Below, in pieces: positions 1-64,000 of a DNA stretch of 64,000 nucleotides; position 1 is the first letter of the stretch; the number at the start of each line of letters is the position of its first letter. The notes under the pieces were generated by a model. The model was given only the letters and a program-made list of their open reading frames with translations. It had not been told where the DNA came from and made no database searches. A program made the translations under genes and the position numbers. The stretch is taken from contig JAFMIZ010000002.1 of the NCBI GenBank assembly GCA_017853715.1, positions 20,128 to 84,127 on the forward strand. Reading direction: 5' to 3'. The stretch comes from Pedosphaera sp. GTDB lineage: Bacteria > Verrucomicrobiota > Verrucomicrobiia > Limisphaerales > DSYF01.

Positions 1-83
1 GCCGACTCTGGCTTGCCACAGCCAGCTACCGCCAGCAATACGCCCAGCGCGAGCAGCCACTTGATGCGGTTAATCCCATTCAT
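1..83 (-). CDS. lipoprotein, N-terminal fragment (gene continues past the left window edge)
   Basis: The reverse complement of 1-83 starts with ATG at 83-81 and reads MNGINRIKWLLALGVLLAVAGCGKPES. This has a basic n-region, a hydrophobic core and a lipobox-like LAVAGC. Only 27 codons are visible, and it is not in the ORF track. Confidence 0.4.
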   Translation of the reverse strand, partial: MNGINRIKWLLALGVLLAVAGCGKPES

Positions 84-181
84 GCGTGGCGGCCAATATT
101 GTTCAGCTATTGCGCGTGGGCAACCTTGCTTTGCCGACAATCCGTTTGCCGCTGTGCGGGCGGACCGCTAGATTCGGCAGC

Positions 182-730
182 ATGAACTGGATTGTATTCG
201 CGCTGCTCACCGTGCTGTCGTGGGGTGTTTACGGCGTCCTGCTGCACAAAGGACGGGGCCAAATGCCCATGGGCACAGAAGCTCCTCACGCCGGACTGAA
301 GGCATTTCTCTTCGTGTGCATCGCTTACGCGTTGATCGGGGTGGCTGCGGCTGCGCTGCTGAAATTGCGCGGCTCAAACTGGAGCTTCTCCGCCGGCGGC
401 ATCCAATGGAGCCTGATTGCCGGCGTGGCCGGGGCCGTTGGCGCGTTCACGCTCGTGCTCGCCCTCGGAGCAGCCGCACCCATTTACAAGGGAGGCGCTG
501 CGGCAGCCGTGATGCCCATCGTCTTCGCCGGCGCACCGGTGGTGAACACCATCGTTGCGATGTCGCTGCATCCCCCCGAAGGCGGCTTGAAGGCGCTTCC
601 GCTTCCCTTCGTGCTGGGCTGCGTGCTGGCCGCCACGGGCGCATTCATGGTGGCCAAGTTTGCTCCCACGAATACCGGCGCCAAGGCCGCTGGACCGAAG
701 GTGGAAGCAACCGCTCAACCCACGCCTTGA
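182..730 (+). CDS. small polytopic membrane protein (possibly a half-size DMT/EamA-like transporter)
   Basis: This is the 86-730 ORF. I prefer the ATG at 182 (MNWIVFALLTVLSWGVYGVLL) because the upstream 32 codons are Arg/Leu-rich and lie right next to the divergent lipoprotein start. About 5 hydrophobic segments are visible. The functional assignment is weak. Confidence 0.6.
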   Translation: MNWIVFALLTVLSWGVYGVLLHKGRGQMPMGTEAPHAGLKAFLFVCIAYALIGVAAAALLKLRGSNWSFSAGGIQWSLIAGVAGAVGAFTLVLALGAAAPIYKGGAAAAVMPIVFAGAPVVNTIVAMSLHPPEGGLKALPLPFVLGCVLAATGAFMVAKFAPTNTGAKAAGPKVEATAQPTP

Positions 731-736
731 ACCCCG

Positions 737-2044
737 ATGACTGCGCGTATGCCACTCACTCGCGCCGCCATCCGAGAGGCGCAGTTGGAACAGTTGCGCT
801 ATCTGCTGACCGAACTGTTTCCCGGCAATGCGTTTTACACCCGGAAGCTGGAGGATGTCGGCATCACGTTCGACGTGGCGTCGCTGGAAGACTTTTCGGT
901 GCGGTTCCCGTTTACCACCAAGAGTGAACTGGTGGCCGATCAGGCCGCACATCCGCCTTACGGGACCAACCTCACTTATCCGCTCAACACCTACACGCGC
1001 TTTCATCAAACGAGCGGCACCACGGGCGCACCGTTGCGCTGGCTGGATACGCCGGAGAGTTGGGATTGCATTCTGGACTACTGGGCAGAGGTGTTTCGCG
1101 CAGCCGGGGTAGGCGTGGGCGACCGTGTGTGCTTTGCGTTTTCGTTCGGTCCATTCCTCGGGTTTTGGATGGCGTTTGAATCCGCCGAGCGCCTCGGCTG
1201 CTTATGCATTCCCACCGGCGGACTGAGCAGTGCCGCGCGCTTGAAAGTGATCCTTGAGAACGAAGCCACCGTGCTCTGCTGCACGCCCACTTACGCCATC
1301 CGGCTCGGCGAGGTAGCAAAAGAGAATGGCGTGAGCCTCCAGCAATCACGCGTGCGCCGCATCATCGTGGCCGGCGAGCCCGGTGGCAGCATCCCAGCGA
1401 CGCGCACCCGCATCGAATCACTCTGGCCCGGCGCCCGTGTTTGCGATCACCACGGCATGACAGAGGTCGGCCCGGTCACTTACGAATGCCCAGTGCGGCC
1501 CGGCGTGTTGCACGTGCTCGAGGCGGGTTATTACGGGGAGGTGGTCGAACCAAACACAGGCAAGCCCGTTGCGCCCGGCGAATCGGGCGAATTGATCCTG
1601 ACCACCCTGGGCCGCGTCGCCTCGCCGTTGTTGCGCTACCGCACTGGCGACCTCGTAAAGCGCGGGGCGGGAATCGCGGAACGCGAACCAGCAACCTGCG
1701 CCTGCGGGTCACACGAAATGGCGCTTGAGGGCGGCATTCTCGGTCGAGTGGACGACATGGTTATCGTGCGCGGCGTGAATGTATATCCCAGGGCCGTGGA
1801 AGAGGTCATTCGCAGCGTGGGCGGCGTTGCGGAGTATCAGGCAAACATCACCCAGCAAGGTGCCTTGACCGAGCTTCAACTGACCATCGAGCCAGAAGCT
1901 GCTTGCGTGAACCCCGGAGCGCTCACAGCTAAGATTCAGGCGGCGATGGAAACCACCCTGTCGCTGCGTGTGCCCGTCGCGGTGGTTCAACCGGGCACAT
2001 TGCCACGCTTTGAAATGAAAGCCCGCCGCTGGCTTCGCGGGTAA
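737..2044 (+). CDS. phenylacetate--CoA ligase family adenylate-forming enzyme (PaaK / F390-synthetase-like)
   Basis: 435-aa ORF with the AMP-binding signature FHQTSGTTGAPLRW, followed later by YRTGDLV and DMVIVRGVNVYP, as in PaaK-type ligases. Confidence 0.8.
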   Translation: MTARMPLTRAAIREAQLEQLRYLLTELFPGNAFYTRKLEDVGITFDVASLEDFSVRFPFTTKSELVADQAAHPPYGTNLTYPLNTYTRFHQTSGTTGAPLRWLDTPESWDCILDYWAEVFRAAGVGVGDRVCFAFSFGPFLGFWMAFESAERLGCLCIPTGGLSSAARLKVILENEATVLCCTPTYAIRLGEVAKENGVSLQQSRVRRIIVAGEPGGSIPATRTRIESLWPGARVCDHHGMTEVGPVTYECPVRPGVLHVLEAGYYGEVVEPNTGKPVAPGESGELILTTLGRVASPLLRYRTGDLVKRGAGIAEREPATCACGSHEMALEGGILGRVDDMVIVRGVNVYPRAVEEVIRSVGGVAEYQANITQQGALTELQLTIEPEAACVNPGALTAKIQAAMETTLSLRVPVAVVQPGTLPRFEMKARRWLRG

Positions 2045-2067
2045 CCTTCAACCTACAACCCTGACAA

Positions 2068-2913
2068 ATGCACTTGGGGATCAACACATTCTTATTCACC
2101 TCGCCCTTCACGAACCGGAGCACGCGGCTGTTCGCGCAGTTCAGGCGTTGGGGCTTCGACTCGGTGGAAATCGCGGTGGAAGACCCCGCGCACATCGACC
2201 CAAAGCATATCAAGGCTGCGCTTGATGAACACGGGTTGGCAGGGGGGACGCTGTGCGCCTGTTTCCCGCCCGCCCGTGATCTACGCGGCACACACCAGCA
2301 GCAGCGTGACTGCAAAAAATACCTGCGCCAGCTCATCGAAATGATGCCCACGCTTGGGTCGCACACGCTGATCGGCCCGCTTTACTCGGCCACCGGTCGC
2401 GCAGAAATGGTTTCGGCCCAAGAGCGGCGGCAACAATGGCGGACGGTGGTGAAGAATCTGCGCGAAGTCTGTGCGGCGGCTGAAGATCAAGGTGTTCAGA
2501 TTGCGATGGAACCCTTGAATCGCTTCGAGACAGACTTCCTCAACACCGTTGAACAAGGGCTGGCCATGATCGCCGACGTGGACGACCCTGCGTTAAAGCT
2601 GTTACTCGATACCTTCCACATGAACATCGAGGAGAAGGATGTTCCGGCGGCCATTCGTCGCGCGGGCCGACACATCGCACACATTCACGCGTGCGGCACA
2701 GATCGCGGGACGCCTGGCAACGATCACCTCAACTGGGCTGGCATCGCCGCCGCGTTGCGCGACATTCGTTATGACGGGGACGTGGTGATTGAATCGTTCA
2801 CACCAGATGTGAAAGTCATCGCCCGGGCTGCCGCCATCTGGCGGCCGATTGAACCCTCACGTGAACATATCGCAGTCCGCGGTTTGCAATTCTTGCGAAG
2901 GCACCTGCAGTAA
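2068..2913 (+). CDS. sugar phosphate isomerase/epimerase (xylose-isomerase-like TIM barrel, ketose 3-epimerase-like)
   Basis: 281-aa ORF. IAMEPLNRFETDF, LLLDTFHMNIEE and HIHACGTDRGTPG match the metal-ligand contexts of this TIM-barrel family. Confidence 0.8.
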   Translation: MHLGINTFLFTSPFTNRSTRLFAQFRRWGFDSVEIAVEDPAHIDPKHIKAALDEHGLAGGTLCACFPPARDLRGTHQQQRDCKKYLRQLIEMMPTLGSHTLIGPLYSATGRAEMVSAQERRQQWRTVVKNLREVCAAAEDQGVQIAMEPLNRFETDFLNTVEQGLAMIADVDDPALKLLLDTFHMNIEEKDVPAAIRRAGRHIAHIHACGTDRGTPGNDHLNWAGIAAALRDIRYDGDVVIESFTPDVKVIARAAAIWRPIEPSREHIAVRGLQFLRRHLQ

Positions 2914-2946
2914 ACAATAGTCCAAGACATCACACTCCGACATCTT

Positions 2947-3825
2947 ATGAATTCGGCTAGAATCTCTTACCTCTGCGTCGCCTTGTGCGGCGTGCTCACA
3001 CTTTCCGCTGAAGCGTCAGACAAGAAGATCGTTTTCCTTGCGGGCGCACCCAGCCACGGTCCCGGACAGCATGAACATCGCGCAGGATGCCTGTTGTTGC
3101 AGTCCTGCCTGACCAACGTTCCCGGCGTTACTTCCGTCGTGGTGTCCAATGGCTGGCCGGACGATGAAAGCGTCTTTCAGGATGCTGCCGCCATTGTGGT
3201 TTATTGCGACGGCGGCAAAGGCCACACTCTGCTTCAAGGCGACCGGCTGAAAACGATCGGCCGGTTGATGGACAAGGGCGTGGGGCTGGCGTGTCTTCAT
3301 TACGGGGTCGAGCCGACGCGCGAACTCGGGCAAAAGGAGTTCATTGACTGGATCGGCGGATGTTTTGAAATTCACTGGTCGGTCAATCCCACGTGGATCG
3401 CTGATATCCAGTCCCTCCCGGATCATCCCGTGACACGCGGGGTAAAGCCATTCGCACTGCGCGATGAATGGTATTTCCACATGCGCTTCCGGGAGAACAT
3501 GACCGGCGTGACACCACTGCTTTCCGCCGTACCACCGCCAGGAACCATCAAACGCGATGACGGTCCGCACTCAAACAACCCGGCAGTGCGCGACGAGGTG
3601 GAACGCGGGCTGGCACAGCATCTGGCGTGGGCGGCAGAGCGACCCAACGGCGGACGCGGCTTTGGTTTCACCGGGGGACATTATCATGCCAACTGGGGCA
3701 ACGACGATGCGCGCAAGCTCGTCCTGAACGCCATCCTCTGGATCGCTCACTTGGACGTGCCCCCCAACGGTGTCATCTCAACGGTGACGGAGGAGCAGTT
3801 GTCGGCGAATCTGGATGCGAAGTGA
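2947..3825 (+). CDS. ThuA-domain (trehalose-utilisation-like) secreted protein
   Basis: 292-aa ORF with signal peptide MNSARISYLCVALCGVLTLSAEA. KKIVFLAGAPSHGPGQHEH and the overall layout resemble ThuA-like proteins (from memory). Confidence 0.7.
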   Translation: MNSARISYLCVALCGVLTLSAEASDKKIVFLAGAPSHGPGQHEHRAGCLLLQSCLTNVPGVTSVVVSNGWPDDESVFQDAAAIVVYCDGGKGHTLLQGDRLKTIGRLMDKGVGLACLHYGVEPTRELGQKEFIDWIGGCFEIHWSVNPTWIADIQSLPDHPVTRGVKPFALRDEWYFHMRFRENMTGVTPLLSAVPPPGTIKRDDGPHSNNPAVRDEVERGLAQHLAWAAERPNGGRGFGFTGGHYHANWGNDDARKLVLNAILWIAHLDVPPNGVISTVTEEQLSANLDAK

Positions 3826-3827
3826 GG

Positions 3828-4913
3828 TCAGCCACCGTTCGTTGGCTGACCCGCTGTGGGCAACTGAATGCGCGGCTCGAAGCCCGGGGGGAACGGCGGC
3901 AGATTCGGCACGCGATTGACCAGTTCCTTCCATTGCTCACGCTCCGCCGCAGTCATGCGCGACCATGCTTCCGCTTTTTGAAGAAACATGCGCCGCTCTT
4001 GGCCATTCATGTGCGAAAACTTTTCGAACGAGCGGAGACAGACTTGCCGTTGCTCGCCGGATAGATGATTGAACGAGTCCAGCGCCTCGCGCATCGCGTC
4101 GCGTTCCTCGGCCGAAAGCGTTTTGAACATTTGCTCACGTTCCTCGGCTGAGAGATCAAACATGTCGTTGAACTGAGCGAACACGCGATTGCGCGTCTCT
4201 ACGGGCAGGTTGTTCCACTCGGCAATCTTGCGTTCCATTTCCGGCGGCACATCGGGACGGGGCGGAAAGATCAAGACCAGCCGCATGTCCTCGCTGGTGA
4301 TGCCCATCTCCGTGAAGTAGCGCACCACCTTTTCACTCTCCAGAAAGTCCCGCTGCATGTCCGGCAGGAGGATGGACCACTTGTTGATGCGCTCCCTCAC
4401 CACTTCCCGCAAGGACTCAGGCACCTGCTCCAGCGCCTGTTGTCGCGTGGCGTAATCCAGCGGCAACAACTGCTGCAAGTAATGGCGCAGATCCGTCGCC
4501 TGCAGCCGCAACTCGCGTGCCTCGGGATCCATTTTCAAATACTCGGTTACCTTCGCCTCCAACGGCTCGCGTAAGCCACCGGGATACATTACCAGCAGCT
4601 CCGCACGCTTCGCTTCAGGCATGGAGATGAGTTCGCGAATGACCCGCACTGGTGAAGGCGTCAGTGGAACCGGCAAGGCTGCGGGAGCATCGGTCGTCGG
4701 CTTGGCGGGGGTGGAGTTGTCTTGCGCGACGAGATTAGTCGCCGCCAGAGCGCCAAACAGCAAGACGAGCAGCAACCGCCAACCACCCCTACCCGCTCCT
4801 GGGAGGAAAACGCACACGCTGGCGTCACCTGTCCGACCCTCCTCCTCGGAGGGGATTCGGGTGGGTTGGCTCAGGTAAACCATTGGCTTATGCGTTTTGA
4901 TGGACGCATTCAT
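3828..4913 (-). CDS. secreted repeat protein, DUF3106-like
   Basis: This is the 3' part of the 3828-5186 ORF. The ATG at 4913 forms an ATGA overlap with the stop of the upstream anti-sigma gene. A hydrophobic signal region is present (WRLLLVLLFGALAATNLVAQD). The C-terminal half carries repeated L-[ST]-x-E-[EQ]-R motifs (LSAEEREQMF, LSAEERDAMR, LSGEQRQVCL, MNGQERRMFL, MTAAEREQWK). Confidence 0.65.
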   Translation of the reverse strand: MNASIKTHKPMVYLSQPTRIPSEEEGRTGDASVCVFLPGAGRGGWRLLLVLLFGALAATNLVAQDNSTPAKPTTDAPAALPVPLTPSPVRVIRELISMPEAKRAELLVMYPGGLREPLEAKVTEYLKMDPEARELRLQATDLRHYLQQLLPLDYATRQQALEQVPESLREVVRERINKWSILLPDMQRDFLESEKVVRYFTEMGITSEDMRLVLIFPPRPDVPPEMERKIAEWNNLPVETRNRVFAQFNDMFDLSAEEREQMFKTLSAEERDAMREALDSFNHLSGEQRQVCLRSFEKFSHMNGQERRMFLQKAEAWSRMTAAEREQWKELVNRVPNLPPFPPGFEPRIQLPTAGQPTNGG

Positions 4914-5443
4914 GGGTGGCTGGGCATCGCAGCGAGCTTTTCCCCCAGCGCCAGCAACTCCATATCCGCCAGCGGTTCGGGATGGATGCGCAGGATGACC
5001 TCGAAATTCTCCAACGCTTCGGCACTGGGAAGCTGCGTCGCTTCCGTGGAACGCGCAAAGGTGGTCAACGCCTTGGTTTGTTGGGCAGCCAACCGTTGGG
5101 CGTGTTGCTGCCACCAGAAGCCGCCGCTCAGCAACAGCAGCGCCGTTGCACCACCGGCCCAACGCTGCCAGCGAGCAAGCAGCCATGGCGATTTTTGACT
5201 TGGGGAGCGAGCAGGCCGGTCACGGTCGATCTCCGCCAACACGCGGGCGGCGAGATTCGAGGGTCCGGGTTGTTGCGGCAACTGCCGAAGTGCCTCCGAC
5301 AGCCTCGCATCGGCCAGCCACTCCTCGCGAGTGCCAGGATTCACTTGCAACACTTCCTCCAGCCGGGCCAGTTCGGCTTCGGTCAGCGGACGGCGCCAAG
5401 CAAGTTCGCGCAATTGGGTTTCATCAAGTTTCAGGTTCATCAC
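4910..5443 (-). CDS. putative anti-sigma factor (single-pass membrane protein)
   Basis: 177-aa ORF 64 nt downstream of the ECF sigma gene. It has an N-terminal helical region (LAWRRPLTEAELARLEEVL) and one hydrophobic segment (WAGGATALLLLSGGFWW). The call rests on context, not on a family motif. Confidence 0.6.
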   Translation of the reverse strand: MMNLKLDETQLRELAWRRPLTEAELARLEEVLQVNPGTREEWLADARLSEALRQLPQQPGPSNLAARVLAEIDRDRPARSPSQKSPWLLARWQRWAGGATALLLLSGGFWWQQHAQRLAAQQTKALTTFARSTEATQLPSAEALENFEVILRIHPEPLADMELLALGEKLAAMPSHP

Positions 5444-5507
5444 TCGATACTTTCTTAATCACCGCCAAGGGGCGGCAGTTGCGTGGCAGGTGAGATTAAA
5501 TGCCAGT

Positions 5508-6104
5508 TCATATCCAGTCTCCGGTGCGTAGATAGCCTTTCAGGCGCAGTTTCAAGGTTTCCCGCCCCCGGAAAATGAGCGATTTGGTGGCGGACAGGGA
5601 ACAACCCAGCACGGCAGCGATTTCCTCGTAGCTCAACTCCTCCTGCTGGCAGAGGAGGATGGCGGTGCGCTGATGTTCCGGCAAATCGGCCAATGCTTCG
5701 GCCAGCTTTGTTTGCAACTCGCCATGGAGCAATTCGTCCGTGGCCGGGGGCGCAGAACGGTCTTCATACTGCGGCGCAGGCCGATCCTCATCATCAGGCG
5801 TGGCGTCCAAGGGATCCGCCGGATGTCGCGAGCGGCGGCGGATTTCATTCAAGCACAAATTGCGGGCGATGGTGTAAAGCCAGGTGGAGAACCGCGCCTT
5901 GACGCTGTACCGAGCCGCAGACTTCCAGACCTGCACAAAAGTGACCTGCGTCAAATCCTCCGCTTCGGTCTCATCGCGCAGGGTGCGAAGAATAAAATTG
6001 TAGATCGGTTGTTGAAACCGCCCCACCAGCTGGGTGAATGCCTCGCGATCGCCGCGTTGAACGGCGAGCATCAAGGCGGCATCCGGGTCAGGTCGGTCTG
6101 GCAT
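5508..6104 (-). CDS. ECF-type RNA polymerase sigma-70 family factor
   Basis: Region 2 is visible (IYNFILRTLRDETEAEDLTQVTFVQVW) and so is region 4 (LPEHQRTAILLCQQEELSYEEIAAVLGCSLSATKSLIFRGR). I prefer the ATG at 6104; the ORF track starts at 6143. Confidence 0.85.
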   Translation of the reverse strand: MPDRPDPDAALMLAVQRGDREAFTQLVGRFQQPIYNFILRTLRDETEAEDLTQVTFVQVWKSAARYSVKARFSTWLYTIARNLCLNEIRRRSRHPADPLDATPDDEDRPAPQYEDRSAPPATDELLHGELQTKLAEALADLPEHQRTAILLCQQEELSYEEIAAVLGCSLSATKSLIFRGRETLKLRLKGYLRTGDWI

Positions 6105-6169
6105 CGCTGGAGGCAAGCTAGGCAAACACCGCCAAAGCGACAAGGTTGCGGGAAAAACTCAAGGAGCTG

Positions 6170-7075
6170 CTAGTGCCGCAGGTAATTGGTCGGGCTCACC
6201 CAGCGGAGTTGATAGTCGTTCGTTCGCAATCCAGCCCAGCGCGTCAACTTATCGATGTCTGCTTGCATTTCTGATGAGGCGAAGCTAGTGCCGCGCCCGC
6301 CAGCCAGCACGAGCGTGTGGTCCGGCATGGGCAGAAAGTTCGGACTGCCGGAATCGCCACCCTTCCAGCCGTTGACTGAGAACTGCGGAAAGATGCCGCC
6401 TATGCCCGGATTGCTCTGCGCCCCGCAGTGCCCGCCCTGCTCCACGTAAAACATGATATTGGACTGGCTGCTGGGGTAATACGCAAGGAAGTCCGCCTGC
6501 GAAATGACCGGCAGGCTGGGAATGCTCAGCGGCAAATCCTTCTTGAACAACAGCAGGCCCCAGTCGTTCGTCTCGCGCGGTAAGTTACCCGAACCGTTCC
6601 ACGGGAATCGGATAAGGTCCGCCGCCACTTCAGCTTCAACCAACGTGTTGTTCGTGGTCAGGAACCAGCACTTCAGGCCCGCGCGATTGGTGAGCACCAC
6701 TCCGGGCACCTCGCCCATGCTGTGACCGCGCACGTAACCATGTCGGCGGGTGAGCAACGTGATGCGCACTTGGCCAGGGTTGCCTTCGAACGCGTGGCAA
6801 ATGCTCAGGCCGTTGAAGCCGGTCCATCCTTGTAACAGGCTTTGCGGGTGCCACTCAGCGCACGGCACGCCGTTCGTGGGCCAGCCGGGCTCACGCGTGA
6901 AACGCGCGTGAAGCTGGGTGGTGCGGGCGTTGGTATGAGCGACGAAGTTGGTGTAAACCGCGTAACGCAGGTCATTCGTGGGCCAGGGCAATTCCTCGGC
7001 AATTGCGGAAACCGCAAGCCCTGCAGCCGTAAGCAGCGAGACAGAACGCAGAATATTGGAGCAACTATTCACCAA
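6170..7075 (-). CDS. secreted hypothetical protein with trypsin-like (S1-like) catalytic-triad contexts
   Basis: 301-aa ORF with a signal peptide (LRSVSLLTAAGLAVSAIA). LLTRRHGYV resembles TAAHC, NDWGLLLFKKDLP resembles the D-I-A-L-L-K-L context, and GGDSGSP resembles GDSGGP. The order is His-Asp-Ser. Confidence 0.5.
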   Translation of the reverse strand: MVNSCSNILRSVSLLTAAGLAVSAIAEELPWPTNDLRYAVYTNFVAHTNARTTQLHARFTREPGWPTNGVPCAEWHPQSLLQGWTGFNGLSICHAFEGNPGQVRITLLTRRHGYVRGHSMGEVPGVVLTNRAGLKCWFLTTNNTLVEAEVAADLIRFPWNGSGNLPRETNDWGLLLFKKDLPLSIPSLPVISQADFLAYYPSSQSNIMFYVEQGGHCGAQSNPGIGGIFPQFSVNGWKGGDSGSPNFLPMPDHTLVLAGGRGTSFASSEMQADIDKLTRWAGLRTNDYQLRWVSPTNYLRH

Positions 7076-7106
7076 GGAGATTGGAGGTCAAAAGCGAAGC
7101 TAGCGC

Positions 7107-7682
7107 TCAAAAATAATCCGGCTCGTTACCGGCCTTCCATTTGATGTTACATCCCATGCTCGGCACTTGGTTGATCGAAGGCGGCGTGCCCCTCAACACT
7201 GCGTCCACCGCCGCACGAAGATCCTTGCCTGAAACGGGAATACCGTTACCCGGTCGGCTGGCGTCGAACTGGCCGCGATAGACTAGCCGACGACCACGAT
7301 CGAACACGAAGAAGTCCGGTGTGCACGAGGCGCGATAGGCTTTGGCGACTTTTTGCGATTCGTCGTAGAGATACGGGAACGTGTAACCCGCCGTTCGCGC
7401 TTCCGCCACCATCTTTGCCGGGCTGTCATCCGGATAATTCCTAGCGTCGTTGGAACTGATGGCGACCACGGCCACATTCTTGGCGGCACATTCGCGACCG
7501 AACTCAGCCAACGCAGCACGCAGATGTTTCACGTAGGGGCAGTGATTGCAGAGGAACATGACGACCAGCACCGGCGAGCCTTTGAAATCCGCCAGCGAAA
7601 CGGTTTTGCCATCAACGTTGGGGAGTTGGAAATCAGGAGCTGGCGTTCCCAGCGCCAACATGGTGGAAGGTGTCAGAGCCAT
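7107..7682 (-). CDS. thioredoxin-fold thiol-disulfide oxidoreductase (AhpC/TSA/redoxin-like)
   Basis: 191-aa ORF. PAPDFQLPNVDGKTVSLADFKGSPVLVVMFLCNHCPYV contains a CxxC motif in the typical redoxin position. Confidence 0.8.
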   Translation of the reverse strand: MALTPSTMLALGTPAPDFQLPNVDGKTVSLADFKGSPVLVVMFLCNHCPYVKHLRAALAEFGRECAAKNVAVVAISSNDARNYPDDSPAKMVAEARTAGYTFPYLYDESQKVAKAYRASCTPDFFVFDRGRRLVYRGQFDASRPGNGIPVSGKDLRAAVDAVLRGTPPSINQVPSMGCNIKWKAGNEPDYF

Positions 7683-7804
7683 GTCCCAATCTGGTCAGCG
7701 CTCCCTGGAATGTCCAGTTTCCGGCCCAGCTAATTTCCACGACGCGCAATTCATCCTTGAATTGGGTGGATGATTCGGGCGAAATCCCCAGCGTAGTTGC
7801 ACGT

Positions 7805-8269
7805 ATGGACTTGGGCGACATCCTATCTAAAGAGCAGATCGTTCCCGACTTGCAAGCGACGGATCGCTGGCAGGCCATTGACGAACTGATCAACAACCTC
7901 GTGGCGACGGGCAAGATCAAACCCGAACACCGCGAGGCGATCACTGCCGTCGTCCGCAAACGCGAGACCTCGATGAGCACGGGTATCGGCTTTGGCATCG
8001 GCATCCCCCACGCCTCCACGGACCTGATCTACGAGGTTGTCGGCGCACTGGGCCGCTCCAAGAAGGGAGTGGACTTCAACTCCCTCGACAACCAGCCCGT
8101 CCACCTCGTCATGCTCTTCCTCGTTCCCCAAGGTCAGTTTCAGAAGCACCTCCACACCCTCGCCAACATCGCCAAGATGCTCCACAAGTCGGAATTCCGT
8201 CAGGCCCTCGAACAGGCTCCCGACGGGGATTCGATGCTCCAGATCATCCGCGACCAAGGGAAGAAGTAG
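7805..8269 (+). CDS. ptsN: PTS EIIA type-2 / nitrogen-regulatory EIIA(Ntr)
   Basis: I chose the ATG at 7805 (MDLGDILSKEQIVPDL) inside the 7670-8269 ORF. TGIGFGIGIPHAS supplies the phosphorylatable His context of EIIA-2 domains. At 154 aa, the length is typical. Confidence 0.8.
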   Translation: MDLGDILSKEQIVPDLQATDRWQAIDELINNLVATGKIKPEHREAITAVVRKRETSMSTGIGFGIGIPHASTDLIYEVVGALGRSKKGVDFNSLDNQPVHLVMLFLVPQGQFQKHLHTLANIAKMLHKSEFRQALEQAPDGDSMLQIIRDQGKK

Positions 8270-8343
8270 GCGCGACCGGCCAAAGCAGTCTTCTCGCTGC
8301 TGGTTTTTCCTCCGTCTTTCGGGATAATTCCGCCCGCGAGTTC

Positions 8344-8403
8344 CGTGTTGCGCGTTCCGCCCTTTTCTGGCGTGACGCACTTTCAAACGGAACACGCAAC
8401 ACG
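8344..8403 (+). promoter_or_regulatory. strong leader hairpin immediately upstream of argS
   Basis: 8344-8359 (cgtgttgcgcgttccg) pairs with 8388-8403 (cggaacacgcaacacg) at 15 of 16 positions. The loop is 28 nt. The 3' arm ends 13 nt before the argS ATG (8417). Confidence 0.45.
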
Positions 8404-8416
8404 TAATACGTTCACC

Positions 8417-10189
8417 ATGCTGCCCAACAAACACATTGAAGCCGCCCTGCAAGCGGCTGTCCGCGCCGTCCTGCCAGATGCCGACGTAAGCGCGGTGCTC
8501 GTGCGTCCGTGTCCGGACCCGAAGTTTGGCGACTATCAAAGCAACGCCCTGATGTCCATTGCCAAAGCGCGCAAAATGAATCCGCGCCAGCTCGCCGAAC
8601 AAGTGAAGGCCCAACTCAACGTCACAAATTGGTGCGAACCTGTTGAGATTGCCGGAGCGGGCTTCTTAAATTTTCGCTTGAAGCCGGAGGCCGTCGCGGC
8701 CTGTCTGGATGAGGCGCTCGCAGGCCAGCATTTGTTCTATGAACGGGCGACAAATCCACTGACAGTCGTGGTGGACTTCAGTTCCCCCAACGTTGCCAAG
8801 CCCATGCACGTCGGCCATATCCGCTCCACTGGCATCGGCGACGCGCTCCAGCGCATCCTGCGATTGCTTGGCCACCGGGTCATCACCGACAACCACATCG
8901 GCGACTGGGGCACGCAATTTGGCAAGCTGCTCCTCGGCTGGAAACAAATCCTCGACCGCACCGCGCTGGAACGCGACGCCATCGCAGAACTGGAACGCCT
9001 TTACAAAGTCATCAACGCCGAGTGCGACGCGAATCCACAGCGCCTCGAAGCGGCGAAACTGGAGCTCGTGAAACTCCAGGCTGGCGACGTTGAAAACGCC
9101 GCCATCTGGAAAGAGATGATCCGGCTGTCGCAGGTGCAGTTTGATACGATCTACGGTCGGCTAGGCGTGGAGTTTGACGAGGCGCTCGGCGAAAGTTTTT
9201 ATAATGCTTGGCTCGGTGAGGTCGTTGCGGATTTGCTCAGGCGCGGCATCGCCCGCGAGAGTGAAGGGGCCGTCGGCATCTTCAGCGACGGCTCACTGCC
9301 GCCCAAAGAAGACCCGTTCCTCGTCAATCGCGATGGCGAATGGGTCGCGGATCCTGCACTCGTCCGCAAGAGCGACGGCGGGTTCAACTACATGACCACG
9401 GACCTCGCCACGGTGGATTACCGGCTCAAGACGTGGTCGCCAGATGAGATTGTTTACGTGGTGGACGACCGCCAGGCGCCGCATTTCAAGAAGCTCTTCC
9501 TCGCCTTCGCGCGCTGGCAGCCCGAGGCCGCCAAGAAGGTGAAACTGGTTCACGTCGGCTTCGGCAAAATCATGGGCGACGACGGCAAACCCTTCAAAAC
9601 GCGCTCCGGCGACACCGTGAAGCTCGGCGACCTGCTTGACGAAGCCGAGTCCCGCGCACTGGCCGTGGTGAACGAGAAAAACCCTGACCTTCCTGAAGCC
9701 CAGCGCCGCGAGATCGCCCGCGTCGTGGGCATCGGCGCCGTAAAATACGCCGACCTGCTGCCCAACCGGCAAAGCGATTACGTATTCAGTTGGGACAAGA
9801 TGCTCTCGCTGCAAGGCAACACCGCACCTTACCTACAATATGCCTACGCCCGCATCGCGAGCATTTTGCGGAAGGCAGGGGAAACGCCGAACATTCAACC
9901 TTCAACTTCCAACATTCAACTGGGCGCAGCGGATGAATTAGCACTCGCCAAGCAGTTGCTGAACTTCGGCGGCGTGCTCGAAGGCGTGGCTGCCGACTTC
10001 CGCCCTAACTACCTTTGCAATTACCTCTACGAAGTAGCGGGGGCGTTTGCGAAGTTCTACGAGGCGTGCCCGGTGCTGAAGTCCGAAGGCGAAACCCGCG
10101 CCAGCCGCCTCGCGCTCTGCGAGCTGACCGGCCGTGTGTTGAAGCAGGGACTTGAGGCCCTCGGCATCGAGGTGCTCGATCAGATGTAG
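8417..10189 (+). CDS. argS: arginine--tRNA ligase
   Basis: Class I HIGH region SSPNVAKPMHVGHIRS. The C-terminal anticodon-binding region reads APYLQYAYARIASILRKAG ... YLYEVAGAFAKFYEACPVL. I chose the ATG at 8417 (MLPNKHIEAALQ); the track start at 8345 is a GTG inside the leader hairpin. Confidence 0.95.
   Translation: MLPNKHIEAALQAAVRAVLPDADVSAVLVRPCPDPKFGDYQSNALMSIAKARKMNPRQLAEQVKAQLNVTNWCEPVEIAGAGFLNFRLKPEAVAACLDEALAGQHLFYERATNPLTVVVDFSSPNVAKPMHVGHIRSTGIGDALQRILRLLGHRVITDNHIGDWGTQFGKLLLGWKQILDRTALERDAIAELERLYKVINAECDANPQRLEAAKLELVKLQAGDVENAAIWKEMIRLSQVQFDTIYGRLGVEFDEALGESFYNAWLGEVVADLLRRGIARESEGAVGIFSDGSLPPKEDPFLVNRDGEWVADPALVRKSDGGFNYMTTDLATVDYRLKTWSPDEIVYVVDDRQAPHFKKLFLAFARWQPEAAKKVKLVHVGFGKIMGDDGKPFKTRSGDTVKLGDLLDEAESRALAVVNEKNPDLPEAQRREIARVVGIGAVKYADLLPNRQSDYVFSWDKMLSLQGNTAPYLQYAYARIASILRKAGETPNIQPSTSNIQLGAADELALAKQLLNFGGVLEGVAADFRPNYLCNYLYEVAGAFAKFYEACPVLKSEGETRASRLALCELTGRVLKQGLEALGIEVLDQM
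9890..9920 (+). repeat. in-frame direct repeat inside argS (aacattcaac x2, ttcaac x3)
   Basis: aacattcaac occurs at 9890-9899 and again at 9911-9920, separated by cttcaacttcc. The stretch encodes PNIQPSTSNIQ in the variable linker after ASILRKAG. Confidence 0.6.
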
Positions 10190-10192
10190 CGG

Positions 10193-11917
10193 CTACATCG
10201 CCGGCAGCAGTATCCGAATGCTCGTGCCTTTGCCGCGAGCGGATTGCAGCTCGATCTTGCCGCGATGCGCCTCGATGATACGGCCCACTATGGCCAAGCC
10301 GATGCCCGTGCCCTTCTGCTTGGAAGTTTTGAGCAGCGATTTAAAAGCGCCCCGTTGTTCCTCTTTCGTCATCCCACGACCAGTGTCGGCAAACTCCACC
10401 TCCACCCACGAGCGTCCATCGTTATCCGGGGAAGCAGCTGTGCGCGTGGTCACGGTTAGCTGGCCGCCCTCGGGCATCGCCTCGACGGCGTTCAGCGAGA
10501 GATTGAGGAACACCTGTTCCAACTGCGTTTCGTCCCCCGCCACCAATGGCAAACCTGCGTGCAGCTGGCTGACCATCTCGACGCCCTGGTTCTTGAGCTT
10601 GTGCCCCAACAAGAGGTTCAACTCCTGCAACGCCCCGTTCAAATCCACGGGAGCCAGTTGCGGCTCGGCGTTGCGCGACAGCGCCAGCACCTGCTCCACA
10701 ATCTTGTTCAGGTGATCAATCTTTTCGCCGATGATGCGTGAGTCGGTCGCGCGCGGGTCGCTCTCCGGAAACCGCAGGTCGAGCGAGTGATACAACATCT
10801 TCATCACCGTGAGCGGATTCCGGATCTCGTGGGCCACTTCCGCGGCAAGCAATCCGAGGGCGGAAAGCTTTTCGTTGTGACGCAACAACTCTTCCATGTC
10901 CACCACGCGCTCGTACAACCTGGCCTTCTCGATGGCGATCGCCGATAGCTCCGCGAAGATGCTGAGGATGCGCACCTCCTCATCCGAAAAATGGTAGGGC
11001 TGCCCGGTGTAAACATTGAGCACCCCGATGGCGCGCTCATTGAATACCAATGGCACAGACAACAAGGATGCCAGCCCGTCCTGCGCCGCCAGGGCGGAGT
11101 GCTGATATTTGCCCGAGCCAACGATGTCATCCAGTTGCAACGAACGCCGACGACGCACCACCACGCCGACGAAGCTCTCATTCACATTCAACCGCGGCTT
11201 CGCGAGGTAGCGCTCGCTCGCGCCGTGACTCGCCCGCACGCTCAGCCATTCACGTGTTTCATCCAACAGCATGAGCGAACACATCTTGGCATGAATCAGC
11301 TCGCTGGCCTGACGGGTGATAGCGCTCAACGCGTCATCCAGGCTGATGGCCGAGTTGACGGTGCGACTGACCGTCGTCAGGGCTTCGAACAATTTCGCCT
11401 TTTGCCGGAACTGCTCGTGCAACCAGGTGTTGCGAATCACGCCCGCAGCCAGTCGCGCGAGTTCTTGCAACAATTCCTGGTCCGCCTCAGTGAAGGCATC
11501 CAACTGATCGGAGTCCACGTTCAGGACGCCACGCACTTCGCCTTCAACTTCCAGCGGCACAGCCAGTTCGGAGCGCACTTCGGCACGAATGGTCACGTAA
11601 AGCGGACTGTTTCGCGTGTCGCCTACGAGCAGGGGCTTGCCGGTGCGTGCGACCATGCCCGTGATGCCTTCACCAACGCGCAGACGCACGTTGCGCGCAT
11701 CCTCGGGCAGCCCGATGGATGCCTGGATTTCCAGCAGTCCTCGGTTGGGATTGACGAGCGCCACCGATCCGCTGGTCGCGCGCATGACCTTCACCGCCTC
11801 GGTCACAATCAACTTCAAAGCCGCTTCGGGGTCTAGCGTGGAGTGAATCGTTTGGCTGACCTGATACAACAGGGAGAGCCTTTCGTATTGCGACTTCAAT
11901 GCGTCCGCTTCACTCAT
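10193..11917 (-). CDS. GAF-domain sensor histidine kinase
   Basis: 574-aa ORF with two GAF-like regions. H-box is AEVAHEIRNPLT, N-box is FLNLSLNAVEAM, G-boxes are DTGRGM and GTGIGLAIV. No membrane segments are obvious. Confidence 0.85.
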   Translation of the reverse strand: MSEADALKSQYERLSLLYQVSQTIHSTLDPEAALKLIVTEAVKVMRATSGSVALVNPNRGLLEIQASIGLPEDARNVRLRVGEGITGMVARTGKPLLVGDTRNSPLYVTIRAEVRSELAVPLEVEGEVRGVLNVDSDQLDAFTEADQELLQELARLAAGVIRNTWLHEQFRQKAKLFEALTTVSRTVNSAISLDDALSAITRQASELIHAKMCSLMLLDETREWLSVRASHGASERYLAKPRLNVNESFVGVVVRRRRSLQLDDIVGSGKYQHSALAAQDGLASLLSVPLVFNERAIGVLNVYTGQPYHFSDEEVRILSIFAELSAIAIEKARLYERVVDMEELLRHNEKLSALGLLAAEVAHEIRNPLTVMKMLYHSLDLRFPESDPRATDSRIIGEKIDHLNKIVEQVLALSRNAEPQLAPVDLNGALQELNLLLGHKLKNQGVEMVSQLHAGLPLVAGDETQLEQVFLNLSLNAVEAMPEGGQLTVTTRTAASPDNDGRSWVEVEFADTGRGMTKEEQRGAFKSLLKTSKQKGTGIGLAIVGRIIEAHRGKIELQSARGKGTSIRILLPAM

Positions 11918-11920
11918 GGC

Positions 11921-13039
11921 TTAACGCACGCGATTGATCAGGAACGCTCCCAGCAAGGTGAAGAAAAGATTGGGCAACCACGCCGCCAGCCAGGGCGGCA
12001 TCCAGCCTCCGCTGCCCATCGCCAACCCCACTTGCATCAAAACAAAGTAGGCAAAGCAAATGAAGATGCTGCCCGCCACCCCCACAAAAACATTGCGCCG
12101 CCCCGACGGTGCGCCAAATGGGACGGCGATCAACACCACGACCAGACAGGTCCACGGTGCCGCCATGCGTCCATGAAATTTGGTGAAGAACCACGCATGA
12201 TTCTGGCCGGAAAGATTGGGGTGAAAACGCAGGTAGTCCCACAGGGCCTGCAACGGGATGTCCGCCTCCTTCACGCGCCGCAAGCCTATGCTGCCGGAGA
12301 TTTTCAACTCGCTCCGAATTGCCTCGGGCGGCTCCGTAAAATCCCGGCGCACCAATTGATTGGTCTCTATGGCTGTGTAAAGCGTTGTGTCATCGGGCGC
12401 GATTTGCTGAAGGATTTTGACGCCCTCGAAGGTCCAACTCCCGCTCTCGTAGCGGCCGCTCTCAGCAAATAACCACGCCAGCGTGCCGTCACCCATGGGA
12501 TACGCCACCTGCACCTTGGTCATGGTGTTTTTTTCGAGGTCGTAGGTTCCAATCTGCCACCGACGACGCTCGCGGCTATTGGAAAACCCCATGTTGCGCA
12601 CCACCTTGGAGCCTTCCTCCGAGCCGGTGTTGCGCCGGGTCTTCAACTCCTCGGCCCAAGCCGCGGCGGGCGGAGCCACAACTTCATTGATGGCAAACAT
12701 GGCCAAACTCAAGCTGAAGCCCACGGCGAGATAAGGGGTCGCCAGCCGCCACATGCTAATCCCGGCTGCACGCATCGCCGTCAACTCGTGATGCTTGGCG
12801 TGCTGCGTCAGGGCATAGAGTAAAGCCAGGAGCAATCCGATAGGCAGGAGATATGCTAGAATGCTCGGAGCGGTGAGGAGATAGTATTGTCCCATGTCCC
12901 CCAGAGTCATTTTCGCCTCACGATACTCGGACAGGTGCGCCAGCAAGTCGAACGCCGCCCAGAAAACCAAGAAGCCGCCGAGACAAAACCCCAGCGGCAT
13001 CAACAATTCCCGTAAAAGGTAGCGGTCCAACAGACGCAT
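11921..13039 (-). CDS. LptF/LptG family LPS export permease
   Basis: 372-aa ORF. The N-terminus MRLLDRYLLRELLMPLGFCLGGFLVFW is typical of YjgP/YjgQ. Topology is 3 TM, a periplasmic domain, then 3 TM. Confidence 0.8.
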   Translation of the reverse strand: MRLLDRYLLRELLMPLGFCLGGFLVFWAAFDLLAHLSEYREAKMTLGDMGQYYLLTAPSILAYLLPIGLLLALLYALTQHAKHHELTAMRAAGISMWRLATPYLAVGFSLSLAMFAINEVVAPPAAAWAEELKTRRNTGSEEGSKVVRNMGFSNSRERRRWQIGTYDLEKNTMTKVQVAYPMGDGTLAWLFAESGRYESGSWTFEGVKILQQIAPDDTTLYTAIETNQLVRRDFTEPPEAIRSELKISGSIGLRRVKEADIPLQALWDYLRFHPNLSGQNHAWFFTKFHGRMAAPWTCLVVVLIAVPFGAPSGRRNVFVGVAGSIFICFAYFVLMQVGLAMGSGGWMPPWLAAWLPNLFFTLLGAFLINRVR

Positions 13040-13116
13040 GCACTGGAAGGTAGCGCGCGCCCCCGCTCGGCTTCAAGCTTGAGGGTTGTTAGCGGATGGA
13101 TGCATTGAAGGGGGAC

Positions 13117-14685
13117 TTAGCTGCCCGTCTTCAACTCCACTACGTCGTGCGGGGTGGCTTCCTTCATGCCAGCCTGACTGACGCGGATATAACGGGCCTT
13201 TTGGCGAAGCTGTTCCAGGTTGCCCGCGCCCAAATAGCCCATGCCGCTCTGGATGCCGCCGATCAATTGCGACAATACCACATCCGCCGAGCCGGTGACT
13301 TCCTTCAATGCCTCGATGCCCTCCGCCGCAACTTTGCGGGTGGAGTCCGCCTTGTCATGGCCGTAACGTGCTGCGGAGCCGGCCTTCATCGCCGCCAGAC
13401 TGCCCATGCCACGGTATTGCTTATACATTTTGCCGCCAATCTCCATGATCTGACCGGGGGCCTCGGGGCAACCTGCCAGAATGCCTCCGCACATGACCGC
13501 TTGCGCCAGCGTCAATGCCTTCACGATATCGCCTGACTTGGTGATACCGCCGTCGGCCAGCAAACTCACACCCTTCTTGGCCGCAGCCCGCGAACAAACA
13601 TAGAGCGCAGTCAATTGGGGAATGCCTACGCCCGCCACCACCCGCGTGGTGCAAATAGAACCGGGCCCCTGCCCCACCTTGATGACATTCGCCCCAGCAT
13701 CCGCCAAAAAATCCACACCCGCTGCGCTGGTCACGTTACCCGCGATGATGGGCAGGTTTTTGAATTCACTACGAATCATCTTCACCGTTTCGCCCACGCC
13801 CTTGCTGAAGCCATGCGCAGTGGAGACCGCCACCACATCGACGCCGCGTTCCACCAATGCACCCACGTGTTTGAGAATGCGTTCGCGGTCCAGTTCGCCA
13901 AAAGCATTGCGCGTGGCACTCACCGCCGCGCCGCACAACAGGCGAAAGTGGGCATCACGCGCCGGCTTGAATTGCGCCTTCTTCTCCTGAGTGATGCGTT
14001 CCACATCGCTCATCGTGAAGAGGCCGTGCAAGTGGTCCTTGTCATCCACGACCAGCAGCTTGTGGATGCCAGGATGGTCCGTGAAAAACTTGTCAGCGCG
14101 GGCGATGGGATTGGAGCCGAGTTCCTTCTTGCGAATCGTCTGCACCTGATCACGAGGCGTGAGCGCGTCAGACACTTTGCGGCTGGCGTAACGATGTTTC
14201 ACCACGTGACCGGAGAGCAGTCCAACCAGCTTGCCGGACTCGTCCACCACGGGGAAGGTGCGAAAATCAAAACGCCGTGCCTCGACCATTTCGAGCACGT
14301 CGCCGATCAACTTATCAGGAGTCACGGTGATTGGCTCCTGAATGAGGCCATGCACGTGATTCTTCACCCGGCTTACATGGCGAAGCTGTTCTGACTCGCT
14401 CATGTTGTAGTGAATCAAACCCAGCCCGCCGTTCAACGCCATGGCAATCGCCATGCGGGATTCGGTGACGGTGTCCATGTCGGCGGAGACGATGGGGATG
14501 TTCAATGCGAGCCCATCGACCAGCGGCATGGACAACAACGTTTCGCGCGGCAGCACCTCAGAATACTGCGTGGCCAGCGTGACATCGTCGAAGGTCAGGG
14601 CGGTGCCGGCGTGACCGGGAAAGAAGTCATCAGCGGCTTGATAGAACCGGGAGTCAACGGGGTGTGGCTTGTGCGTAGCTGCCAT
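13117..14685 (-). CDS. guaB: IMP dehydrogenase
   Basis: 522-aa ORF with the catalytic loop [18 protein letters not shown], a CBS-pair insertion, and [12 protein letters not shown] near the C-terminus. Confidence 0.95.
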
Positions 14686-14900
14686 GCGTGAAAATGCCCG
14701 ACGCTCGCCCGACTTGGCAAGATTTTATAGGAGCACGCCACCCCAATCAGCGCAGCAAAGCCGCGCGAGATCCAAAAGACAGCAGTTGCGATGGATTCCC
14801 TATGCCTTGGGAATCCTCCCTTCCACTGTCTGGCACAAGATGTTTATCCAGACCGTTGACGCCCTGATTTGCGGCATTACGCTCTGCGTCAAGGCTTTCA

Positions 14901-17426
14901 ATGAATCATTTTAGGGTGCAAACAATACCGCTGCCACCAACTAGGTTGTTGAACATGCTTTGGTCCTTTCCGGTTGTTGCATTCATGGTGGTCGGCTGCT
15001 TGCTGGTAACTGGTGAACTGCACTTGGCCGCAGGCGGGTCCGGCTCAAGTTTCTACGTGGCCCCAGACGGAGCAGATTCCAACGCGGGAACCTCTCCGTC
15101 CTCGCCCTGGCGAAGCTTGACGAATATCAACAACACGAAGTTTGAGCCAGGCGACAGAATTCATCTCAAGGCAGGCGGAGTCTGGAATGGCCTGGTTTGG
15201 CTAAACGGCTCAGGAAACAGCAACGCACCAATTGTCCTCACCGCCTACGGCGAAGGGCCCAAGCCAGTCATTGATGCGCAAGGCTCGGTCGGCGCCGGCG
15301 CCGTCAATTTGGTCAACGGAGAATACTGGACCATTTCCAACCTTGAAGTAGCCAACTGGGCTGGCTACTACGCGAAGCGGTTCGGCATCTACGTCTTGTC
15401 CAACGACGGCAGGGATATGCGTGGCATCCAAATCTTGAACAACACAGTCCGGGACGTCTTCGCCAGCCCGATCCGGGCGCCCGGCACAAATGAGTTTCCC
15501 AGCTTCTACGCGGTCGGTGGCATTTACGTAAATGTGGAAGAACCCGCACGCGGGGAGACCATTTTGATCGCTGGCAACACCGTCACCAATATCGTGGGGG
15601 AGGGAATATGCTTCTGGGGCGAGAGCGAACTGGTGGGCGGCGGGGTGAACTGGTGGAACCTCTCACCGGACGTCGTCGTCCGGAGCAATCGTGTTTCCCA
15701 CACCGCAGGGGACGGCATCCTGATTCTCGGCACGACCGACGAGTTGGTTGAACATAACGTCGTCGGCTACGCGGGTGCGCTGGGCGTGAACGGCACCGAT
15801 TATGTGGCAGGCATGTGGCCGACACGCCATCACGGCGGGCTCTGGCAGTTCAACGAGGTGCACCACACCAAGGTGTGGCTGGGGGATGGTCAGGGATTCG
15901 ACAACGACGTGCTCGCCACCGGGAGGACCATTTTCCAATATAACTACTCCCATGACAATGAAGGCGGATTCCTGCTGGATTGCTGCAGCCCGGACGCCGG
16001 CCAGACCGTGGCGCGCTACAACATCTCCGTCAACGAATCCGTGGGGAACTTCTACCGGAATAACGCACTCTTCTACAACAACATATTCTACAACCCCACC
16101 GGCCCGCTCGAAATCGGGATCGTGGCTGCCGGGCTGACAAACACTTTTTACAACAATATCTTTTGGGGCACCAATTTGGGGGCTGGGTTCGGCAGTCAAA
16201 TCTTCCGCCACAACCTTTACTACGGCGGAATGCCCGCCGCCACAAATGACCCCTCTGGAATTCTTGCAAATCCGCATTTCATCAACCCCAACACCATTGG
16301 CTTGCTGGAAGGTTTCAAAGTCCTAACGAACTCTCCAGTCATCGGCTCCGGTCTGTTAGTAGCCAACAATGGTGGGCGCGATTTCTGGGGCTACTGGGTC
16401 ACCTCAAACGCCGCTCCCAATCGCGGGGCGGACAATTCCGCCTATCTTCCTTCGCCCACTTCGATCCAGATTTCCGGGCCAGATTCCCTTGGCATCCCCG
16501 CCATTGGGTTAAGCAGTTCGCGCTACACCGCAACCGTGCGCGACCAGTTGGGGCTTCCCATGCCCGATGCGCCAGTGCAATGGTCTCTTCACCCCGGAGC
16601 ACCCGGCGTCTGGCTGGACCCCCTTTCGGGATTGCTCCAAGCCAGCAGCAACGCCCCCCTGCTAAACACGCTCCTCACCGCCAGCCTCACCCCCGTCGCC
16701 GCCAGCCTTCCGGTGAGCATATCTCCTCTGGTCTTCAACAGCGCGCCAGACTTCTCCAATGTGCAAGGCCAGCGGAACTGGCACTATCAGTATGCGACTG
16801 GCGCGACTTACGCAGACATGCAATGGGATGCACCATCAGGACGCTGGAACGGCAGCGAAACCTACCTCTTGATCATGAACGGCGCGCTTCATCCGGGAAA
16901 CAACGGCGACGCGGTGTTGAAATGGGTGGCACCCGCACCCGGCATCGTCCGCGTTACTGGCACTGTTCGCAAAGGCGACATCCGCGGCGGCGACGGCATC
17001 CTTGCGTCCATCGCGCAGGGAACGAATTTCGTCTGGGGACCCGCACCGGTAGCCTTTAATGACGCAACGGGCACCAACCATGACATAGCCCTCCAAGTCC
17101 GGGAGTCGGACTTCATTTATTTTCGGGTTAATGCCAACTCCGGTGATGCTTACGACACCACGCTATGGTCCCCATCCGTTTTCTACACCACAATGTTGAA
17201 CCCAACCAATCTTACGACTAGTCGGACCGGAACCGGGCTGACCATCAACTGGCCCGGCGACCACATGGGCTGGGTGCTGATGACTCAAACGAATCGGCTT
17301 GATACCGGCGTCAGCCTCAATGCAGCCGACTGGCAGCGCGTCCCTGGAACCCACACGAACACGTCTTTCTGGCTTACCAACCTGCCTGCCCAACGGTCTG
17401 GATTCTTCCGCCTCGTCTACCCCTGA
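14901..17426 (+). CDS. secreted right-handed parallel beta-helix (pectate-lyase-fold) protein with C-terminal FFRLVYP module
   Basis: 841-aa ORF. The signal peptide probably starts at the ATG at 14955 (MLWSFPVVAFMVVGCLLV). Repeated N-x-[IV]-x-[ND] beta-helix turns are present (ILNNTVRDV, IAGNTVTNI, VRSNRVSHT, VEHNVVGY). The protein ends in GFFRLVYP. Confidence 0.75.
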   Translation: MNHFRVQTIPLPPTRLLNMLWSFPVVAFMVVGCLLVTGELHLAAGGSGSSFYVAPDGADSNAGTSPSSPWRSLTNINNTKFEPGDRIHLKAGGVWNGLVWLNGSGNSNAPIVLTAYGEGPKPVIDAQGSVGAGAVNLVNGEYWTISNLEVANWAGYYAKRFGIYVLSNDGRDMRGIQILNNTVRDVFASPIRAPGTNEFPSFYAVGGIYVNVEEPARGETILIAGNTVTNIVGEGICFWGESELVGGGVNWWNLSPDVVVRSNRVSHTAGDGILILGTTDELVEHNVVGYAGALGVNGTDYVAGMWPTRHHGGLWQFNEVHHTKVWLGDGQGFDNDVLATGRTIFQYNYSHDNEGGFLLDCCSPDAGQTVARYNISVNESVGNFYRNNALFYNNIFYNPTGPLEIGIVAAGLTNTFYNNIFWGTNLGAGFGSQIFRHNLYYGGMPAATNDPSGILANPHFINPNTIGLLEGFKVLTNSPVIGSGLLVANNGGRDFWGYWVTSNAAPNRGADNSAYLPSPTSIQISGPDSLGIPAIGLSSSRYTATVRDQLGLPMPDAPVQWSLHPGAPGVWLDPLSGLLQASSNAPLLNTLLTASLTPVAASLPVSISPLVFNSAPDFSNVQGQRNWHYQYATGATYADMQWDAPSGRWNGSETYLLIMNGALHPGNNGDAVLKWVAPAPGIVRVTGTVRKGDIRGGDGILASIAQGTNFVWGPAPVAFNDATGTNHDIALQVRESDFIYFRVNANSGDAYDTTLWSPSVFYTTMLNPTNLTTSRTGTGLTINWPGDHMGWVLMTQTNRLDTGVSLNAADWQRVPGTHTNTSFWLTNLPAQRSGFFRLVYP

Positions 17427-17480
17427 GCTTTGCGCCATCGCCCCCCAGGAATCGCACCAAATCCCTGACCCGGGACCGCC

Positions 17481-17834
17481 TCACGCCTTAGGAATCTTCT
17501 CCTCCACCATCTCACACGGCACGTGGAAAAGAAACTTGTGCGCTTCCTGGAAGCGCGCGGTGCTGCTGCCCGGAACCAAAATGTCCATCGTCGCTTGCCC
17601 TTTTGTGAAGCCGCCGTTGCAACCCAAGAAGCAGATGCTTTGCACGTCGCGCTTGTTCGCTTCTTCGACGGCCCGCAGGCCATTCTTGGAGTTGCCGCTG
17701 GTGGTGAAACAAATCAAAAGCTTGGCGCTACTGGTCAATGACTCCGGCACGATGGCGGAAGCTTTAACTAAGAGCGTTCCAATGCACCGAGTGACTGGGT
17801 GATGGCACGGCTGTCCTGAATGGCCTGTTGGAGT
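17481..17834 (-). pseudogene. truncated SIS-domain / phosphoheptose isomerase (GmhA-like) remnant
   Basis: The open frame is only 118 codons, running from the stop at 17835-17837 to the stop at 17481-17483. LLICFTTSGNSKNGLRAVEEANKRDVQSICFLGCNGG ... ILVPGSSTARFQEAHKFLFHVPCEMVEE matches the C-terminal half of GmhA (about 190 aa). The N-terminal half is absent, there is no ATG, and the only candidate start is the GTG at 17750. Confidence 0.5.
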
Positions 17835-17859
17835 TTAGCCATGCGAATGATCCTGGCCG

Positions 17860-18138
17860 TTAGCGGGCGTTGCGGACCTGTTCCTTCTTCTCCTCCAACT
17901 CGGCCTGCAACTTGGCCTTCTCATGAGCGAGCTGCGCTTGAAGCTGTTCCGCTTCCTCGCCATTGCCATGACTCTTCGCCTTCGCAATCTCCTCCCGCAG
18001 GCCGATTTCCCGCTGAGCCACCTTGGCGGCATACATGGACTCCAGATCGGCAATCTCAGCCTTCTGTGCGGCGGTCAACTTCACCGTGGGCGCCTGCTTT
18101 TGCAGCCGCTCCATGGCCAGGTCATAGGATGATTTCAT
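17860..18138 (-). CDS. small coiled-coil hypothetical protein
   Basis: 92-aa ORF with an ATG at 18138. The composition is Lys/Glu/Ala-rich and heptad-like (AQKAEIADLESMYAAKVAQREIGLREEIAKAK), unlike the Arg/Gly/Pro-rich spurious frames of this window. Confidence 0.5.
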   Translation of the reverse strand: MKSSYDLAMERLQKQAPTVKLTAAQKAEIADLESMYAAKVAQREIGLREEIAKAKSHGNGEEAEQLQAQLAHEKAKLQAELEEKKEQVRNAR

Positions 18139-18369
18139 GCCCTGAAGGTGAGGCCCAATCCCAGCCGGTCAATCTCAAAGATGAAGCGGTCCGAATACCG
18201 CGCAATGCGGGGAGCTCTGCGGATTGTCGCGGCTGGCAGAGAATTGGTTCGACCGGGAATTCCGGGGATGTCTCTGGGGATGAACGTGCGCCGAGCTTAA
18301 TTCTGAGACCATTTATTTGGAGAACGGGAGGACACGTTTGGTTTTTGGTTGAGTTGGGCGGTTCGCAGC

Positions 18370-19080
18370 TCAGGAATAGAAGTAGCCCAGCTCCCGCAGC
18401 GAGGCGTAGTCTTTGCTCTGTGTTTGGGTGGCCCGCCCGAGAATGACGTGGTCGAGCAACTCAATCTTAAGCAACTGTCCGGCGCGGATGAAATCCCGCG
18501 TGACTTTGATGTCCGCCTCGGACGGCGTTGGGTCGCCGCTGGGATGGTTGTGCACCATAACGATGGCCGCGGCATTGGCAGTGATGGCGGAGCGGAACAC
18601 ATCGCGGGCATGGACCAGGATCGTGTCGAGCGTGCCTTGGGAAAGGCGCTCCCATTTGATGAGCCGACGCCGGGCGTTGAGCAGCACCACGCAAAACTGT
18701 TCGGCCGTGGCATGGCGCAGTTCCTCGCGCAGCAATTCCGCAACGCGCTCCGGCGTGTCCAGTAACGGCGCTTCACCGCGCAGCTCAGCCACCATGCGCT
18801 TCGCCAGCGCGAACGCCGCCAGCAACGTCACAGCTTTGTCACGCCCGACCCCTTTGATGGAGCGTAAATCCTCCAGCGAAGCTCCCGCCAGCGCGTTGAG
18901 CGTGCCGAATTTCTTGAGGAGTTGCCCGCTCACTTCGAGCACGTTGGCGCCCTTGAGTCCGGTGCGCAGCAGAATGGCGATGAGTTCGGCGTGGCTTAAC
19001 GCGTCAGGTCCCCGTTCGGCGAGCCGCTCGCGCGGGCGTTGGGAGGCCGGCTGATCCTTGAGTCGCTGGCTGGATGACAT
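18370..19080 (-). CDS. radC: RadC-family JAB/MPN-domain protein
   Basis: I chose the ATG at 19080 (MSSSQRLKDQPASQRPRERL). LSHAELIAILLRTG, the HhH-like SIKGVGRDKA, and the JAMM motif VMVHNHPSGDPTPS are all present. Confidence 0.85.
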   Translation of the reverse strand: MSSSQRLKDQPASQRPRERLAERGPDALSHAELIAILLRTGLKGANVLEVSGQLLKKFGTLNALAGASLEDLRSIKGVGRDKAVTLLAAFALAKRMVAELRGEAPLLDTPERVAELLREELRHATAEQFCVVLLNARRRLIKWERLSQGTLDTILVHARDVFRSAITANAAAIVMVHNHPSGDPTPSEADIKVTRDFIRAGQLLKIELLDHVILGRATQTQSKDYASLRELGYFYS

Positions 19081-19181
19081 GCGATGTGGTGTAGCCAAAC
19101 GGCTGGATGAATTCACGCGGTTTTTTGGTGAATCATCGGGACATTCAGGATTAAATCCTGTCCGCAAAACCCAGAAATGCC

Positions 19182-19982
19182 ATGAACCGCCGGTCCTTCC
19201 TAAAATCTTCCGCCACCGCTTTAACTGTCACGGGTCTCGCCACGGGTTTGACGGGCGCCGCCGCGGAGGGGGCCACCGCCCGCGAGTTCTACGAATTACG
19301 CCGCTACCAGTTCCGGTTCGGGCCGATGGCCAAACGGTTCGAGCAATACATCACCCAGGCCGCCATGCCCGCCATGCAGCGGATGGGCATCGGCCCGATC
19401 GGGGTGTTCAGCCCCGCGGGTGGACCCGACAACCCGGCGGCGTATGTTCTGGTGCCGTTCAAATCGTTGGCGGAATTCGCCAGCGTCGGTGAACGCCTCC
19501 AGCAGGACCCGGAGTACCAGAAGCTGGGCGATGACTATATCAACACGCCCGCCACAGATCCGCCCTACGTGCGCTATGAAAGCTCGTTGCTCCTCGCCCT
19601 CACGGGCATGCCCCGACTGGCCGTGCCCGCTCAAACGGCGGACAACCGTTCGCGCCTGTTCGAACTTCGCACCTACGAAAGCCACAGCCGCAAGGCGCTG
19701 AAGACCAAGGTGAAGATGTTCAACGAAGGCGAGCTGGATATCTTCCGACGCACCGGATTGGCGCCGGTGTTCTTCGGCGAAACGCTCATCGGCCCCCAGC
19801 AACCCAATTTGACCTACCTGCTGGTTTTTGACGATCTGGCCCACCATGGCCAATGCTGGGAAAAATTCCGCAACGATCCTGAGTGGGAAAAAATGAGCGC
19901 CACGCCGGGGTATTCCAACGCCGAAATCGTGTCTAACATCCACAGCCTGTTCCTGAAGCCCATGGGCTGCTCCCAACTTTGA
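19182..19982 (+). CDS. NIPSNAP-family protein with twin-arginine signal peptide
   Basis: 266-aa ORF. MNRRSFLKSSATALTVTGLATGLTGAAA matches the Tat consensus (RRxFLK). Two NIPSNAP-like halves begin with FYELRRYQFRFG and LFELRTYESHS. Confidence 0.7.
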   Translation: MNRRSFLKSSATALTVTGLATGLTGAAAEGATAREFYELRRYQFRFGPMAKRFEQYITQAAMPAMQRMGIGPIGVFSPAGGPDNPAAYVLVPFKSLAEFASVGERLQQDPEYQKLGDDYINTPATDPPYVRYESSLLLALTGMPRLAVPAQTADNRSRLFELRTYESHSRKALKTKVKMFNEGELDIFRRTGLAPVFFGETLIGPQQPNLTYLLVFDDLAHHGQCWEKFRNDPEWEKMSATPGYSNAEIVSNIHSLFLKPMGCSQL

Positions 19983-20132
19983 GGCCGCTCGAAAAAAGGG
20001 TGTTCGCGTCCGGAACATTCGATAGCCCGCGAGTTGCTTCCGTGAGCGAGGACGTGTAAGCTTTGGCCGCCGCAAATACCCAAGCTCGGTTTCCGACATC
20101 GTCGGGTATTTGGTTTAAACCTATTTTCAGCA

Positions 20133-21191
20133 ATGACCGCAAAAACGAACGCCGCAAACGACAGCCCCCAGGCCGACACTTCCGCTTGGAAGCAAATCGT
20201 AGCCCGCTACCAGAAAGCCTCCAATGGTCGCGCCATCCGGCAGGTGTGCAACACCATCCTGCCTTACTTTGGGCTTTGGTGGCTGATGTGGGTGATGCAT
20301 TCAAACAAAGTATCCTGGTGGCTCATTATCCCGCTGGCCATCCTGGCGGGCGGGTTGATGGTGCGCACGTTCATCATCTTTCATGACTGCGGACACGGCT
20401 CGTTCTTCAACTCCCAGAAGGCCAACCACATCCTGGGCGCCATCACCGGCGTGCTCACGTTCACCCCTTACTATCACTGGCGCTGGGAACATGCCATTCA
20501 CCACTCCAGCTCCGGCGATCTGGACCGCCGCGGCACGGGCGACATCTGGACGCTGACCGTCCAAGAATACCTCGAATCCTCCCGCTGGAAACGTTTCGCC
20601 TACCGTTTGGCGCGCAATCCCCTCATCCTATTCGTGCTGGCACCTTTGTTCCTGTTCACGGTGCTGGAACGGATCCCGTCACGCAAAGCTCCGCTGCGCG
20701 AGCGTTACTCCGTTTATTGGACCAACCTCGCGCTTGGTTTGGTCGCCATTGGACTCATCTGGGCGTTTGGCTGGAAGGCGTATCTGATCATCCAGCTGAC
20801 CATTCTCACCGTGGCCGCATCGGCGGGCGTATGGATGTTCTACGTGCAGCATCAGTTCGAAGGAGTTTATTGGGAACGCACCGAGGAATGGGACTATGTG
20901 AAGGCTGCCCTGCATGGCAGTTCGTTCTACAAGCTGCCCAGGGTGCTGCAATGGTTCTCGGGCAACATCGGCTTCCACCACATCCACCACCTGAGTTCGC
21001 GTATCCCGAACTACAACTTGGAAAAGTGCCACAAGGAAGAGCCACTGTTCCAGACGGTAAAGCCGATTACGTTCTTCGCGAGCTTCAAGTCGTTCACCTT
21101 CCGTCTGTGGGACGAGCAGCAACGCCGACTCGTTGGCTTCGGCCACGTGCGCAATATCCGTCGGCAACAGCGACAGGGAATGCGCGCCTAA
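20133..21191 (+). CDS. membrane fatty-acid desaturase
   Basis: 352-aa ORF with three His boxes: HDCGHGS, HWRWEHAIHHSSSG and HHIHHLS. Confidence 0.85.
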   Translation: MTAKTNAANDSPQADTSAWKQIVARYQKASNGRAIRQVCNTILPYFGLWWLMWVMHSNKVSWWLIIPLAILAGGLMVRTFIIFHDCGHGSFFNSQKANHILGAITGVLTFTPYYHWRWEHAIHHSSSGDLDRRGTGDIWTLTVQEYLESSRWKRFAYRLARNPLILFVLAPLFLFTVLERIPSRKAPLRERYSVYWTNLALGLVAIGLIWAFGWKAYLIIQLTILTVAASAGVWMFYVQHQFEGVYWERTEEWDYVKAALHGSSFYKLPRVLQWFSGNIGFHHIHHLSSRIPNYNLEKCHKEEPLFQTVKPITFFASFKSFTFRLWDEQQRRLVGFGHVRNIRRQQRQGMRA

Positions 21192-22483
21192 GCGGTCTGC
21201 AATTCCTTCACCACGAACTTCTGAAACTCGTGGTGAAAGTGGGGCGGAATGCGGACTTTGAACCGGGCCAATTCCCCTTCGTAATCGCGTGCCACCACCT
21301 GCCCGACCTCGTGCAGGCGGGCGATGACATCGGAGCGCTCGTGGGGGATGGCCAGCTCCAGAAACTCGCGGATGGGCCGCAAGGCGGTGCCCAGTTCGGC
21401 CATCAATTCGGGAATCCCCTGCCCGGTCTTGGCGGAGATGATGGCGGCGTGCGGATGCCTCTCTAGAAAGCGCGCCATGGCATCACCCGGCGGCAACAGA
21501 TCCACTTTGTTCAAAACCATCAACGTCGGCCTGCCCTCGGCACCGATCTCACGCAGCACCGCATTCACGGCCTCAATGTGTTCCTCCGCCAGCGGATGGC
21601 TGGCATCCACGACATGCAACAGCAGATCGGCTTGGACGACTTCTTCCAACGTCGCCTTGAAGGCTTCCACCAAATCGTGCGGCAACTTGCGGATGAACCC
21701 CACGGTGTCCGTGAGCAGAACGTTTTGGTTCGTGGGCAGCCGCAAGCGGCGCGTGGTCGGGTCGAGGGTGGCGAACAGTTTGTCTTCGGCCAGCACAGCC
21801 GCGCCGGTGAGACGATTGAGCAAGGTGGACTTGCCCGCATTGGTGTAGCCGACGATGGAGGCCAGCGGCCATTGCTGGCGCTGCCGTGAAAGGCGTTGCG
21901 TGGAGCGCTGCCGCCGGACGATCTCGAGCTCCTCGGTGATCTTATCGATGCGCTCCTGCGTCTTGCGGCGGTCCGCTTCCAACTGCGATTCCCCTTCACC
22001 GCCACGCATGCCGATGCCGCCCTTTTGCCGCGACAAGTGGGTCCAGTAGCGGGTCAGGCGCGGCAACAAATGCTCCAATTGCGCCAGTTCGATCTGGAGT
22101 TTGCCTTCCCGGGTGCGGGCGCGTTGCGCGAAGATGTCGAGGATCAGCGCCGTGCGATCCAGCACCTTGCACTCGAAGATTTTCTCCAGGTTGCGGCTTT
22201 GGGCCGCGCTCAACTCATCATCGAAGACGATGGTGTCCACCTGATTCTCTTTGCACCACGCGGCGAAGTCCTCCGCCTTGCCTTTGCCGATGTAGGTTCC
22301 GGCGTTGGGGGTTTCAAGTTTCTGCACCCCTTCGCCAGTGACCACGCCGCCGGCGGTTTCGACGAGTTCGCCGAGTTCATCCAGCGTTTCGCGGGTGCTG
22401 CCACCCTTTTCAGCCTTCAATTCCACCCCGACGAGAAAGACTCGTTCAGTCCGTTGGGTTCGGTTTTCGATTAGAGCTCTCAA
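21188..22483 (-). CDS. hflX: GTPase HflX
   Basis: 431-aa ORF with the HflX N-terminal domain (ERVFLVGVEL...), G1 GYTNAGKST, G3 DTVGF and G4 LNKVD. Confidence 0.95.
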   Translation of the reverse strand: MRALIENRTQRTERVFLVGVELKAEKGGSTRETLDELGELVETAGGVVTGEGVQKLETPNAGTYIGKGKAEDFAAWCKENQVDTIVFDDELSAAQSRNLEKIFECKVLDRTALILDIFAQRARTREGKLQIELAQLEHLLPRLTRYWTHLSRQKGGIGMRGGEGESQLEADRRKTQERIDKITEELEIVRRQRSTQRLSRQRQQWPLASIVGYTNAGKSTLLNRLTGAAVLAEDKLFATLDPTTRRLRLPTNQNVLLTDTVGFIRKLPHDLVEAFKATLEEVVQADLLLHVVDASHPLAEEHIEAVNAVLREIGAEGRPTLMVLNKVDLLPPGDAMARFLERHPHAAIISAKTGQGIPELMAELGTALRPIREFLELAIPHERSDVIARLHEVGQVVARDYEGELARFKVRIPPHFHHEFQKFVVKELQTA

Positions 22484-22662
22484 GCAGGGGAAGGGGACGT
22501 GTCGCGCCGGACAGGTTCAACGGGGTAAATCAAATGGAAGCGTGGCATTCTGCTAAACCCAGAGGGAGTCATGTTTGCAAAAACAATCTGATCGCGGTGC
22601 TGCCGCGATTGCTCGGGTTGGTTTTGGCGATCTCTGCCACGCGCCCAACCTAAGCCATTTCG

Positions 22663-23337
22663 TTGACTTCAACAACGGCTTACTGGCGCCTCCTTCAGGG
22701 AAAATCTTTCCCGTCCCGTTGCCTGCCGCTAGGCTGCGCCGGCTTGAATCACCTGACCGTGCCATCACCCAACCCGTGGGAGGAGCGCTATCAATCCGGC
22801 GACACCCATTGGGACAAGGGCCAGCCGGCCCCCGGGTTGGTGGAGTTCTTGCGCGAACATCCCGAGCTGCCGCGCGGTTCCGTGGCCATCCCGGGCTGCG
22901 GCTATGGCCATGATGTCAGGGCCTGGGCGGCGCACGGCTTTCAGGCCACCGGCTTCGACATCGCCCCGAGTGCGATTGGGGGAGCCAACGGCCACCCGGC
23001 GAATGAGGGTTCCGCCGCCCGCTTTGTGCTCGCTGATTTTCTGAACGGCTCCCCGCCGGGACCATTCGACTACGTGTTCGAGCATACTTTGTTCTGCGCG
23101 ATCCAGCCCGCGCAGCGCGATGCCTATGTGGAGGCCCTGCTCCGCTGGTTGCGGCCCGGCGGCACTTACCTCGCCATCCACTACATCCTTTGCGATGGCG
23201 AGCCGCCGTTCCCGGTGGATCGCGCCGAGCTTTGGCAAAGGTTCCGCCCGCACTTTCATTTGATTGACCAATGGATTCCGCGCTCGTATTCCAACCGCGT
23301 CGGCCGCGAGCTGATGAGCTGGTGGCGACGCAAATGA
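22663..23337 (+). CDS. SAM-dependent methyltransferase, thiopurine/halide methyltransferase (TPMT)-like
   Basis: WEERYQSGDTHWDKGQPAP is followed by the motif I sequence IPGCGYGHDV. The start is uncertain: in-frame TTG at 22744 and GTG at 22759 are alternatives to 22663. Confidence 0.7.
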   Translation: MTSTTAYWRLLQGKSFPSRCLPLGCAGLNHLTVPSPNPWEERYQSGDTHWDKGQPAPGLVEFLREHPELPRGSVAIPGCGYGHDVRAWAAHGFQATGFDIAPSAIGGANGHPANEGSAARFVLADFLNGSPPGPFDYVFEHTLFCAIQPAQRDAYVEALLRWLRPGGTYLAIHYILCDGEPPFPVDRAELWQRFRPHFHLIDQWIPRSYSNRVGRELMSWWRRK

Positions 23338-23344
23338 TTTCAAT

Positions 23345-24229
23345 ATGACCAAACCCACCCTTCTTCTACTGGCCGCCGGCATGGGCAGCCGCTACGGCGG
23401 ACTCAAGCAAGTGGACCCCGTCGGCCCCTCGGGCGAAACCCTCCTCGACTACTCCATCTACGACGCCCTGCGCTCCGGCTTCGGCAAGGTGGTGTTCATC
23501 ATCCGCCACGACATCGAGCAGCAATTCCGCGAAGTCGTCGGGAAACGCTTCGAGGGCCGCGCGCCGGTGGATTATGCGTTTCAGGAGTTGAACGACCTGC
23601 CGGCCGGATTCACCGTGCCCGAAGGCCGGACGAAGCCGTGGGGCACCACGCAAGCCGTGCTCGCCGCCGAGGGCGTTGTGCGTGAGCCGTTCGCCGTGCT
23701 GAATGCCGACGACTTCTACGGGCGAGAATCCTTCGCGACCTTGGCAACCCACCTGACCTCCGGCTCGAAGGATTTGGCCATGGTTGGGTTCCAGCTCAAG
23801 AACACCCTCTCCGAGCACGGCACCGTGGCACGGGGCATTTGTGGCGTCGGCGCCGATGGTTACCTGACCAGCGTGCAGGAGTTCACGAAGATCGAGAAGA
23901 CCCCGACGGGCGCTCGCGAGGGCGACCGCACCTTCAGCGGCGATGAGCTCGTCTCCATGAATTTCTGGGGCTTCCACCCAGCCGTATTCAGCGACCTGCG
24001 CGCCTCCTTCACCGCGTTCCTGCAACGAGGCGGCCAAGAACTGAAATCCGAGTGCTACATTCCCGCCACCGTCAACGAGCTGATGGTGGGTGGCAAGGCC
24101 CGGGTGAAGATGTTGAGCAGCCGCAGTCCTTGGTTCGGGGTCACTTACAAAGAAGACAAGCCGCGCGTCGTGGAGAGCATCGCCAAACTCGTGCAAGCAG
24201 GGGCCTACCCGGCGAAGCTTTGGACCTGA
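23345..24229 (+). CDS. sugar-phosphate nucleotidyltransferase family protein
   Basis: 294-aa ORF with the N-terminal signature LLLAAGMGSRYGGLKQ (G-x-G-x-R nucleotide-binding loop) and NADDFYG. Confidence 0.75.
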   Translation: MTKPTLLLLAAGMGSRYGGLKQVDPVGPSGETLLDYSIYDALRSGFGKVVFIIRHDIEQQFREVVGKRFEGRAPVDYAFQELNDLPAGFTVPEGRTKPWGTTQAVLAAEGVVREPFAVLNADDFYGRESFATLATHLTSGSKDLAMVGFQLKNTLSEHGTVARGICGVGADGYLTSVQEFTKIEKTPTGAREGDRTFSGDELVSMNFWGFHPAVFSDLRASFTAFLQRGGQELKSECYIPATVNELMVGGKARVKMLSSRSPWFGVTYKEDKPRVVESIAKLVQAGAYPAKLWT

Positions 24230-24240
24230 GCCAGCGACTG

Positions 24241-24430
24241 GCCACAAAAAGGCACAAGAGGCACAAATAAGAAAAGGCGGCCAGTCATTCTGCAATGTTA
24301 CGCAATATGATTATCCAAGCTCCATTTGTGCGTGGGCTGCCACCATGCGCGCTTGGGGCTACACCTCAAGGGACGGGCTTAGAGGCGACCCTTTGTCTGT
24401 TTATTGCGCCTTTTGTGCCTCTTTGTGGCA
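24241..24430. repeat. about 30-bp imperfect terminal inverted repeats flanking a roughly 130-bp non-coding core (MITE/REP-like)
   Basis: 24241-24270 reads gccacaaaaaggcacaagaggcacaaataa. The reverse complement of 24401-24430 reads gccacaaagaggcacaaaaggcgcaataa. These differ by 3 mismatches and 1 indel. The core looks less GC-rich than its surroundings (by eye) and has no credible ORF. Confidence 0.55.
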
Positions 24431-24493
24431 ACCCTGGTCGTTCGATACTGGTATCGGCTGAATAACCCCCTACGGACAACGTCATTTCTCCTT

Positions 24494-24928
24494 GTGAAAC
24501 ACCTGCTCACCCTACTCTGTCTAGTCCTGCTGGCCGCCGGCTGCGCCTCTTCCAATACGCCCGAGATGCGCCGGGCCGAACGTGCCGCGGCCTACGCCGC
24601 CCTGCCCGCCGAGCAGCGTGAGCTCGTGGACCACGGCCAAATCAAGGTCGGCATGAGCACGGACGCGGTGTATATCGCCTGGGGCAAGCCGGCCCAGATC
24701 TTGCAAAGCGAAAACGAACGAGGCGGGGTCACCACCTGGCTGTACGAGGGCGATTGGATGAAAGAATCGCGTTACTGGGCTTACCGCCAAACGGGCATCG
24801 GGCCGGATCTTTTCTTGGAACGTTACCTGATAAACGACTACCAGCCGCGCACCTACGTCAGCGCCCAATTACGCTTCGTGGACGGCAAGCTCAAGGAGTG
24901 GCAGACCCTTCCCCGCCCGCCGGACTAG
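24494..24928 (+). CDS. small lipoprotein, function unknown
   Basis: I chose the GTG at 24494 (VKHLLTLLCLVLLAAGCASS, lipobox LAAGC) inside the 24404-24928 ORF. The upstream 30 codons are encoded by the right arm of the inverted repeat. Confidence 0.6.
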   Translation: MKHLLTLLCLVLLAAGCASSNTPEMRRAERAAAYAALPAEQRELVDHGQIKVGMSTDAVYIAWGKPAQILQSENERGGVTTWLYEGDWMKESRYWAYRQTGIGPDLFLERYLINDYQPRTYVSAQLRFVDGKLKEWQTLPRPPD

Positions 24929-24951
24929 ATTCCGCCAGTTGACAGCGGTGG

Positions 24952-24983
24952 GTGCTTGGTAAAAGTTCTCCACAACCAAGCAC
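24952..24983 (+). promoter_or_regulatory. perfect 9-bp hairpin just upstream of the prepilin-like gene
   Basis: gtgcttggt (24952-24960) pairs with accaagcac (24975-24983) across a 14-nt loop. The hairpin ends 9 nt before the GTG start at 24993. No U-tract follows. Confidence 0.35.
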
Positions 24984-24992
24984 GCGTCGTCC

Positions 24993-25838
24993 GTGAAACA
25001 CACATATAAACAGGGCTTTCAGGGTTTCACCTTGATCGAATTGCTGGTGGTCATTGCCGTCATCGGCATTCTGTCCGCCCTGCTGCTTCCCACCTTGGGC
25101 CGGGCGAAGCAGAAGGCGTGGGGCATCTACTGCATGAACAACCACCGGAGTTTGGCACTGGCTTGGCGGATGTATGCCGACGACAACTCCGACCAGATCA
25201 CCTACGCCAGCGAATACCCGTGGGATCCATCCACCTACAGCCGTGCCTGGGTCACCGGCACACTGGACACGAATCCTAACAACCGGTCCAACTGGGACCC
25301 CGATCAGGATATCACCAAGAGCCCGCTCTGGCCGTACTGCGGCAACAGCCTGCGCATCTGGAAATGTCCGGCAGACGACTCCAAAGTCGTGGTTGATGGT
25401 GAGGAGAAACCCCGCGTTCGCAGCATGTCCATGAACATCTACCTCGGCGGCTGGGGCGGTGGCTACGGCGGCTGGGGCGAAGAAATCACGCGCTGCCGAC
25501 TCTACATGAAGACGTCCGACATCAATGACCCCACACCCAGTGAGATGTTCGTGCTCTTGGACATGCGGGAGGACAGCATTGATATGGGAAACCTTTTGGT
25601 AAACATGTCCGGCTGGCCAACCGACACCCAGGAATACCGCTTCTGGGATTTACCGGGGGTCTATCACGCCGGGTCCTGCGGATTCTCCTTCGCTGACGGC
25701 CACTCGGAGATCAAAAAATGGCGCGACCCGCGAACCACGCCTCCCCTCGTGCGCGATGGATTCGTGAACGACGTCTTCATGTCCCCCGACAACCCCGACA
25801 TCACTTGGTTGCAGCAACGGGCCACGCGCCCCAAGTAG
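24993..25838 (+). CDS. prepilin-type N-terminal cleavage/methylation protein with H-X9-DG (DUF1559-like) domain
   Basis: QGFTLIELLVVIAVIGILSALLLP is the class III signal (G/F cleavage site, Glu at +5). The C-terminal YHAGSCGFSFADG fits H-X9-DG exactly. Confidence 0.85.
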   Translation: MKHTYKQGFQGFTLIELLVVIAVIGILSALLLPTLGRAKQKAWGIYCMNNHRSLALAWRMYADDNSDQITYASEYPWDPSTYSRAWVTGTLDTNPNNRSNWDPDQDITKSPLWPYCGNSLRIWKCPADDSKVVVDGEEKPRVRSMSMNIYLGGWGGGYGGWGEEITRCRLYMKTSDINDPTPSEMFVLLDMREDSIDMGNLLVNMSGWPTDTQEYRFWDLPGVYHAGSCGFSFADGHSEIKKWRDPRTTPPLVRDGFVNDVFMSPDNPDITWLQQRATRPK

Positions 25839-25845
25839 GAACGAG

Positions 25846-26286
25846 CTAGGAAAGCAATTCCCTTGGCGCGATTTCCACCTTAGCCGCAATCTCCCCAGGA
25901 ATTTCGACCGCCTTCATCCTGCCCCCTTGGTGCGTCACGCACACAACGGTCAGCGTGCCGCGCGCCACTTCGACGGGGGATTCCGCATTTAGCTTGCGAA
26001 TGCGGAACTGATAGCTGAGCGATTTGGATTTCTTCTCCGCCACCAGCATGTGGACCTCGAATTCATCCTCGAAGCGCAACGGCTGCTTGAAATCGCACTC
26101 CGCCCGCACGCGCGGCCAGCCGACGGGCGGGTCCACCTGCCGCGTGACCACGGAGAAGCCCAGCGACCGGAAGAACTCATGTTCCGCCGCCTCCATGTAC
26201 CGGAAGAAATTCGAGTAGTGGACGATGCCCGCCATGTCCGTGTCCGAAAACTCCACCCGGCGGCGCACTTTGTATTCGTAAGGCAT
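25846..26286 (-). CDS. acyl-CoA thioesterase, 4HBT/YbgC-like hotdog fold
   Basis: 146-aa ORF. RRVEFSDTDMAGIVHYSNFFRYMEAAEHEFFRSLG is the typical N-terminal catalytic Asp region of 4HBT-class thioesterases. Confidence 0.8.
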   Translation of the reverse strand: MPYEYKVRRRVEFSDTDMAGIVHYSNFFRYMEAAEHEFFRSLGFSVVTRQVDPPVGWPRVRAECDFKQPLRFEDEFEVHMLVAEKKSKSLSYQFRIRKLNAESPVEVARGTLTVVCVTHQGGRMKAVEIPGEIAAKVEIAPRELLS

Positions 26287-26298
26287 GGAGGAATTTTA

Positions 26299-26322
26299 GA
26301 TTTGCGATTTACGATTTACGAT
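26299..26322. repeat. heptamer tandem repeat GATTTRC x3.4
   Basis: The sequence gatttgc gatttac gatttac gat lies in the 79-nt gap between the GT4 and thioesterase genes. Confidence 0.6.
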
Positions 26323-26365
26323 GGAATTCAGGAGTTTCCCTCCCGGGAGGGATCAGGGGGTTCCT

Positions 26366-27688
26366 TCACTTCGACCGGGGCCAGACCAGTTCGGCGTAGA
26401 GCTTCAACAATGAATCTGCCATGGCCTCCACGTGGTAGCGTTCAAAAACAACTTTGCGCGCCGCGTCACCGACCGCTCGCGCCCTGTCTGGCTGAACGAG
26501 CAACGCCTCGATTGCCCCGGCCAGTGATTTAGGATTCTCGGGTTCGCACAGGGCACCTCCGCTGGTTGACGCAACCAGCTCAGGGAACGCCGCCGTCCTC
26601 GGCTGCACGACCGGAACACCCGCCGCCAGTGCCTCGACCAGATAGAGGCCATACGCCTCGCCATAGCGGGCGGGCACGGAGAACACCGAAAGCGATTCCA
26701 AGAAACCAATCTTCTCGACCCGGCTGATGTTCGGCGAAAACACCGTCTCGCCGAGGTAGCCCGCTTCCGCCAGCAGCTTGCGCAACCCCTTCACGAAGGG
26801 TTCATCTGCCGGACCACAGCTCCCGGCGATATGCAGTTTGAGTCGCGGAACGCTCTCACGCCGTTTGAGATCAATGAACGCCTCCACCAAGGTATCCAGC
26901 CCCTTCTCCTTACACATCCGCGCCAGATACCCCACCACGGGAGCGGCATTCCGGGTCAACCGGCTTTCGCGCCGTGATCCCGTGACGCCCGTGTAGCCGT
27001 CCAGATTAATTCCGTTATGCACCACCTTCACGCGCGCCGGCTCCAAATTCAGCCGGCGAATCATCCGGTCCGCGAAGTAACGACTGGGCGCGATGAACAA
27101 ATCCACGTCCGCCGCGCGCTCGCCGACCAGTTGCCAGGCCGCCGCGCGATGCGACCCGGGCAGTGAATCCAGAAAGGCGTCCTCGCCCTGCAAGGTGCAG
27201 ACGATGCGGGTGTGCAATTCCGACTTGATGCGTCGCGCCATGCCCAGCAGCAGCGCATTCGAGAAACAGACAATGTCGGGCTGCGCGTGGCGCTTAAGCC
27301 ATTTGACCAAGTCCTCCAGTTCCCGCGCCTGACGACCCTCCTCGCCCCGCAACATGGACAGCGTCAATTCACCCAGTTCGGAAGCCTTGGTCTTGGCGGC
27401 GTGTACCCCAGCCCAATCAAGGATTCCGCGGGAAGAAACCAAGCGATGCAGGAAGCCGGGCGCGTGCCGCCAGAGCGAGAGCTTCTGGTCGAGATAAACA
27501 TTCACCCCGCCGAAGAACACTGGAGTGCCAGCGCTTTGATCCTCCTCATCCAAGGTGAGCGGCAGATAGAGCGGCACCATCGTCACGTCATGCCCCTGCC
27601 GCCGCAACTCCGCCACCAGCGCGTTGTCGCGGAAACAATTCCCGCAATACATCGCGCCTGCGCCGGGAGTCAGTTGGACAATGTTCAT
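26366..27688 (-). CDS. glycosyltransferase family 4 (GT-B, group 1)
   Basis: 440-aa ORF. The C-terminal half has the GT4 E-x7-E-type region (FSVPARYGEAYGLYLVEALAAGVPVV) and the N-terminal half is GT4-like. Confidence 0.85.
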   Translation of the reverse strand: MNIVQLTPGAGAMYCGNCFRDNALVAELRRQGHDVTMVPLYLPLTLDEEDQSAGTPVFFGGVNVYLDQKLSLWRHAPGFLHRLVSSRGILDWAGVHAAKTKASELGELTLSMLRGEEGRQARELEDLVKWLKRHAQPDIVCFSNALLLGMARRIKSELHTRIVCTLQGEDAFLDSLPGSHRAAAWQLVGERAADVDLFIAPSRYFADRMIRRLNLEPARVKVVHNGINLDGYTGVTGSRRESRLTRNAAPVVGYLARMCKEKGLDTLVEAFIDLKRRESVPRLKLHIAGSCGPADEPFVKGLRKLLAEAGYLGETVFSPNISRVEKIGFLESLSVFSVPARYGEAYGLYLVEALAAGVPVVQPRTAAFPELVASTSGGALCEPENPKSLAGAIEALLVQPDRARAVGDAARKVVFERYHVEAMADSLLKLYAELVWPRSK

Positions 27689-27765
27689 GAGTGTTTGATA
27701 AGCGTGCTCCGCTTTTTGTGACCACGCGCCACCAACAGAGCGAACCCGCCCTAAGTGACCCGCCC

Positions 27766-29055
27766 CTATACCTGCGCCAGCTGAAGTTTCGGATCAAACG
27801 GAAGCCCCAGCGCCAGTTCGTCCGGCAGCGGGCAAAACTCACGGATTCGCGCCCACAGGTGCGAGAAGTCCTTGTTCAAATCGCCCGACAGGCAGTCAGT
27901 GATTTCGTCCGCCGCTTCCGGATATTTCATGATGACATCCTTGAAGGAGAAGTCCGGGTTGTAAAAGGCATACACCAGCTTGCGCATGTTCTCGATGCTC
28001 CGGCGCAAGGCCACGCCGTAGTCCGTGAAGCGCTCCGGAGAGAAATCCCGCGCCACCAGCGCTTCATGCACCGCGTCACTTGCCATCACCCCGCTCTTCA
28101 AGGCCAGCAACAACCCACTGCTGAAAACCGGGTCCAAAAAGCAAAACGCATCGCCCGCCAGCAACAACCCCGGGCTGTAACAATGCCGCGAGTGATGGGT
28201 ATATTCACTGGTGAGGTAGTAAGGCCCGACCTGTTTGCCCACGGAAAGATGATCCTTGATCCAAAGGTTCTCCTCCACCTCACGATCAAAGATAGCCTTT
28301 GGTTCTTTCACCCCACCGCGCGCCAGATACTTGCCCTCCGCCACCACGCCCACGCTGACCATGTCATTGTGCTGCGGGATGTGCCAGAACCAGCCCTTGT
28401 CCGGAATCATCGCCACCGTGGTCTGGCCTTCATCGATGCCTTGCTCGCGCTTTGACCCTTGGTAATAGGTCCACACCGCCACTTTGTTGAGATAGGGGTC
28501 TTTGGCACGCCAACCGTTGCGCACCGCCGCGAAGCTCTCCTTACCCGAGCAATCCAACGTGATGGGCGCGCGGAATTCCATCAACGTACCATCCTTGCGG
28601 ATGGCCTTCACGCCGAGCACGGTCTCACCCTGGCGCACCAGTTCGCGCACGGCGATTTCCTCCATCACCTCAGCGCCCCGTTCACGCGCATGGTTGAGCA
28701 ACATCTCATCAAACTCACTGCGCAAGACCTGCCACGTTTGCGCGACGGTTTCCTTGTCGTAGCGAGTGAAGAAATAGAACGGCTGACTGGCCTGGCCATT
28801 GGGCTGGGTGAACTGGACGCTGAATTTCTTCTGAAATGCCGACCCTTTCAGCTTGGGGATCAGCCCCAGACGCTCCAGGGGCCCGTAGGTGAAAGGGATC
28901 ATGGACTCACCCACGTGATAACGCGGAAACTTTTCCCGCTCCAGGACAAGGACGCGGTGTCCCTGCCCGGCCAGCATGGCCGCCGCACTGGCCCCGGAGG
29001 GACCGCCACCGATGATGATCGCGTCCCAGTTAGTATCGGCAGTATTTGAAATCAT
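27766..29055 (-). CDS. FAD-dependent oxidoreductase, flavin-dependent halogenase-like
   Basis: 429-aa ORF. The dinucleotide fold is DAIIIGGGPSGASAA. GWFWHIP (nt 28375-28392) matches the WxWxIP motif. FCFLDPVFSSGLLLA matches the FxDPxFSSG-type second FAD motif. Confidence 0.7.
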   Translation of the reverse strand: MISNTADTNWDAIIIGGGPSGASAAAMLAGQGHRVLVLEREKFPRYHVGESMIPFTYGPLERLGLIPKLKGSAFQKKFSVQFTQPNGQASQPFYFFTRYDKETVAQTWQVLRSEFDEMLLNHARERGAEVMEEIAVRELVRQGETVLGVKAIRKDGTLMEFRAPITLDCSGKESFAAVRNGWRAKDPYLNKVAVWTYYQGSKREQGIDEGQTTVAMIPDKGWFWHIPQHNDMVSVGVVAEGKYLARGGVKEPKAIFDREVEENLWIKDHLSVGKQVGPYYLTSEYTHHSRHCYSPGLLLAGDAFCFLDPVFSSGLLLALKSGVMASDAVHEALVARDFSPERFTDYGVALRRSIENMRKLVYAFYNPDFSFKDVIMKYPEAADEITDCLSGDLNKDFSHLWARIREFCPLPDELALGLPFDPKLQLAQV

Positions 29056-29121
29056 GGCGAATCAATCGGGCAAAACTTGGCGGGAAAATAACCCCATTCG
29101 GCCTGTTCGCAAGGGGTGGAT

Positions 29122-32100
29122 TTAACCACCGACACCCACCAACTGACGCCTCGCCTCCTCAATCCATGCCTCATCGGGCAGCGCATACGGACGGAACGTC
29201 TCCAGCCAGCCTTCGTGGCCGTTCCAGAGGATCGCCCGGTGCAGCCCCAAATTGTTCGCCTGCGGCGACTCGATCAGACTCGCCGAGTCGTTCGCGCTCA
29301 TCTGGAACACCACGCGCATTTCAAATTCACTGACCGCCTTGCGGCTCAGCATGCGCATCAGGTTGTTGTAGGTGTCGCAGGTCGCGATCACATGGAAACC
29401 CAGCCCCGCGCCTTCCGTGACCAGCTGGTTGAACTGCAAACCCGGATTCGCGCCCGCATCGGCATCCAGCGAGAAACTCATCTCCTCGTCGAACTTGAGC
29501 TTCTTGTTCCGCTGCAGACCGTGAACCAGCAAAAAGGTCTCGGGCGCATCAGAGCCCGCATTATCTGCGCGTTGCTGCTGCTCGGCGGCCAAGTCGTTCA
29601 TCACCTCTTCCACGTCACCGGGGCGGACCAGTCTCACGTCATGCGGAATGATGGAGACGGCCAGCTCCAAGAACTTCGCCTCCGCCGAGTCCGGTGCGCT
29701 GCAATCAAACACCAGGAAGCGTGCGCCCGACTTGGGATACTGTGCCGCGAGTGAAATCAACGAGACCCCCAGCATGGCCAAAGCCGCTTCGTCGCGTTGA
29801 CCAATGATCAGGAGATGGCTGCCACTGGCGCGACGGAACAGGGCCTCGGTGGGGCCTTTGATGGAATTGGGCGCCCCCAGCCAAACGCGGGCGGCGGGCA
29901 CCGTCTCCCTGGGTGGCGAGGCGAGGGCAGCGCGCAGCATAAGATTGTCACGCACTTCAGCCGGGGCATTGCCCTCGAACACGATCGGCGCGCGCTGACC
30001 GAATTGCTTCAGTTCCGCAACCGCATGGGCCTTCTCCAACCACTGATCACGGGCCTGATCAGGCAGCCAGACGACTTGGAACGGGCTGTTGCCCTGAAGG
30101 GCGCCCGCATCGTCATTATAGATCGCCTCGCCCGGCCGGGAAAGCAACCGCGGCGCGGGGTTGTCCTCGTTCATGATGAGATACGCGTCGGCCTCGTTGC
30201 ATTGCAGCGCGATGCGCACCACCATCTGGCCCATCGTCGCACGGGCCAGCGTGTAGGCCCCGCCGAGCGTCTGCGAACCGAGGATCACGTGAATCCCAAA
30301 CGCACGACCCTGACGAACAATCCGGTCGAGCAGCAAGGACGCCCCCTGCGAAACGCGGTCATCCTCCACAAACAACTCCTGAAACTCGTCGATCAGGAGC
30401 AGCACGCGCGGCATCGGCTCGGCGCCGCCGGCGCGCTTATAACCGGCGATGTCCTGTGCGCCGAGTTTCCGGAACAGATCGCCGCGCCGCTTCAATTCCT
30501 CGTCCACGCGTTGCAACACGCTCAGGCCAAACTCACGATCGCTCTCAATGGCGATGACGCGGGCATGCGGCAGCTTCTTCGTCGCGTAGCACTTGAACTC
30601 GACGCCTTTCTTGAAATCCACGAGGTAGAACTCCACCTGCTCCGGACTGCACCACAGCGCCAGATTGGTGATGATCACGTGGAACAGAGTGGATTTGCCG
30701 GACCCCGTCTTGCCCGCGACGAGTGCGTGCTGACGGGTGCCCTTGCCGAGTGCGAGATACTGCAATTTCGTGGCACCCGTGCGGCCCACCGGCACGCGCA
30801 GCTCACTGGTGGTGTCGAGACTCCAGAATTCATTCTTCCCCGGAGCAACCTCAACGAAAGGCATCTCCACCCGGTTCGAATCAATGCTATCCTTGCCGAT
30901 CTGGTGCAGCAGCCGTGTGGCCTGCTCGGCGCCCGGCGGTCCGTCGAGCGTCAGCTTCAAGCCATCCCAGTTGGCATTCGCAAGGGCGAACCCCTCGCCC
31001 TTGGGCACGACGCTGAGCATGTTCTGGCGCAATTCTTCGGGGATGAACTCCATCGGCGCCGTCTTGCGCTGGTCCCAATGAATCAGCAGATGCACCCCGC
31101 AACGCGGTCCCGCAGCGGCAATGTTCATCAAGCGTTTCACCGCCACGTCGCTGAAGTTCGCGGGGAAGTCGGCGATGACGAGGAAATGGTATTTTTCGGC
31201 CATGCGCCCGGCCTGCGCATTGTATTCGGCGAGCGTCTCGTATTCGTTGCGCAGATACATCTGCGTGACCTTTTCGATGTGCTCGTTGAGGTCGACCAGG
31301 CGTTGCTCGAACTGCGCCTGCTGCGTCCAGATGCGGCTGTTGATCAACCGCTCCTCGAAGTCGGCCAGATGCATGAGGCCGGCAAAATTCTGTCCGAGCC
31401 CCACGGGATCAAAAATCGTGAACGCCAGGCGTCCCGGCGGAGCGCTGGTCAACAGCCGCAGAATCAGGTTGTTCAACGTGGCGATCACGCGGTCCTGCCC
31501 GGCCTGCTTGCTCTCGAACAAGAGCGACGCATGGCGGGGGACCTCCAGAAGCAGCGGCACCGTGAACCGACGCGGCCCGGGCAAAGTAAACCGCTCATCC
31601 TTGAGCGTGACGCCCGACAGCGTTTCGATGTCCACCGACACGCTGGCAAAGCGGGCGGCATGCGCGAAGTCGTCCGGCAGCGCGAATTGCTTCCAGCGGT
31701 CCGACGCCCAGTCAGGAAAGAGCTGCTCGGCCCACTGCGTCGTCGCCTCGATTTCAGCGTAGGCGGGCAGAACGATGTTCTGCCAATCCGCGGCCAAGGC
31801 CGCCAGGATTTCGTCACGCGCGGCAGTCAACCTGGCCAAGCCGTCGCGCTGAGCAGCCTCCAATTGAGCTTTGCGTTCCAAGGATTGCTCGGTGAGCTGA
31901 CGGACGAGCGTGGCGTGCTGGTGCTCCACCACTCCGAGCCGATGCAGCCGCCGCCCGTCGGTGACAGAATTCAGCCGCCGAGCCCGATCTTCCAAGCGTC
32001 GGCCCCAGTCGTCCCGGAGCGCTTTTGCTTCGACCTGCTTGTGTTTCCACAACCGGTTCAATTCGCCGATCTGACTGGCGTGCGTACTGGTGATCCTTTC

Positions 32101-33054
32101 CGTCTCAGCGGCAAAGCTGGCATCCGCTCTCTGCGCGCAGATGTCATGCAGTCTGGCGGCATCCGCCAGCGCGTTCGCCGCCGCTTTGGCCGGAACCGCC
32201 GCCAGCTTCCTGCCCAGGAAGTAGAGCGCGAAGACCAACACCAGTGCGCCTGCCACCCCCCCTCCCGTTGGCGGCAAAGGGGCGGCGTTGAAATCAAATC
32301 TCCGCAATGCCGGCACCAATATGAAGGGCGCGGCAAGAATCACCGGAACCCACAACCAGATGGGCAGCATCTTGAAGAAGAGCGGCAGCACGCGCGCGTT
32401 GATGGCGCCAAGCTGCTTGGACGCTTCCGCCAGCCGGGCGCGCATGATCTCAAGCAACACATCCTCGTGCTTAGAAACATCCAAAGAGGCCGGAGCCGAG
32501 GTGTGGGAAACCAATCTCGCCAGCGCTCCGTAAGCACCCAGTGAAGATGGAATATCCGCCTGCAGTTGCGCCAATTCGGCTTGGGCCTGAGCAAGATTGG
32601 TGTTGAAGGTCTCGTAGCGGGCCTTGTTCGCCGCCGTGTCGGTTTCGCGCACGCGATCCGCCTCGAGCAAATCGCGCTGTATCGCGAAGGTGTGGCGGCC
32701 CTCTTCAGCATCGATCTCCGCCATCTTGGCGATACGGGCGCTTCCCAGCGCCTTGGTCAGGCGCGCCTTGCGACTGGCGTATTGGGCCTCAATGCCGTTA
32801 CGGCGACGTTCCGTCTCCTCGCGAGCCGACTCCATATCCGTGGCAAAGCGGGAACGTTCAGCTTCGAGCGCCTGTTCGTATTGGGCACGCACGCGAGCTG
32901 TGCGCGTGGAATAATCCTTCTCCGCCGCCGCACTGCGCGTCACGACGTCGCGCACGCGGTCGCGCAGCTGGCCGAGGCGTTCGACGATGGCGCCGACACC
33001 CGCGAGCTTATTCGCAGTCGGAGCGGACTTGGTTGAGGGCTCGTTCAAGGGCAT
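29122..33054 (-). CDS. membrane-anchored multi-domain FtsK/SpoIIIE-family ATPase (EssC/EccC-like candidate)
   Basis: About 1310 aa. Canonical Walker A HALVAGKTGSGKST is at nt 30688-30717 and Walker B VLLLIDEF at about 30382-30405. It is flanked by two FtsK-like modules that lack the P-loop (SLLFESKQAGQDRVIATL and HLLIIGQRDEAALAML). Hydrophobic segments span aa 224-283. Long coiled-coil regions lie before and after them. I prefer the ATG at 33054; the track starts at a TTG at 33057. Confidence 0.85.
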   Translation of the reverse strand: MPLNEPSTKSAPTANKLAGVGAIVERLGQLRDRVRDVVTRSAAAEKDYSTRTARVRAQYEQALEAERSRFATDMESAREETERRRNGIEAQYASRKARLTKALGSARIAKMAEIDAEEGRHTFAIQRDLLEADRVRETDTAANKARYETFNTNLAQAQAELAQLQADIPSSLGAYGALARLVSHTSAPASLDVSKHEDVLLEIMRARLAEASKQLGAINARVLPLFFKMLPIWLWVPVILAAPFILVPALRRFDFNAAPLPPTGGGVAGALVLVFALYFLGRKLAAVPAKAAANALADAARLHDICAQRADASFAAETERITSTHASQIGELNRLWKHKQVEAKALRDDWGRRLEDRARRLNSVTDGRRLHRLGVVEHQHATLVRQLTEQSLERKAQLEAAQRDGLARLTAARDEILAALAADWQNIVLPAYAEIEATTQWAEQLFPDWASDRWKQFALPDDFAHAARFASVSVDIETLSGVTLKDERFTLPGPRRFTVPLLLEVPRHASLLFESKQAGQDRVIATLNNLILRLLTSAPPGRLAFTIFDPVGLGQNFAGLMHLADFEERLINSRIWTQQAQFEQRLVDLNEHIEKVTQMYLRNEYETLAEYNAQAGRMAEKYHFLVIADFPANFSDVAVKRLMNIAAAGPRCGVHLLIHWDQRKTAPMEFIPEELRQNMLSVVPKGEGFALANANWDGLKLTLDGPPGAEQATRLLHQIGKDSIDSNRVEMPFVEVAPGKNEFWSLDTTSELRVPVGRTGATKLQYLALGKGTRQHALVAGKTGSGKSTLFHVIITNLALWCSPEQVEFYLVDFKKGVEFKCYATKKLPHARVIAIESDREFGLSVLQRVDEELKRRGDLFRKLGAQDIAGYKRAGGAEPMPRVLLLIDEFQELFVEDDRVSQGASLLLDRIVRQGRAFGIHVILGSQTLGGAYTLARATMGQMVVRIALQCNEADAYLIMNEDNPAPRLLSRPGEAIYNDDAGALQGNSPFQVVWLPDQARDQWLEKAHAVAELKQFGQRAPIVFEGNAPAEVRDNLMLRAALASPPRETVPAARVWLGAPNSIKGPTEALFRRASGSHLLIIGQRDEAALAMLGVSLISLAAQYPKSGARFLVFDCSAPDSAEAKFLELAVSIIPHDVRLVRPGDVEEVMNDLAAEQQQRADNAGSDAPETFLLVHGLQRNKKLKFDEEMSFSLDADAGANPGLQFNQLVTEGAGLGFHVIATCDTYNNLMRMLSRKAVSEFEMRVVFQMSANDSASLIESPQANNLGLHRAILWNGHEGWLETFRPYALPDEAWIEEARRQLVGVGG

Positions 33055-33217
33055 CAATGTTGTTCACGGCAGCATTCACGCCGCCCATCAGTTCTTCGAT
33101 GAATCGCTTCTCGAATTCAAGGGCCTTGGCATCGCGCCAGGAATCCTTGGTCGCGGCCCAGTCTGCGACCAACTGCTTGGTGAGTCCAAGCAATCTGTTC
33201 TTGGTGGCGCTGGTCAT
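33008..33217 (-). CDS. 69-aa helical protein with W-x-D hairpin motif (WXG100-like, paralogous to the 90-aa protein)
   Basis: An ATG at 33217 opens MTSATKNRLLGLTKQLVADWAATKDSWRDAKALEFEKRFIEELMGGVNAAVNNIDALERALNQVRSDCE. Composition and codon usage look genuine. SWRDAKALEFEKRF shares W0, D2, F8 and F12 spacing with the 90-aa protein. The 3' end overlaps the ATPase start by 47 nt. Confidence 0.55.
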   Translation of the reverse strand: MTSATKNRLLGLTKQLVADWAATKDSWRDAKALEFEKRFIEELMGGVNAAVNNIDALERALNQVRSDCE

Positions 33218-33275
33218 CGGCAGTGCGGGAATGGGTTGATGGCGCGGTGGAGTGGTGGGAACACAAGTCTCGCCA

Positions 33276-33368
33276 TCGTCCTCGTTCTCGATTCGGACCC
33301 CGTGTACGAGGACGAGGAGGAGGCATGGTCGAGATTGCGGAACGCTCCAGCACTCCAACACTCCAGCG
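33276..33368. repeat. intergenic 10-bp perfect hairpin plus 8-bp tandem repeat (ctccaRcR x3)
   Basis: tcgtcctcgt (33276-33285) pairs with acgaggacga (33306-33315) across a 20-nt loop. ctccagca ctccaaca ctccagcg lies at 33345-33368. Both sit between the 181-aa and 69-aa genes. Confidence 0.6.
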
Positions 33369-33392
33369 CACCGCTCATTCGTCCGTTCACGG

Positions 33393-33938
33393 TCATGGGT
33401 TCGATTCCTCCCCGCTTTGCCCGTTGGCCGGCGGTTCGCCCACAGGCTTCGGCGCAGAACCGGCCACGGATATTTCACTGTATTCAGCCAGGGTCTTGAT
33501 GACTTGATCCAAGTAGGCCAGGGCGTTCGCCAGATCGTGGGAAATGTTGTGCCGGAATTTCTCCACCTGCTTGGCCACCGGCTCAACCCGCTGGTCGTAT
33601 TGCCGGTTCCAAACCTTGACCACCCGCAGCTTATCCTCGGCGGCGCGCAACTCGTGGCGTGCCCTTTGCACTGCCTGCTGTTGAACAAAGGAGGCGTCGC
33701 GCATCCCGGAAATCTGCGCGCTGAACAACTCCTGCTGGCGCATCTCCAGCTCCTTGTGCTTTCGCCGAATCTGGCCCTCCCAAAAGGTGATGCGGTCGTT
33801 CTCGAGCCACATCCGCGTGCGCAACACCTCTTCTGACACCTCGTCGATCACCCGCCCCGCTTTCTCGCGATACACGATGAGCCGCGAGCGAAAGGCTTCA
33901 ATGGCTTCAAGCGAAGTGACTTTGGCGCGTTCAGGCAT
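33393..33938 (-). CDS. 181-aa helical protein containing a WEGQ (W-x-G) motif and a disordered acidic/Pro-rich tail
   Basis: I chose the ATG at 33938 (MPERAKVTSLEAIEAFRSRLIVYREKAG). The protein contains ...RITFWEGQIRRKHKELEMRQQELF... and ends in SAPKPVGEPPANGQSGEESNP. It sits between the two small W-x-D genes, on the same strand. Confidence 0.65.
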   Translation of the reverse strand: MPERAKVTSLEAIEAFRSRLIVYREKAGRVIDEVSEEVLRTRMWLENDRITFWEGQIRRKHKELEMRQQELFSAQISGMRDASFVQQQAVQRARHELRAAEDKLRVVKVWNRQYDQRVEPVAKQVEKFRHNISHDLANALAYLDQVIKTLAEYSEISVAGSAPKPVGEPPANGQSGEESNP

Positions 33939-33953
33939 GGGGGCGACGGTGAT

Positions 33954-34036
33954 AGTTGCAGGTTGCAGGTTGTAAGCTGCCGGTTGGCTCCGCCGCTGCA
34001 TCTGCAACCTGCAGCTTGAAACCTGCAACTTGAAAC
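33954..34036 (-). promoter_or_regulatory. long imperfect inverted repeat (intercistronic hairpin) between the 90-aa and 181-aa genes
   Basis: The reverse complement of the left arm agttgcaggttgcaggttgtaagctgc (33954-33980) is gcagcttacaacctgcaacctgcaact. The right arm is gcagcttgaaacctgcaact (34011-34030). The gcagcttNNaacctgcaac core matches at 17 of 19 positions. The spacer is about 30 nt. The tgcaggttg / caacctgca motif occurs four times. Confidence 0.5.
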
Positions 34037-34054
34037 GGGCGGGCGGTCATCGGG

Positions 34055-34327
34055 TCAGTGTTGATCGAGATACTCCTCGATCCGCTTCGCTTTGCGGAGC
34101 AGGAAGGGCGTTTGGACGTTCGAGGCTTCGATAAAGCGCTTGAGCACTTTCATCGTGTCGCGGAATTCCTCGGCGAACTTGGCGTGCTCCTGGTCTGACC
34201 ACGTGTCGCCGAGGGCGGCAAAGCGCGCTTGCAGGAGTGACATCCGGTTCTGCAGCTCGATATTGAACCGCTTGAGCTCCTCGGCGAACCGGCGGACTTC
34301 GCCGGGGTCCATTATGGCTTGTGGCAT
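34055..34327 (-). CDS. 90-aa WXG100-like (ESAT-6/EsxA-like) helical hairpin protein
   Basis: An ATG at 34327 is preceded by AGGAAG 4 nt upstream. The sequence is MPQAIMDPGEVRRFAEELKRFNIELQNRMSLLQARFAALGDTWSDQEHAKFAEEFRDTMKVLKRFIEASNVQTPFLLRKAKRIEEYLDQH. The central TWSDQEHAKFAEEF aligns with NWEGQAFSRFEEQF of S. aureus EsxA (sequence from memory). Size and predicted helix-turn-helix layout fit WXG100. Confidence 0.7.
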   Translation of the reverse strand: MPQAIMDPGEVRRFAEELKRFNIELQNRMSLLQARFAALGDTWSDQEHAKFAEEFRDTMKVLKRFIEASNVQTPFLLRKAKRIEEYLDQH

Positions 34328-34495
34328 GGTGCTTCCTGAGGTTGAACGTTGGGTAAAAGTTAGCAGGTGTTGGAATCCGGGCCAATACATTCCCCGCCGA
34401 GCCCCACGCCTTGACGGACGCTGCCACCACTGCGAAGGTTCAACCGCTTGGAGCAGGAATCCCAAGTGGCGGCGACAGGCAACGTGTTCGACCGC

Positions 34496-37400
34496 ATGGC
34501 AACCGCTCCCGCTGTGCAATCCCTGCCGCAGCGACTGGAGCGAGGCGGAGCTTTGTATTGCACCGGCATCAGCGCACCCGCACAACCCTTCCTCGCGGCG
34601 CTTTTGCATCGGCAGTTCCCGCGCCGCCCCGTGGTCATCGTCACCAGCAGCCTCAAGACTCAGGAATGGTTACAGCAGGATGTGGAGACGTGGTTGAACA
34701 CCGCCCGGCCCCCATCCCCACCCCAGAGCCCTGATCCTCGAACCAAGACCCTATTCTATCCCGCTTGGGAAACCCTGCCACACGAAGCGCGGCTACCGCA
34801 CGCAGACGTCATCGCCGACCGGCTGAACACGCTGATCGCTTTGTCGCACGGCGAACCCTCATCGGCGCGCCACCCCACCTGCCCCATCATCGCCAGTGTG
34901 TCGGCTTTGCTGCAACGCACCTTTTATCCAACGGACCTGGCAAAGCGCACGCGGGCGCTGAAACGCGGCGATCGCATCGAACCGCTGGACTTGGTCGATT
35001 GGCTCGAAGCGCAGGGCTACGAGCCGGAAGCGCAGGTCACCGCCAAAGGCGAACTCGCTTTGCGCGGCGGCATCCTCGATGTTTTCCCCCCCACGAGCCC
35101 ATGGCCGCTGCGGTTGGAATTCTTTGGCGATGAACTGGAATCGTTGCGCGAATTTGACCCGCTTACGCAGATCTCCCGTGAGGAAGTTGAGTCCGCCACG
35201 CTGCCCCCCGCCGGTGAGCTGGGCATTCTGAAGCAGGCGATCGCCGCTCCCCCCTCCGATCACCGACTCGCCAGCCTGCTCGATTATCTGCCGGACAACG
35301 CCCTGCTGGTGCTGTGCGAGCCGGAATCATTGGAGGAACAGGCCGCGCTCTATGCCTCGCAGATCCCACCGGGCGATCCGTTCTTGATCACATGGGCGGA
35401 CTTTCAGCGGCAGGCGGAGGCGCGGGGGATGACCTTGCTGTCGCTGGGCGAATTCCAGCCAGCGGATGTTGACCACACCCAGTCGGAGACCGGCGCCCCA
35501 AGTCTGGACTTGAACCTGTTGTCGCTAGACGCGTTTCGCCCGGTGGTCGAAAAGGCAGCCGAGCCGCAAGTCGCCCAAGCGCAGCGCCGGGAGTTCTTTG
35601 AGCAGATGCATCGCTGGCTGCGGCAGGGCTACGCGGTGAACGTGTTCTGCAACAATGACGGCGAACGCCAGCGCTTCTCAGAAATCTGGGCGGAGATGGG
35701 TCTAGGGTCTGGCATCCCAGATCTAAGGTCTGGGGCGGAAACCCAGACCCAAGACGCCAGGCCCAAGACCCAAATAGGCACGCTGGGACGGGGCTTCATC
35801 TCGGATGCCGCGAAGGTGGTCGTCGTCACGGACGCAGAAATCTTCGGACGCTACAAGCGTCAGCAGCCGCGCCGGCTCAAATCCATCCACGCCCAGGCCA
35901 CCAAATCCGCGTTGGACATCGATTTCACGCACCTCGAAGAAGGCGATCTGGTGGTTCATCTGCAGCACGGCATCGGGCGGTTCGTCGGCCTGAGACCGAT
36001 GCCGGCCACGGTCGGCCATCGCCCATCACAAATCGCCAATCATCCGTCCGAGGAGTGTTTGGTCATCGAATATGCCGCGAGCGAACCCAACCAGCCTGCG
36101 CCACGCTTGTATGTGCCGGTCACCGAAGCCCACCTCGTGAGCAAATACGTGGGCGTGGGCAAGGTGCGTCCGCCCCTGAACGCACTCGGCGGCACGCGCT
36201 GGCACAAGGCGAAGGAACAAGCGGAGCGCGCCGTACGCGACGTGGCGTCCGAACTGTTGCGCATCCAGGCCGCGCGCGCATCGCAGCCGGGGTTTTCATT
36301 CGGGCAGGATACGGCGTGGCAACGGGAGTTCGAAGCGTCCTTCGTCTTTGAGGAAACCCCGGACCAGTGGCGCGCCATCCAAGAGGCAAAGGCCGATATG
36401 GAACGTCCCAAGCCGATGGATCGATTGATCTGCGGCGACGTGGGTTTCGGCAAGACGGAAGTGGCAATTCGCGCGGCGTTCAAGTCGGTGATGGCCGGCA
36501 AACAAGTGGCCATCCTCGTGCCCACCACGGTGCTCGCACAACAGCACTTCAACACGTTCCGCGAGCGCATGGCGGATTATCCCGTCCGCGTGGAGCTGCT
36601 CTCGCGCTTCCGCCCTCGCCGGGCGCAGGCCAAGGTGATTGAAGACCTCGCCGGCGGTGCCGTGGATGTTGTCATCGGCACGCATCGGCTCGTGCAGAGC
36701 GATGTGGTGTTCAAGGACCTTGGGCTCGTGATCATCGATGAAGAACAGCGGTTCGGCGTCTTGCACAAGGAAAAGTTCAAACGGCTGCGCACGCATGTGG
36801 ACGTGCTCACGCTCAGCGCCACGCCCATTCCCCGAACGCTCTACCTCGCACTCACCGGTGCGCGCGACATGAGCACCATCCAGACGCCGCCACAGGACCG
36901 GCTGCCGGTGGAAACCATCGTCACCGCCTATGACGAACGCATCATCCGCGACGCCATCCAACGCGAGTTGAACCGGGGCGGACAAGTATTTTTCCTCCAC
37001 AACCGCGTTTCCACCATCGAGACGATGGCGCAAAAAATCCGCGCCCTGGTGCCCCAGGCGCGCATCCTCGTCGGGCACGGGCAGATGCACGCGGATGATC
37101 TGGAAGAAGTGATGGCCACGTTCATCAACGGAGAGGCGGATGTGCTGTTGTCCACCACGATCATCGAGAGCGGTCTGGATATCCCCAATGCGAACACCAT
37201 CATCATTGATCGTGCCGACCGCTTTGGGCTGAGCGATCTCTACCAGCTGCGCGGTCGCGTGGGCCGCTACAAGCACCAGGCCTACGCCTACCTGCTGATC
37301 CCGCGCCACGCGGGATTGCTCTCGGATGCACGCAAGCGCATCAGCGCCATGAAGCAATACGCCACGCTGGGCAGCGGTTTCAAAATCGCCATGCGGGACC

Positions 37401-37996
37401 TGGAAATACGCGGCGCCGGCAACCTGCTGGGCTCCGAGCAAAGCGGTCACATCACGGCGGTGGGCTTCGAGCTTTACTGCGATCTGCTCAAGCAAAGTGT
37501 GGCGGCCCTCAAGGGCGAGAAGGTGAAGCCGCGGGTTGAAGTGGCGGTGCGACTGGATTTCTTGAGCGTAGGTGGCAGCGATGAGGATGGCGCGGCTGGC
37601 AACGCATCTTCCGTCTCCGACGCGCAGCACACAACCTGCAACACGGACACCAGCGCCTCCCTGCCGCATGCATACGTCGCCGAATCGCAACAGCGCATCG
37701 AGATTTACCGCAAGCTGGCACAGGCCGAAGACCGCGCCGCCATCGCTGCGTTGCAAAAAGAAGTGCGCGATCGCTTCGGGCCTTTGCCAGAACCGACGGA
37801 GATGCTGCTGCTGCTGGGGGAACTGAAGTTGATGGCAGCCGAGCGCGGCATCACCGACATCGAAGTGCGCGGCGACAAATTGATGCTGACCCGGAAAGGA
37901 GACTTCGTGCAGGTAGGCGGCAAATTCCCGCGCCTGACCAAAAAAACACCCGAAGCGAAGCTTCGGGAAATCCGGCGGCTGTTGCTCGCGTTGTAG
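34496..37996 (+). CDS. mfd: transcription-repair coupling factor
   Basis: I chose the ATG at 34496; the track starts at a TTG at 34448. The CarD-like region is [14 protein letters not shown]. Helicase motif I is [11 protein letters not shown] and motif II is IIDEEQRFG. The TRG region is QLRGRVGR. The C-terminal D7 region is present. Confidence 0.95.
35705..35750 (+). repeat. in-frame palindromic repeat inside mfd (ggtctgg / ccagacc type)
   Basis: ggtctggg (35727-35734) pairs with cccagacc (35742-35749) across a 7-nt loop. A degenerate copy precedes it: gggtctgg (35705-35712) ... cccagatc (35716-35723). The stretch encodes [16 protein letters not shown]. Confidence 0.55.
37571..37618 (+). repeat. 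in-frame repeat element inside mfd, homologous to the element in cinA (57873-57929)
   Basis: The mfd copy reads ggtggcag-cgat-gaggatgg-cgcggct-ggcaa-cg-catcttcc-gtctcc. The cinA copy reads ggtggcag-taagatc-gaggatgg-aaccggg-gcaaa-cacac-catcttcc-atcctcc. The reading frame is the same ([16 protein letters not shown] versus GGSKIEDGTGANTPSSIL). Confidence 0.6.
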
Positions 37997-38003
37997 GGAA
38001 AGG

Positions 38004-38294
38004 CTAGTTCGACAGGAGCGAAGCCTGGCGGGCTTTGCGCCAGAGGGTGCGGTGGTTGGCTACCCAGATAGCGCGGGCGTGCTCCAAGCCGATGTCGCGG
38101 CCAGCCCTCTCAGATTCCAGCCACTTGAGGCGCAGGATTTCATCCTGCTCGACCAAGTATTCGCGATGCAGGGCGGACCGGGCCAGCAACGCAAAGTCAG
38201 GCGCGAGCTGGCGGGCTTTGCTGCCGCCGCGTTCGATTGCACTGTGAATTGGTCGTTGTCGGTTCAATCGGTTTGAGCCTACGTTTGGTTTCAC
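38004..38294 (-). CDS. small hypothetical protein with W-L-E-S-E-R-A-G-x-D-I-G motif
   Basis: 96-aa ORF downstream of, and co-directional with, the GH57 gene. LKWLESERAGRDIGLEHARAIWVANH looks like a conserved small-domain motif, but I cannot name the family. The start is uncertain. Confidence 0.45.
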   Translation of the reverse strand: MKPNVGSNRLNRQRPIHSAIERGGSKARQLAPDFALLARSALHREYLVEQDEILRLKWLESERAGRDIGLEHARAIWVANHRTLWRKARQASLLSN

Positions 38295-38324
38295 ACTCCC
38301 TCTACCGCATGTTTGCGCGGGTGT

Positions 38325-41300
38325 CTAGGGTGACAATTTGACGCGATAAAACCGCTGCGGCACTCCCGGAATGGACGCATCCTCATAGCCCAGAGTCATT
38401 TGGAGCGGGCCAGCGTTGGTGGCCGAATTCGGGATATCCGTCCACGGTCCGGCTGCCCAGCTACTTTGTTGGACCTGATAACTGCGTCCCGGCATCGAAT
38501 TCCAGTGCAGCACGGCCTGGCCCGCAGAAACCGAGAGGGCTTGAACGACGAACCCAAGTTGGGGGTCAAGGCGATCGAACAATCCATCCGCGTTGGCATC
38601 CATCAGTGCTGCTGTGGGGATGACGAAGAACTCGCCGGGGTCGAGGTTTGGCCCGGAACCGGCGGGCGACTGATTGACCAAAGGGCTGCCGTCAGCAGTT
38701 CCATACGCGGCGGCGGCGATGTAAATATTCGTCGGCACCGCACCGAAAGCCGACGCGAGATCGATGACACCCTCGAACACGCCGCTGGTTGACGATGACT
38801 TGGCAATCTGCGAGCCGCTGCCAGCATTGTTCCAAACCACGTAACTGTTCTGGCTCTCCGTGGCCATGTAGGGCTTGGTGTTGGTCACCGCCACAGTGCC
38901 CGCTTTGGACCAAGGCGCGCCCACAGAGCCAGAGGGCAAGAGAGCATCACTGACGAAGAGGTAATGGTCATTCGGTCCAGTGGTGCCGGGGGATTGCGTG
39001 GCGACGTAGAGTTTGGTGCCGCGCAACGCGGCGAAGAGCCCGAGGCCGTTGCTCGACACGCGATAGCCCGCGAAGTCCAGCAAGCCGTCCAAACTAAAAG
39101 GCGGATAGTTGGTGGGAACAGCCCCCGGGCTCACCGCAAAGTGCCAGTCTGAGCCACCGTTGTTGTCCCAAGTGCCCGCGCCGTTGTTGAACACGCAATC
39201 CAACTGCGTCGCGTTCGCCGGGATGCTCGCCCTGTATTCCCACCAGTTCGAGTCTGCATTGTAAGTCATGACCGGGTCGGGAGTCAGCACGGTGCCGCCC
39301 TGCCAGTTGTTGTAGCCGAGGTGAAGGTAAACCGGATTCGCCGAGGCAAGGTTACGCCCAGCGGGATTGTATCGGATGGTCACGTTGCTGCCGGCGACGG
39401 GATTGGTCGGCGAAAGGGTCACCACCGTGCCACCCCCACCGCCCGTGTCCGAACCCGCGCCTGAATCCACCCAAACATGCTGGATGTCGCTCTGATGAAC
39501 GTTGCCTTTGCCATCGGTGGCGCTGACGTAGTAGTCGAGCAGGACGTTCGTGTAACCCGTGACCTTCGCCCAGTAATAATCCGCCATGGCTGCCGGGGTG
39601 AGGAAGAAATCGACGCTCCCGTTGCCGGTGATGTTGCCCGGGGGGATGGTGCGCTTGGTCATGGGCAATGGCACCCACGCGCCAACGCCGGGGCCACCGG
39701 CATAAGTGTCGTTGGCGTTGTCAGCCAGCGGATTCACGCCGTCGCTGTCGGCCCGGACATAAAGCGTCACGTTCGTCACACCGCTTACGTCGAACACCTG
39801 CGTCCAGATGTGAAAGGCCGTGGAGTAAGGGGGACGCCCCTCAAACCCAACCGGCTGATAACCCGTCAGCGGCCCCCAACCTTTGCCGCCCGGATTCCAC
39901 GGGAAGCGTTGCGGCTTGAAGACGGTGGGCGGCGTCTGGTCGAGGGCAGCGTTGCCAATGACATTGGTCGCGAAAACCATCGCACGGTTTACGGCGAGCG
40001 TCTGCTTCACTTCATCGTCGAGGGACGTGCCGTAATACATGAAGCCGCTGTCCAAGCCGCCGAGGTAATAATGCCACGCCTGCTCGACTGCGTTGGGATT
40101 GTTGTTCACGCCCGAGCGGCTGACGGGTTCCTGAATCTTCCACGTCTGCACGGTGCCGCCGTTGCTGATGTGAATCTGCTCAGCCGTCTCGCAGTAATTG
40201 GCCCCGGCCACGAGCACGGCCCAATTCCGCCAATCCTCCGTCCAGCCGGGCGTTTCAAGATCATACCACGTGCGCGGATCGGTGGCGTTGTAGGCGGGGT
40301 CGCTCGAAGCGCGCGTAGGCGGCCAAAGCCAGTTGATGAACTGCGGATGGCCCCAGTCACCGGCAGCATTCACCCACGCGCCGTCTTCGACATGGACGAC
40401 GGCATTGGCGGGCACGGGATGGTCAGCGAGGAACTGCTGGATGGTGGTGGGGCGATAGCCCTTCGCCGCAGCGGCATTGAACAAACCAGGCACTGATTCC
40501 TGATAATAGCTGTTGCCGCCGCCCCAGGCGTTGTCCCCGTCGTGCGCCATCAGGACGATGCTCGGTCGTGCCGGGTCGTTGAAGGGCGCGATGTGCGCGT
40601 CGATGTCGCCCGTGCCCATCGTGCCGAACCCGTTTTGGTAGCTGAGCAAGTCGCACATCGGCACCACGGTGATGAAGCTCTCGGCACCGTTGGCCGGATT
40701 CACGTATTTGGTCCGATGCGCCTGGTAGGCGAATGGGGCCGGGAACGCACCGCCGCGCCCGTCAATCGTGCCATTCCACCACTGGTTTGCGGGAACCGTT
40801 GGCCCGACTTGGTCCCCGCGATTGGGCGGATCACAGTTCCAGCCGCTATTCCCCTTCTGCGCCACGTCGAGATAGTTAGAACACGTGCGGGCGAGGTGAC
40901 TATTGGCAATGATGCTCCACTCGTAGCCCTCTTCAGCGAGGATGGGGATGATCGTTTCGGAGAACGCAGCCTCAATCGGCCAGAATCCTTTCGAGTGATC
41001 ACTTTTGTCGGGATTGCCGCCCCAACTTTTCCACCAAACCTCCTTGAAGATTTGAATTTCCTTCCGCAGAACGCTTTTCGGCAGCAACGGACTGAACGCG
41101 TGGTGATACGTCTGCCCCACCATGTCCGCCCGAGGATAGCCACCCGTGGTGCGATACGTCGCCGATGAACCGCGGGCCGTCGTGTAGCCGCTGTTCCAAC
41201 CGGAACCGTAGCCATACATGCCCGCGCTGCCGAGTGACCAGATATTCTCCTGCAACGCTCCGGAGTAGCTGACCGAAGCGCCGCCATCAGGATGCGAGAG

Positions 41301-41675
41301 AATGGTGTTGATGGAACTCAAACCACCGCCCTGATAGGCCTGGACCCGGTCCGCCTTGTCGAAGACCGCATCAAATTCGCCACCGTCACCGCTGACGAGG
41401 GCGTTGCGCGGATGTTTGTAGGTTGATCCAGGATAGAAGTTGCCCGCGTTGGCCAGCTTCAAATTGATGGAGTCCGCCGCGAACTGGTAACGATTCGTCT
41501 GGCTGCCATTCGGATTACGCTCCGGCCAGTAAATTGGCTGGTGCAAATGCCAGTGGCAGGCCAAGTGAACCGAGTTGTTCGCTTGAGCCGCGGGCAGAGC
41601 GGCTGCCAGCAACGCCAGCGCCCGCAGAACTGTAAGGGACAACTTCATGTCTTGGGACAAAGCTTTCAACGTCAC
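38325..41675 (-). CDS. secreted glycoside hydrolase family 57 (alpha-glucan-active) with starch-binding-like domain and C-terminal FYRVKLSP module
   Basis: 1116-aa ORF with a signal peptide (LRALALLAAALPAAQA). GH57 regions: HLACHWHLHQPIYW (HQP), GFWPIEAAFSE (nucleophile Glu context), MAHDGDNAWGG (acid/base Asp context). A CBM25/53-like segment reads VYLHLGYNNWQGG ... VFNNGAGTWDNNGGSDWHF. Confidence 0.8.
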   Translation of the reverse strand: MTLKALSQDMKLSLTVLRALALLAAALPAAQANNSVHLACHWHLHQPIYWPERNPNGSQTNRYQFAADSINLKLANAGNFYPGSTYKHPRNALVSGDGGEFDAVFDKADRVQAYQGGGLSSINTILSHPDGGASVSYSGALQENIWSLGSAGMYGYGSGWNSGYTTARGSSATYRTTGGYPRADMVGQTYHHAFSPLLPKSVLRKEIQIFKEVWWKSWGGNPDKSDHSKGFWPIEAAFSETIIPILAEEGYEWSIIANSHLARTCSNYLDVAQKGNSGWNCDPPNRGDQVGPTVPANQWWNGTIDGRGGAFPAPFAYQAHRTKYVNPANGAESFITVVPMCDLLSYQNGFGTMGTGDIDAHIAPFNDPARPSIVLMAHDGDNAWGGGNSYYQESVPGLFNAAAAKGYRPTTIQQFLADHPVPANAVVHVEDGAWVNAAGDWGHPQFINWLWPPTRASSDPAYNATDPRTWYDLETPGWTEDWRNWAVLVAGANYCETAEQIHISNGGTVQTWKIQEPVSRSGVNNNPNAVEQAWHYYLGGLDSGFMYYGTSLDDEVKQTLAVNRAMVFATNVIGNAALDQTPPTVFKPQRFPWNPGGKGWGPLTGYQPVGFEGRPPYSTAFHIWTQVFDVSGVTNVTLYVRADSDGVNPLADNANDTYAGGPGVGAWVPLPMTKRTIPPGNITGNGSVDFFLTPAAMADYYWAKVTGYTNVLLDYYVSATDGKGNVHQSDIQHVWVDSGAGSDTGGGGGTVVTLSPTNPVAGSNVTIRYNPAGRNLASANPVYLHLGYNNWQGGTVLTPDPVMTYNADSNWWEYRASIPANATQLDCVFNNGAGTWDNNGGSDWHFAVSPGAVPTNYPPFSLDGLLDFAGYRVSSNGLGLFAALRGTKLYVATQSPGTTGPNDHYLFVSDALLPSGSVGAPWSKAGTVAVTNTKPYMATESQNSYVVWNNAGSGSQIAKSSSTSGVFEGVIDLASAFGAVPTNIYIAAAAYGTADGSPLVNQSPAGSGPNLDPGEFFVIPTAALMDANADGLFDRLDPQLGFVVQALSVSAGQAVLHWNSMPGRSYQVQQSSWAAGPWTDIPNSATNAGPLQMTLGYEDASIPGVPQRFYRVKLSP

Positions 41676-41696
41676 CTTAGCTGCCCGAGCCGTGGC

Positions 41697-41728
41697 TCAA
41701 CACCGCATTTTCGTGCGGTTGTTTGAGA
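41697..41728. promoter_or_regulatory. imperfect palindrome in the divergent GH57/GH13 intergenic region
   Basis: ctcaacaccgca (41697-41708) pairs with tgcggttgtttgag (41715-41728). The accgca/tgcggt core is perfect and the outer arm pairs with two bulged T residues. It lies in the 104-bp gap between the two divergent start codons. Confidence 0.3.
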
Positions 41729-41779
41729 GGCTCAGCCCCTTAGACTACACTTGCCACGCGCAACCTTGATTCGCACCCC

Positions 41780-44700
41780 ATGCTTTCTCTTAAAACATTT
41801 CGTCGCCACCGCAGGAGCACGTCGTTCATCCGGACCGCCGGCCTGTTTCTCATGCTGATCGCCCTGCTCGGCGGCAGCCGCCCCGCCGCGCGCGCCGAGG
41901 CGATGCTGCAGTTATTCAACGTGAATTGGGATGAGCTCACGCAGAAGATTCCCGAGATCGCCGAAGCCGGTTACACCAGCCTGTGGCTGCCGCCGCCCGC
42001 CAAAGCCGGCAGCGTGTTCTCCGTCGGCTACGACTTGTTCGACCCTTTCGATCTCGGCGATCTGAATCAACGCGGCACGGTCCGCACGCGTTACGGCACC
42101 AAGGCGGAACTGCAGCAACTCGTCGCCACGGCGCATCGCTTCGGCATCCGCGTGTATTTCGACAACATCATGAACCATCGCGGCTTTGATGTGCCCCGCT
42201 ACACGCTAAGCACCCCCACCAATCTTTATCCGGGCCTGACCATCGAGGATTTCCACGTGCGCCGCCAAGCCGACGGCACGTATCGCAACTGGGATCCGGT
42301 GAACAACTACAACAGTCTGTTCGAGGTCCAGAACCGTCCGCTCTTCGGCCTGCTCGACCTCGCCAACGAGCCAGGCAGCGTGAACAACAACTTCGGCCTG
42401 AACGAGGGGAACACCACGAACAAAGTTTCCTTCCTCCGCCAGCCGGGCTTCCCGCATTACTACATGGACACCAACCTGCCCGCGATCAATGGCCCGTGGC
42501 GTCCGTTCAATTCCACCAATGGCGACCCAGTCATCGAGGACCTCGGCTCGTATCTCATCCGGTCCGCCATGTGGATCATGGCGGAGACGCGTTGTGATGG
42601 CTTCCGGCTCGACGCGGTGAAGCACACGCCCGCTACGTTCTTCGGCGACACCACGGCGACGCCTTTCGGCTACCTTGGCGGGATCCAGACGATGTTCGAC
42701 CATGTGCATGGTTATGGCACGAACACCACCGGTTACGGCTACGAGGAAGGCGACGACAACCGCAACAGTTGCTTCGACACTGAGGCCCCCCGCAACGATG
42801 CGCTGCTGTTCGGCGAGCACCTGGGCGAACCGCCCAGCTTTCAGGAGTACCTCGATCGCGGGATGCGCCTGCTGAACACGCCCTATCACTTCGAGTTCAA
42901 CAACAAGTTCGGCAACCCCGGCGGAACGCTCGCCGGCCTTGATCAACGCGATTACGAGCCTTACCCCAGCGCCTTCCCCGGGGCGCAAAGCGTCCTCTTC
43001 GCGCAGAGCCATGACGACAACATCTCCATCCGCCGCGAACTGCACAATGCCTACAACTTTTTCCGTGAGGGCCTCCCCTCCATCTATTCCGATGGCTACA
43101 ATGAATCGGGCGCGCCGGACTATTTCCCGAAGATCGCCAGCGCGCCCTACCTGGGCCAGTTCGGTGACCCCAAGATGCCGGAACTCGCCTACCTGCATCA
43201 CCAACTGTCGCGCGGCGGCACGCGGCCCCGTTGGAGCGACGCCGACATCGCGGCGTTCGAGCGCTACGACTATCGCGAGTCCGGCAGCGCCGCGGACCAG
43301 ACCGTGGTGTTGTTCGCGATGAACGACAATTACGGCTTCCCCGGCGACATCGCGTTCGTCGATGGCGAGGGCGAAACCTTCCCGGCAGGCGTGAACAAGC
43401 CGCCCGGCACCGGCGGCGATGCGCAAGGCATTGCCGTGAGTTTTCCACCCGGGTCCGTGCTCGTGCAACTCGCCACGTCCACCCCGGGCTACGATCGCAC
43501 TTACAAGAAGGCCACCGTTCGCCCGGCCACCAACAGCCGCGCAGCCGCGAGCGGCAGCGGCGGCAGCACCGTCTATGTCGGCGGGCAAACCATTCCCGTC
43601 GGCGGCGGCGCGATTGAAATCCTCGTCCCCAGCGGCGGCTACGTGGCCTACGGCTATCAATGGCCCGAAGCGAGCAAGGCCAACAATCGCCGGGATGTGA
43701 TCCAATTCCGCCAGAATGGGGCGAGCCCACTGCGCGTCACGACCTGCCGGCGTGACGGCTTGAACGGAGACACCAATTTTCTCCCAGCCTATCCTTTCAA
43801 GATGCGCGGCAGTGTGGATGACCAGGGCAACTTGATCACGGGCGTGAACGTCTCCAACAAGACCTACGCGATCGACATCCCGGTGCTGACGAATGCCAAT
43901 TTCGACATTTTCTTCGAGACCGACTCGTCTGCAAACAACCTCCTCGCCAAGCTGGACGGCGGGATTGATCTGAACAGCCACTTGAACCTCGGTTCGACCC
44001 ACTTGGACAAGCGGGACAATCGGCCAGGCGAAGCAACCGACGTATTTTTGGGCTACGAACAAACGGCGTTCGTTTCCCGCTACGGCGCCGAGAAATTCGC
44101 CGCCCAAGTGACCAATCGCAACAACACCGTCTCTGATGGCGCAGAGACCTACCACTACACCGTGGGCACGACGAACACCCTGATCGTAAACGGCACGGGC
44201 AACGATTGGACGCTCACCGTGGGGACCGCGGCGTGGGCCACGCACAACCCCGGCACCACCAATGGCTACGTCGGCGCGGGCGGCGGCACGCAGCGCTCTC
44301 CGCTGAACCCAACCGCTGGACAGGCGGTGGATATTCATGTGCGCGCCGGGTTTCAGTTCCAGGTCAGCCGCTGCCTGGTCTATTACACGACCGATGGCAC
44401 GAACCCCGAGGGCGCCTTCGGCGTGGGACGCGGCACCACCAAAGTCGTCTCAGGCAGCTTTGTGAATGACGATGCCATCGACGGCAACATCGATTGGTGG
44501 AAGGCCACCATCCCGGCGGTGGACAACACCGGCGGCGCGCAAATCCGCTACAAGATCGCCCTGTTCAACGACTCCATCCAACCCATCGGCGACAACCTGG
44601 ATGTGAAGCGGTTCGGGCGAACCACTTTTGCCATCACCAACTTCAATCCAACGAGCGCCACGGTCTGGCTGCACAACAACCGCAACACGAACGACGTCGT

Positions 44701-45826
44701 CACGGGCTTGCAGGAGGGTTATCACATCGTTCGCGCACGGGCTTTCCTGCCGCGCACCAACAAGTCGTCGGTGTTCAACACGTTTGCGCAGACGTTCTAT
44801 TATGACGCTGCGCCGCCGGCCGCGGCGGTTGCGCTGCCCAACACCAACAACGCCACCATCTTCAACGCGGTTTATCAGATCGCCGTCCGCACCGACGCCA
44901 CGGCCACAGGCGTCGAGATCAACATTGCCGACAGCATCGCTTCCAATGACGACGCGCAGACCGGCCTGAACAACGGCAACGGCAACACCAACGGCGTGCC
45001 GGTGTTCGTCGCCGCCACCGAAGTCACTCCCAATGCGACGCTGAATGTGCAGTTCCCGAACCTGCCGCGTGAATGGCGCTTCACGTATTACGGCGTGCCC
45101 AACAGCGGCACCGCCAACATCACCGCGCGCGTGAAGGAAGCGACGACGGCGGTCTATTCCAACCGCGTCACCACGGTGGTGCGCACGGTGAACACCGCCG
45201 CCCCCGCCCGCATCCTTTACATTTCGCAACCCGCCGCGAACGGCACCATCAACCTCGCCACGACGAACTCGACGGTGAATGTGTTCGTGTGCAACACCAC
45301 GGTGAACCCCGAGACGGCGCAGCTCACCAATTACACGCTCAAGGTGAACGGCGTGACCGTGAACAGCACCAACTTCATCTTCGGCACGAGTCCGACGTGC
45401 GGGCCGGGTTACAACTCGCTCTTCTATCGGTGGGGCAATATTCCAGCCGGCACGAACGTGCTTGAGGCCACGTTCAACGGCACGGTGGTGTTGAACGACA
45501 CGCGCACCGTGAACGCCGTGTATCCGCCCCCACCCACCCTGGACACGGATGGCGACGGCATGACGGATGCCGCCGAGGCCATCGCGGGCACCAACCCGAA
45601 CGATTCTGCCTCCGCGTTGCGCATCACAGGTCTGGAGGACGGCAGCCAGTTAGTCGTCTGGGACAGCGTCCCGGGCATCAACTATCAGGTCCTCGCCACG
45701 ACAAACTTTGCCCTGCCGCTCGAACCGGTCAGCCCGACCATCCAGGCCAGCGGTTCGACGACGTTCTACTACGACACCACACCCGCTGCGGATCAGAAGT
45801 ATTACCGCATCCAGGTGATGCCCTAG
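41780..45826 (+). CDS. secreted glycoside hydrolase family 13 (alpha-amylase family) multi-domain protein with C-terminal YYRIQVMP module
   Basis: 1348-aa ORF. GH13 regions: VYFDNIMNHRG (I), GFRLDAVKH (II), LFGEHLGE (III), FAQSHD (IV). A Ca-binding-like TLDTDGDGMTDAAEAIAGTNPND precedes the last 71 aa. Confidence 0.85.
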   Translation: MLSLKTFRRHRRSTSFIRTAGLFLMLIALLGGSRPAARAEAMLQLFNVNWDELTQKIPEIAEAGYTSLWLPPPAKAGSVFSVGYDLFDPFDLGDLNQRGTVRTRYGTKAELQQLVATAHRFGIRVYFDNIMNHRGFDVPRYTLSTPTNLYPGLTIEDFHVRRQADGTYRNWDPVNNYNSLFEVQNRPLFGLLDLANEPGSVNNNFGLNEGNTTNKVSFLRQPGFPHYYMDTNLPAINGPWRPFNSTNGDPVIEDLGSYLIRSAMWIMAETRCDGFRLDAVKHTPATFFGDTTATPFGYLGGIQTMFDHVHGYGTNTTGYGYEEGDDNRNSCFDTEAPRNDALLFGEHLGEPPSFQEYLDRGMRLLNTPYHFEFNNKFGNPGGTLAGLDQRDYEPYPSAFPGAQSVLFAQSHDDNISIRRELHNAYNFFREGLPSIYSDGYNESGAPDYFPKIASAPYLGQFGDPKMPELAYLHHQLSRGGTRPRWSDADIAAFERYDYRESGSAADQTVVLFAMNDNYGFPGDIAFVDGEGETFPAGVNKPPGTGGDAQGIAVSFPPGSVLVQLATSTPGYDRTYKKATVRPATNSRAAASGSGGSTVYVGGQTIPVGGGAIEILVPSGGYVAYGYQWPEASKANNRRDVIQFRQNGASPLRVTTCRRDGLNGDTNFLPAYPFKMRGSVDDQGNLITGVNVSNKTYAIDIPVLTNANFDIFFETDSSANNLLAKLDGGIDLNSHLNLGSTHLDKRDNRPGEATDVFLGYEQTAFVSRYGAEKFAAQVTNRNNTVSDGAETYHYTVGTTNTLIVNGTGNDWTLTVGTAAWATHNPGTTNGYVGAGGGTQRSPLNPTAGQAVDIHVRAGFQFQVSRCLVYYTTDGTNPEGAFGVGRGTTKVVSGSFVNDDAIDGNIDWWKATIPAVDNTGGAQIRYKIALFNDSIQPIGDNLDVKRFGRTTFAITNFNPTSATVWLHNNRNTNDVVTGLQEGYHIVRARAFLPRTNKSSVFNTFAQTFYYDAAPPAAAVALPNTNNATIFNAVYQIAVRTDATATGVEINIADSIASNDDAQTGLNNGNGNTNGVPVFVAATEVTPNATLNVQFPNLPREWRFTYYGVPNSGTANITARVKEATTAVYSNRVTTVVRTVNTAAPARILYISQPAANGTINLATTNSTVNVFVCNTTVNPETAQLTNYTLKVNGVTVNSTNFIFGTSPTCGPGYNSLFYRWGNIPAGTNVLEATFNGTVVLNDTRTVNAVYPPPPTLDTDGDGMTDAAEAIAGTNPNDSASALRITGLEDGSQLVVWDSVPGINYQVLATTNFALPLEPVSPTIQASGSTTFYYDTTPAADQKYYRIQVMP

Positions 45827-45844
45827 CGTTCTTCCCTTCCACCC

Positions 45845-46358
45845 ATGAAAGAGTTTTGGACCGCGCTTTTTGCGCTAGCAACGCTGACTGCCAGCGCCCA
45901 GCCCGTGCTCACCGTGAATGGCGTCAGCGCCAATTACACCACGACGCATCTCTTCATCGACGAGGTCAGCGACGTCACCTTCCCCACGCTCACCTGCGTG
46001 CTCGCGCCCAACGACGCAAACGTCGAGGTCGCGGACATCTTCTCAAATCTCAACAACCGCGATCGCGCGGTACATCCCACCGCCAAGCTCCGGATGCTCT
46101 TCGCCCCGGAAGCGCACGAACTGATTTGGCCTGCACGCATCGGCTCCATCACCAGCAGCAATGGCACGAACCAACTCACCGCCGTCAACCTCGCCATCGG
46201 ACGGAGCGGCGGGGTGCAATCCAGCAGCAGTCTCACAACTTGGACCAACGCGTACACCTACCCCCAGCACCAACACGACGCAAGTCATCCCAGTCCCCGG
46301 CGCCGGCCGGCTCCAGTTCTACCGCCTCCAATTCCCCTTCAACTGGGTCTGGCCTTAG
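45845..46358 (+). pseudogene. small secreted protein gene with an apparent +1 frameshift near 46245-46270
   Basis: The frame of 45845 gives a signal peptide (MKEFWTALFALATLTASAQP) and reads through ...SSSLTTWTNAY. The frame of 46161-46358 continues TPTPSTNTTQVIPVPGAGRLQFYRLQFPFNWVWP, which is the same [FY]YR-type C-terminal ending as the three neighbouring secreted proteins. A C5 run lies at 46259-46265. Confidence 0.5.
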
Positions 46359-46502
46359 TTTAAGGATCGCCGTGCTGGTTTGGTGGGCAGGCGGACCTTT
46401 CCCACGCCTTCGCATGAACATGCGAGCCAGGCCGTCGAATTTGGCATTGGCCAGCATTGTGTCCGCGTGCTTTATTGTGCCCATCAATCCAGCACGCAAC
46501 CT

Positions 46503-46655
46503 ATGTGGCAACTGTTCAAAGAGTTTCTGACCTTCCTCAAACAGGAGAAGAAATGGTGGCTGATCCCGCTGGTCATCATGTTGCTGGTCCTGGCGGCACT
46601 CATCGTCTTCAGCGGCGGGTCGGTGCTGGCGCCCTTGATGTATCCCTTCATGTAA
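46503..46655 (+). CDS. DUF5989 / SxtK-like small membrane protein
   Basis: I chose the ATG at 46503. MWQLFKEFLTFLKQEKKWWLIPLVIMLLVLAALIVFSGGSVLAPLMYPFM matches the roughly 50-aa family usually found directly upstream of NodU/CmcH-type carbamoyltransferases (from memory). Confidence 0.65.
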   Translation: MWQLFKEFLTFLKQEKKWWLIPLVIMLLVLAALIVFSGGSVLAPLMYPFM

Positions 46656-46658
46656 CCC

Positions 46659-48476
46659 GTGCGTCACCTGCTCGGCATCTCGGCCTATTACCACGACTCG
46701 GCAGCGGCGCTGTTGAGCGATGGTCGCATCGTCGCCGCCGCGCAGGAGGAACGCTTCAGCCGCCGCAAGAACGACGAGCGCTTCCCCAGGAACGCCTTGA
46801 CCTTCTGCCTGAAACAGGCCGGTCTGGACGTTTCCCAACTGGACGCGGTGGTCTTCTATGACAAGCCGATCATAAAGTTCACGCGGATGTTGGAGTCCTA
46901 CCTCGCCGTGGCGCCCGGCGGGTGGAGCACCTTTCCCCGAGTGCTGCCGACTTGGCTGGGTGAGAAGCTGAATCTGCGCGGCACCCTGCGCTACGAAATG
47001 CCCGGGTTGCGGGACGAATGCCCCATCCTGTTCACCGAACACCATCAGTCGCATGCGGCCAGCGCATTTTTCCCGTCGCCGTTTGAAGAGGCGGCCATCC
47101 TTACGGTGGACGGTGTGGGCGAATGGGCCACCACCACGGTGGGCATCGGACGAGGGAACGATCTCAAGATTCTGCGGGAACTGCGCTTTCCCCATTCGCT
47201 GGGCCTGCTCTACTCCGCGTTCACGGCCTACTGCGGGTTCCGAATCAATTCCGGCGAATACAAGCTCATGGGCCTCGCGCCCTACGGCGAACCGCGGTTC
47301 GTGGACACCATCTACAAGCATCTGGTCGAAGTGAAGGAGGACGGCTCGCTCAAGCTGAACCTCGAATACTTCTCGTTCCTGCGCGATCTGCGGATGACCA
47401 ACACCCAGTTCGATGCGTTGTTCGGCGGCCCGCCGCGTCCGCCCGAAACACCGGTCGAACAACGGCACATGGACGTCGCGCGTTCCATCCAAGTGGTGAC
47501 CGAGCAAATCATGCTCAAGCTGGCCCGGCATGCACGCGAACTCACCGGCCAACGCAACCTCTGCCTTGCCGGTGGCGTGGCGCTCAATTGTGTCGCCAAC
47601 GGAATCATCCAGCGCGAAAAGATCTTCGACCGGATCTGGATTCAACCCGCGGCCGGGGATGCCGGGGGTGCGCTCGGCGCTGCGCTCGCCGTCTGGCATC
47701 TGCGCAAGGATAACCCGCAGCCCCGCACCGTTCAGCAGCCTGACGCCATGCAGGGCGCGTTTCTCGGGCCGGAGTTTTCCGATGATGAAATCGAAGCGGT
47801 GTTGAAGCAACACGGCGCAGTCTATCAGCGGCTGACCGAGCCGGAACTGCTGACGCGCGTAACCGACCTGCTGGCAAATGAGAAAGTCGTGGGTTGGGTG
47901 CAGGGCCGGATGGAATTCGGCCCGCGGGCGCTGGGGCATCGCTCGATTCTCGGGGACCCACGCTCGCACCGGATGCAGTCGGTGTTGAACCTCAAAGTGA
48001 AGTTCCGTGAATCCTTCCGTCCGTTCGCACCGGCCGTGCTGGAGGAACGCGCGGCGGAGTTCTTCGAACTGGATTGCCCCTCGCCTTACATGTTGGTCGT
48101 GGCGCCGGTTCATCCCCGCCAGCGCATCGCGCAACACACGCCGGCCAACGGCTTGGAACGGCTGAAGCAAATCCGCTCGCGCATCCCAGCGGTGACGCAC
48201 GTTGATTACTCCGCCCGGGTGCAAACGATTTCCACCCGCCAGAACCCGCTATTTCACGCGTTGCTCCAGCGCTTTGAGCAAAAGACGGGCTGCCCGATGC
48301 TGGTGAACACCTCCTTCAACGTGCGCGGTGAACCCGTCGCTTGCACCCCCGACGACGCGTATCGCTGTTTCGTGAACACCGAGATGGACCACCTCGCCAT
48401 CGGCAACTTTCTCCTCGAGCGCACCGCGCAACCAGTGCAGGTCGTAAACCAATCCTTCCACCCCGTACCCGATTGA
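46659..48476 (+). CDS. carbamoyltransferase, NodU/CmcH family
   Basis: 605-aa ORF starting with a GTG. The N-terminus is MRHLLGISAYYHDSAAALL, followed by AAQEERFSRRKND, LAGGVALNCVANG, GPRALGHRSILGDP and VNTSFNVRGEP. Confidence 0.9.
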   Translation: MRHLLGISAYYHDSAAALLSDGRIVAAAQEERFSRRKNDERFPRNALTFCLKQAGLDVSQLDAVVFYDKPIIKFTRMLESYLAVAPGGWSTFPRVLPTWLGEKLNLRGTLRYEMPGLRDECPILFTEHHQSHAASAFFPSPFEEAAILTVDGVGEWATTTVGIGRGNDLKILRELRFPHSLGLLYSAFTAYCGFRINSGEYKLMGLAPYGEPRFVDTIYKHLVEVKEDGSLKLNLEYFSFLRDLRMTNTQFDALFGGPPRPPETPVEQRHMDVARSIQVVTEQIMLKLARHARELTGQRNLCLAGGVALNCVANGIIQREKIFDRIWIQPAAGDAGGALGAALAVWHLRKDNPQPRTVQQPDAMQGAFLGPEFSDDEIEAVLKQHGAVYQRLTEPELLTRVTDLLANEKVVGWVQGRMEFGPRALGHRSILGDPRSHRMQSVLNLKVKFRESFRPFAPAVLEERAAEFFELDCPSPYMLVVAPVHPRQRIAQHTPANGLERLKQIRSRIPAVTHVDYSARVQTISTRQNPLFHALLQRFEQKTGCPMLVNTSFNVRGEPVACTPDDAYRCFVNTEMDHLAIGNFLLERTAQPVQVVNQSFHPVPD

Positions 48477-48480
48477 TGCC

Positions 48481-48879
48481 ATGCTGCGACTGAAAGAAGA
48501 GCCCGGTGAGTGGCAAAAGTTCGTCGCCGTGATGGGCGCGACACCTACACTGATCGTGTGGCTGGCGTGGTGGCGCGGGAAGCTCTCCCTGCACCTGCCT
48601 GTCCTCGTCACCGCCGTGGTGCTGGCGGTGCTGGTCGTGTCGCTGATTCGGCCGCAATGGTTTCGTGGCTTCTATCGCATGGGGATGACGATCAGCTACC
48701 ACATCGGCCTCGTGTTCGGGAAGGTACTCTTGTTCCTCTTTTTCCTGTTCCTGGTGACACCGCTAGGCTGGCTGCTTCGACTGGCCGGCAAAGACTTGCT
48801 GCATATGAAGCGAACCTCAGCCGAACCGACTTGGTGGCGGGAGGCCCGCGACAACCGCGACTTTGACCGGATGTTCTGA
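48481..48879 (+). CDS. SxtJ-like membrane protein
   Basis: 132-aa ORF 4 nt after the carbamoyltransferase stop, with three hydrophobic segments. Position and size match the SxtJ-family partner of this triad (from memory). Confidence 0.6.
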   Translation: MLRLKEEPGEWQKFVAVMGATPTLIVWLAWWRGKLSLHLPVLVTAVVLAVLVVSLIRPQWFRGFYRMGMTISYHIGLVFGKVLLFLFFLFLVTPLGWLLRLAGKDLLHMKRTSAEPTWWREARDNRDFDRMF

Positions 48880-48959
48880 ACTTCGGGCAAGGCGCACAGG
48901 CGTTGTCCCGGCAACAAACCTGAATGTTCGGGGTTGCGCGGAGCGTCAGAAACCTCACG

Positions 48960-49646
48960 ATGAACGTTCTTATGAGAATAGCCCGTTTCACCCTGCTGCA
49001 AATGCCTCTGGCCTTGGTGGTCGCGATACTCAACCCGGTCACGTCGCACTCCGCCGACACTTCACCCGCCCAGCCACCCCTGTTCAGCGAGGACTTCTCT
49101 CAAACATCCGCCGGCCCCCTGCCCGATTCATTCATGGTCATTCAAGGTGAGTTTGAGGTGAAAGAGTCAGGCACGAACAGATTGCTCGAACTGCCCGGCG
49201 CCCCGCTAGACAGCCACTCGGTTCTCTTTGGCCCGGTTACGAATGCCAACGTGACGGCCGAGGCGCGGATACTCTCCCAACGCAAGGTACGGCGCATGCC
49301 CACCTTTGGCGTCGGATTGGGCGGCGTGGCGGGCTACAAGATTCAAGTGGCTCCGGCCAAGGATGCCATCGAGCTGTTGCTCGACACCCAAATAGTGACC
49401 AACGCGCCTTTCCAATGGAAATCAGGCACGTGGACGCATTGCCAGCTGCAGATTTCGCAGAAAGGCGAGAGAGCTTGGGCCATCAAAGCGCGGGCTTGGA
49501 GCGAGGGCGATTCTGCCCCGGCGGCCTGGCCCATTGAAATCCAAGCAACTGAACCGCCCATCGCGGGGCAAGCCTCGGTGTTGGGAAGTCCGTTCTCCGG
49601 CGAACCGATCCAATTCGATGACTTGCGAGTGAGCGGCGCGAAGTGA
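48960..49646 (+). CDS. secreted hypothetical protein, concanavalin/LamG-like (DUF1080-like?)
   Basis: I chose the ATG at 48960 (MNVLMRIARFTLLQMPLALVVAILNPVTSHSAD). The rest looks beta-rich and ends in PIQFDDLRVSGAK. The family assignment is weak. Confidence 0.5.
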   Translation: MNVLMRIARFTLLQMPLALVVAILNPVTSHSADTSPAQPPLFSEDFSQTSAGPLPDSFMVIQGEFEVKESGTNRLLELPGAPLDSHSVLFGPVTNANVTAEARILSQRKVRRMPTFGVGLGGVAGYKIQVAPAKDAIELLLDTQIVTNAPFQWKSGTWTHCQLQISQKGERAWAIKARAWSEGDSAPAAWPIEIQATEPPIAGQASVLGSPFSGEPIQFDDLRVSGAK

Positions 49647-49675
49647 GCAGGTGCTGCCCAGGCGAGGCAGCCTGG

Positions 49676-49861
49676 TCAGTCAAAGTCCGAACAACTCATG
49701 AAGTAATGACACTGCGGACAGCGCAGCTTGCACTTCTCGTTGTGCAGCTCATGCCCGCACCTCGGACACCAGCGCCAGTATTCGCCGGTGACATCCGCGT
49801 CAATCGGGCACGCTTCGGCCGGCTTGGATTCCGGAAAGGGTTCGCGCGGCTCGGCGTTCAC
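49676..49861 (-). CDS. 61-aa Cys-rich zinc-ribbon protein
   Basis: GTG start. WRWCPRCGHELHNEKCKLRCPQCHYFMSC carries two CxxC pairs plus additional Cys and His residues. Confidence 0.45.
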   Translation of the reverse strand: MNAEPREPFPESKPAEACPIDADVTGEYWRWCPRCGHELHNEKCKLRCPQCHYFMSCSDFD

Positions 49862-50091
49862 GCGGAAAACCTAACTTCTTCGCGTCCCCGCGCAAGTGGC
49901 GTATCATGGGAACCGGCGCGGAGATTGCGTTACCCCCCCAAGGTGAGCCCGAGGCGCCAATCATCGGACGGGAAAAGCTGCCTCAGAATCGATCCGTTCC
50001 GGACCAGGATTCCCGGAAATGCCCGCTGCAGTTGTCCATGGCCATGATTCCCGCGCCTTGCAGTTGGGAAATTATCTTGAAAAGCTGGCGC

Positions 50092-50943
50092 ATGATTGCG
50101 GACACCCAGCGACGTTGGCTAAAGCGACTCGCTAAACTCGCTGTGGTGTCCGTGGCCCTGTTGCTCATGCTGCGCTGGTTCGAACATAAACAAACCTACC
50201 ACCCGAGCCATTCGTTCCACCTCACCGGGGATGAACTCGGCCGGGCGTGGGAGGATGTTTACTTCTCCACCAGCGACGGCCTCCGCCTGAACGCCTGGTT
50301 CTTTCCGGCGAACGCCAATTCACCCCGGCGCCATCTCGCCGTGATCGTCTGCCACGGCAATGGCGGCAACATCAGTCATCGGCTCGGGCTGTATGACGCC
50401 CTGCTGCACGCGGGAGTGAACGTGCTCGCCTTTGACTATCGTGGCTACGGTCGCAGCCAAGGCCGGCCCAATGAAGAGGGAACCTACCGCGACGCACAGG
50501 CGGCGTTCGCTTGGCTGGGCCAACAGGGATATGCCGGCACCAACATCGTCGTTTACGGCGAATCGCTGGGAGGCGGCATCGCCAGCGAACTGGCCGTGCG
50601 AGAACCGGTCGGCGGGTTGATCCTGCAAAGCACCTTCACCAGCGTCACCGATCTCGGCGCGGAACTGTTCCCCCTTCTCCCCGTGCGCACCTTGGGCAGC
50701 ATCCGCTACGACACGCGCAGCAGGCTGCCAAACATCCGCGTGCCCGCCTTGATCTTGCACAGCCGGTCGGACCGCTTGATCCCTTTCCATCATGCGGAGC
50801 GCAACTTCGCGGTCGCCAATGAACCGAAGCGGCTGGTGGAGATCACGGGCGACCACAACGATGGCGTTGCGGAGACACCCGCATTCGCCCAAGCAATGGA
50901 AATTTACCTCGACGCGATGCGATCAAACGGAGCCGCCCGCTGA
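50092..50943 (+). CDS. alpha/beta hydrolase (membrane-anchored, S9/S33-like)
   Basis: I chose the ATG at 50092, giving an N-terminal TM segment ([15 protein letters not shown]). The oxyanion region is HGNGGN, the nucleophile elbow is YGESLGG, and the late Asp and His fall in SRSDRLIP and GDHND. Confidence 0.8.
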
Positions 50944-52169
50944 TGACACCCTCCGCCAGCAGTTCACCCGGCCTGCCGCGGCTGAAGTTGACGCTAACAG
51001 CCACCGCTGAGTCCATCGTGCGAGGCGGTCATCCGTGGGTTTATTCCGACAGCATCCGCAGTCAGAATCGCGAAGGACAGGCCGGCGAAATGGCCGTGAT
51101 CTATGATCGCAAGGACTCCTTTCTCGCCGTGGGACTCTTCGACCCGGAGTCGCCGTTGAGGGTCCGCGTGTTGCATTGCGGCAGGCCGGCAACGCTCAAC
51201 GAAGCCTGGTGGCGGGCGCGCCTGGAGCAAGCTTTGGCGCACCGCGATGGTATCGCCGACCCGCAAACGAACGGCCTGCGGCTCATCAACGGCGAAAGCG
51301 ACGGCTGGCCCGGGTTGGTGCTCGACCGCTACGACGCCACGCTCGTGCTCAAGCTCTACACGGCCGCGTGGTTCCCGCGTCTTGCCGAGGTTCAACGTCG
51401 GATTCTTGAGGCGACCCATCCTGAGCGGCTGGTCTTGCGGTTGAGCCGCAACATTCAGGATGCGGCCGACGCTGCCGGGCTGAAAGACGGGCAGATCCTT
51501 CAAGGCCCGCCGCTGGAAGGCGTGGTGACATTCCTCGAGTCAGGCATCCGGTTTGAGGCCGACGTGCTTCGTGGACAGAAGACCGGATTCTTTCTGGACC
51601 AGCGGGAGAACCGGCGCCGCGTGGAATCCTTTTCGCTGGGGGCGGATGTTTTGAACGCGTTTAGTTTCTCGGGCGGCTTCTCACTGTATGCCGCGCGCGG
51701 CGGGGCGAAGTCCGTGACCGACCTCGACCTCAGTGCGCATGCCCTCGCCGCCGCCCAGCGGAACTTTCAACTCAACTTGGCCAGCCCCGTCGTTGCCGCA
51801 TGCCAGCACCAGACCCTCCAGACGGACGCGTTCAAATGGCTGGAGCAGGGACGACCCAACCAGTTCGATGTGGTGATCGTGGATCCGCCATCGCTGGCCA
51901 AGCGTGAGGCGGAGCGCAGCGGGGCAATCCAGGCCTACGGAAAGCTCAACACGAATGCACTGCGGCTGTTGCGCCCGCACGGCGTGCTGGTAGCAGCCTC
52001 CTGCTCCGCGCACGTGAGCGCCGAGGAATTCTTCGGCGCGGTGAGACAATCTGCAAGCCGGAGCAGCCGGCGGATTGAAGAACTTGGCACCACGCTCCAT
52101 GCGCCGGACCACCACGCCACCTTCCCGGAAGCGCAGTATCTGAAGTGCATTTACCTGCGCGTGCGCTGA
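50943..52169 (+). CDS. class I SAM-dependent rRNA methyltransferase, RlmI/RlmK-like (PUA + MTase)
   Basis: 408-aa ORF. Its ATG overlaps the upstream [44 protein letters not shown] and VIVDPPS are present. Confidence 0.8.
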
Positions 52170-52255
52170 TTTTATCCCCCTCGGAACCACAATCTTGCCC
52201 CCAATCGCCTGCCATCCCACAGCAGATCGAGATCATGAGCAAGAGGACCCGTCGC

Positions 52256-52945
52256 TCATCCCTTGTGCTTGGACAGTTCCCACACGATGTGAACACCGTG
52301 GGCAATGGCGAGGCCGAGGATGATGATTCCAGAGATGCGTTCCATCCGCAGCAGGCCCAACTGGCTGATGCGGCGATGACCAAGCGAAGAAAGCCAGCTC
52401 AACCCTGTGAACCATCCCCCGATGCTGAGCGCGACGCCCGCGATACAGATCAGCTTGCTGGGCCAGTCCGACATCACCCATTCGCGCGAGATGAAGGTCG
52501 CCGCGAGCACAATCCAACCCAGGAACACGCCGGGATTCGCCAACACGCGCACGAAGCCGATCCAAAACGCCGAGTGCGGATTGAGCCGTTCCTCGATGCG
52601 ATGCTCGAGCGCGTCGGCCTTGGCGGAAAGGTGCAAAGGCGCCTCCACTGATTTCGCCATGGTGAACTTGATGCCGATCACCAGCAGGAAAACGAAGCTG
52701 CACAATTCCATCACCGCTTTGACCAAGCCCCGCTGGAAGAACGACGCGAACCCCGTGAATGCAAAGAAGCAATAGATCACCTCCATCAGCGTAGCGCCCA
52801 GCCCGATGAGAAAGGGCCAGCGGAAACCGCGCTTCGCGCCCTCGTTGATGATGATGAGGTTGATGGGGCCAACCGGAATGCACAAGAGGAGGCCGCTGAT
52901 CAGCCCCGTTAGCCCGGCGATAAACAATGGGTGCAGTCCGTCCAT
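52256..52945 (-). CDS. LysE/RhtB-family amino-acid exporter
   Basis: 229-aa ORF. The N-terminal LCIPVGPINLIIINEGAKRGFR resembles the LysE signature, and about 6 TM segments are visible. Confidence 0.75.
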   Translation of the reverse strand: MDGLHPLFIAGLTGLISGLLLCIPVGPINLIIINEGAKRGFRWPFLIGLGATLMEVIYCFFAFTGFASFFQRGLVKAVMELCSFVFLLVIGIKFTMAKSVEAPLHLSAKADALEHRIEERLNPHSAFWIGFVRVLANPGVFLGWIVLAATFISREWVMSDWPSKLICIAGVALSIGGWFTGLSWLSSLGHRRISQLGLLRMERISGIIILGLAIAHGVHIVWELSKHKG

Positions 52946-52948
52946 CCG

Positions 52949-53830
52949 TCAGCTTCTTCCGGCAGCCGAAGGCTCACCTTCGTCATCATCCTCCTCTTCG
53001 ATCGCATCCTTCGTCCGGCGAGGGAGCCAGGGCCGCACGAAACCGTAGAGCAGATAGATGGCGAAGCATGCCGGAGCGGCAACCGGTAATACCTTCTCCC
53101 AGAGAATCACAAAGAAGCCAAGCGTCACCACGATGATGACCATCTTGAGGAAAGAGCGCTTGGCCCGGAAGTCCAGTGACTTGAAGCTCGGGTAGCGCAC
53201 CTCGCTGACCATCATGGCGGAGAGGAAGATCATGATGCCGGGCAGCACGTAGCGCCACTTGGTTTGCGGGAAGTCACGCTCGTTCAGCCAGAGCAGCAAA
53301 AGAGTCAACGACGCCACCAAACCGGCGGCGGCCGGGATTGGGAACCCGAGGAACTCCTTGCCGCCACCGTTTCCCTGCATGGCGGCCAGACAGTTGAACC
53401 GGGCCAGCCGGAACGCACCGCAAATCAGATAGACACTGGCGATGAACCAGCCGAAGGCGTGATACGGATCAGGAAAGACATCGGCCAGCACCACGCGATG
53501 CACGAGAAACGCGGGCGCCGCGCCGAAGGAGACGATGTCCGCCAGTGAATCAAACTCCCGCCCGAAGGGGCTCTCGCTCCCCACCATGCGCGCCACACGG
53601 CCGTCCAGCAAGTCGAACAGGCAGGCCAGCAGGATGAGAAACAGGGCATGCATGATGGCCTGGTTGAAGACGGTGAAGTTTGACTGGTCAGCTTCAACGA
53701 TCTTGGTCAGCGCGAGAAACCCGCAGAACAAGTTGCCCGCCGTGAGGAGATTCGGCAGAAAATAGATCTTCAGCCGCGCGCTGTCCGCCGCCTGATCCCG
53801 GCCAGTTTCTGGAGCGCCATTCATGTTCAT
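52949..53830 (-). CDS. pssA: CDP-diacylglycerol--serine O-phosphatidyltransferase
   Basis: I chose the ATG at 53830, which forms an ATGA overlap with the psd stop. The CDP-alcohol phosphatidyltransferase motif is DLLDGRVARMVGSESPFGREFDSLADIVSFG. Confidence 0.9.
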   Translation of the reverse strand: MNMNGAPETGRDQAADSARLKIYFLPNLLTAGNLFCGFLALTKIVEADQSNFTVFNQAIMHALFLILLACLFDLLDGRVARMVGSESPFGREFDSLADIVSFGAAPAFLVHRVVLADVFPDPYHAFGWFIASVYLICGAFRLARFNCLAAMQGNGGGKEFLGFPIPAAAGLVASLTLLLLWLNERDFPQTKWRYVLPGIMIFLSAMMVSEVRYPSFKSLDFRAKRSFLKMVIIVVTLGFFVILWEKVLPVAAPACFAIYLLYGFVRPWLPRRTKDAIEEEDDDEGEPSAAGRS

Positions 53831-54513
53831 TCGAAAGTGGCCAGCACCGTCTCTCCGCCCACGGCACGGTCCCCCAGCTTCACGGAAACCTTGGCATGCA
53901 TCGGCAGGTAGACATCCACGCGTGAACCGAATTGGATCAAGCTGATGCGCTCGCCGCGTTGGATCTCTTCGTCCATCTCGATCCATGGCACAAGCCGCCG
54001 GGCAATCAGCCCCGTGATCAACCGCACGCCTACCTTCTCGCCCGCGGGGTCCGCCGCCGTGATGCCGACGAGAATGTTTTCATTGTGCGCGGCGGATTCC
54101 GTCTTGAGGGCGTTGAGGAATTTGCCCTCGGTGTATTTGAAGTAGCTGACCCTGCCGCTGACCGGCGCGTTCTGCACATGCACGTCGAACACGGAAAGGA
54201 AGATGGAGATGCGGCGGCACTCTCCCTGCATGAATCGCGGCTCATGCATGACGTCGATCACATCCACCTTGCCGTGCCCGGGCGACACCACCAAACCCGG
54301 CCCGGCGGGCACCTGCGCATCGGGATCGCGAAAGAAGTAGAGCGTGAACAGAGCGAACGGAACCCACAGCACGAACATCACCGTGGCCACCGTCACCATG
54401 ACAGGACCGACGAACACGGCCAACAATCCCACGGCCGCCAGCGCAGCCAGCGCGACAAACGTCCACAGCAACATGCGCCGTGCGGCTTTGCCCGCTCTTC
54501 CAGAATTCTTCAT
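53827..54513 (-). CDS. psd: phosphatidylserine decarboxylase family proenzyme (short form)
   Basis: 228-aa ORF with N-terminal TM segments. GERISLIQFGSRVDVYLP contains the G-S self-cleavage site context. Confidence 0.85.
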   Translation of the reverse strand: MKNSGRAGKAARRMLLWTFVALAALAAVGLLAVFVGPVMVTVATVMFVLWVPFALFTLYFFRDPDAQVPAGPGLVVSPGHGKVDVIDVMHEPRFMQGECRRISIFLSVFDVHVQNAPVSGRVSYFKYTEGKFLNALKTESAAHNENILVGITAADPAGEKVGVRLITGLIARRLVPWIEMDEEIQRGERISLIQFGSRVDVYLPMHAKVSVKLGDRAVGGETVLATFE

Positions 54514-54585
54514 GGGCGCAGCTTAGGCCGTTTGCTCTGGCGCATCAAAGGGGAAATGCGGAGAGAACCGCCGGTCCAGACGGCC

Positions 54586-56364
54586 TCAAGGGAATAACTG
54601 GGGCGCACTTTGCCTCGCTAACGCCTTGCAGCGGTCGAGGATTTCGGCGCTGGATTCGCACTGCAACGCGAATGCCGCGAGTTGGCTGGCTTCGCTCATC
54701 TTCAACTGGCGGATGAGGAATTTGATCTGCGGAACCGTCGGGGGTGCGGCGCTTAATTCATCCACGCCCAAACCCAGCAGCAGCGGCACCAAATGCAGTT
54801 CCCCGGCCATTTCACCGCAAACGCCGGCCCAATGGCCCGCCTTGTGGGCGGCATCCACGGTCAACTTGATCAGGCGCACAATCGCTGGATGCGTCGGTTC
54901 GTAGAGGTGCGCAATCTTCTCATTGGTCCGGTCCACCGCCAGCGAATACTGGATCAGGTCGTTGGTCCCGATGCTGAAGAATTTGGCGCGCTTTGCCAGG
55001 GCATCCGCCGTCAACGCGGCCGACGGAGTCTCAATCATGATGCCCACTTCCATGTTTTCATCGAAGGGGATCTTCGCAGCCCGCAACTCACCCCGGCACT
55101 CATCGAGCAACGCATTTGCGCGGATCAGCTCCTCCAAGCCCGAGATCATCGGATACATCAGCTTGACGTTGCCCACGACGCTGGCTCGCAGAATGGCCCG
55201 CAACTGCGCCCGGAACACTTCCTGTTCCTCCAAGCAAAACCGTATGGCCCGCCAGCCCAAAAAAGGATTCATCTCATCGGGCACATCCGTGTGGGAGCGG
55301 AATTTGTCGCCACCCAAATCCAGGGTTCGGATAACCACTGGCGCAGGCTTTAACGCTGCTGCTGCCTTGTGATAAGCTTGAAACTGCTCTTCCTCGGTGG
55401 GCAGTTCAGCCTGGTTGATGAAGAGGTATTCGGACCGGAACAGCCCGATGCCCTCCGCGCCGCAATCAATGATCGCCTGCGCGTCATCGGCGTGCTCGAC
55501 ATTTCCAGAAAGCGTGATGCGATGCCCGTCCGCTGTAATCGCCGGCTCGTGCTGCAACTCGCGCAGCTTGTCATGCAACGACTCTTGCTGCGCCTCCAGC
55601 TGGCCATATTCGGCCAGCGTGCGCGCGGAGGGATTGATGATGATGACGCCGTTGACGCCATCCAGCAGGACGAAATCGCCCGTGGAGATTTCGCTGGTGA
55701 TTGTCTTAAGGCCCACCACCGCGGGGATTTCCATCGAGCGAGCCATGATTGCCGTGTGCGAAGTTCTGCTGCCCACATCCGTCGCAAAGCCCAGCACTTT
55801 GTCGTGATCCATCTGCGCGGTTTGTGAAGGCGCGAGATCGTGCGCCACAATGATGCAAGGTTCCTTCAACACATGGCGCAAATCGGCCTCATCACCGTTG
55901 CCGCGCAAGTTGTTCAGCACGCGAGAAGCGATATCGCGCATGTCCCCGGCCCGTTCGCGCAAGTAATCATCCTCGACCGCTGCTAGGGAGGAGGCGTAGC
56001 GCTCTGCGACCGAGTGATACGCGAACTCCGCGTTGCAGTGCTGACTCTGGATCAGGCGCAACACCTCGTTGTTCAACTCGGGATCATCCAGCACCAACAG
56101 GTGCGCCTCGAAGATGCTGTCATGCTCACCGCCGGTACGTTCGGAGAGTTTCTTCTGGACCTCGATCAACTGTTGCCGGGTCAGCACCAGCGCCCGCTCG
56201 AAGCGTTGGATTTCAACGGTGACATGCGCCTCGCTGATGGTCTGAATTTTGACGGAGGAGTGGCTGGGTTTGCCAAGCACCAAAGCCTTGCCCTGCCCCA
56301 CTCCCGGGGACACAGCAACGCCGTGAAAAACTTTTTCCGCGGCTTTAATGGAGTTCGGCATCAC
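54586..56364 (-). CDS. ptsI: phosphoenolpyruvate--protein phosphotransferase (PTS enzyme I)
   Basis: 592-aa ORF. The phospho-His region is GSRTSHTAIMARS. The PEP-utilising TIM barrel carries IGTNDLIQYSLAVDR and CGEMAG. There is no N-terminal GAF domain. Confidence 0.9.
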   Translation of the reverse strand: MMPNSIKAAEKVFHGVAVSPGVGQGKALVLGKPSHSSVKIQTISEAHVTVEIQRFERALVLTRQQLIEVQKKLSERTGGEHDSIFEAHLLVLDDPELNNEVLRLIQSQHCNAEFAYHSVAERYASSLAAVEDDYLRERAGDMRDIASRVLNNLRGNGDEADLRHVLKEPCIIVAHDLAPSQTAQMDHDKVLGFATDVGSRTSHTAIMARSMEIPAVVGLKTITSEISTGDFVLLDGVNGVIIINPSARTLAEYGQLEAQQESLHDKLRELQHEPAITADGHRITLSGNVEHADDAQAIIDCGAEGIGLFRSEYLFINQAELPTEEEQFQAYHKAAAALKPAPVVIRTLDLGGDKFRSHTDVPDEMNPFLGWRAIRFCLEEQEVFRAQLRAILRASVVGNVKLMYPMISGLEELIRANALLDECRGELRAAKIPFDENMEVGIMIETPSAALTADALAKRAKFFSIGTNDLIQYSLAVDRTNEKIAHLYEPTHPAIVRLIKLTVDAAHKAGHWAGVCGEMAGELHLVPLLLGLGVDELSAAPPTVPQIKFLIRQLKMSEASQLAAFALQCESSAEILDRCKALARQSAPQLFP

Positions 56365-56489
56365 TCAAAAGATGGCGAAGGACCCTAATTTTGGAAACAC
56401 TTTCTTTGTTGATTCAAAGGGTATTCCTTCGCTTTCGCCCCGATGCCTGCAGGTTGCTCGCTTGGGCATTCCTGATTTAATTCCGCCCC

Positions 56490-57384
56490 ATGCACCTTGA
56501 GAGCCTTCCCCCGTTTCCCCTGGCCTGCCTGCCCACGCCGATCCATCCCCTGCCCGCCTCGACGAAATTGCTGGGCGATCCCAGCCTTCGGATCAAGCGC
56601 GATGGCCAGAGGGCCTGGCCAGTCGAATCATTGCCAATAGACGGCTGCAGCAGCTGCCTTGGCGGGCCTCAAATGCGGACTCGTGATTAACGGCACTCGG
56701 CCCGACGTGCCGAATGGCGATGTTCTGTTGGACGCTCCACTCGGCGCATCCGGGCATTGGATTGAAAGGCCCAGCGCGGCGCGAAGCTGAAGGAGCTGCC
56801 CAAACAACTGCGGGCGCAGCAAGCCCTGCGTCATTCCCGTGGGCGGCTCGAATGGAATCGGCGCCACCGGCTACGTGATCGCCATGTTCAAGTTGGTTGA
56901 GGAATTGCGCCGCCAATGCCCGCGGGTGGAACATACATTTTCGGCACCAGCTCGGGCGGCCCCAAGCAGGCATGGCGTTGGGCGCCAAGCTGGCCGGGTT
57001 CGATCGCCAAGTGCATGGCTTGTCCATCAACCGCGATGATCCCGAGACCCATCCGTTAGAGGAGGAGCTGGCGGACATTGCCAACGAGTGCGCGGCATGG
57101 ATCGGGACTGGCGTGCGCCTCAAACCGTCTGACTTGAGCGTAATCTATAGCATCGAGGCCGCGGCTACGGCATGGTGAACGACGCGGAACGCGATGCGAT
57201 CACCCTGATGACCCGCCACGAAGGCGTCCCGGTGGATTCCGCAAACTCGGGTCGCGCGTTGGGCGGCTTGATTGACCAAATCCGCAGGGGCCGTTTCAAA
57301 CGTGTCGAACCGCTCTTGTTCTGGCACACCGGCGGCGCACCCGCTCATCCCGCTTACGCCAAAGATTTGCTTCCTGCCCCGTGA
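56490..57384 (+). pseudogene. decayed D-cysteine desulfhydrase / ACC deaminase family (PLP fold type II) gene
   Basis: Homologous pieces are spread over three frames. These are LPTPIHPLPASTKLLGDPSLRIKRDGQ (56490 frame), QSNHCQ*TAAAAALAGLKCGLVING (with an in-frame TAG), KPCVIPVGGSNGIGATGYVIAMFKLVEELRRQ, PQAGMALGAKLAGFDRQVHGLSI, and GYGMVNDAERDAITLMTRHEGVPVD...LLFWHTGGAP. About 35 codons are also missing between IKRD and QSNH. Confidence 0.75.
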
Positions 57385-57443
57385 GTTGAAAACCGACGCC
57401 GATGCCTTGCGCTGATGGAGATTCACCCCGACACTCCCGCTCG

Positions 57444-58745
57444 ATGAACGTTGAACTCATCAATACCGGCTCAGAGTTGTTGCTGGGCCGCACACTGAAC
57501 ACCCACCAGCAGTGGCTCTGCCGTCGGCTTTCCGACCACGGCTACCTGGTCGCCCGGCAGGTCTGCGTTCCGGATACTGGAACCTCCATTCAGCAAGCCG
57601 TTCGTGAAGCCCTTGACCGGGCAGACATCATCATCGTCACCGGCGGACTTGGCCCCACTTCCGACGATATCACCCGAGAACTCATCGCCGATCTTTTCCA
57701 AAAGCCATTGCGTCAGGACCCAGCCATCGTGGCTGGGCTGCGCGAGTTCTTTGCAAGGCGCAACCGTCCCATGGCTGAATCCAATCTCGTTCAGGCCATG
57801 GTTCCCGAAGGAGCAATCGTGTTGCCGAACCCAAACGGCACTGCCCCCGGCTTGGCGATGAAGGTCGAGGCTGGTGGCAGTAAGATCGAGGATGGAACCG
57901 GGGCAAACACACCATCTTCCATCCTCCACCCTCGTTCCCCGCGCTGGCTAATCATGTTGCCCGGGCCACCGCGTGAGCTGCACCCCATGTTCACCAACCA
58001 CGTGCTGCCGTTGCTGCAGCGCGAAATGCCGACGGAAACCTTCATCTGCCGGACGCTACGCACCACCGGGCTGGGCGAATCCGCGCTGCAAGAAATGATT
58101 GCGGCACCCTTGAGCCAGCTGGTCAGCGCGGGGTTGCAACTCGGTTACTGCGCCCGCCCCGGAGAAGTAGATGTGCGTTTGGCCGCTCGCGGGCCCACCG
58201 CGAACCGGATCGTGGGCGAGGCTGCAGACATCGTTCAGGATCTCCTCGCGAAATTCATTTTCGCCGAGGAGGATGATGAACTCGAAACCGTCATCGTGCG
58301 CACACTGACCGCTGGCAGACTAACGCTCGCCCTCGCGGAGTCCTGCACCGGCGGCTGCATCGCCCACCGCATCACCAATGTGCCAGGCGCTTCTGCCGTC
58401 CTCCTTGCCGGGATGGTGACCTACGCCAACGTAGCCAAGACGAAGTTTGTCGGGGTACGACCTGAAACGCTGGCCGCCCACGGGGCCGTCAGCGAGGCAG
58501 TCTGCCGCGAGATGGCCGAAGGGGTCCGCCGTGAAACCGGGGCTGACTTTTCCATCGCCGTCACCGGCATCGCCGGGCCAACTGGCGGATCCCCGGAAAA
58601 ACCCGTCGGCACCGTCTTCATCGGAGTTAGCAGCTCGTCCGGAACGGTCGTTTCGAAGAACCTGAACCGCTACGAACGCGAGGCATTCAAGCAAATAACC
58701 GCCCAGCAGGCCCTGGAGCTACTACGACGAAGCATTACCGGCTGA
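57444..58745 (+). CDS. cinA: CinA-family protein (MoCF-binding domain + NMN deamidase domain)
   Basis: I chose the ATG at 57444 (MNVELINTGSELLLG). IIIVTGGLGPTSDDITRE, NPNGTAPGL and LPGPPRELHPMF are present. The C-terminal PncC-like region reads TLALAESCTGGCIAHRITNVPGAS ... GIAGPTGGSPEKPVGTVFIG. Confidence 0.85.
   Translation: MNVELINTGSELLLGRTLNTHQQWLCRRLSDHGYLVARQVCVPDTGTSIQQAVREALDRADIIIVTGGLGPTSDDITRELIADLFQKPLRQDPAIVAGLREFFARRNRPMAESNLVQAMVPEGAIVLPNPNGTAPGLAMKVEAGGSKIEDGTGANTPSSILHPRSPRWLIMLPGPPRELHPMFTNHVLPLLQREMPTETFICRTLRTTGLGESALQEMIAAPLSQLVSAGLQLGYCARPGEVDVRLAARGPTANRIVGEAADIVQDLLAKFIFAEEDDELETVIVRTLTAGRLTLALAESCTGGCIAHRITNVPGASAVLLAGMVTYANVAKTKFVGVRPETLAAHGAVSEAVCREMAEGVRRETGADFSIAVTGIAGPTGGSPEKPVGTVFIGVSSSSGTVVSKNLNRYEREAFKQITAQQALELLRRSITG
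57873..57929 (+). repeat. in-frame repeat element inside cinA, homologous to 37571-37618 in mfd
   Basis: This stretch encodes GGSKIEDGTGANTPSSILH. It contains the 10-bp inverted repeat gaggatggaa (57888-57897) / ttccatcctc (57918-57927). It lengthens the GTAPGL...LPGPP spacer to 34 aa, versus about 12 aa in B. subtilis CinA (from memory). Confidence 0.6.
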
Positions 58746-58820
58746 GAGGCCTCACGCGAAGAATGCCAAGGTCGCAACGAATGGCCTCCCATCCCTTTGC
58801 GCACTTCGCGTCCTGTGCGT

Positions 58821-58857
58821 GAGAAAAGAAAAGCCCGCAGACTCCACGCCTGCGGGC
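58821..58857 (-). terminator. rho-independent terminator of the ferredoxin gene
   Basis: The minus strand reads GCCCGCAG-gcgtggagt-CTGCGGGC followed by TTTTCTTTTCTC. The stems are at 58850-58857 and 58833-58840 and the U-tract at 58821-58832. It starts 22 nt after the ferredoxin stop codon. Confidence 0.65.
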
Positions 58858-58879
58858 TGCAAAATCTCCGGAGGACTGT

Positions 58880-59113
58880 CTATGCGCCGTCGTCGCCGAT
58901 CGCCTCGACCGGGCAGCCTTCCTTGGCTTCCTTGCAGCGGGCTTCTTCGTCGTCGTTGTCGGGTTGCTTGTAAACGACGGAGTAACCACCGTCCTCGTTG
59001 CGCTTGAAGTTATCCGGCGCGGTCTCGCGGCACAGGTCGCAGTCGATGCACTGGTTGTCCACGTAGTACTTCCCGCCGGCGTTCTCGGGGTATTTGTTTG
59101 CTTTGTCAGCCAT
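58880..59113 (-). CDS. small ferredoxin (single [3Fe-4S]/[4Fe-4S] cluster type)
   Basis: 77-aa ORF. YYVDNQCIDCDLCRETAP plus the distal CPVEAI give the Cys ligand pattern of mono-cluster ferredoxins. Confidence 0.8.
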   Translation of the reverse strand: MADKANKYPENAGGKYYVDNQCIDCDLCRETAPDNFKRNEDGGYSVVYKQPDNDDEEARCKEAKEGCPVEAIGDDGA

Positions 59114-59181
59114 AAATTCAATCAGGTTGTATTGCTATAAAACCGCCTCTCCCGGCAAAACGCAAGTTGCAATCCGGTCGA

Positions 59182-60636
59182 CTACTTGAACGATAGCACC
59201 GCCGCCTCCGCAGCCTTCATCAGCGGGTTGGGGTAAATGCCGATGAACAAAATCCCCACCAAACAGGCAGCCACGGTCAATGTTGCCGGGAGCGACAGCG
59301 TCACTGCGGACTTCTCCGCAGCCTCTCCGCCCCAATAAATCGCCCGCACCACGCCCAAATAATAGGCCAGGGAAATCACCACGCCAACGACCGCAATCCC
59401 GACCAGCCAATAGAACGACTGATGTTCTGCGCCCACGACCAGGGCCGACTTGATGAGCAGGAGCTTGCCAAAAAAACCTGCCAGCGGGGGGATGCCTGCC
59501 AGCGAGACCATGCTAATGGTCATGGCCGCTGCCAGTAGCGGTGAACGCTGATGCAAGCCCGCCAGCGAACTGATCTCCTCGGCTCCCGTATCCCGCAAAA
59601 CAAGGACGATCACAACGAACGCCGCCAGCACGGTGAACAGATACCCACTCAGATAGTACAGGACTGCCGACTGGCCCGCCGTCGTCGCCGCCGCGATACC
59701 CAGCAACAGATACCCGGCGTGTGAAATACTGGAGTAACCCAGCAGACGCTTGATGTTTGTTTGGGGCAGCGCGCAAAGATTTCCGTAGAGAATGGTCAAC
59801 GCCGAGATCACCACCAGCAGCTTCCACCATTGGGCGGTCACTTCCGGCACGGCGACGAACAACACGCGCATCAGCAGCACCATGCCGGCGGCTTTGGAGC
59901 CCACGGCAAGGAAAGCCGTCGTGGGTGTGGGCGCGCCCTGATACACATCGGGCGCCCAAATCTGGAAGGGCACTGCAGCAATCTTGAAACCCAACCCGAC
60001 GAGCAAAAACAGCAGGCCGAAGAGGAACAGTTTATTGTTCACCAAACCCGCCTCCGGAGAAGCCAGCTTCGCCGCGATGTCGCCAAAATTGAATGAACCA
60101 CTCGTGCCGAAAATGAAGGCGATACCAAACACCATGAACGCCGAGGACAGCGCGCCGATGATGAGATACTTCACCCCCGCCTCCAAAGACGTTGCCCGGC
60201 CGCGCTGAAAGCTGACCAGCACGTAGAACGTCACGGTGATGAGTTCCAGTGCGACGAAGAGCAGCGCAAAGTCATTGGCAGACGCGGCGAACATCATGCC
60301 CGCCGAGGCAAACAGGATGAGGGAGTAGTATTCCGAAATGCCCGCCTGGATGCGGTCGGAGAATTCCACCGCCATCAGCAGCACCAGGATGGTCGCCACG
60401 AGGAAGAACCGTTTGAAGAACAACGCCATCCCGTCGAGCACATACATCTGGCGGAAGGCAAAAGGCGACTCCGGGACGGAGGTCAACAGGCTGCAAATCA
60501 GTATCGCGCCGACGCCCGCCGACGCCAGATAACCCAAGCCACGCTTGCGCTCCGGCGGCAGCCACAGGTCGGCCAGCATGACGCCCAACGCGAGTAGCAG
60601 CAGCGTTATTTCGTGTTTAAGAATCAGAACGTTCAT
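59182..60636 (-). CDS. nuoN: NADH-quinone oxidoreductase subunit N
   Basis: 484-aa polytopic ORF directly after nuoM (1-nt overlap). It shows the antiporter-like Mrp/Nuo subunit pattern (YSSISHAGYLLLG) and its position in the L-M-N order fits. Confidence 0.9.
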   Translation of the reverse strand: MNVLILKHEITLLLLALGVMLADLWLPPERKRGLGYLASAGVGAILICSLLTSVPESPFAFRQMYVLDGMALFFKRFFLVATILVLLMAVEFSDRIQAGISEYYSLILFASAGMMFAASANDFALLFVALELITVTFYVLVSFQRGRATSLEAGVKYLIIGALSSAFMVFGIAFIFGTSGSFNFGDIAAKLASPEAGLVNNKLFLFGLLFLLVGLGFKIAAVPFQIWAPDVYQGAPTPTTAFLAVGSKAAGMVLLMRVLFVAVPEVTAQWWKLLVVISALTILYGNLCALPQTNIKRLLGYSSISHAGYLLLGIAAATTAGQSAVLYYLSGYLFTVLAAFVVIVLVLRDTGAEEISSLAGLHQRSPLLAAAMTISMVSLAGIPPLAGFFGKLLLIKSALVVGAEHQSFYWLVGIAVVGVVISLAYYLGVVRAIYWGGEAAEKSAVTLSLPATLTVAACLVGILFIGIYPNPLMKAAEAAVLSFK

Positions 60637-62225
60637 TAATTGCCCTCCGTGGCGGTGTCTCGCGAGCGCGCCGCTGCATGAGCCTCCTCGCTATCCGCTT
60701 CAGCTGCAGAGAGGGCAGGAGTGAGGGGCCGCGCGGCATTCACCATCATCACAATCTTCTCAGCGTCCGGCTTGATCTTTTCCGACAGCAACCGCGGGAA
60801 GAACCCAAACGCCAGCAGCGATGCCAGCAGCAAAGCGAACGGCAGCTTGCGCCAGGCGTTGGTTGCATCTGAAACATCGTTCCATTTGTCGGCCACCGGC
60901 CCATGCAGCACCGCGCGCACCGCACGCAGCATGTAAACCGCGCCGATCACCAGCGCACCCCAGACCGCAAAGACCATCACGACACGCAGGGCTTCATTTT
61001 GCCAGGCGCCAAAGAACACGCTGACTTCACCTGCAAAGTTGGCGAAGCCCGGCAGGCCGCAACCCGCCATCGCCGCCATCACGAGCGCCGCGCCCACGAA
61101 CGGCAGTTTGCGCAACAACCCGCCCAGCTCAGACATCTCCAACGTGCCCGTCTGCTGGCGAATGTAGCCGCTCAGGCCGAACGTGAGCGCCGCCAGGAAG
61201 CCGTGGGCAATCATCACCAGCACCGCACCCGTCACACCGATCAAATTCAGGCTGGCAATACCCAGAAAGATGAAACCCATATGCGCCACGCTGGAATTAC
61301 CGATGAGCAAATTGAGGTCACGTTGACGCATGGCCGTGAAGCCGCACCAGAGGATATTGCCCAAGCAGAGCCACGCGAGAAACTGCATCCAACCGTGGGC
61401 CGCCTCAGGCATCAACGGCAACGCCACACGGATGAGCCCGTAGAGGCCAAACTTCTTGAGCACGCCCGCGTGCAACATTGCCGTGGCCGTGGGAGCAGAG
61501 CCGTAACCAAGCGGTGCCCAAGAGTGAAACGGCCAGAGGGAAACCAGAATCCCAAAGCCGAACAGCAACATCGGGAAAATCAGGTTCTGCGAACCTGGCG
61601 CCATGGGATTCTCTTGGATGTGCCGCGTCAGCGCCGGGATGCTGAAGGTGTTCGCACCCGACTGGACGTAGAGCAGGATCAGCCCCACCAGAGCGATCAA
61701 TGCGCCGATGCTGAGATACAGCGTGATCTGGAAGGTGGCGAGGTTCTTCCGCTCACCGTGGCCCCAGACTCCGATCATGATGAACGTCGGGATCAACGCG
61801 AGTTCGTGGAAGAAGTAGAAGAAGAACAAGTCCAGCGACGCGAACGCGCCAAGGATGCCGCCGCTCATCACCAGCAACAGGACGTAAAATTCCTTCTCCC
61901 GCATGTTGATGTTCCACGAGCAGCAAGCTGCGGCAAAGGCAACGATGGCACCCATGAGCACCAAGCCCAGATTGATGCCATCCACCCCGACGTAGTAGCT
62001 GATGCCAAGCGACTCGACCCAGGGGATCTGCTGAACGAAGCGATAGCCATCGGCGTTGACCCCGGCACCCGGGAACTTCAAGAACAGGAGGACCGCCAGG
62101 AGCGCCGACGCAGCCGTGGCACCCAACGCCACCAGCCGCATGACGAAGCGGTAGTCACGCGGCACAAACGCCAGCCCCACCGCCGCCAACAGCGGCAAAC
62201 CGAGGATTGAGGTCAATATGGACAT
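60636..62225 (-). CDS. nuoM: NADH-quinone oxidoreductase subunit M
   Basis: 529-aa polytopic ORF with HSWAPLGYGSAPTATAMLHAGVLKKFGLYG and GNSSVAHMGFIFLG, as in NuoM/ND4. Confidence 0.9.
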   Translation of the reverse strand: MSILTSILGLPLLAAVGLAFVPRDYRFVMRLVALGATAASALLAVLLFLKFPGAGVNADGYRFVQQIPWVESLGISYYVGVDGINLGLVLMGAIVAFAAACCSWNINMREKEFYVLLLVMSGGILGAFASLDLFFFYFFHELALIPTFIMIGVWGHGERKNLATFQITLYLSIGALIALVGLILLYVQSGANTFSIPALTRHIQENPMAPGSQNLIFPMLLFGFGILVSLWPFHSWAPLGYGSAPTATAMLHAGVLKKFGLYGLIRVALPLMPEAAHGWMQFLAWLCLGNILWCGFTAMRQRDLNLLIGNSSVAHMGFIFLGIASLNLIGVTGAVLVMIAHGFLAALTFGLSGYIRQQTGTLEMSELGGLLRKLPFVGAALVMAAMAGCGLPGFANFAGEVSVFFGAWQNEALRVVMVFAVWGALVIGAVYMLRAVRAVLHGPVADKWNDVSDATNAWRKLPFALLLASLLAFGFFPRLLSEKIKPDAEKIVMMVNAARPLTPALSAAEADSEEAHAAARSRDTATEGN

Positions 62226-62228
62226 TGC

Positions 62229-64000: not shown

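Follow-up and report, generated by a model that had tools for sequence, protein, structure and literature searches.

A verrucomicrobial four-gene cassette related to the core of type VII secretion systems

Can three small helical proteins and a large FtsK/SpoIIIE-type ATPase, encoded together on the chromosome of a diderm bacterium, represent a stripped-down relative of the type VII secretion systems (T7SS)? Every T7SS shares two components, a WXG100 protein and an EccC/EssC ATPase, and Gram-negative pairs of this kind have been described as 'not yet confirmed functionally' (PMC10765036). The original prediction for the locus studied here, located in a 64-kb stretch of DNA (the window), proposed such a minimal system in a PVC-type genome, congruent with the verrucomicrobial names carried by its closest relatives. 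The predicted layout was recovered in full, with a single canonical P-loop and four co-directional open reading frames:

34055..34327, minus strand: WXG100-family gene, 90 aa, with the hairpin motif W43-S-D45, thus W-x-D and not W-x-G
33393..33938, minus strand: gene encoding a long helical hairpin of 181 aa, with helices at 3-77 and 80-160 and a disordered tail at 162-181
33008..33217, minus strand: gene for a 69-aa helical protein, a probable truncated WXG100-like partner, with invariant W20, W27, D29, F35 and C68 and the C-terminus ..DCE
29122..33054 (with stop codon), minus strand: gene encoding an EccC/EssC-like ATPase of 1310 aa with a membrane anchor, typed by PF01580 and EccC/EssC profile scores

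The 69-aa gene and the ATPase gene overlap by exactly 47 nt, and among related loci with an assignable start the two overlap or lie no more than 25 nt apart in 21 of 24. The ATPase starts with ATG, while an alternative TTG at 33057 would yield 1311 residues. A hydrophobicity scan of the three small proteins returned no hydrophobic segment, and the genes surrounding the cassette in the window are of housekeeping type, including mfd, an HflX-like GTPase, glycosidases and a glycosyltransferase.

The 90-aa protein, hereafter WXG90, is by profile comparison a genuine WXG100 member, as originally proposed. It reaches 29.4 bits against PF06013 (Pfam gathering cut-off 27.3), the same profile is matched by all 70 of its 70 orthologues, and a PDB profile search recovered HP0062 of Helicobacter pylori (3FX7/2GTS) as the closest solved relative (E 2e-10, full length), followed by Bacillus anthracis EsxB and Staphylococcus aureus EsxA. 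HP0062 also shares the W-x-D hairpin motif. The median identity of WXG90 to its orthologues, 71%, is exceeded within the cassette only by that of the catalytic ATPase module (82% across the family), a pattern more in keeping with a cofactor of the machine than with an effector under rapid evolution. Such a level is unusual for a secreted protein and counts against an export reading. By inspection of the family alignments, neither of the export signals YxxxD/E and HxxxD/ExxhxxxH was evident at the C-termini of the small proteins.

For the 69-aa protein, the proposed WXG-like character stands as plausible, with weaker matches. The invariant positions of the family coincide with W, +2 and +8 of the WXG signature, and its HMM retrieves its own orthologues and then directly five WXG100 proteins of other organisms, aligned on W-x-D, while the WXG90 HMM in turn matches one 69-aa orthologue at 15.8 bits. 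PF06013 is reached by only 4 of 73 family members, and hhalign gives a probability of 3%. Because the profile matches, weak as they are, are reciprocal and in register, we read the protein as a probable N-terminally truncated WXG100 relative. The 181-aa protein is a different case. Its WEGQ, highlighted in the original prediction, is present in the sequence, but the family keeps the W alone (the Q mostly), PF06013 matches none of 72 members, and in the AlphaFold2 model (pLDDT 84), a long helical hairpin with its turn at residues 78-79, the motif is placed in the middle of helix 1 and not at the turn; we consequently rejected it as a WXG motif. Foldseek searches with this model returned generic antiparallel coiled-coil hairpins alone, none at E<1e-3.

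The ATPase is of the EccC/EssC type and not FtsK, TcpA or another conjugation ATPase, in line with what had been predicted and as judged independently from HMM scores, PDB sequence matches and structural comparison. The NCBIfam scores are 114 (EccCa), 110 (EssC) and 99 (EccCb) bits versus 34 for FtsK, the top PDB sequence matches are EccC, EccC5 and YukB, and Foldseek yields 5e-24 for EccC versus approximately 1e-9 to 1e-10 for FtsK and TcpA. Six regions can be discerned in the protein:

32392..33054, minus strand: residues 1-221, N-terminal region of low conservation, a putative coiled coil judging by composition
32188..32391, minus strand: residues 222-289, transmembrane hairpin of two hydrophobic segments in a Kyte-Doolittle scan
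31705..32187, minus strand: residues 290-450, a further helical linker, likewise of low conservation
30820..31704, minus strand: module M1, residues 451-745, degenerate alpha/beta domain lacking Walker A, the P-loop position being occupied by SKQAGQDR
30025..30819, minus strand: module M2, residues 746-1010, catalytic FtsK/SpoIIIE domain, with Walker A at 30688-30717 and Walker B at 30379-30405
29125..30024, minus strand: module M3, residues 1011-1310, degenerate FtsK-like domain in which IGQRDEAA replaces Walker A

The predicted arrangement of one active and two degenerate modules thus holds, the middle one alone possessing Walker A (AGKTGSGKST, residues 780-789) and Walker B (VLLLIDEFQ, residues 884-892), both conserved throughout the family; PF01580 matches residues 751-930. 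M3 is homologous to M2 (hhalign probability 96.9%), whereas hhalign detected no sequence similarity of M1 to either; the assignment of M1 rests on the alpha/beta domain seen in the AlphaFold2 model of the ATPase, the confidence of which is moderate (pLDDT 76, pTM 0.51). In this model M1-M2-M3 are collinear with the three-ATPase EccC structure 4NH0 (D1-D3) over 905 columns (Foldseek). M2 corresponds to EccC D1 (hhalign probability 99.2%), and M3 within EccC is matched best by D3 (71%) and then by D2 (49%), making M3 a candidate substrate-receptor domain by analogy with D3. The N-terminal 450 residues in contrast display a median identity of 23%, and roughly 1% of their alignment columns are conserved. 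Residues 1-221 matched no Pfam domain; composition suggests a coiled coil for this stretch, which occupies the place of the FHA domains of EssC, and residues 290-450 show weak similarity to this N-terminal region (hhalign probability 62%). The membrane anchor, likewise anticipated, consists of the hydrophobic segments 222-251 and 262-289, separated by a periplasmic loop of about 10-20 residues, and two such segments are present in 59 of 70 family members (Kyte-Doolittle).

How widely is the arrangement kept? Relatives of the ATPase number at least 584 in species-representative genomes, and the 80 listed are labelled mostly Verrucomicrobiota. The gene order 90-181-69-ATPase is retained in 71 of about 75 related loci with upstream DNA, substantiating the predicted linkage, and it persists where the ATPases are only 41-46% identical (L084, L085). 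The 181-aa gene is present in 73 of the 80 listed loci, invariably flanked by the WXG gene on one side and the 69-aa gene on the other. The flanking genes are on the other hand not conserved, none being common to more than 4 of these 80. As the order within the cassette is kept while the flanks are not, the cassette is the unit of selection, and as a free-standing set its four genes are maintained across the Verrucomicrobiota. Profile searches across the 80 listed loci revealed no linked equivalent of EssA, EssB, EsaA, EccB, EccD, EccE or MycP, agreeing with the predicted lack of such components, and no outer-membrane partner or conduit is linked to the cassette.

The reference systems for comparison are T7SSb of Bacillota (EsxA, EssC, EsaA, EssA, EssB, EsaB) and T7SSa/ESX of Actinomycetota (EsxA/EsxB, EccC, EccB, EccD, EccE, MycP). 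In common with these, the cassette links a WXG100 hairpin to a membrane-anchored multi-domain FtsK/SpoIIIE ATPase with the N-in, two-TM, C-in plan of EccC and EssC, includes further small helical proteins, and has EccC, EssC and YukB as the best sequence and structure matches of its ATPase. The reference ATPases however comprise a DUF plus D1-D3 with D1 active, whereas the cassette enzyme has three modules with the middle one active and a helical region where EssC has FHA domains. Furthermore, the remaining core membrane components and any recognised export signal are missing, W-x-D substitutes for W-x-G, and the host is diderm.

Considering these data, we lean towards the verrucomicrobial chromosome carrying here a minimal, self-contained module of type VII-like character (EccC/EssC plus WXG100). 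Only the anatomy of this proposal is observed; from oligomerisation onward we infer its operation. The ATPase would be anchored in the cytoplasmic membrane by its two-helix hairpin, with the N-terminal helical region and the three modules on the cytoplasmic side, and would oligomerise, probably as an EccC-like hexamer, in which the middle module hydrolyses ATP and M3, the most D3-like, may serve as the docking site. The WXG90 hairpin would assemble into a four-helix bundle, either as an HP0062-like homodimer or as a heteromer with the 69-aa WXG-like partner, and this bundle may engage the ATPase as cognate substrate and/or obligatory machine cofactor, comparable to EsxA in T7SSb, which universally secretes EsxA and requires it for toxin export (PMC13355648). 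The long hairpin of the 181-aa protein may constitute a further helical partner or adaptor. The helical proteins would then be driven across the inner membrane, or act at it; export by the cassette is what we infer.

Alternatively, the WXG-like hairpins could regulate or adapt a membrane-tethered FtsK/HerA-type motor in stress or conflict signalling, without export, as has been proposed for the WXG-FtsK pairs associated with TerY-P triads (Anantharaman et al. 2012, as relayed in PMC4978471). On plasmid pSBC2-5 of Caballeronia sp. SBC2 a homologous WXG protein (39% identity) and an ATPase of M1-M2-M3 plan (E 1e-113 to the family HMM), with small ORFs in between and a 76-aa gene abutting the ATPase gene, share a conflict operon with vWA, CARF, PP2C and Ser/Thr kinase genes on a mobilisable plasmid, and this ATPase differs in having neither a transmembrane segment nor the long N-terminal region. 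The Helicobacter ATPases are shorter (about 820 aa) and also without a clear transmembrane hairpin, and P0033, a homologue of verrucomicrobial type, lacks a called WXG gene and has a fused Ser/Thr kinase and neighbours with FHA domains, although regulation by kinases and FHA domains is frequent in genuine T7SS variants as well (PMC11217815). The conservation of WXG90, moreover, resembles that of a housekeeping interaction partner. The PADLOC models SspH and mads8, with FtsK-like domains, match the catalytic module, but cover the generic P-loop domain alone. With the hairpin conserved in the verrucomicrobial family, the housekeeping neighbours in the window, and no kinase, phosphatase, vWA, nuclease or other conflict gene linked in the 80 listed loci, we deem a purely intracellular role rather unlikely for the cassette.

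A polymorphic-toxin T7SS with its cargo encoded elsewhere, the three small proteins being targeting or chaperone factors for unlinked toxins with WXG- or LXG-type N-termini, is more doubtful still. The idea draws on Helicobacter loci (the H. pylori chromosome and a Helicobacter sp. plasmid), where a small gene of about 77-115 aa also lies directly upstream of the ATPase and the FtsK-like HP0066 of H. pylori shares M1 and M2, but where the genes between WXG and ATPase encode a nuclease toxin (WHH or HNH) and an immunity protein (SUKH/SMI1); neither the 181-aa nor the 69-aa protein had a detectable homologue there. It is also congruent with a Chloroflexota WXG domain, 47% identical to WXG90, that is fused to a papain-like peptidase domain, and with the small helical partners targeting LXG toxins that are established in T7SSb (PMC9600955, PMC10801868). 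Against this, no toxin or immunity gene was found in or beside the cassette in the 80 listed loci or anywhere in the window, and of the longer proteins recovered with a WXG90-like domain at the N-terminus, most look like gene-calling chimeras. A DNA translocase or conjugation-type coupling ATPase (FtsK-, TraB- or TcpA-like) with small accessory factors we consider highly improbable: the catalytic module does belong to PF01580, and FtsK and TcpA are among the PDB and Foldseek matches, yet both fall far below EccC/EssC in every comparison, and three modules with degenerate ones flanking are a hallmark of EccC/EssC. Neither the 80 listed loci nor the window link a relaxase, T4SS or integrase gene to the cassette, and IMG/VR viral contigs contained no relatives.

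Returning to the type VII-like reading, the word secretion needs caution because the ATPases of the closest relatives beyond the phylum, on a Helicobacter chromosome, a Helicobacter plasmid and a Caballeronia plasmid, are soluble and sit in toxin or TerY-P contexts. With the nearest such ATPases devoid of TM segments and located in TerY-P (vWA, kinase, PP2C, CARF) or toxin-immunity surroundings, the WXG-ATPase pair may ancestrally have had an intracellular role. Also weighing against the reading are the lack of linked further core components or an outer-membrane conduit, the brevity of the periplasmic loop and the moderate confidence of the model behind M1. M1 itself has a homologous counterpart in the H. 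pylori and Caballeronia ATPases, in the part that precedes their active domain.

Computer analyses of 2011-2012 had already noted relatives of this kind, known from genes alone, and the cassette here is a genuine, reduced relative of type VII secretion. The novelty suggested by the original prediction, which itself conceded bioinformatic precedents, is accordingly limited, as the WXG100-ATPase architecture had been recorded for verrucomicrobia by Sutcliffe (2011) and, in a table footnote naming them explicitly, by Zhang et al. (2012). The class of the latter study shares the stand-alone WXG100 gene beside an ATPase of three tandem FtsK-like domains, the middle one alone with Walker motifs, but is referred to as 'mobile versions of T7SS', in contrast to the cassette placed among housekeeping genes here, which has no relatives in viral contigs and no full-length match on plasmids; that note does not describe the two extra conserved small genes or the membrane hairpin with long helical flanks. 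What is added to the earlier record is therefore a fixed four-gene cassette, a membrane anchor that is absent from the proteobacterial relatives examined (Caballeronia, Helicobacter), and a wide spread within the phylum Verrucomicrobiota.

An ORF check of the window recovered the four minus-strand genes of the cassette as originally predicted, including an overlap of 47 nt between the 69-aa and ATPase genes, while the remaining two intergenic gaps measure 116 and 175 nt.

Genes of the cassette, in order of transcription
34327-34055, minus strand: WXG90 gene, encoding the 90-aa protein
33938-33393, minus strand: gene of the 181-aa protein
33217-33008, minus strand: gene of the 69-aa protein
33054-29122, minus strand: ATPase gene, encoding 1310 aa from an ATG start, or 1311 aa if translation begins at the TTG just before it

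The G+C content is even across the cassette region, and the surrounding genes in the window have housekeeping functions: mfd, genes for an HflX-like GTPase, for glycoside hydrolases and for a glycosyltransferase, and one for a halogenase-like flavoprotein. No further WXG-like or cassette genes were found elsewhere within the 64-kb window, and a promoter and terminator scan returned nothing above the count expected from shuffles. Separately, a 281-aa protein encoded at 24993-25838 (plus strand) carries an N-terminal prepilin-type methylation motif (PF07963). Proteins with this motif are abundant in Verrucomicrobiota and Planctomycetota, and the finding is consistent with the taxonomic assignment of the window.

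The 90-aa protein, WXG90, belongs to the WXG100 family: it reaches 29.4 bits against PF06013, above the 27.3-bit gathering score, and the same family is matched by all 70 orthologues collected (best E 1.2e-12). When the family profile was compared with solved structures, the best match was HP0062 of H. pylori (3FX7/2GTS; E 2e-10, full length), followed by Bacillus anthracis EsxB, S. aureus EsxA and streptococcal EsxA-like proteins. In sequence alignment, WXG90 matches the hairpin structures of HP0062, EsxB and EsxA from end to end. The solved HP0062 structure is a homodimer of helical hairpins that bend at WRD, and its gene lies near an FtsK-like gene (PMC3397514, PMC4978471). Similarly, the turn of WXG90 reads W-S-D and the family motif W-Q-D, so the glycine of W-x-G itself is lacking; the W-x-D motif is shared with HP0062, and the alignment to EsxA proposed earlier is therefore sound. 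The protein is the second most conserved element of the cassette (71% median identity) and has no hydrophobic segment in a hydrophobicity scan. By inspection, the family consensus ends in ..RIEEYLxQ[HR], where Y+4 is not acidic, unlike in the YxxxD/E signal of T7SSa, and the HxxxD/E pattern fits the C-terminus in part only (A80, E84, L87); the full form of the latter, HxxxD/ExxhxxxH, is the C-terminal export signal of the sagEsxA-like subfamily (PMC3935865).

The 69-aa protein, for which WXG spacing had also been proposed, gave a divided picture. Its family has five invariant residues, W20, W27, D29, F35 and C68, three of which sit on the WXG signature positions W, +2 and +8. With the family HMM, five of five WXG100 proteins of other organisms rank directly below the family's own orthologues, in register on W-x-D, and in the reverse direction the WXG90 HMM gives 15.8 bits against a 69-aa orthologue. 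On the other hand, PF06013 is the commonest Pfam family among the members, yet it is found in 4 of 73 only (best E 9e-4), with one further WXG100_2 match (E 6e-5), and hhalign of the 69-aa against the WXG90 family returns a probability of 3%. Its N-terminal helix is shorter by about 18 residues, and the 69-aa protein is probably an N-terminally shortened WXG100 relative, short of proof. It likewise lacks a hydrophobic segment, and its median identity is 43%. The C-terminus of the family is nearly invariant, ..R-x-D-C-E with an invariant penultimate cysteine (window 33008-33016; alignment A3 of the family). This end matches neither of the known C-terminal export signals (YxxxD/E; HxxxD/ExxhxxxH) on inspection, and it might serve for docking or be modified. 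Across loci, the overlap with the ATPase gene could be followed in only the 24 in which starts were assignable, because the ATPase N-terminus is poorly conserved.

The 181-aa protein falls outside WXG100 as usually understood, and here the original prediction, which took its WEGQ for a WXG motif, did not hold. An AlphaFold2 model (pLDDT 84) shows one long antiparallel hairpin, roughly 110 angstrom in length, of helices 3-77 and 80-160 followed by a disordered tail; WEGQ (residues 53-56) lies inside helix 1, away from the turn at 78-79, and W alone of the four residues is conserved in the family, none of whose 72 members matches PF06013. HMM matches of the family (window 33396-33938) to WXG proteins are weak and inconsistent in register. 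Residues 11-70 weakly resemble the N-terminal half of WXG100 proteins, with W44 aligned on the WXG tryptophan, and residues 117-154, ending in the invariant Y153, weakly resemble the C-terminal ..EEYL end. The protein could be a lengthened WXG hairpin, a possibility with weak statistics. It has no hydrophobic segment and a median identity of 40%. Searching the PDB with profiles of the 69-aa and 181-aa families gave chance-level coiled-coil matches only, among them weak ones of the 181-aa protein to YscO and V-ATPase subunit D, and Foldseek with its model recovered only generic long coiled-coil hairpins, none at E<1e-3 (YscO TM 0.61/0.68). The weak YscO and V-ATPase subunit D matches had hinted at a FliJ/YscO-like stalk role, for or against which the generic structural matches do not speak. 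Among the three small-protein families, hhalign probabilities are 2-6%, too low for hhalign by itself to establish a common origin.

The ATPase carries three modules, M1 (residues 451-745), M2 (746-1010) and M3 (1011-1310). The predicted P-loop AGKTGSGKST is present at residues 780-789, the Walker B sequence VLLLIDEFQ at 884-892, and the match to PF01580 covers residues 751-930 only. The Walker A lysine is found in M2 and is absent from M1 and M3, in agreement with the expected single canonical and two degenerate modules. M3 is homologous to M2 (hhalign probability 96.9%), and against an alignment of EccC, with ATPase domains D1-D3, M2 pairs with D1 at 99.2% and M3 best with D3 (71%, as compared with 49% for D2). 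M1 was detected neither as a P-loop domain nor as the EccC DUF domain at the sequence level, and its putative ATPase-like fold is a feature of the structure model, in which residues 440-1310 form three alpha/beta domains (AlphaFold2, pLDDT 76). In the hydrophobicity scan, two adjacent hydrophobic segments, 222-251 and 262-289, precede the modules, and 59 of 70 family members likewise have two. Relative to the window, median identity is 82% for M2, 54% for M1, 52% for M3 and 23% for the N-terminal 450 residues. The layout, a helical N-terminal region, a transmembrane hairpin, a helical linker and three FtsK-like modules of which the middle alone is catalytic, therefore follows from alignment dissection, hydrophobicity scan, model and conservation, which establish the architecture and the membrane anchor. 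The most conserved stretch of M2, residues 931-992 (window 30079-30262; GGAYTLARATMGQMVVRIALQCNEADAYLIM..RPGEAIYND), is modeled with very low confidence (pLDDT below 50), and may be ordered only in an oligomer or when bound to a partner.

By score comparison, the ATPase groups with EccC/EssC, not with FtsK or TcpA, in three measures, congruent with the type VII affinity inferred originally. NCBIfam scores are 114 bits for EccCa, 110 for EssC and 99 for EccCb as opposed to 34 for FtsK, all far under the equivalog cut-offs. A PDB sequence search placed T. curvata EccC, EccC5 and B. subtilis YukB best, with FtsK and TcpA behind. Using the model of residues 440-1310, the top Foldseek match was the EccC cytoplasmic domain 4NH0 (E 5e-24), spanning 905 columns, so that all three modules align collinearly; D2-D3 of EccC/EssC followed at ~1e-14 to 1e-17, and then FtsK and TcpA at ~1e-9 to 1e-10. 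Homology to this ATPase type is thereby established.

Relatives of the ATPase number at least 584 in a one-genome-per-species scan, of which the best 80 loci were examined, and metagenomes hold about 31 clusters at 62-100% identity as well as more distant members. Labels of the 80 matches listed are mostly Verrucomicrobiota (Limisphaerales, Chthoniobacterales, Verrucomicrobiales/Akkermansiaceae, Methylacidiphilales). An iterative ORF search of these 80 loci recovered the order WXG90-181-69-ATPase in 71 of the approximately 75 having upstream DNA; the anticipated linkage is indeed conserved, and it is retained in two loci (L084, L085) with ATPases only 41-46% identical. Insertions split the cassette in three loci (L013, L039, L063), and some small genes are lost or relocated in four (L031, L033, L036, L052). 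In L039 (3178-3797), two small ORFs resembling a toxin-antitoxin pair part the 181-aa from the 69-aa gene, and in L013 and L063 insertions of ~2 kb separate the small genes from the ATPase gene. The mfd gene adjoins the cassette only in a near-identical contig (L001), the adjacency not being conserved, and no flanking gene family is common to more than 4 of the 80 loci examined. A neighbour-joining tree of the ATPases, marked with order labels, is star-like and groups orders loosely only, and MAG labels are unreliable; the tree thus does not decide between vertical and horizontal inheritance. A verrucomicrobial-type cassette also occurs in several species-representative MAGs titled Bifidobacterium, Klebsiella, Acidobacteriota-type genera and others (L005, L015, L018, L074, L011, L022, L049), reflecting either mislabelling, bin contamination or real occurrence outside the phylum.

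Further relatives are found in Proteobacteria. The chromosomal H. pylori locus reads 187 aa, HP0062, 490 aa, WHH nuclease, SUKH immunity, 115 aa and FtsK-like ATPase, the latter matching the family HMM in M1 (E 4e-9) and M2 (E 1.6e-54), and a Helicobacter sp. plasmid has the order WXG, HNH, SMI1/KNR4, 77 aa, ATPase. On a mobilisable Caballeronia plasmid, the order is vWA, WXG (39% identical), 436 aa, 113 aa, 76 aa and an ATPase of the same M1-M2-M3 plan (E 1e-113), with CARF, vWA, PP2C and Ser/Thr kinase genes of the TerY-P conflict-system type downstream. The ATPases of H. pylori and the Helicobacter plasmid have no clear transmembrane segments and that of Caballeronia none, so the membrane hairpin and the long helical flanks distinguish the verrucomicrobial family. 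A small ORF lies directly upstream of or overlaps the ATPase gene in each of these loci (L086:9093-9323, 76 aa; L087:6733-6966, 77 aa; L082:11481-11828, 115 aa); similarity of these ORFs to the 69-aa family was not detectable, and the resemblance is hence positional only. Two variant proteins were also recovered. P0033 (L083:5859-13385, 1659 aa) is a verrucomicrobial-type ATPase homologue whose N-terminus is a Ser/Thr kinase instead of the helical region, flanked by genes for an FHA protein and an FHA-kinase protein, with no WXG gene called there, which suggests a phospho-regulated variant. P0406, a 359-aa protein of a Chloroflexota MAG, is a fusion of a WXG domain, with 47% identity to WXG90, and a Peptidase_C39_2-like (papain-like) domain at the C-terminus, and may be a WXG-led effector in another phylum.

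To our knowledge, type VII secretion has been experimentally defined in Actinomycetota and Bacillota only. The cassette has two generic features of these systems, a membrane-bound EccC/EssC-type ATPase with tandem P-loop domains (from NCBIfam, Foldseek and the conserved transmembrane hairpin) and a WXG100 gene linked to it (in the 71 of ~75 loci, and in L084 and L085). The expected absence of subtype core components was confirmed: no cassette gene has a Pfam or NCBIfam match to EccB, EccD, EccE, MycP, EsaA, EssA, EssB or EsaB, and the flanks supply no family shared by more than 4 of the 80 loci. The T7SSa and T7SSb ATPases comprise a DUF domain and D1-D3, with D1 active, and EssC has two N-terminal FHA domains. 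The cassette ATPase, in contrast, has three modules only, with the middle one active, and a poorly conserved helical N-terminus without FHA (Pfam). It resembles instead a class described by Zhang et al. 2012, of solo WXG proteins and three-domain YueA-like ATPases in Gram-negative lineages, termed 'mobile versions of T7SS' (PMC3482391), in sharing a stand-alone WXG protein, three HerA/FtsK domains with only the middle active, and occurrence in verrucomicrobia. Mobility is favoured here by flanks that vary between genomes and by relatives on proteobacterial plasmids; against it stand the housekeeping context and uniform G+C of the window, the loose grouping of orders in the tree, and IMG/VR viral contigs, in which no relatives of the ATPase family were found. 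WXG100 proteins were reported from Verrucomicrobia, Lentisphaerae, Cyanobacteria and also Proteobacteria by Sutcliffe 2011 (cited in PMC6471051). New T7SS variants were surveyed in 2024 among Gram-positives only (PMC11217815), and our searches for type VII secretion combined with Verrucomicrobiota returned nothing relevant. The cassette is accordingly a member of a class previously noted in silico, and the reading as a minimal type VII-like locus was largely right, except for the WXG assignment of the 181-aa protein and the degree of novelty implied. Added here are the constancy of the cassette as a set of four genes, its membrane-anchored architecture, its broad occurrence in the phylum and the differing degrees to which its parts are conserved.

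The best-supported interpretation is a minimal T7SS-like module with a predicted secretory role. A membrane-anchored EccC-like motor would work with a WXG100 hairpin, which would either form a homodimer or pair with the 69-aa protein, and with a long helical partner, the small proteins serving as substrates and/or cofactors of the ATPase; the latter would form a hexamer, with docking on M3, and drive translocation. The main rival is an intracellular role as ATPase and adaptors, in line with the soluble ATPases of the proteobacterial relatives, their conflict-system contexts, and the unusually high conservation of WXG90. Toxin export with unlinked cargo appears less likely, as does a DNA-motor role.

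The secretory module may be taken further, although we regard this extension as doubtful: a functional machine for protein export in the inner membrane of Verrucomicrobiota, inherited for the most part vertically, and a third major T7SS branch, with the EccC-like ATPase as the sole membrane component in a classical diderm, and WXG90, the 69-aa protein and the 181-aa hairpin as exported structural or cofactor subunits, not effectors. If so, an EccC-type ATPase alone can form a translocation channel. No further component is linked to the cassette in the 80 loci examined, and it would test whether an EccC-like ATPase and small helical proteins suffice for translocation. Should the module be non-secretory, it would reveal an intracellular role of WXG100 proteins, with bearing on the TerY-P and Helicobacter homologues. 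Secretion by Gram-negative WXG100/FtsK pairs is functionally unconfirmed, an acknowledged open point (PMC10765036). The verrucomicrobial version, a fixed, membrane-anchored four-gene cassette and not a sporadic pair, offers genetics and biochemistry a small target with clear limits in cultured Verrucomicrobiota, and as such provides a clean experimental handle on this question, and not a system of a new kind.

What the first reader, a model, noticed from the sequence alone, without database searches (positions are those of the whole stretch)
29122..33054. Unusual architecture of the FtsK/SpoIIIE ATPase: coiled coil, TM hairpin, coiled-coil stalk, then degenerate / active / degenerate modules
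Reading the protein directly gives the following layout. Residues 1-220 are charged and heptad-like (AEKDYSTRTARVRAQYEQALEAERSRF...). Residues 224-283 hold two or three hydrophobic segments (LPLFFKMLPIWLWVPVILAAPFILVPAL, GVAGALVLVFALYFLG). Residues 290-440 look like coiled coil again. Module 1 (about aa 500-665) has SLLFESKQAGQDRVIATL where a P-loop should be, but keeps a strand-plus-Asp element (YHFLVIADF). Module 2 (about aa 770-960) has canonical Walker A and B motifs. Module 3 (about aa 1075-1290) has HLLIIGQRDEAALAML in place of the P-loop, with RFLVFD and FHVIATCD. EccC/EssC proteins run TM, a degenerate ATPase-like DUF, then D1-D2-D3. This protein would have one ATPase module fewer. It also has a long N-terminal cytoplasmic coiled coil instead of the FHA domains of EssC. 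That combination is not one I recognise from characterised T7SS ATPases.
Basis: partly seen in the sequence, partly recalled or inferred. Interest (0 to 1): 0.65.

Follow-up and report, generated by a model that had tools for sequence, protein, structure and literature searches.

The report
Membrane-anchored EssC-like ATPase with WXG100 partners
This gene encodes a real, widely conserved membrane-tethered motor protein of Verrucomicrobia and Planctomycetes that resembles the ATPase of type VII secretion systems but has only one working engine flanked by two dead ones and sits on a very long helical stalk; relatives of this layout have been described by computer analysis, none has been tested.

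Summary
ORF 29122-33054 (-) encodes a 1310-aa protein. It has a 152-residue N-terminal helix, a two-helix membrane hairpin, a ~160-residue stalk helix, and three FtsK/RecA-like modules. Only the middle module keeps Walker A and B motifs. AlphaFold models plus Foldseek match all three modules to EccC D1-D2-D3. The N-terminal region is conserved in homologues down to 27% identity, so it is not a mis-fusion. A canonical heptad repeat could not be shown.

The gene ends a four-gene cassette: a 90-aa WXG100 protein, a 181-aa helical protein, a 69-aa divergent WXG100-like protein, then the ATPase. All three small genes are present in 63 of 67 testable Verrucomicrobiota loci and in the planctomycete Kolteria novifilia. 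Nothing else nearby is conserved.

The layout is not unprecedented. Bell et al. 2024 described EssC homologues with three ATPase domains, only the central one active, a >200-aa N-terminal coiled coil and two WXG100 partners. Those proteins lack membrane helices. The window protein is homologous to one such plasmid protein (E=4e-72). The PVC-clade form is therefore a membrane-anchored, stand-alone variant.

The most likely role is ATP-driven handling or export of WXG100 proteins at the inner membrane. This is untested.

The parts
34055..34327 (-). Gene A. A 90-aa WXG100-family protein with W-S-D in place of W-x-G and a conserved C-terminus PFLLRKAKRIEEYLDQH. First gene of the cassette.
   Evidence: Pfam WXG100 29.4 bits, above the 27.3 cutoff. 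Its length is 90 aa in 67 of 68 homologues. It is 63-89% identical across Verrucomicrobiota loci and 47% identical to the Kolteria homologue. The family profile hits the annotated WXG100 protein of the Caballeronia plasmid at E=6e-27.
33393..33938 (-). Gene B. A 181-aa soluble protein of unknown family with one conserved Trp (W-E-G in the window).
   Evidence: No significant Pfam, NCBIfam or PADLOC hit. Present in 64 of 67 testable loci at 35-64% identity. It is 26% identical to the Kolteria 200-aa neighbour, E=8e-18. It occupies the position of the coiled-coil/nuclease fusion in the Caballeronia locus. No sequence similarity to that 436-aa protein was detected.
33008..33217 (-). Gene C. A 69-aa divergent WXG100-like protein (D-S-W-R-D, C-terminal DCE). 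It overlaps the ATPase start by 47 nt.
   Evidence: Present in 64 of 67 testable loci. The consensus keeps W..Tk..W.DaK...DCE. The family profile hits the Caballeronia WXG100 protein at E=2.4e-6. The Kolteria 74-aa homologue matches at E=2e-5.
29122..33054 (-). Gene D. A 1310-aa membrane-anchored EssC/EccC-related FtsK-family ATPase. This is the finding.
32542..32997 (-). N-terminal long helix, aa 20-171 (Ala- and charge-rich).
   Evidence: AF2 gives a single helix with pLDDT mostly above 90. The length of the N-terminal region is conserved: median 213 aa, IQR 207-222.
32203..32379 (-). Membrane hairpin. TM1 is aa 226-251 and proline-rich. The loop RFDFNAAP is aa 252-259. TM2 is aa 260-284.
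   Evidence: Hydropathy and AF2. 56 of 77 representatives have two hydrophobic segments at the same position. Soluble plasmid homologues have none there.
31720..32202 (-). Stalk helix, aa 285-445, continuous with TM2.
   Evidence: AF2 helix 260-445. The distance from the end of the TM to the M1 motif is 265 aa (median), IQR 262-268, in 95 sequences. Sequence identity here is only about 17%.
30850..31659 (-). Module 1, aa 466-735. A degenerate FtsK-like module. ESKQAGQDRV lies at the P-loop position and HFLVIADF at the Walker B position. It has conserved family motifs DPVGLGQNF, QMYLRNEY and EYNAQAG.
   Evidence: AF2 with Foldseek. hhalign versus EccC D1 E=1.5e-4 and in-register alignment with M2. 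27% of columns are at least 80% conserved.
29995..30849 (-). Module 2, aa 736-1020. The only catalytic module. Walker A is GKTGSGKS (30691-30714). Walker B is LLLIDEFQE (30376-30405). The RIALQC...RLLSRPGEAIYND region is 30112-30222.
   Evidence: Pfam FtsK_SpoIIIE 2e-31. NCBIfam EccCa D1 region 9e-33. PDB EccC D1. hhalign D1 1e-22. Motifs are 80-100% conserved in 78 sequences.
29125..29994 (-). Module 3, aa 1021-1310. A degenerate FtsK-like module. GQRDEAAL lies at the P-loop position and FLLVHGLQ at the Walker B position. It keeps the RVVFQMSANDSASLI motif.
   Evidence: hhalign versus M2 95%, E=2e-8; versus EccC D3 9e-6 and D2 4e-5. AF2 with Foldseek.

Best explanation
Gene D is the motor of a stand-alone, four-gene WXG100/EssC-like cassette (A-B-C-D). 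The cassette is conserved across the Planctomycetota-Verrucomicrobiota (PVC) group.

Shown here:
- The protein has two membrane helices at the tip of two very long helices (about 150 and 160 residues).
- Three stacked FtsK/RecA-like modules follow.
- Only the middle module keeps the ATP-binding and hydrolysis motifs. That module is closest to domain D1 of type VII secretion ATPases.
- The two dead modules and the length of the stalk are under strong purifying selection.

Inferred:
- Like other FtsK-family proteins, it works as a hexamer.
- The middle ring burns ATP.
- The first dead ring plays the structural, inter-protomer role proposed for the EccC DUF domain.
- The last dead ring docks the conserved C-terminal tail of the WXG100 protein, as EccC D3 does.
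- The motor delivers helical-hairpin dimers of proteins A and C, perhaps with B, to or through the ring of twelve membrane helices into the periplasm.
- The fixed-length helical hairpin would transmit motion between the motor and the membrane, or form the conduit.
For: Architecture.

Motifs and conservation: there is a single Walker A across the family, and Walker A, Walker B and the Arg-finger region are fully conserved.

Similarity of M2: it is closest to EccC/EssC D1 (NCBIfam EccCa 114 bits against FtsK 34 bits).

Partners: WXG100 protein A passes the Pfam threshold. All three small cassette genes are present upstream of the ATPase in 63 of 67 testable Verrucomicrobiota loci and in Kolteria novifilia. 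No other gene is conserved within 6 kb on either side.

Selection: A is 63-89% identical while the ATPase N-terminal region (aa 1-480) is 22-48% identical. Stalk length is fixed to within 3 residues at about 17% sequence identity.

Topology: the TM hairpin is present in the PVC clade but absent from soluble plasmid homologues.

Distribution: at least 559 species representatives carry a relative, and there are 875 clusters (50% identity) at E<=1e-30.

Host: a diderm with LptF/G in the same window.

Literature: EccC D3 and EssC bind WXG100 C-terminal signals (PMC11217815). The DUF is a degenerated ATPase thought to act in inter-protomer contacts and pore gating (PMC11154593).
Against: - No experiment exists for any member. 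Reviews state that such Gram-negative WXG100/FtsK pairs are not confirmed as secretion systems (PMC10765036).
- None of the accessory membrane components of T7SSa or T7SSb was found. No outer-membrane component is linked.
- The closest described relatives are soluble and sit in defence-type loci, for which 'a different mechanism appears likely' (PMC11090510).
- The stalk would hold the motor up to about 20 nm from the membrane. This is unlike any solved T7SS.
- The hexamer, the docking of A on M3 and the pore are all inferences.
Confidence: 0.5

Rival explanations
1. The cassette is a conflict or defence module rather than a secretion system. Like its soluble relatives in TerY-P and CoCoNuT loci, the ATPase would remodel or deploy the small helical proteins inside the cell. 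One example would be driving WXG100-type proteins into the cell's own membrane as an abortive-infection or stress response. The TM hairpin would merely localise the machine.
For: - The M1-M2-M3 block is homologous to the Caballeronia pSBC2-5 protein, which is flanked by VWA, CARF, PP2C and Ser/Thr kinase genes (28% identity over 783 columns, E=4e-72).
- It is also homologous to a Rhodococcus plasmid protein next to TerD genes (E=3e-104).
- Bell et al. place such ATPases in CoCoNuT type III-A extensions.
- One family variant (P0033) carries an N-terminal Ser/Thr kinase and has FHA-domain neighbours.
- No outer-membrane partner is linked.
Against: - The cassette is near-universal in its host lineage and looks vertically inherited. 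It sits in housekeeping neighbourhoods that differ between genomes.
- Protein A is extremely conserved, which is unlike typical defence genes.
- PADLOC gives only generic FtsK-core hits.
- B lacks the nuclease domain of the CoCoNuT-associated counterpart.
Confidence: 0.22
2. It is a DNA translocase. That would make it an FtsK paralogue for chromosome segregation or a conjugative DNA pump, as many database records name it ('Cell division protein FtsK').
For: - Pfam FtsK_SpoIIIE domain.
- Foldseek hits to the FtsK motor and to the TcpA coupling protein.
- Source annotations.
Against: - M2 scores far higher with EccC/EssC models than with FtsK (114 and 110 bits against 34 bits).
- No FtsK gamma domain or any DNA-binding domain was found.
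- There are two TM helices, not the four or five of FtsK.
- It is invariably linked to WXG100 genes.
- It is not on mobile elements in PVC genomes. The only plasmid and phage hits are distant.
Confidence: 0.05
3. The long N-terminal region is an annotation artefact. It would be a separate upstream gene fused by a wrong start or a sequencing error, with the real protein starting at an internal Met.
For: - The first 16 residues are poorly modelled.
- The start overlaps gene C by 47 nt.
Against: - There are no in-frame stops.
- GC3 is 0.78 across the ORF.
- Full-length homologues of about 1300 aa from two phyla align from about residue 15-30 onward.
- The lengths of the N-terminal region and the stalk are conserved.
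Confidence: 0.02

Closest known systems
EssC-like FtsK ATPases of Type III-A CoCoNuT / TerY-P triad loci (Bell et al., eLife 2024, PMC11090510; Anantharaman, Iyer and Aravind 2012 as cited there)
   Same: - Three tandem FtsK-like domains with only the central one predicted active.
- A long N-terminal helical or coiled-coil region in place of FHA domains.
- An operon with two WXG100-type proteins, one canonical and one divergent, plus a coiled-coil protein.
- Direct homology was shown here to a member in such a locus. The ATPase matches at E=4e-72. The protein A profile matches its WXG100 protein at E=6e-27.
   Different: - Those proteins are described as lacking transmembrane helices. The two plasmid homologues checked have none.
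- The window protein has a TM hairpin and a second ~160-aa helix inserted between the N-terminal helix and module 1.
- B has no nuclease domain.
- There are no VWA, kinase, phosphatase or McrBC genes nearby.
- The cassette is chromosomal, stand-alone and lineage-wide in PVC bacteria.
EccC (T7SSa) and EssC (T7SSb) type VII secretion ATPases
   Same: - Two TM helices followed by a stalk and stacked FtsK-like modules.
- The first module is degenerate, like the DUF.
- The catalytic module is most similar to D1.
- A WXG100 gene lies adjacent.
- The whole cytoplasmic region superposes on EccC D1-D3 (E=2.3e-33).
   Different: - Three modules, not four.
- One Walker A instead of three in the actinobacterial EccC homologues checked here.
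- A ~220-aa N-terminal helical region instead of nothing (EccC) or FHA domains (EssC).
- A stalk of about 160 residues.
- No EccB/D/E/MycP or EssA/EssB/EsaA/EsaB partners were found.
- The host is a classical LPS diderm.
- NCBIfam scores are far below the EccC/EssC cutoffs.
Helicobacter pylori 'WXG100 secretion system' cluster (HP0062/HP0066; PMC4978471)
   Same: A WXG100 gene plus an FtsK/SpoIIIE-family gene in a Gram-negative. That paper calls this a minimal type VII set.
   Different: It was not compared by sequence here. The cluster contains a DnaK homologue and an HNH nuclease, which are absent from the window cassette.
FtsK / SpoIIIE DNA translocases
   Same: The RecA-like motor fold and motifs of module 2. 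M1 keeps a D-P-x motif at the position of the M2 strand; FtsK's D-P-K comparison rests on my recollection, not on an alignment. M3 keeps an R-V-x-F-Q-x-S motif like the one I recall from FtsK (not aligned here).
   Different: No gamma domain. Triple-module layout. WXG100 linkage. Much weaker sequence scores.

Membership tests
Type VII secretion ATPase (EccC/EssC) | Membrane-bound FtsK/SpoIIIE-family ATPase whose catalytic domain groups with D1 | tested here: met
   Two TM helices. M2 versus the EccCa D1 region 9e-33, versus EssC 8e-32, versus FtsK 9e-9. hhalign D1 1e-22.
Type VII secretion ATPase (EccC/EssC) | Four cytosolic domains: DUF plus three FtsK/SpoIIIE ATPase domains (PMC11154593) | tested here: not met
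   Only three alpha/beta modules follow the stalk. There is one Walker A, against three in seven of the eight actinobacterial EccC homologues checked (P0035-P0042; P0036 matched two). NCBIfam scores of 99-114 bits fall far below the cutoffs of 347-778.
Type VII secretion system (any subtype) | WXG100-family protein encoded with the ATPase | tested here: met
   Gene A scores 29.4 bits on Pfam WXG100, above the 27.3 cutoff. It is linked in 63 of 67 testable loci.
Type VII secretion system (T7SSa or T7SSb) | Subtype-specific membrane partners (EccB/D/E, MycP; or EssA, EssB, EsaA, EsaB/YukD) | tested here: not met
   No such Pfam families were found among the 34 window proteins scanned. No gene other than A-D is conserved within 6 kb on either side in 80 loci. 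Partners encoded elsewhere in the genome cannot be excluded.
Type VII secretion system | ATPase-dependent export of WXG100 substrates | not testable with these tools
   This needs fractionation or secretome work in a cultured carrier.
CoCoNuT/TerY-P-associated EssC-like ATPase (Bell et al. 2024) | Three ATPase domains with only the central one active | tested here: met
CoCoNuT/TerY-P-associated EssC-like ATPase (Bell et al. 2024) | Long N-terminal coiled coil (can exceed 200 aa) replacing FHA domains | tested here: inconclusive
   The N-terminal region is about 220 aa and includes a 152-aa helix. Heptad periodicity was not significant.
CoCoNuT/TerY-P-associated EssC-like ATPase (Bell et al. 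2024) | No transmembrane helices | tested here: not met
   A TM hairpin at aa 226-284 is conserved in the PVC clade. It is absent in the Rhodococcus and Caballeronia homologues.
CoCoNuT/TerY-P-associated EssC-like ATPase (Bell et al. 2024) | Sequence homology to a member located in a VWA/kinase/phosphatase locus | tested here: met
   Caballeronia pSBC2-5: 28% identity over 783 columns, E=4e-72. Its WXG100 protein matches the protein A profile at E=6e-27.
CoCoNuT/TerY-P-associated EssC-like ATPase (Bell et al. 2024) | Embedded between VWA genes next to McrBC-type or TerY-P genes, with a coiled-coil/nuclease fusion | tested here: not met
   The neighbours are mfd, an FAD halogenase-like gene, a GT4 gene and similar. 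B is 181 aa with no nuclease domain.
FtsK/SpoIIIE DNA translocase | C-terminal gamma (winged-helix DNA-recognition) domain and a multi-TM N-terminal domain | tested here: not met
   No Ftsk_gamma hit at E<=1. Only two TM helices.

The most novel reading that the evidence does not exclude
A hexamer of this one protein is a complete, self-sufficient type VII-like translocon.

- Its six helical hairpins (twelve Ala-rich, non-heptad helices of fixed length) would form a ~20-nm alpha-barrel conduit.
- The conduit would run from the single active ATPase ring to a pore made of the twelve proline-rich membrane helices.
- It would export WXG100 dimers into the periplasm of classical diderm bacteria without any accessory membrane protein.

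This would be the minimal form of type VII-like secretion. It would bear directly on the open question of what forms the T7SS channel.
Probability: 0.12. Interest if true: 0.85.

Novelty: new variant of a known kind. Interest (0 to 1): 0.5.

Why it matters
Reviews in the held library describe type VII secretion as a system of Actinomycetota and Bacillota (PMC11217815). They treat WXG100 plus FtsK pairs in Gram-negatives as rare and unconfirmed (PMC10765036).

This work changes that picture in two ways:
- A membrane-anchored EssC-like motor with its WXG100 partners is a lineage-wide, strongly conserved four-gene unit. At least 559 species representatives encode the module-1 signature (the 80 listed are almost all labelled Verrucomicrobiota); full-length homologues occur in Planctomycetota.
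- It is the membrane-bound sister of the soluble ATPases recently noticed in CoCoNuT and TerY-P defence loci.

The cassette has no accessory membrane proteins and occurs in cultured strains. It is therefore a simple system for three questions:
- Can an EssC-type ATPase form a translocation channel by itself?
- What do degenerate ATPase rings do?
- What do WXG100 proteins do in classical diderms?

If it turns out not to secrete anything, that would also redefine what the WXG100/EssC pairing means.

Tried and rejected
1. Heptad or coiled-coil periodicity. A Fourier test at 3.4-3.75 residues and a best-register a/d contrast in 28-residue windows gave no signal above shuffles for aa 20-171 or 285-445. 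I therefore report long helices, not a proven coiled coil.

2. Is module 1 the EccC DUF? hhalign against a DUF profile from eight actinobacterial EccCs gave nothing (E 0.28), while D1 gave E=1.5e-4. A PDB sequence search with the M1 profile gave only chance hits. The DUF profile was shallow, so the question stays open.

3. A second Walker A in module 1 of representative P0055. On inspection it is a chance match (ANTPSGKT) in the strand region, not the P-loop.

4. Linkage of the downstream FAD halogenase-like, GT4 and thioesterase genes to the cassette. It is found only in the three closest loci and was rejected.

5. Other conserved neighbours. There are none within 6 kb on either side, using four reference loci.

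6. Known defence systems. PADLOC gave only generic FtsK/HerA core hits.

7. Mobile-element origin. Only distant plasmid and phage hits were found. These hits did lead to the CoCoNuT/TerY-P relatives.

8. Literature on T7SS in Verrucomicrobiota or Planctomycetota. There is no dedicated paper in the held library. Anantharaman et al. 2012 could not be read.

9. Covariation of N-terminal length with stalk length as a test for helix pairing gave r=0.17, which is uninformative.

Full report
THE GENE AND ITS START

The window carries a 3.9-kb ORF on the minus strand (29122-33057). The first in-frame codons are TTG-ATG. The ATG at 33054 gives a 1310-aa protein starting MPLNEPS, the same start as homologues P0003, P0008 and P0012. 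All residue numbers below count from that ATG. GC3 is 0.78 over the ORF. The surrounding 64 kb holds ordinary chromosomal genes. They include argS, a GAF histidine kinase, lptF/G, IMPDH, hflX, mfd, ptsI, cinA and a DUF1559/N-methyl protein. The best matches are Limisphaerales/Verrucomicrobiota. The host is therefore a classical LPS diderm.

CHECKING THE ARCHITECTURE: N-TERMINAL HALF

Kyte-Doolittle analysis finds two hydrophobic segments, aa 221-253 and 262-289. An AlphaFold2 model of aa 1-480 was built on a 34-sequence family alignment (pLDDT 83.6). It has these elements:
- one uninterrupted helix, aa 20-171
- a short helix, aa 176-184
- a pre-membrane helix, aa 197-221
- a proline-rich TM1, about aa 226-251
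- an eight-residue loop, RFDFNAAP
- a single helix, aa 260-445, comprising TM2 and a stalk of about 160 residues

Foldseek matches for this model are weak (E about 1e-3). All the named examples among them (Rad50, MukB and SMC arms, dynein stalks, chemoreceptor cytoplasmic domains) are long antiparallel two-helix hairpins. That fits the two long helices packing against each other with the TM hairpin at the tip. With two TM helices, both long helices and the ATPase modules lie on the cytoplasmic side.

Two crude tests for heptad periodicity did not exceed shuffled controls. The helices are Ala-rich (19-21%) and highly charged. I therefore treat 'very long helices' as shown and 'canonical coiled coil' as not shown.

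CHECKING THE ARCHITECTURE: C-TERMINAL HALF

An AlphaFold2 model of aa 440-1310 (pLDDT 80.8) has three alpha/beta modules. Foldseek aligns the whole model to the three-domain cytoplasmic region of Thermomonospora curvata EccC (4nh0) over 918 columns, E=2.3e-33. Next come EccC and EssC D2-D3 structures, the FtsK motor and TcpA.

By sequence, only the middle module is visible to Pfam (FtsK_SpoIIIE, 2e-31), NCBIfam and the PDB. It matches D1 of EccC best. Profile-profile comparisons give the following:

| Module | EccC D1 | EccC D2 | EccC D3 | EccC DUF |
|---|---|---|---|---|
| M1 | 1.5e-4 | 0.079 | 0.1 | no match (0.28) |
| M2 | 1e-22 | 8e-17 | 1e-7 | no match |
| M3 | 0.0029 | 4e-5 | 9e-6 | no match |

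The DUF profile was shallow. Within the protein, M3 aligns to M2 at 95% probability (E=2e-8, 229 columns). M1 aligns to M2 weakly but in register.

SLLFESKQAGQDRV (M1) and HLLIIGQRDEAAL (M3) lie on the P-loop. HFLVIADF and TFLLVHGLQ lie on Walker B. RFLVFD aligns with the strand after the P-loop helix and is not Walker B.

All 34 close relatives have one Walker A. Among 77 diverse full-length representatives, 73 have one. Of the four extra matches, one was inspected and is a chance hit, and the others lie outside module P-loop positions. In 78 sequences, Walker A, Walker B (DEFQE), GSQT and the RIALQC...RLLSRPGEAIYND region are 80-100% conserved. The P-loop positions of M1 and M3 never carry GK[ST].

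The dead modules are not decaying. They are 46% and 42% identical to the window on average, against 69% for M2 and about 17% for the helices. In M1 and M3, 27% and 20% of columns are at least 80% conserved.

IS THE N-TERMINAL REGION PART OF THE PROTEIN?

Yes. Thirty-four proteins of 1283-1659 aa cover 67-100% of the query; 32 of them cover at least 96%. A search of 1.84 billion cluster representatives with aa 1-743 found 875 clusters at E<=1e-30. The full-length ones (about 1300 aa) align from about residue 15-30 to 740 at 27-40% identity. They include proteins from Planctomycetales, Phycisphaerae and Kolteria novifilia.

Lengths are tightly kept. The distance from the end of the TM hairpin to the DPxGLG motif of M1 is 265 residues (median), with an interquartile range of 262-268. 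The N-terminal region is 213 residues (207-222). The stalk behaves like a spacer of fixed length.

GENE CONTEXT

Upstream on the same strand lie three small genes:
- Gene A (34055-34327, 90 aa) passes the Pfam WXG100 threshold (29.4 against 27.3 bits). It has W-S-D where WXG100 proteins have W-x-G.
- Gene B (33393-33938, 181 aa) matches no known family.
- Gene C (33008-33217, 69 aa) overlaps the ATPase start by 47 nt. Its family profile hits an annotated WXG100 protein at E=2.4e-6, so it is a divergent WXG100-like protein.

The 80 best are almost all labelled Verrucomicrobiota and include Chthoniobacter flavus Ellin428, Verrucomicrobium sp. BvORR106 and a Kiritimatiellia MAG.

In 63 of the 67 loci with enough upstream sequence, A, B and C all precede the ATPase in the same order. 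A is 63-89% identical across these loci, while the ATPase N-terminal region (aa 1-480) is only 22-48% identical. A is 90 aa in 67 of 68 homologues, with a conserved C-terminus P-y-LLRKAQRIEeYL. Using four reference loci, no other gene within 6 kb on either side is shared by more than a few genomes. The same four genes occur in the planctomycete Kolteria novifilia Pan216. There, A is 47% identical, B matches at E=8e-18 and C at E=2e-5. No homologue of the T7SSa or T7SSb accessory membrane proteins was found in the window proteins scanned.

RELATION TO WHAT IS KNOWN

Reviews place T7SS in Actinomycetota and Bacillota (PMC11217815). They mention that a limited number of Gram-negatives carry a WXG100 gene next to an FtsK/SpoIIIE gene, and that these are not functionally confirmed as secretion systems (PMC10765036). 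Sutcliffe 2011 is cited for Verrucomicrobia among others (PMC6471051).

A tblastn search of plasmids with module 1 led to two distant homologues:
- A Rhodococcus plasmid protein of 1322 aa lies next to TerD genes. It is 31% identical to the window protein over aa 521-1295, E=3e-104.
- A Caballeronia plasmid protein of 927 aa is 28% identical over aa 536-1290, E=4e-72. Its locus reads VWA - WXG100 - 436-aa coiled-coil protein - two small proteins - ATPase - CARF - VWA - PP2C - Ser/Thr kinase. Its WXG100 protein matches the protein A profile at E=6e-27.

This is the locus type analysed by Bell et al. (eLife 2024, PMC11090510). They describe EssC homologues with three ATPase domains of which only the central one is predicted active. 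[quoted passage not shown] They come with two WXG100 proteins (one with and one without the WxG motif) and a coiled-coil/nuclease fusion. The authors note that these ATPases lack TM domains, so 'a different mechanism appears likely'. They also note that Anantharaman et al. [quoted passage not shown] I could not read that 2012 paper.

The two plasmid homologues have no TM-grade hydrophobic segment, whereas the Kolteria protein does. The degenerate/active/degenerate layout and the long N-terminal helix are therefore family traits that have already been described in silico. Three things distinguish the window's clade:
- the TM hairpin plus a second long helix
- the loss of the nuclease on B
- the stand-alone, lineage-wide chromosomal cassette

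MECHANISM

Shown:
- a membrane-anchored, three-ring FtsK-like protein with a single catalytic ring that is D1-like
- two conserved pseudo-ATPase rings
- a fixed-length helical hairpin with TM helices at its tip
- obligatory genetic linkage to two WXG100-type proteins and one helical protein

Inferred from FtsK, EccC and EssC biology:
- It works as a hexamer.
- M1 acts like the DUF, a degenerated ATPase proposed to act in inter-protomer contacts and pore gating (PMC11154593).
- M3 docks the conserved C-terminal tail of A, as EccC D3 binds the EsxB signal.
- ATP hydrolysis in M2 moves A/C dimers to or through the twelve TM helices.

I rate export or membrane delivery of WXG100 proteins at about 0.5. 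The main rival, at about 0.2, is an intracellular conflict or stress function like that suspected for the soluble relatives. One family variant fused to a Ser/Thr kinase and flanked by FHA proteins supports that rival. The phylum-wide conservation in unrelated housekeeping contexts and the extreme conservation of A argue against it. A DNA-translocase role is unlikely. A mis-fusion is excluded for practical purposes.

VERDICT

The novelty is less than it appeared. This is a membrane-anchored, stand-alone variant of an EssC-like ATPase/WXG100 cassette whose soluble form has been described computationally, and no member has been studied experimentally. Its very wide distribution in Verrucomicrobiota and Planctomycetota, its minimal gene content and its presence in cultured strains make it a good experimental target. 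Interest is moderate at 0.5.

Noticed in passing
window 33939-34054 (- strand), between genes A and B: The 116-nt gap holds a long imperfect inverted repeat (GUUGCAGGUU...AACCUGCAAC). As RNA it folds into a stem-loop of about 27 bp, -42.4 kcal/mol, though z is only -1.6 against shuffles. In most related loci A and B are only about 3 nt apart, so the hairpin is specific to the window's close clade. It could set a higher A:B-C-D expression ratio.
   Followed up: partly
L002 8001-12980 (protein P0033, 1659 aa) and neighbours: One family variant carries an N-terminal Ser/Thr protein kinase domain in front of the helical region. It is flanked by FHA-domain proteins, one of them an FHA-kinase fusion, and no WXG100 gene was called nearby. 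This echoes the FHA, kinase and phosphatase regulation of other T7SS subtypes and of T6SS.
   Followed up: partly
L085 5501-9469 (Rhodococcus sp. AH-ZY2 plasmid): The 1322-aa homologue has no TM segment. By eye, its N-terminus looks like a TerD-type domain; this rests on recollection of the TerD consensus and no domain search was run. It sits next to TerD and DUF475 genes, and its small helical partners (314, 73 and 87 aa) lie downstream rather than upstream of the ATPase.
   Followed up: partly
window 25846-29055 (- strand): Directly downstream of the ATPase lie a Trp-halogenase-like FAD enzyme, a GT4 glycosyltransferase and a 4HBT thioesterase. The halogenase follows the ATPase only in the three closest relatives (L008, L009, L013), so it is not part of the cassette.
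   Followed up: yes
window 32302-32379 (TM1, aa 226-251): The first membrane helix is unusually proline-rich (FFKMLPIWLWVPVILAAPFILVPALR), and several of the prolines are nearly invariant in the close family. The short loop keeps an R-x-F-D-F motif. This suggests a kinked or gating helix rather than a plain anchor.
   Followed up: partly
L006, L009, L011, L028, L067 and others: Several contigs that carry the Verrucomicrobiota-type cassette are titled 'uncultured Bifidobacterium sp.', 'Candidatus Acidoferrum', 'Limnocylindrales', 'Omnitrophota' or 'Bacteroidetes bacterium'. These are probably mislabelled or mis-binned MAGs rather than real occurrences in those phyla.
   Followed up: no
window 38325-45826: Two very large secreted-looking carbohydrate-active proteins face each other. 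One is 1116 aa with GH57 and CBM53/CBM25 modules. The other is 1348 aa with an alpha-amylase domain and a bacterial TSP3 repeat.
   Followed up: no
window 60001-64000: AT skew rises to 0.25-0.28 over the last 4 kb, against about 0 to 0.1 elsewhere. This region holds three long minus-strand ORFs (59182-63965) that I did not examine.
   Followed up: no
P0043, P0044, P0045: Other long FtsK/SpoIIIE proteins (1284-1805 aa) with a single Walker A turned up as distant hits. One of them has FHA domains. Single-engine multi-module relatives of EccC/EssC may be more varied than the family studied here.
   Followed up: no

Follow-up and report, generated by a model that had tools for sequence, protein, structure and literature searches.

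Three small genes lie in tandem on the minus strand of a 64,000-nucleotide stretch of Pedosphaera sp. DNA (the window), next to the gene for a large ATPase, and the question raised by this locus is whether their helical products and that enzyme together constitute a protein-export machine of the type VII kind. A first-pass annotation had described the three as small helical proteins in such a context, sharing a W-x-[G/D] turn motif and including two clear paralogues. The ORFs, here termed g1, g2 and g3, do sit in tandem exactly within positions 33008-34327, all on the minus strand, and all of the motifs quoted for them are present. From upstream to downstream, the features of the locus are the following.

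34332..34337, minus strand: Shine-Dalgarno-like AGGAAG, read from the sequence itself, 4 nt upstream of the g1 ATG and the only such site of the operon.
34055..34327, minus strand: g1, a 90-aa protein assigned to the WXG100 family, HP0062 type (Pfam, profile searches, hhalign, conservation).
33939..34054, minus strand: g1-g2 spacer, structured, with a long hairpin of GTTGCAG heptads (fold -42.4 kcal/mol, z = -2.4).
33393..33938, minus strand: g2, 181 aa, a predicted long antiparallel helical hairpin with a disordered tail (AlphaFold2, profile search, dN/dS).
33218..33392, minus strand: g2-g3 spacer, 175 nt, with a strong hairpin (fold -71 kcal/mol, z = -3.0).
33008..33217, minus strand: g3, a 69-aa predicted helix-turn-helix protein with W27-x-D29 in the turn (AlphaFold2, orthologues, dN/dS).
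29122..33054, minus strand: EccC/EssC-like FtsK/SpoIIIE ATPase, 1310 aa (Pfam, NCBIfam and PDB profile matches).

The three small genes and the adjoining ATPase gene form one four-gene operon that is conserved across Verrucomicrobiota. The order g1-g2-g3-ATPase on a single strand is kept in 37 genome and 48 metagenome loci (85) wherever the contig is long enough, and it recurs in the cultured Limisphaera ngatamarikiensis, where according to the gene calls the flanks of the cassette are unrelated. The genes are co-oriented and often overlap: nearly all related loci show an overlap of 8-50 nt between g3 and the ATPase gene, and 20 of 33 show one of 4 nt between g2 and g3. In the window the ATPase gene lies immediately downstream of g3, its start overlapping the g3 end by 47 nt, and in all loci it is found about 1 kb downstream of g1 in the same operon. 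Purifying selection acts on each of the three small genes, with median dN/dS values of 0.07 for g1 and 0.25 for both g2 and g3. The earlier observation that only the first gene has a recognizable Shine-Dalgarno sequence is confirmed by the AGGAAG at 34332-34337; inspection of the sequence revealed no site of this type before g2, g3 or the ATPase gene.

The flanks of the 37 genome loci hold no consistently conserved neighbor besides these four genes, and neither the T7SSa accessories EccB/D/E and MycP, nor the T7SSb accessories EssA/EssB/EsaA/EsaB, nor an outer-membrane component are conserved beside the cassette there. Its surroundings are free of toxin and immunity genes, the flanks being housekeeping, and genes of conflict systems (nuclease, VWA, kinase or other) are not a conserved feature of its neighborhood in Verrucomicrobiota. 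A cargo candidate was found neither within the window nor among the 85 loci.

Both intercistronic spacers of the small genes are structured. The heptad pattern occurs seven times against an expectation of 0.08, with five of the seven occurrences in the g1-g2 spacer, and 15 of 19 long spacers in related loci fold with z < -2. The hairpin may act as an mRNA stabilizer or as an attenuator that uncouples the expression of g1 from that of the downstream genes. The g2-g3 spacer is unusually long in the window; in most relatives the two genes overlap by 4 nt.

As judged from its sequence, g1 genuinely belongs to WXG100 and, within it, to the type of Helicobacter HP0062. It reaches 29.4 bits against Pfam WXG100 (PF06013), above the curated threshold of 27.3, and 23.8 bits against the stricter NCBIfam model TIGR03930, below the cut-off of 44.85. 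Its homologues number 3424, with PF06013 on 120 of 120 among the matches listed, and NCBI names the orthologues 'WXG100 family type VII secretion target'. The closest solved relative is HP0062 (3fx7/2gts; profile E=2e-8, against 1e-4 for EsxB), to which hhalign aligns g1 over its full length with a probability of 97% (E=1.5e-10), at a sequence identity of only ~31%. By homology to the crystal structure of HP0062, a hairpin that forms an antiparallel dimer (PMC3397514), g1 is predicted to adopt a helix-turn-helix hairpin and to assemble into a four-helix-bundle dimer. Its conservation is very strong (67-98% identity, dN/dS 0.07). The N-terminus is not hydrophobic (maximum Kyte-Doolittle value 0.41), and no signal peptide or transmembrane segment was found in g1, g2 or g3.

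Note that in the motif region of g1, DTWSDQEHAKFAEEF, the turn W43-x-D45 differs from the canonical Trp-x-Gly: both the tryptophan and the aspartate are invariant in 78 of 78 sequences. The replacement of Gly by Asp had been proposed as a variant signature, yet the variant 'WRD' in the hairpin bend of H. pylori HP0062 has already been described (PMC3397514). As the same substitution is accepted in HP0062, W-x-D marks a known WXG100 subfamily, and g1 remains a member of the family despite it.

For g3, with the motif region DSWRDAKALEFEKRF, AlphaFold2 predicts two helices (residues 3-24 and 30-68; mean pLDDT 82) joined by the loop D25-S-W-R-D29 (DSWRD). Its orthologues from 35 genomes are 68-70 aa long, and W27, D29 and C68 are invariant in 76 of 76 sequences; the C-terminal D-C-E is likewise invariant. 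With a median dN/dS of 0.25 at a pS of about 0.6, the 69-aa ORF proves to be conserved as coding. The W-x-[G/D] position singled out earlier is thus retained in g1 and g3 alike, as an invariant W-x-D (78/78 and 76/76), and the g3 model is a hairpin. The model resembles a WXG100-type hairpin in which the first helix has been cut back, being some 17 residues shorter than that of g1, and g3 so departs from the family format, a protein of ~100 residues whose helices are nearly equal in length.

Whether g3 is related to g1 by descent is less clear, and the description of the two as clear paralogues was overstated. BLASTP aligns them with E=0.007 (11/34 identities), hhalign returns probabilities of 17% and 2%, and the case for homology between g3 and either g1 or WXG100 is marginal by these comparisons. 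No Pfam or NCBIfam model matches g3, and a Foldseek search with its model gave no matches. Among 20 g3 orthologues, two give sub-threshold matches to Pfam WXG100 (best E=0.0023) and a match to WXG100_2 is found in one. Only one of the two sub-threshold matches, from locus L032 (E=0.008), had coordinates listed; it is in register with the WXG position, its tryptophan falling on the same model position as that of g1. The original pattern D-[TS]-W-[SR]-D-x5-F-x3-F occurs in g1 and g3 only among 935 six-frame ORFs (96,524 residues), and the family-level form W-x-D-x5-F-x3-[FY] is likewise confined to these two, against a chance expectation of 0.08. This pattern was defined post hoc, yet each of the two families, taken independently, conserves its positions.

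The third protein, g2, is of a different kind. It does contain the FWEGQ, the helical extension and the tail (SAPKPVGEPPANGQSGEESNP) ascribed to it, but the W-E-G is no family feature: position 55 is glycine in 11 of 84 relatives and asparagine in 50, and although W53 is kept in 79 and lost in only five, the near-invariant residues are W44, W110 and Y153, not G55. In the AlphaFold2 model (mean pLDDT 83.5), with helices at residues 9-47, 50-77 and 80-160, the W-E-G lies inside helix 2, outside the turn at 48-49; the tail, residues 161-181, is disordered and rich in Pro, Ala, Ser, Gly and Glu. No Pfam or NCBIfam family matches g2, 34 diverse relatives show no match to WXG100, LXG, PE or PPE either, and hhalign of g2 against g1 and against g3 gave probabilities below 1%. 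With the W-x-[G/D] position not kept across orthologues, the tryptophan off the turn and no profile similarity to LXG or any Pfam family, we rejected its reading as a W-x-G or LXG/PE-PPE-like protein. The families of g2 and g3 are both unnamed and without a Pfam or NCBIfam model. That of g2 is nevertheless large: a profile search retrieved 1958 representative clusters, nearly all of 170-220 aa and matched over their full length, the best 150 of the 1958 representatives spanning 112-265 aa. Foldseek returned only generic coiled-coil hairpins that were not significant (best E 0.06). The protein contains neither a toxin domain nor a hydrophobic segment, and with its long hairpin, C-terminal tail and lack of a signal peptide it has the layout of a helical substrate.

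The type VII context is borne out by the adjoining FtsK/SpoIIIE ATPase of 1310 aa, which among both families and structures matches EccC/EssC best. Its layout comprises an N-terminal coiled coil of ~220 aa, two transmembrane helices, a degenerate FtsK-like domain (526-659) that is weakly detected (E=0.0025), a P-loop domain and a C-terminal region. The central P-loop domain carries the single canonical Walker A, GKTGSGKS at 781; the C-terminal region has none and is covered by the EccCb alignment only. The enzyme matches Pfam FtsK_SpoIIIE with E=2e-31, and its best PDB matches are EccC (4nh0, 6e-31), EccC5 and YukB, ahead of FtsK (3e-10). Its matches to TIGR03924, TIGR03928 and TIGR03925 are at the level of domains only and fall well short of the equivalog cut-offs for EccC/EssC (113.9 vs 509 bits). 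In PADLOC the P-loop domain also matches the SspH, mad8 and HerA defence models, within the generic P-loop region only, and no known defence system was matched. By these comparisons the enzyme is an EccC/EssC-like ATPase with two predicted helices as its membrane anchor and one P-loop domain predicted to be catalytically competent.

Taken as a whole, the cassette is probably a protein-export module of Verrucomicrobiota, minimal and type VII-like (WXG100 / FtsK-SpoIIIE), in which secretion itself is putative. In such a module, g1 would form a four-helix-bundle dimer like HP0062 and act as the core WXG100 component, co-secreted or associated with the machine. A small WXG-like partner or adaptor would be provided by g3, which is probably translationally coupled to the ATPase because the two genes overlap. 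The larger helical substrate would be g2, in the slot that holds the 'cargo' in proteobacterial cassettes, bundled with one or both of g1 and g3; the invariant Tyr153 of g2, together with its flexible tail, could serve as a recognition element for the ATPase, and a hexamer of the latter would drive the folded helical bundles across the inner membrane. These two assignments, substrate for g2 and adaptor for g3, are tentative and come from gene position and fold only. Synteny, purifying selection, the overlaps between genes, a g1 score above the Pfam threshold, the EccC/EssC-like ATPase, the g3 hairpin with W-x-D in its loop, the motif shared by g1 and g3 and the analogous plasmid layouts weigh in favor of an export module, and one active P-loop rather than three, the lack of accessories conserved nearby and the missed equivalog cut-offs weigh against it. 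Note that the very strong conservation of g1, the lack of toxin and immunity genes and the housekeeping surroundings are as compatible with an intracellular or structural role as with secretion, and that WXG100/FtsK pairs in Gram-negatives have been called 'not yet confirmed functionally' (PMC10765036).

A tentative alternative, possible in our view, keeps the type VII-like machine but makes g2 and g3 cytoplasmic accessories that would assist the ATPase as regulators, adaptors or chaperones, in the manner of EsaB/TsxB, EsaE or the Lap/Tap targeting factors, with the cargo encoded elsewhere in the genome. The overlap of the g3 and ATPase genes in nearly all loci would suit such a role, as would the ~76-aa helical ORF at the equivalent position of proteobacterial plasmid cassettes. 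Both g2 and g3 are non-polymorphic and without a toxin domain, with the best 150 g2 representatives at 112-265 aa; the 220-aa cytoplasmic coiled coil of the ATPase could dock helical partners; and LXG toxin export in T7SSb needs small helical partners (PMC9600955). However, neither the window nor the 85 loci offer a candidate for the cargo, the position of g2 is that of the toxin in the plasmid cassettes, and g2 and g3 lack sequence similarity to known targeting factors.

It is rather improbable that no protein is exported at all and that the ATPase and its helical partners serve in DNA or nucleoprotein translocation, in envelope or membrane remodelling, or in conflict and defence. FtsK/HerA ATPases do pump DNA as well, but the present enzyme is much closer to EccC/EssC than to FtsK or to coupling proteins (6e-31 vs 3e-10), and its similarity to the SspH, mad8 and HerA models is limited to the generic P-loop, with no known defence system recognized. 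WXG-FtsK pairs are found in conflict islands with TerY-P, VWA, kinase and phosphatase genes, yet near this cassette no nuclease, VWA, kinase or other conflict gene is conserved. The Foldseek matches of g2 include ESCRT-III/Vipp1/PspA-like and SMC-like coiled coils but are not significant; the high conservation and the housekeeping neighborhood are consistent with this reading too. The chance is minute that the shared motif is a coincidence and that g3, perhaps also g2, is no gene but a spurious ORF arising from GC-rich DNA. Many long spurious ORFs do occur on both strands of the window, g3 has neither a ribosome-binding site nor a Pfam match, and its pairwise similarity to g1 is weak. Against this stand g3 orthologues of 68-70 aa in all loci with three residues invariant in 76 of 76, a median dN/dS of 0.25 at pS about 0.6, full-length matches in 1958 g2 representative clusters, confident structure predictions for both proteins and the calling of both by independent gene callers; the conservation and dN/dS of g2 and g3 refute it.

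Several known systems resemble the proposed export module in part. An analogous layout of WXG100, toxin (± immunity), ~76-aa protein and FtsK is found on Caballeronia and Helicobacter plasmids; the proteins in the equivalent slots do not resemble g2 or g3 significantly in sequence. The LXG toxins with Lap1/Lap2 and EatA with TapA1/TapA2 (PMC9600955 and a 2026 bioRxiv preprint) would be alike in idea, by analogy of a long hairpin, g2, encoded with two small WXG100-like hairpin partners, g1 and g3, by the ATPase, but g2 has no LXG motif, LXG Pfam match or toxin domain, and an immunity gene is absent. With T7SSa, T7SSb and the T7SSc-j of Bacillota and Actinomycetota the cassette shares the two universal components, a WXG100 hairpin and a membrane-bound EccC/EssC-like ATPase (PMC11217815), as well as small helical proteins without signal peptides and an esxA-like gene that comes first and is the sole one with a good ribosome-binding site. 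It differs in that EssA/EssB/EsaA/EsaB and EccB/D/E/MycP are absent beside it (37 genome loci), in an ATPase N-terminus that is a coiled coil instead of FHA domains, in one active P-loop instead of three, in a diderm host with a classical outer membrane, and in the turn W-x-D instead of W-x-G.

A further likeness is to the HP0062/HP0066 'WXG100 secretion system' of H. pylori (PDB 3FX7, 2GTS). Here the alignment of g1 with HP0062 is full-length, both carry W-x-D (WRD in HP0062) and not W-x-G, both lack a signal peptide, and in both cases an FtsK/SpoIIIE protein is clustered alongside in a diderm host (PMC3397514, PMC4978471). The H. pylori cluster, in contrast, is reported with a DnaK homologue and an HNH/EndoVII nuclease instead of g2 and g3 (PMC4978471). 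Also comparable are the diderm modules of a 'solo WXG + distinct YueA-like ATPase', for which Zhang et al. 2012 (PMC3482391, Table 1 note 6; see also Sutcliffe 2011) explicitly list Verrucomicrobia. The cassette type was therefore already noted for this phylum in 2011-2012, and its kind is known, with a putative export role. The available portions of these two papers describe no counterparts of g2 and g3 and term the modules 'mobile versions of T7SS', whereas the present cassette, seen in at least 85 loci, is a stable unit of four genes that is not accompanied by mobile-element or toxin genes. In its solo WXG-domain protein, g1, in the single Walker A at 781 within the central domain, in the weakly detected degenerate domain upstream and in its verrucomicrobial host, the cassette agrees with the definition given by Zhang et al. 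2012.

As evidenced by direct reading of the sequence, the region 33008-34327 holds the three minus-strand reading frames that the first-pass annotation had described as small helical proteins with a W-x-[G/D] motif. The translations contain the quoted motifs: DTWSDQEHAKFAEEF is present in g1, DSWRDAKALEFEKRF in g3, and FWEGQ together with a Pro/Gly/Glu-rich tail in g2. The ATPase gene that follows on the same strand begins 47 nt before g3 ends. The features of the locus are:

34055-34327, minus strand: g1, 90 aa, reading frame bracketed by the coordinates of the first-pass annotation
33393-33938, minus strand: g2, 181 aa, bracketed likewise
33008-33217, minus strand: g3, 69 aa, bracketed likewise
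29122-33054, minus strand: FtsK/SpoIIIE-family ATPase gene, 1310 aa, the next gene after g3 on the same strand
27766-29055, minus strand: flavin-dependent halogenase-like gene (Pfam Trp_halogenase, 100 bits; GGGPSG and WFWHIP motifs), directly downstream of the ATPase gene

The g1-g2-g3-ATPase unit is a conserved operon. A genome scan anchored on g2, with one genome per species, returned 37 loci, all from Verrucomicrobiota MAGs, and every sufficiently long locus among them carries the four genes in this order on one strand. Gene order is identical in 48 further loci from a metagenome scan anchored on a single remote g2 (P0320, about 40% identical), and in the cultured Limisphaera ngatamarikiensis (NGM72.4, GCA_011044775.1, contig JAAKYA010000027.1, approximately 23.9-28.9 kb) four genes of 90, 198, 68 and 1310 aa are called, which either overlap or lie 4 nt apart. 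Median dN/dS in pairwise Nei-Gojobori comparisons is 0.07 for g1 and 0.25 for both g2 and g3, at a pS of about 0.6, and all three are thus protein-coding. This includes the 69-aa frame, the coding status of which had been a point of doubt and whose orthologues measure 68-70 aa throughout. Of 33 related loci, 20 have a 4-nt overlap (ATGA) between g2 and g3, and g3 overlaps the ATPase gene by 8-50 nt in nearly all loci, pointing to translational coupling. As first annotated, only g1 has a recognisable Shine-Dalgarno sequence, AGGAAG, 4 nt 5' of its ATG; the sequence read directly holds no such site before g2, g3 or the ATPase gene.

Both spacers within the operon are structured. The one between g1 and g2 (33939-34054, minus strand) forms a long hairpin of GTTGCAG heptad repeats (z = -2.4), and the unusually long one between g2 and g3 (33218-33392, minus strand, 175 nt) a stable hairpin of -71 kcal/mol (z = -3.0). 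Across related genomes the g1-g2 spacer falls into two size classes, 2-15 nt and 109-207 nt, and strong structure is seen in 15 of the 19 long ones; it may act as an intra-operon mRNA stabiliser or attenuator, or represent a REP-like element. Rfam returned only sub-threshold, miRNA-like hairpin noise on the operon. Weaker copies of the heptad pattern lie at 2042-2059 and 9896-9913.

Comparison of the related loci revealed no further gene consistently conserved beside the cassette. The divergent mfd gene upstream of it in the window was rejected as a component, as it is not conserved next to the cassette elsewhere, and so was the halogenase-like gene, for which just 12 of 32 loci have a same-strand copy after the ATPase gene; its presence there could reflect clade-specific synteny or a loose functional link. 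A hypothetical protein of about 175-208 aa without a Pfam match is encoded directly upstream of g1 in some 18 related loci (461-1087 in locus L003, and equivalents), and a HemN-like radical SAM gene commonly stands before it. This protein was likewise discarded, as it is encoded nowhere in the 64-kb window. Just beyond mfd, 38325-41675 (minus strand) encodes a 1116-aa carbohydrate-active protein with GH57 and CBM53/CBM25 domains, divergent from a gene at 41780-45826 (plus strand) for a 1348-aa protein with alpha-amylase and bacterial TSP3 repeats, and a DUF1559/N-methyl pseudopilin-like protein is found at 24993-25838. Window genes such as the last, together with every homologue, place the sequence among Verrucomicrobiota of the Limisphaerales/Pedosphaerales type. 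Long frames antisense to or overlapping real genes, at 29797-32544 (plus), 33008-33688 (minus) and 34055-34609 (minus), are artefacts of the high G+C content, a 915-aa frame opposite the ATPase gene being one example. The G+C content also accounts for N-terminal over-extension in some of the database records of g1 (130-158 aa) and g2 (about 200 aa). Several public MAG records with the cassette bear 'uncultured Bifidobacterium/Bifidobacteriaceae' or 'Akkermansia muciniphila' in their titles (loci L002, L004, L006, L008, L014, L018, L021, L026, L027, L034 and L036), which look like taxonomic mislabels.

The proposed type VII-like context held up. Judged by its sequence, g1 is a true WXG100 protein: it scores 29.4 bits against the Pfam WXG100 model (gathering threshold 27.3), and of its 3424 database homologues all among the matches listed carry PF06013, several being named 'WXG100 family type VII secretion target' by NCBI. 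In a family profile its closest solved relative is Helicobacter pylori HP0062 (3FX7/2GTS, E=2e-8), followed by EsxB proteins, and hhalign aligns g1 with HP0062 over the full length at 97% probability. HP0062 is a helical hairpin that dimerises into an antiparallel four-helix bundle (PMC3397514). Conservation of g1 is very strong, with W43 and D45 invariant in 78 of 78 sequences. Given the precedent of HP0062, the aspartate in place of glycine in the turn is a known subfamily trait and not the novel variant it had been taken for.

The ATPase is a membrane-anchored, EccC/EssC-like protein with one active site. Its best family matches are the EccC/EssC models TIGR03924, TIGR03928 and TIGR03925, at the domain level and with scores all far below the equivalog cut-offs, and its best structural matches are 4NH0 (6e-31), EccC5 and YukB, while FtsK reaches only 3e-10. 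An N-terminal coiled coil of about 220 aa is followed by two hydrophobic helices (approximately 222-250 and 262-288), a weak, degenerate FtsK-like domain (526-659, E=0.0025) and a single canonical Walker A motif, GKTGSGKS at 781-788 with its final lysine at 787; the C-terminal region has neither a Pfam FtsK match nor a canonical Walker A.

For g3, which has no Pfam or NCBIfam model, the AlphaFold2 model (pLDDT 82) comprises a helix at 3-24, the loop D25-S-W-R-D29 and a second helix at 30-68, a predicted hairpin with a short first arm and W-x-D in the turn. The description of g1 and g3 as clear paralogues was overstated, and sequence support for their homology is marginal. BLASTP aligns the two over 34 residues at E=0.007, and the hhalign probability drops from 17% to 2% when shallow alignments are replaced by broader ones; the g3 frame is the best non-self match of the g1 HMM among 935 frames of the window, at only E=0.7. 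The pattern W-x-D-x5-F-x3-[FY] occurs in g1 and g3 only in the whole six-frame translation (0.08 expected), and WXG100 matches below the threshold were obtained for two of 20 g3 orthologues; in the one with listed coordinates the tryptophan occupies the same model position as in g1. We consider g3 to be probably a truncated WXG100-like hairpin. A Foldseek search of its model against the PDB gave no match, uninformative either way and expected for a short all-helical model, and a profile search of PDB sequences gave noise only. Among 76 orthologues W27, D29, K31, E34-F35-E36 and Cys68 are invariant or nearly so. The penultimate Cys68 (C-terminus D-C-E-stop, residues 67-69, 33011-33019, minus strand), the sole cysteine of the protein, is retained in all 76, even where the ATPase gene does not overlap, which suggests a functional thiol engaged in a disulfide, a metal site or a modification.

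The third protein departs from the motif. In the AlphaFold2 model of g2 (pLDDT 83.5) helices at 9-47, 50-77 and 80-160 form a long hairpin and precede a disordered tail; W-E-G lies inside helix 2 and not in the turn at 48-49. W-x-D persists in the orthologues of g1 and g3, while for g2, of 84 relatives, 79 retain W53 but just 11 have Gly at position 55, against 50 with Asn, so that the W-x-G assignment fails for this family. By hhalign g2 shows no similarity to g1 or g3, and by profile comparison none to LXG or any Pfam family; BLASTP found no match to the N-terminal coiled coil of the ATPase, and a profile search of PDB sequences noise only. Foldseek returned only generic coiled-coil hairpins (PI3K p85 iSH2, SMC, chemoreceptors, CdvB, Vipp1), none of them significant. 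Searched with the g2 profile, 1.84 billion representatives yielded 1958 clusters with E<=1e-3, of which 1212 reach E<=1e-10. Almost every one is 170-220 aa long and matches end to end, and g2 is therefore a stand-alone protein and not the N-terminal domain of polymorphic toxins. F16, R17, R40, W44, W110 and Y153 are near-invariant. All 78 sequences compared have Tyr153 (33480-33482, minus strand), with [AST]-[ED] after it, where the last helix ends and the variable Pro/Ala/Ser/Gly/Glu tail is about to start. A tyrosine so placed is reminiscent of type VII export signals, but the YxxxD/E motif itself is not matched.

No signal peptide or transmembrane segment was found in g1, g2 or g3. In an export mechanism g1 would dimerise in the manner of HP0062, g3 and/or g1 would form a bundle with g2, and the helical bundles would be recognised by the ATPase and moved across the inner membrane. 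A possible, if doubtful, joint reading takes the cassette as a separate and self-sufficient secretion subtype, type VII-like in kind, that belongs to diderm Verrucomicrobiota; with no fewer than 1200 g2 clusters at E<1e-10, a broader range of environmental bacteria would probably carry it too. Here g2 and g3 would define the subtype, the full-length W-x-D protein g1 and the truncated g3 would bundle with g2 as a toxin-less LXG-like hairpin, and export by the single-active-site EssC-like ATPase would serve a conserved housekeeping-type envelope function, not warfare. Several points speak against a classical type VII reading: the verrucomicrobial cassette lacks the accessory membrane components known from T7SSa and T7SSb, an outer-membrane conduit is not evident and toxin and immunity genes are absent. 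Together with the very strong conservation of g1 this leaves room for g2 and g3 being cytoplasmic adaptors, or for a module that exports no protein at all. Against the latter, PADLOC matched no known defence system and found generic P-loop similarity only.

Type VII secretion is usually treated as a Gram-positive and mycobacterial system, and a 2024 survey defining T7SSc-j covers Bacillota and Actinomycetota only (PMC11217815). The finding of WXG100 proteins in Gram-negative phyla, Verrucomicrobia among them, is credited to Sutcliffe (2011), as cited in PMC6471051 and PMC10765036, and Gram-negative WXG100/FtsK pairs have, according to reviews, never been tested for function (PMC10765036). In H. 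pylori, HP0062/HP0066 have been described as a minimal 'WXG100 secretion system' and placed in one group with an HNH/EndoVII nuclease (PMC4978471). A tblastn search of plasmids with g1 found two loci, on Caballeronia pSBC2-5 (L089) and in Helicobacter sp. (L090); g2 gave no match. The Caballeronia order is WXG100, a 436-aa protein with a possible nuclease-like motif at its C-terminus, a 113-aa protein, a 76-aa protein and FtsK; that of Helicobacter is a WXG-like protein, an HNH endonuclease, an SMI1/KNR4 immunity protein, a 77-aa protein and FtsK. The layouts are parallel, g2 by position taking the cargo slot and g3 that of the small protein beside the ATPase. HMMs of g2 and g3 show no significant similarity to the proteins in these slots, and the parallel is thus one of gene position, an analogy and not homology. 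The Caballeronia copy lies inside a VWA/PP2C/kinase (TerY-P-like) island and its 76-aa protein, in the slot of the cysteine-ending g3, also ends with a cysteine close by, in YGCAQ; in the Helicobacter HNH toxin the N-terminal part bears a weak resemblance to g1 helix 1.

With WXG100 identity, the W-x-D variant and such cassettes in Verrucomicrobia already in the literature, the finding alone leaves current concepts unchanged. As L. ngatamarikiensis is a cultured carrier, the cassette offers a compact system for asking whether a cell with a classical outer membrane can run a WXG100/EssC-type machine, and with what minimal set of components. The locus belongs to a known kind of system, to which it adds a strictly conserved architecture: in Verrucomicrobiota the WXG100/FtsK pair belongs to a fixed set of four genes on which strong purifying selection acts, and with it come two extra conserved helical proteins, g2 and g3, of families as yet without a name.
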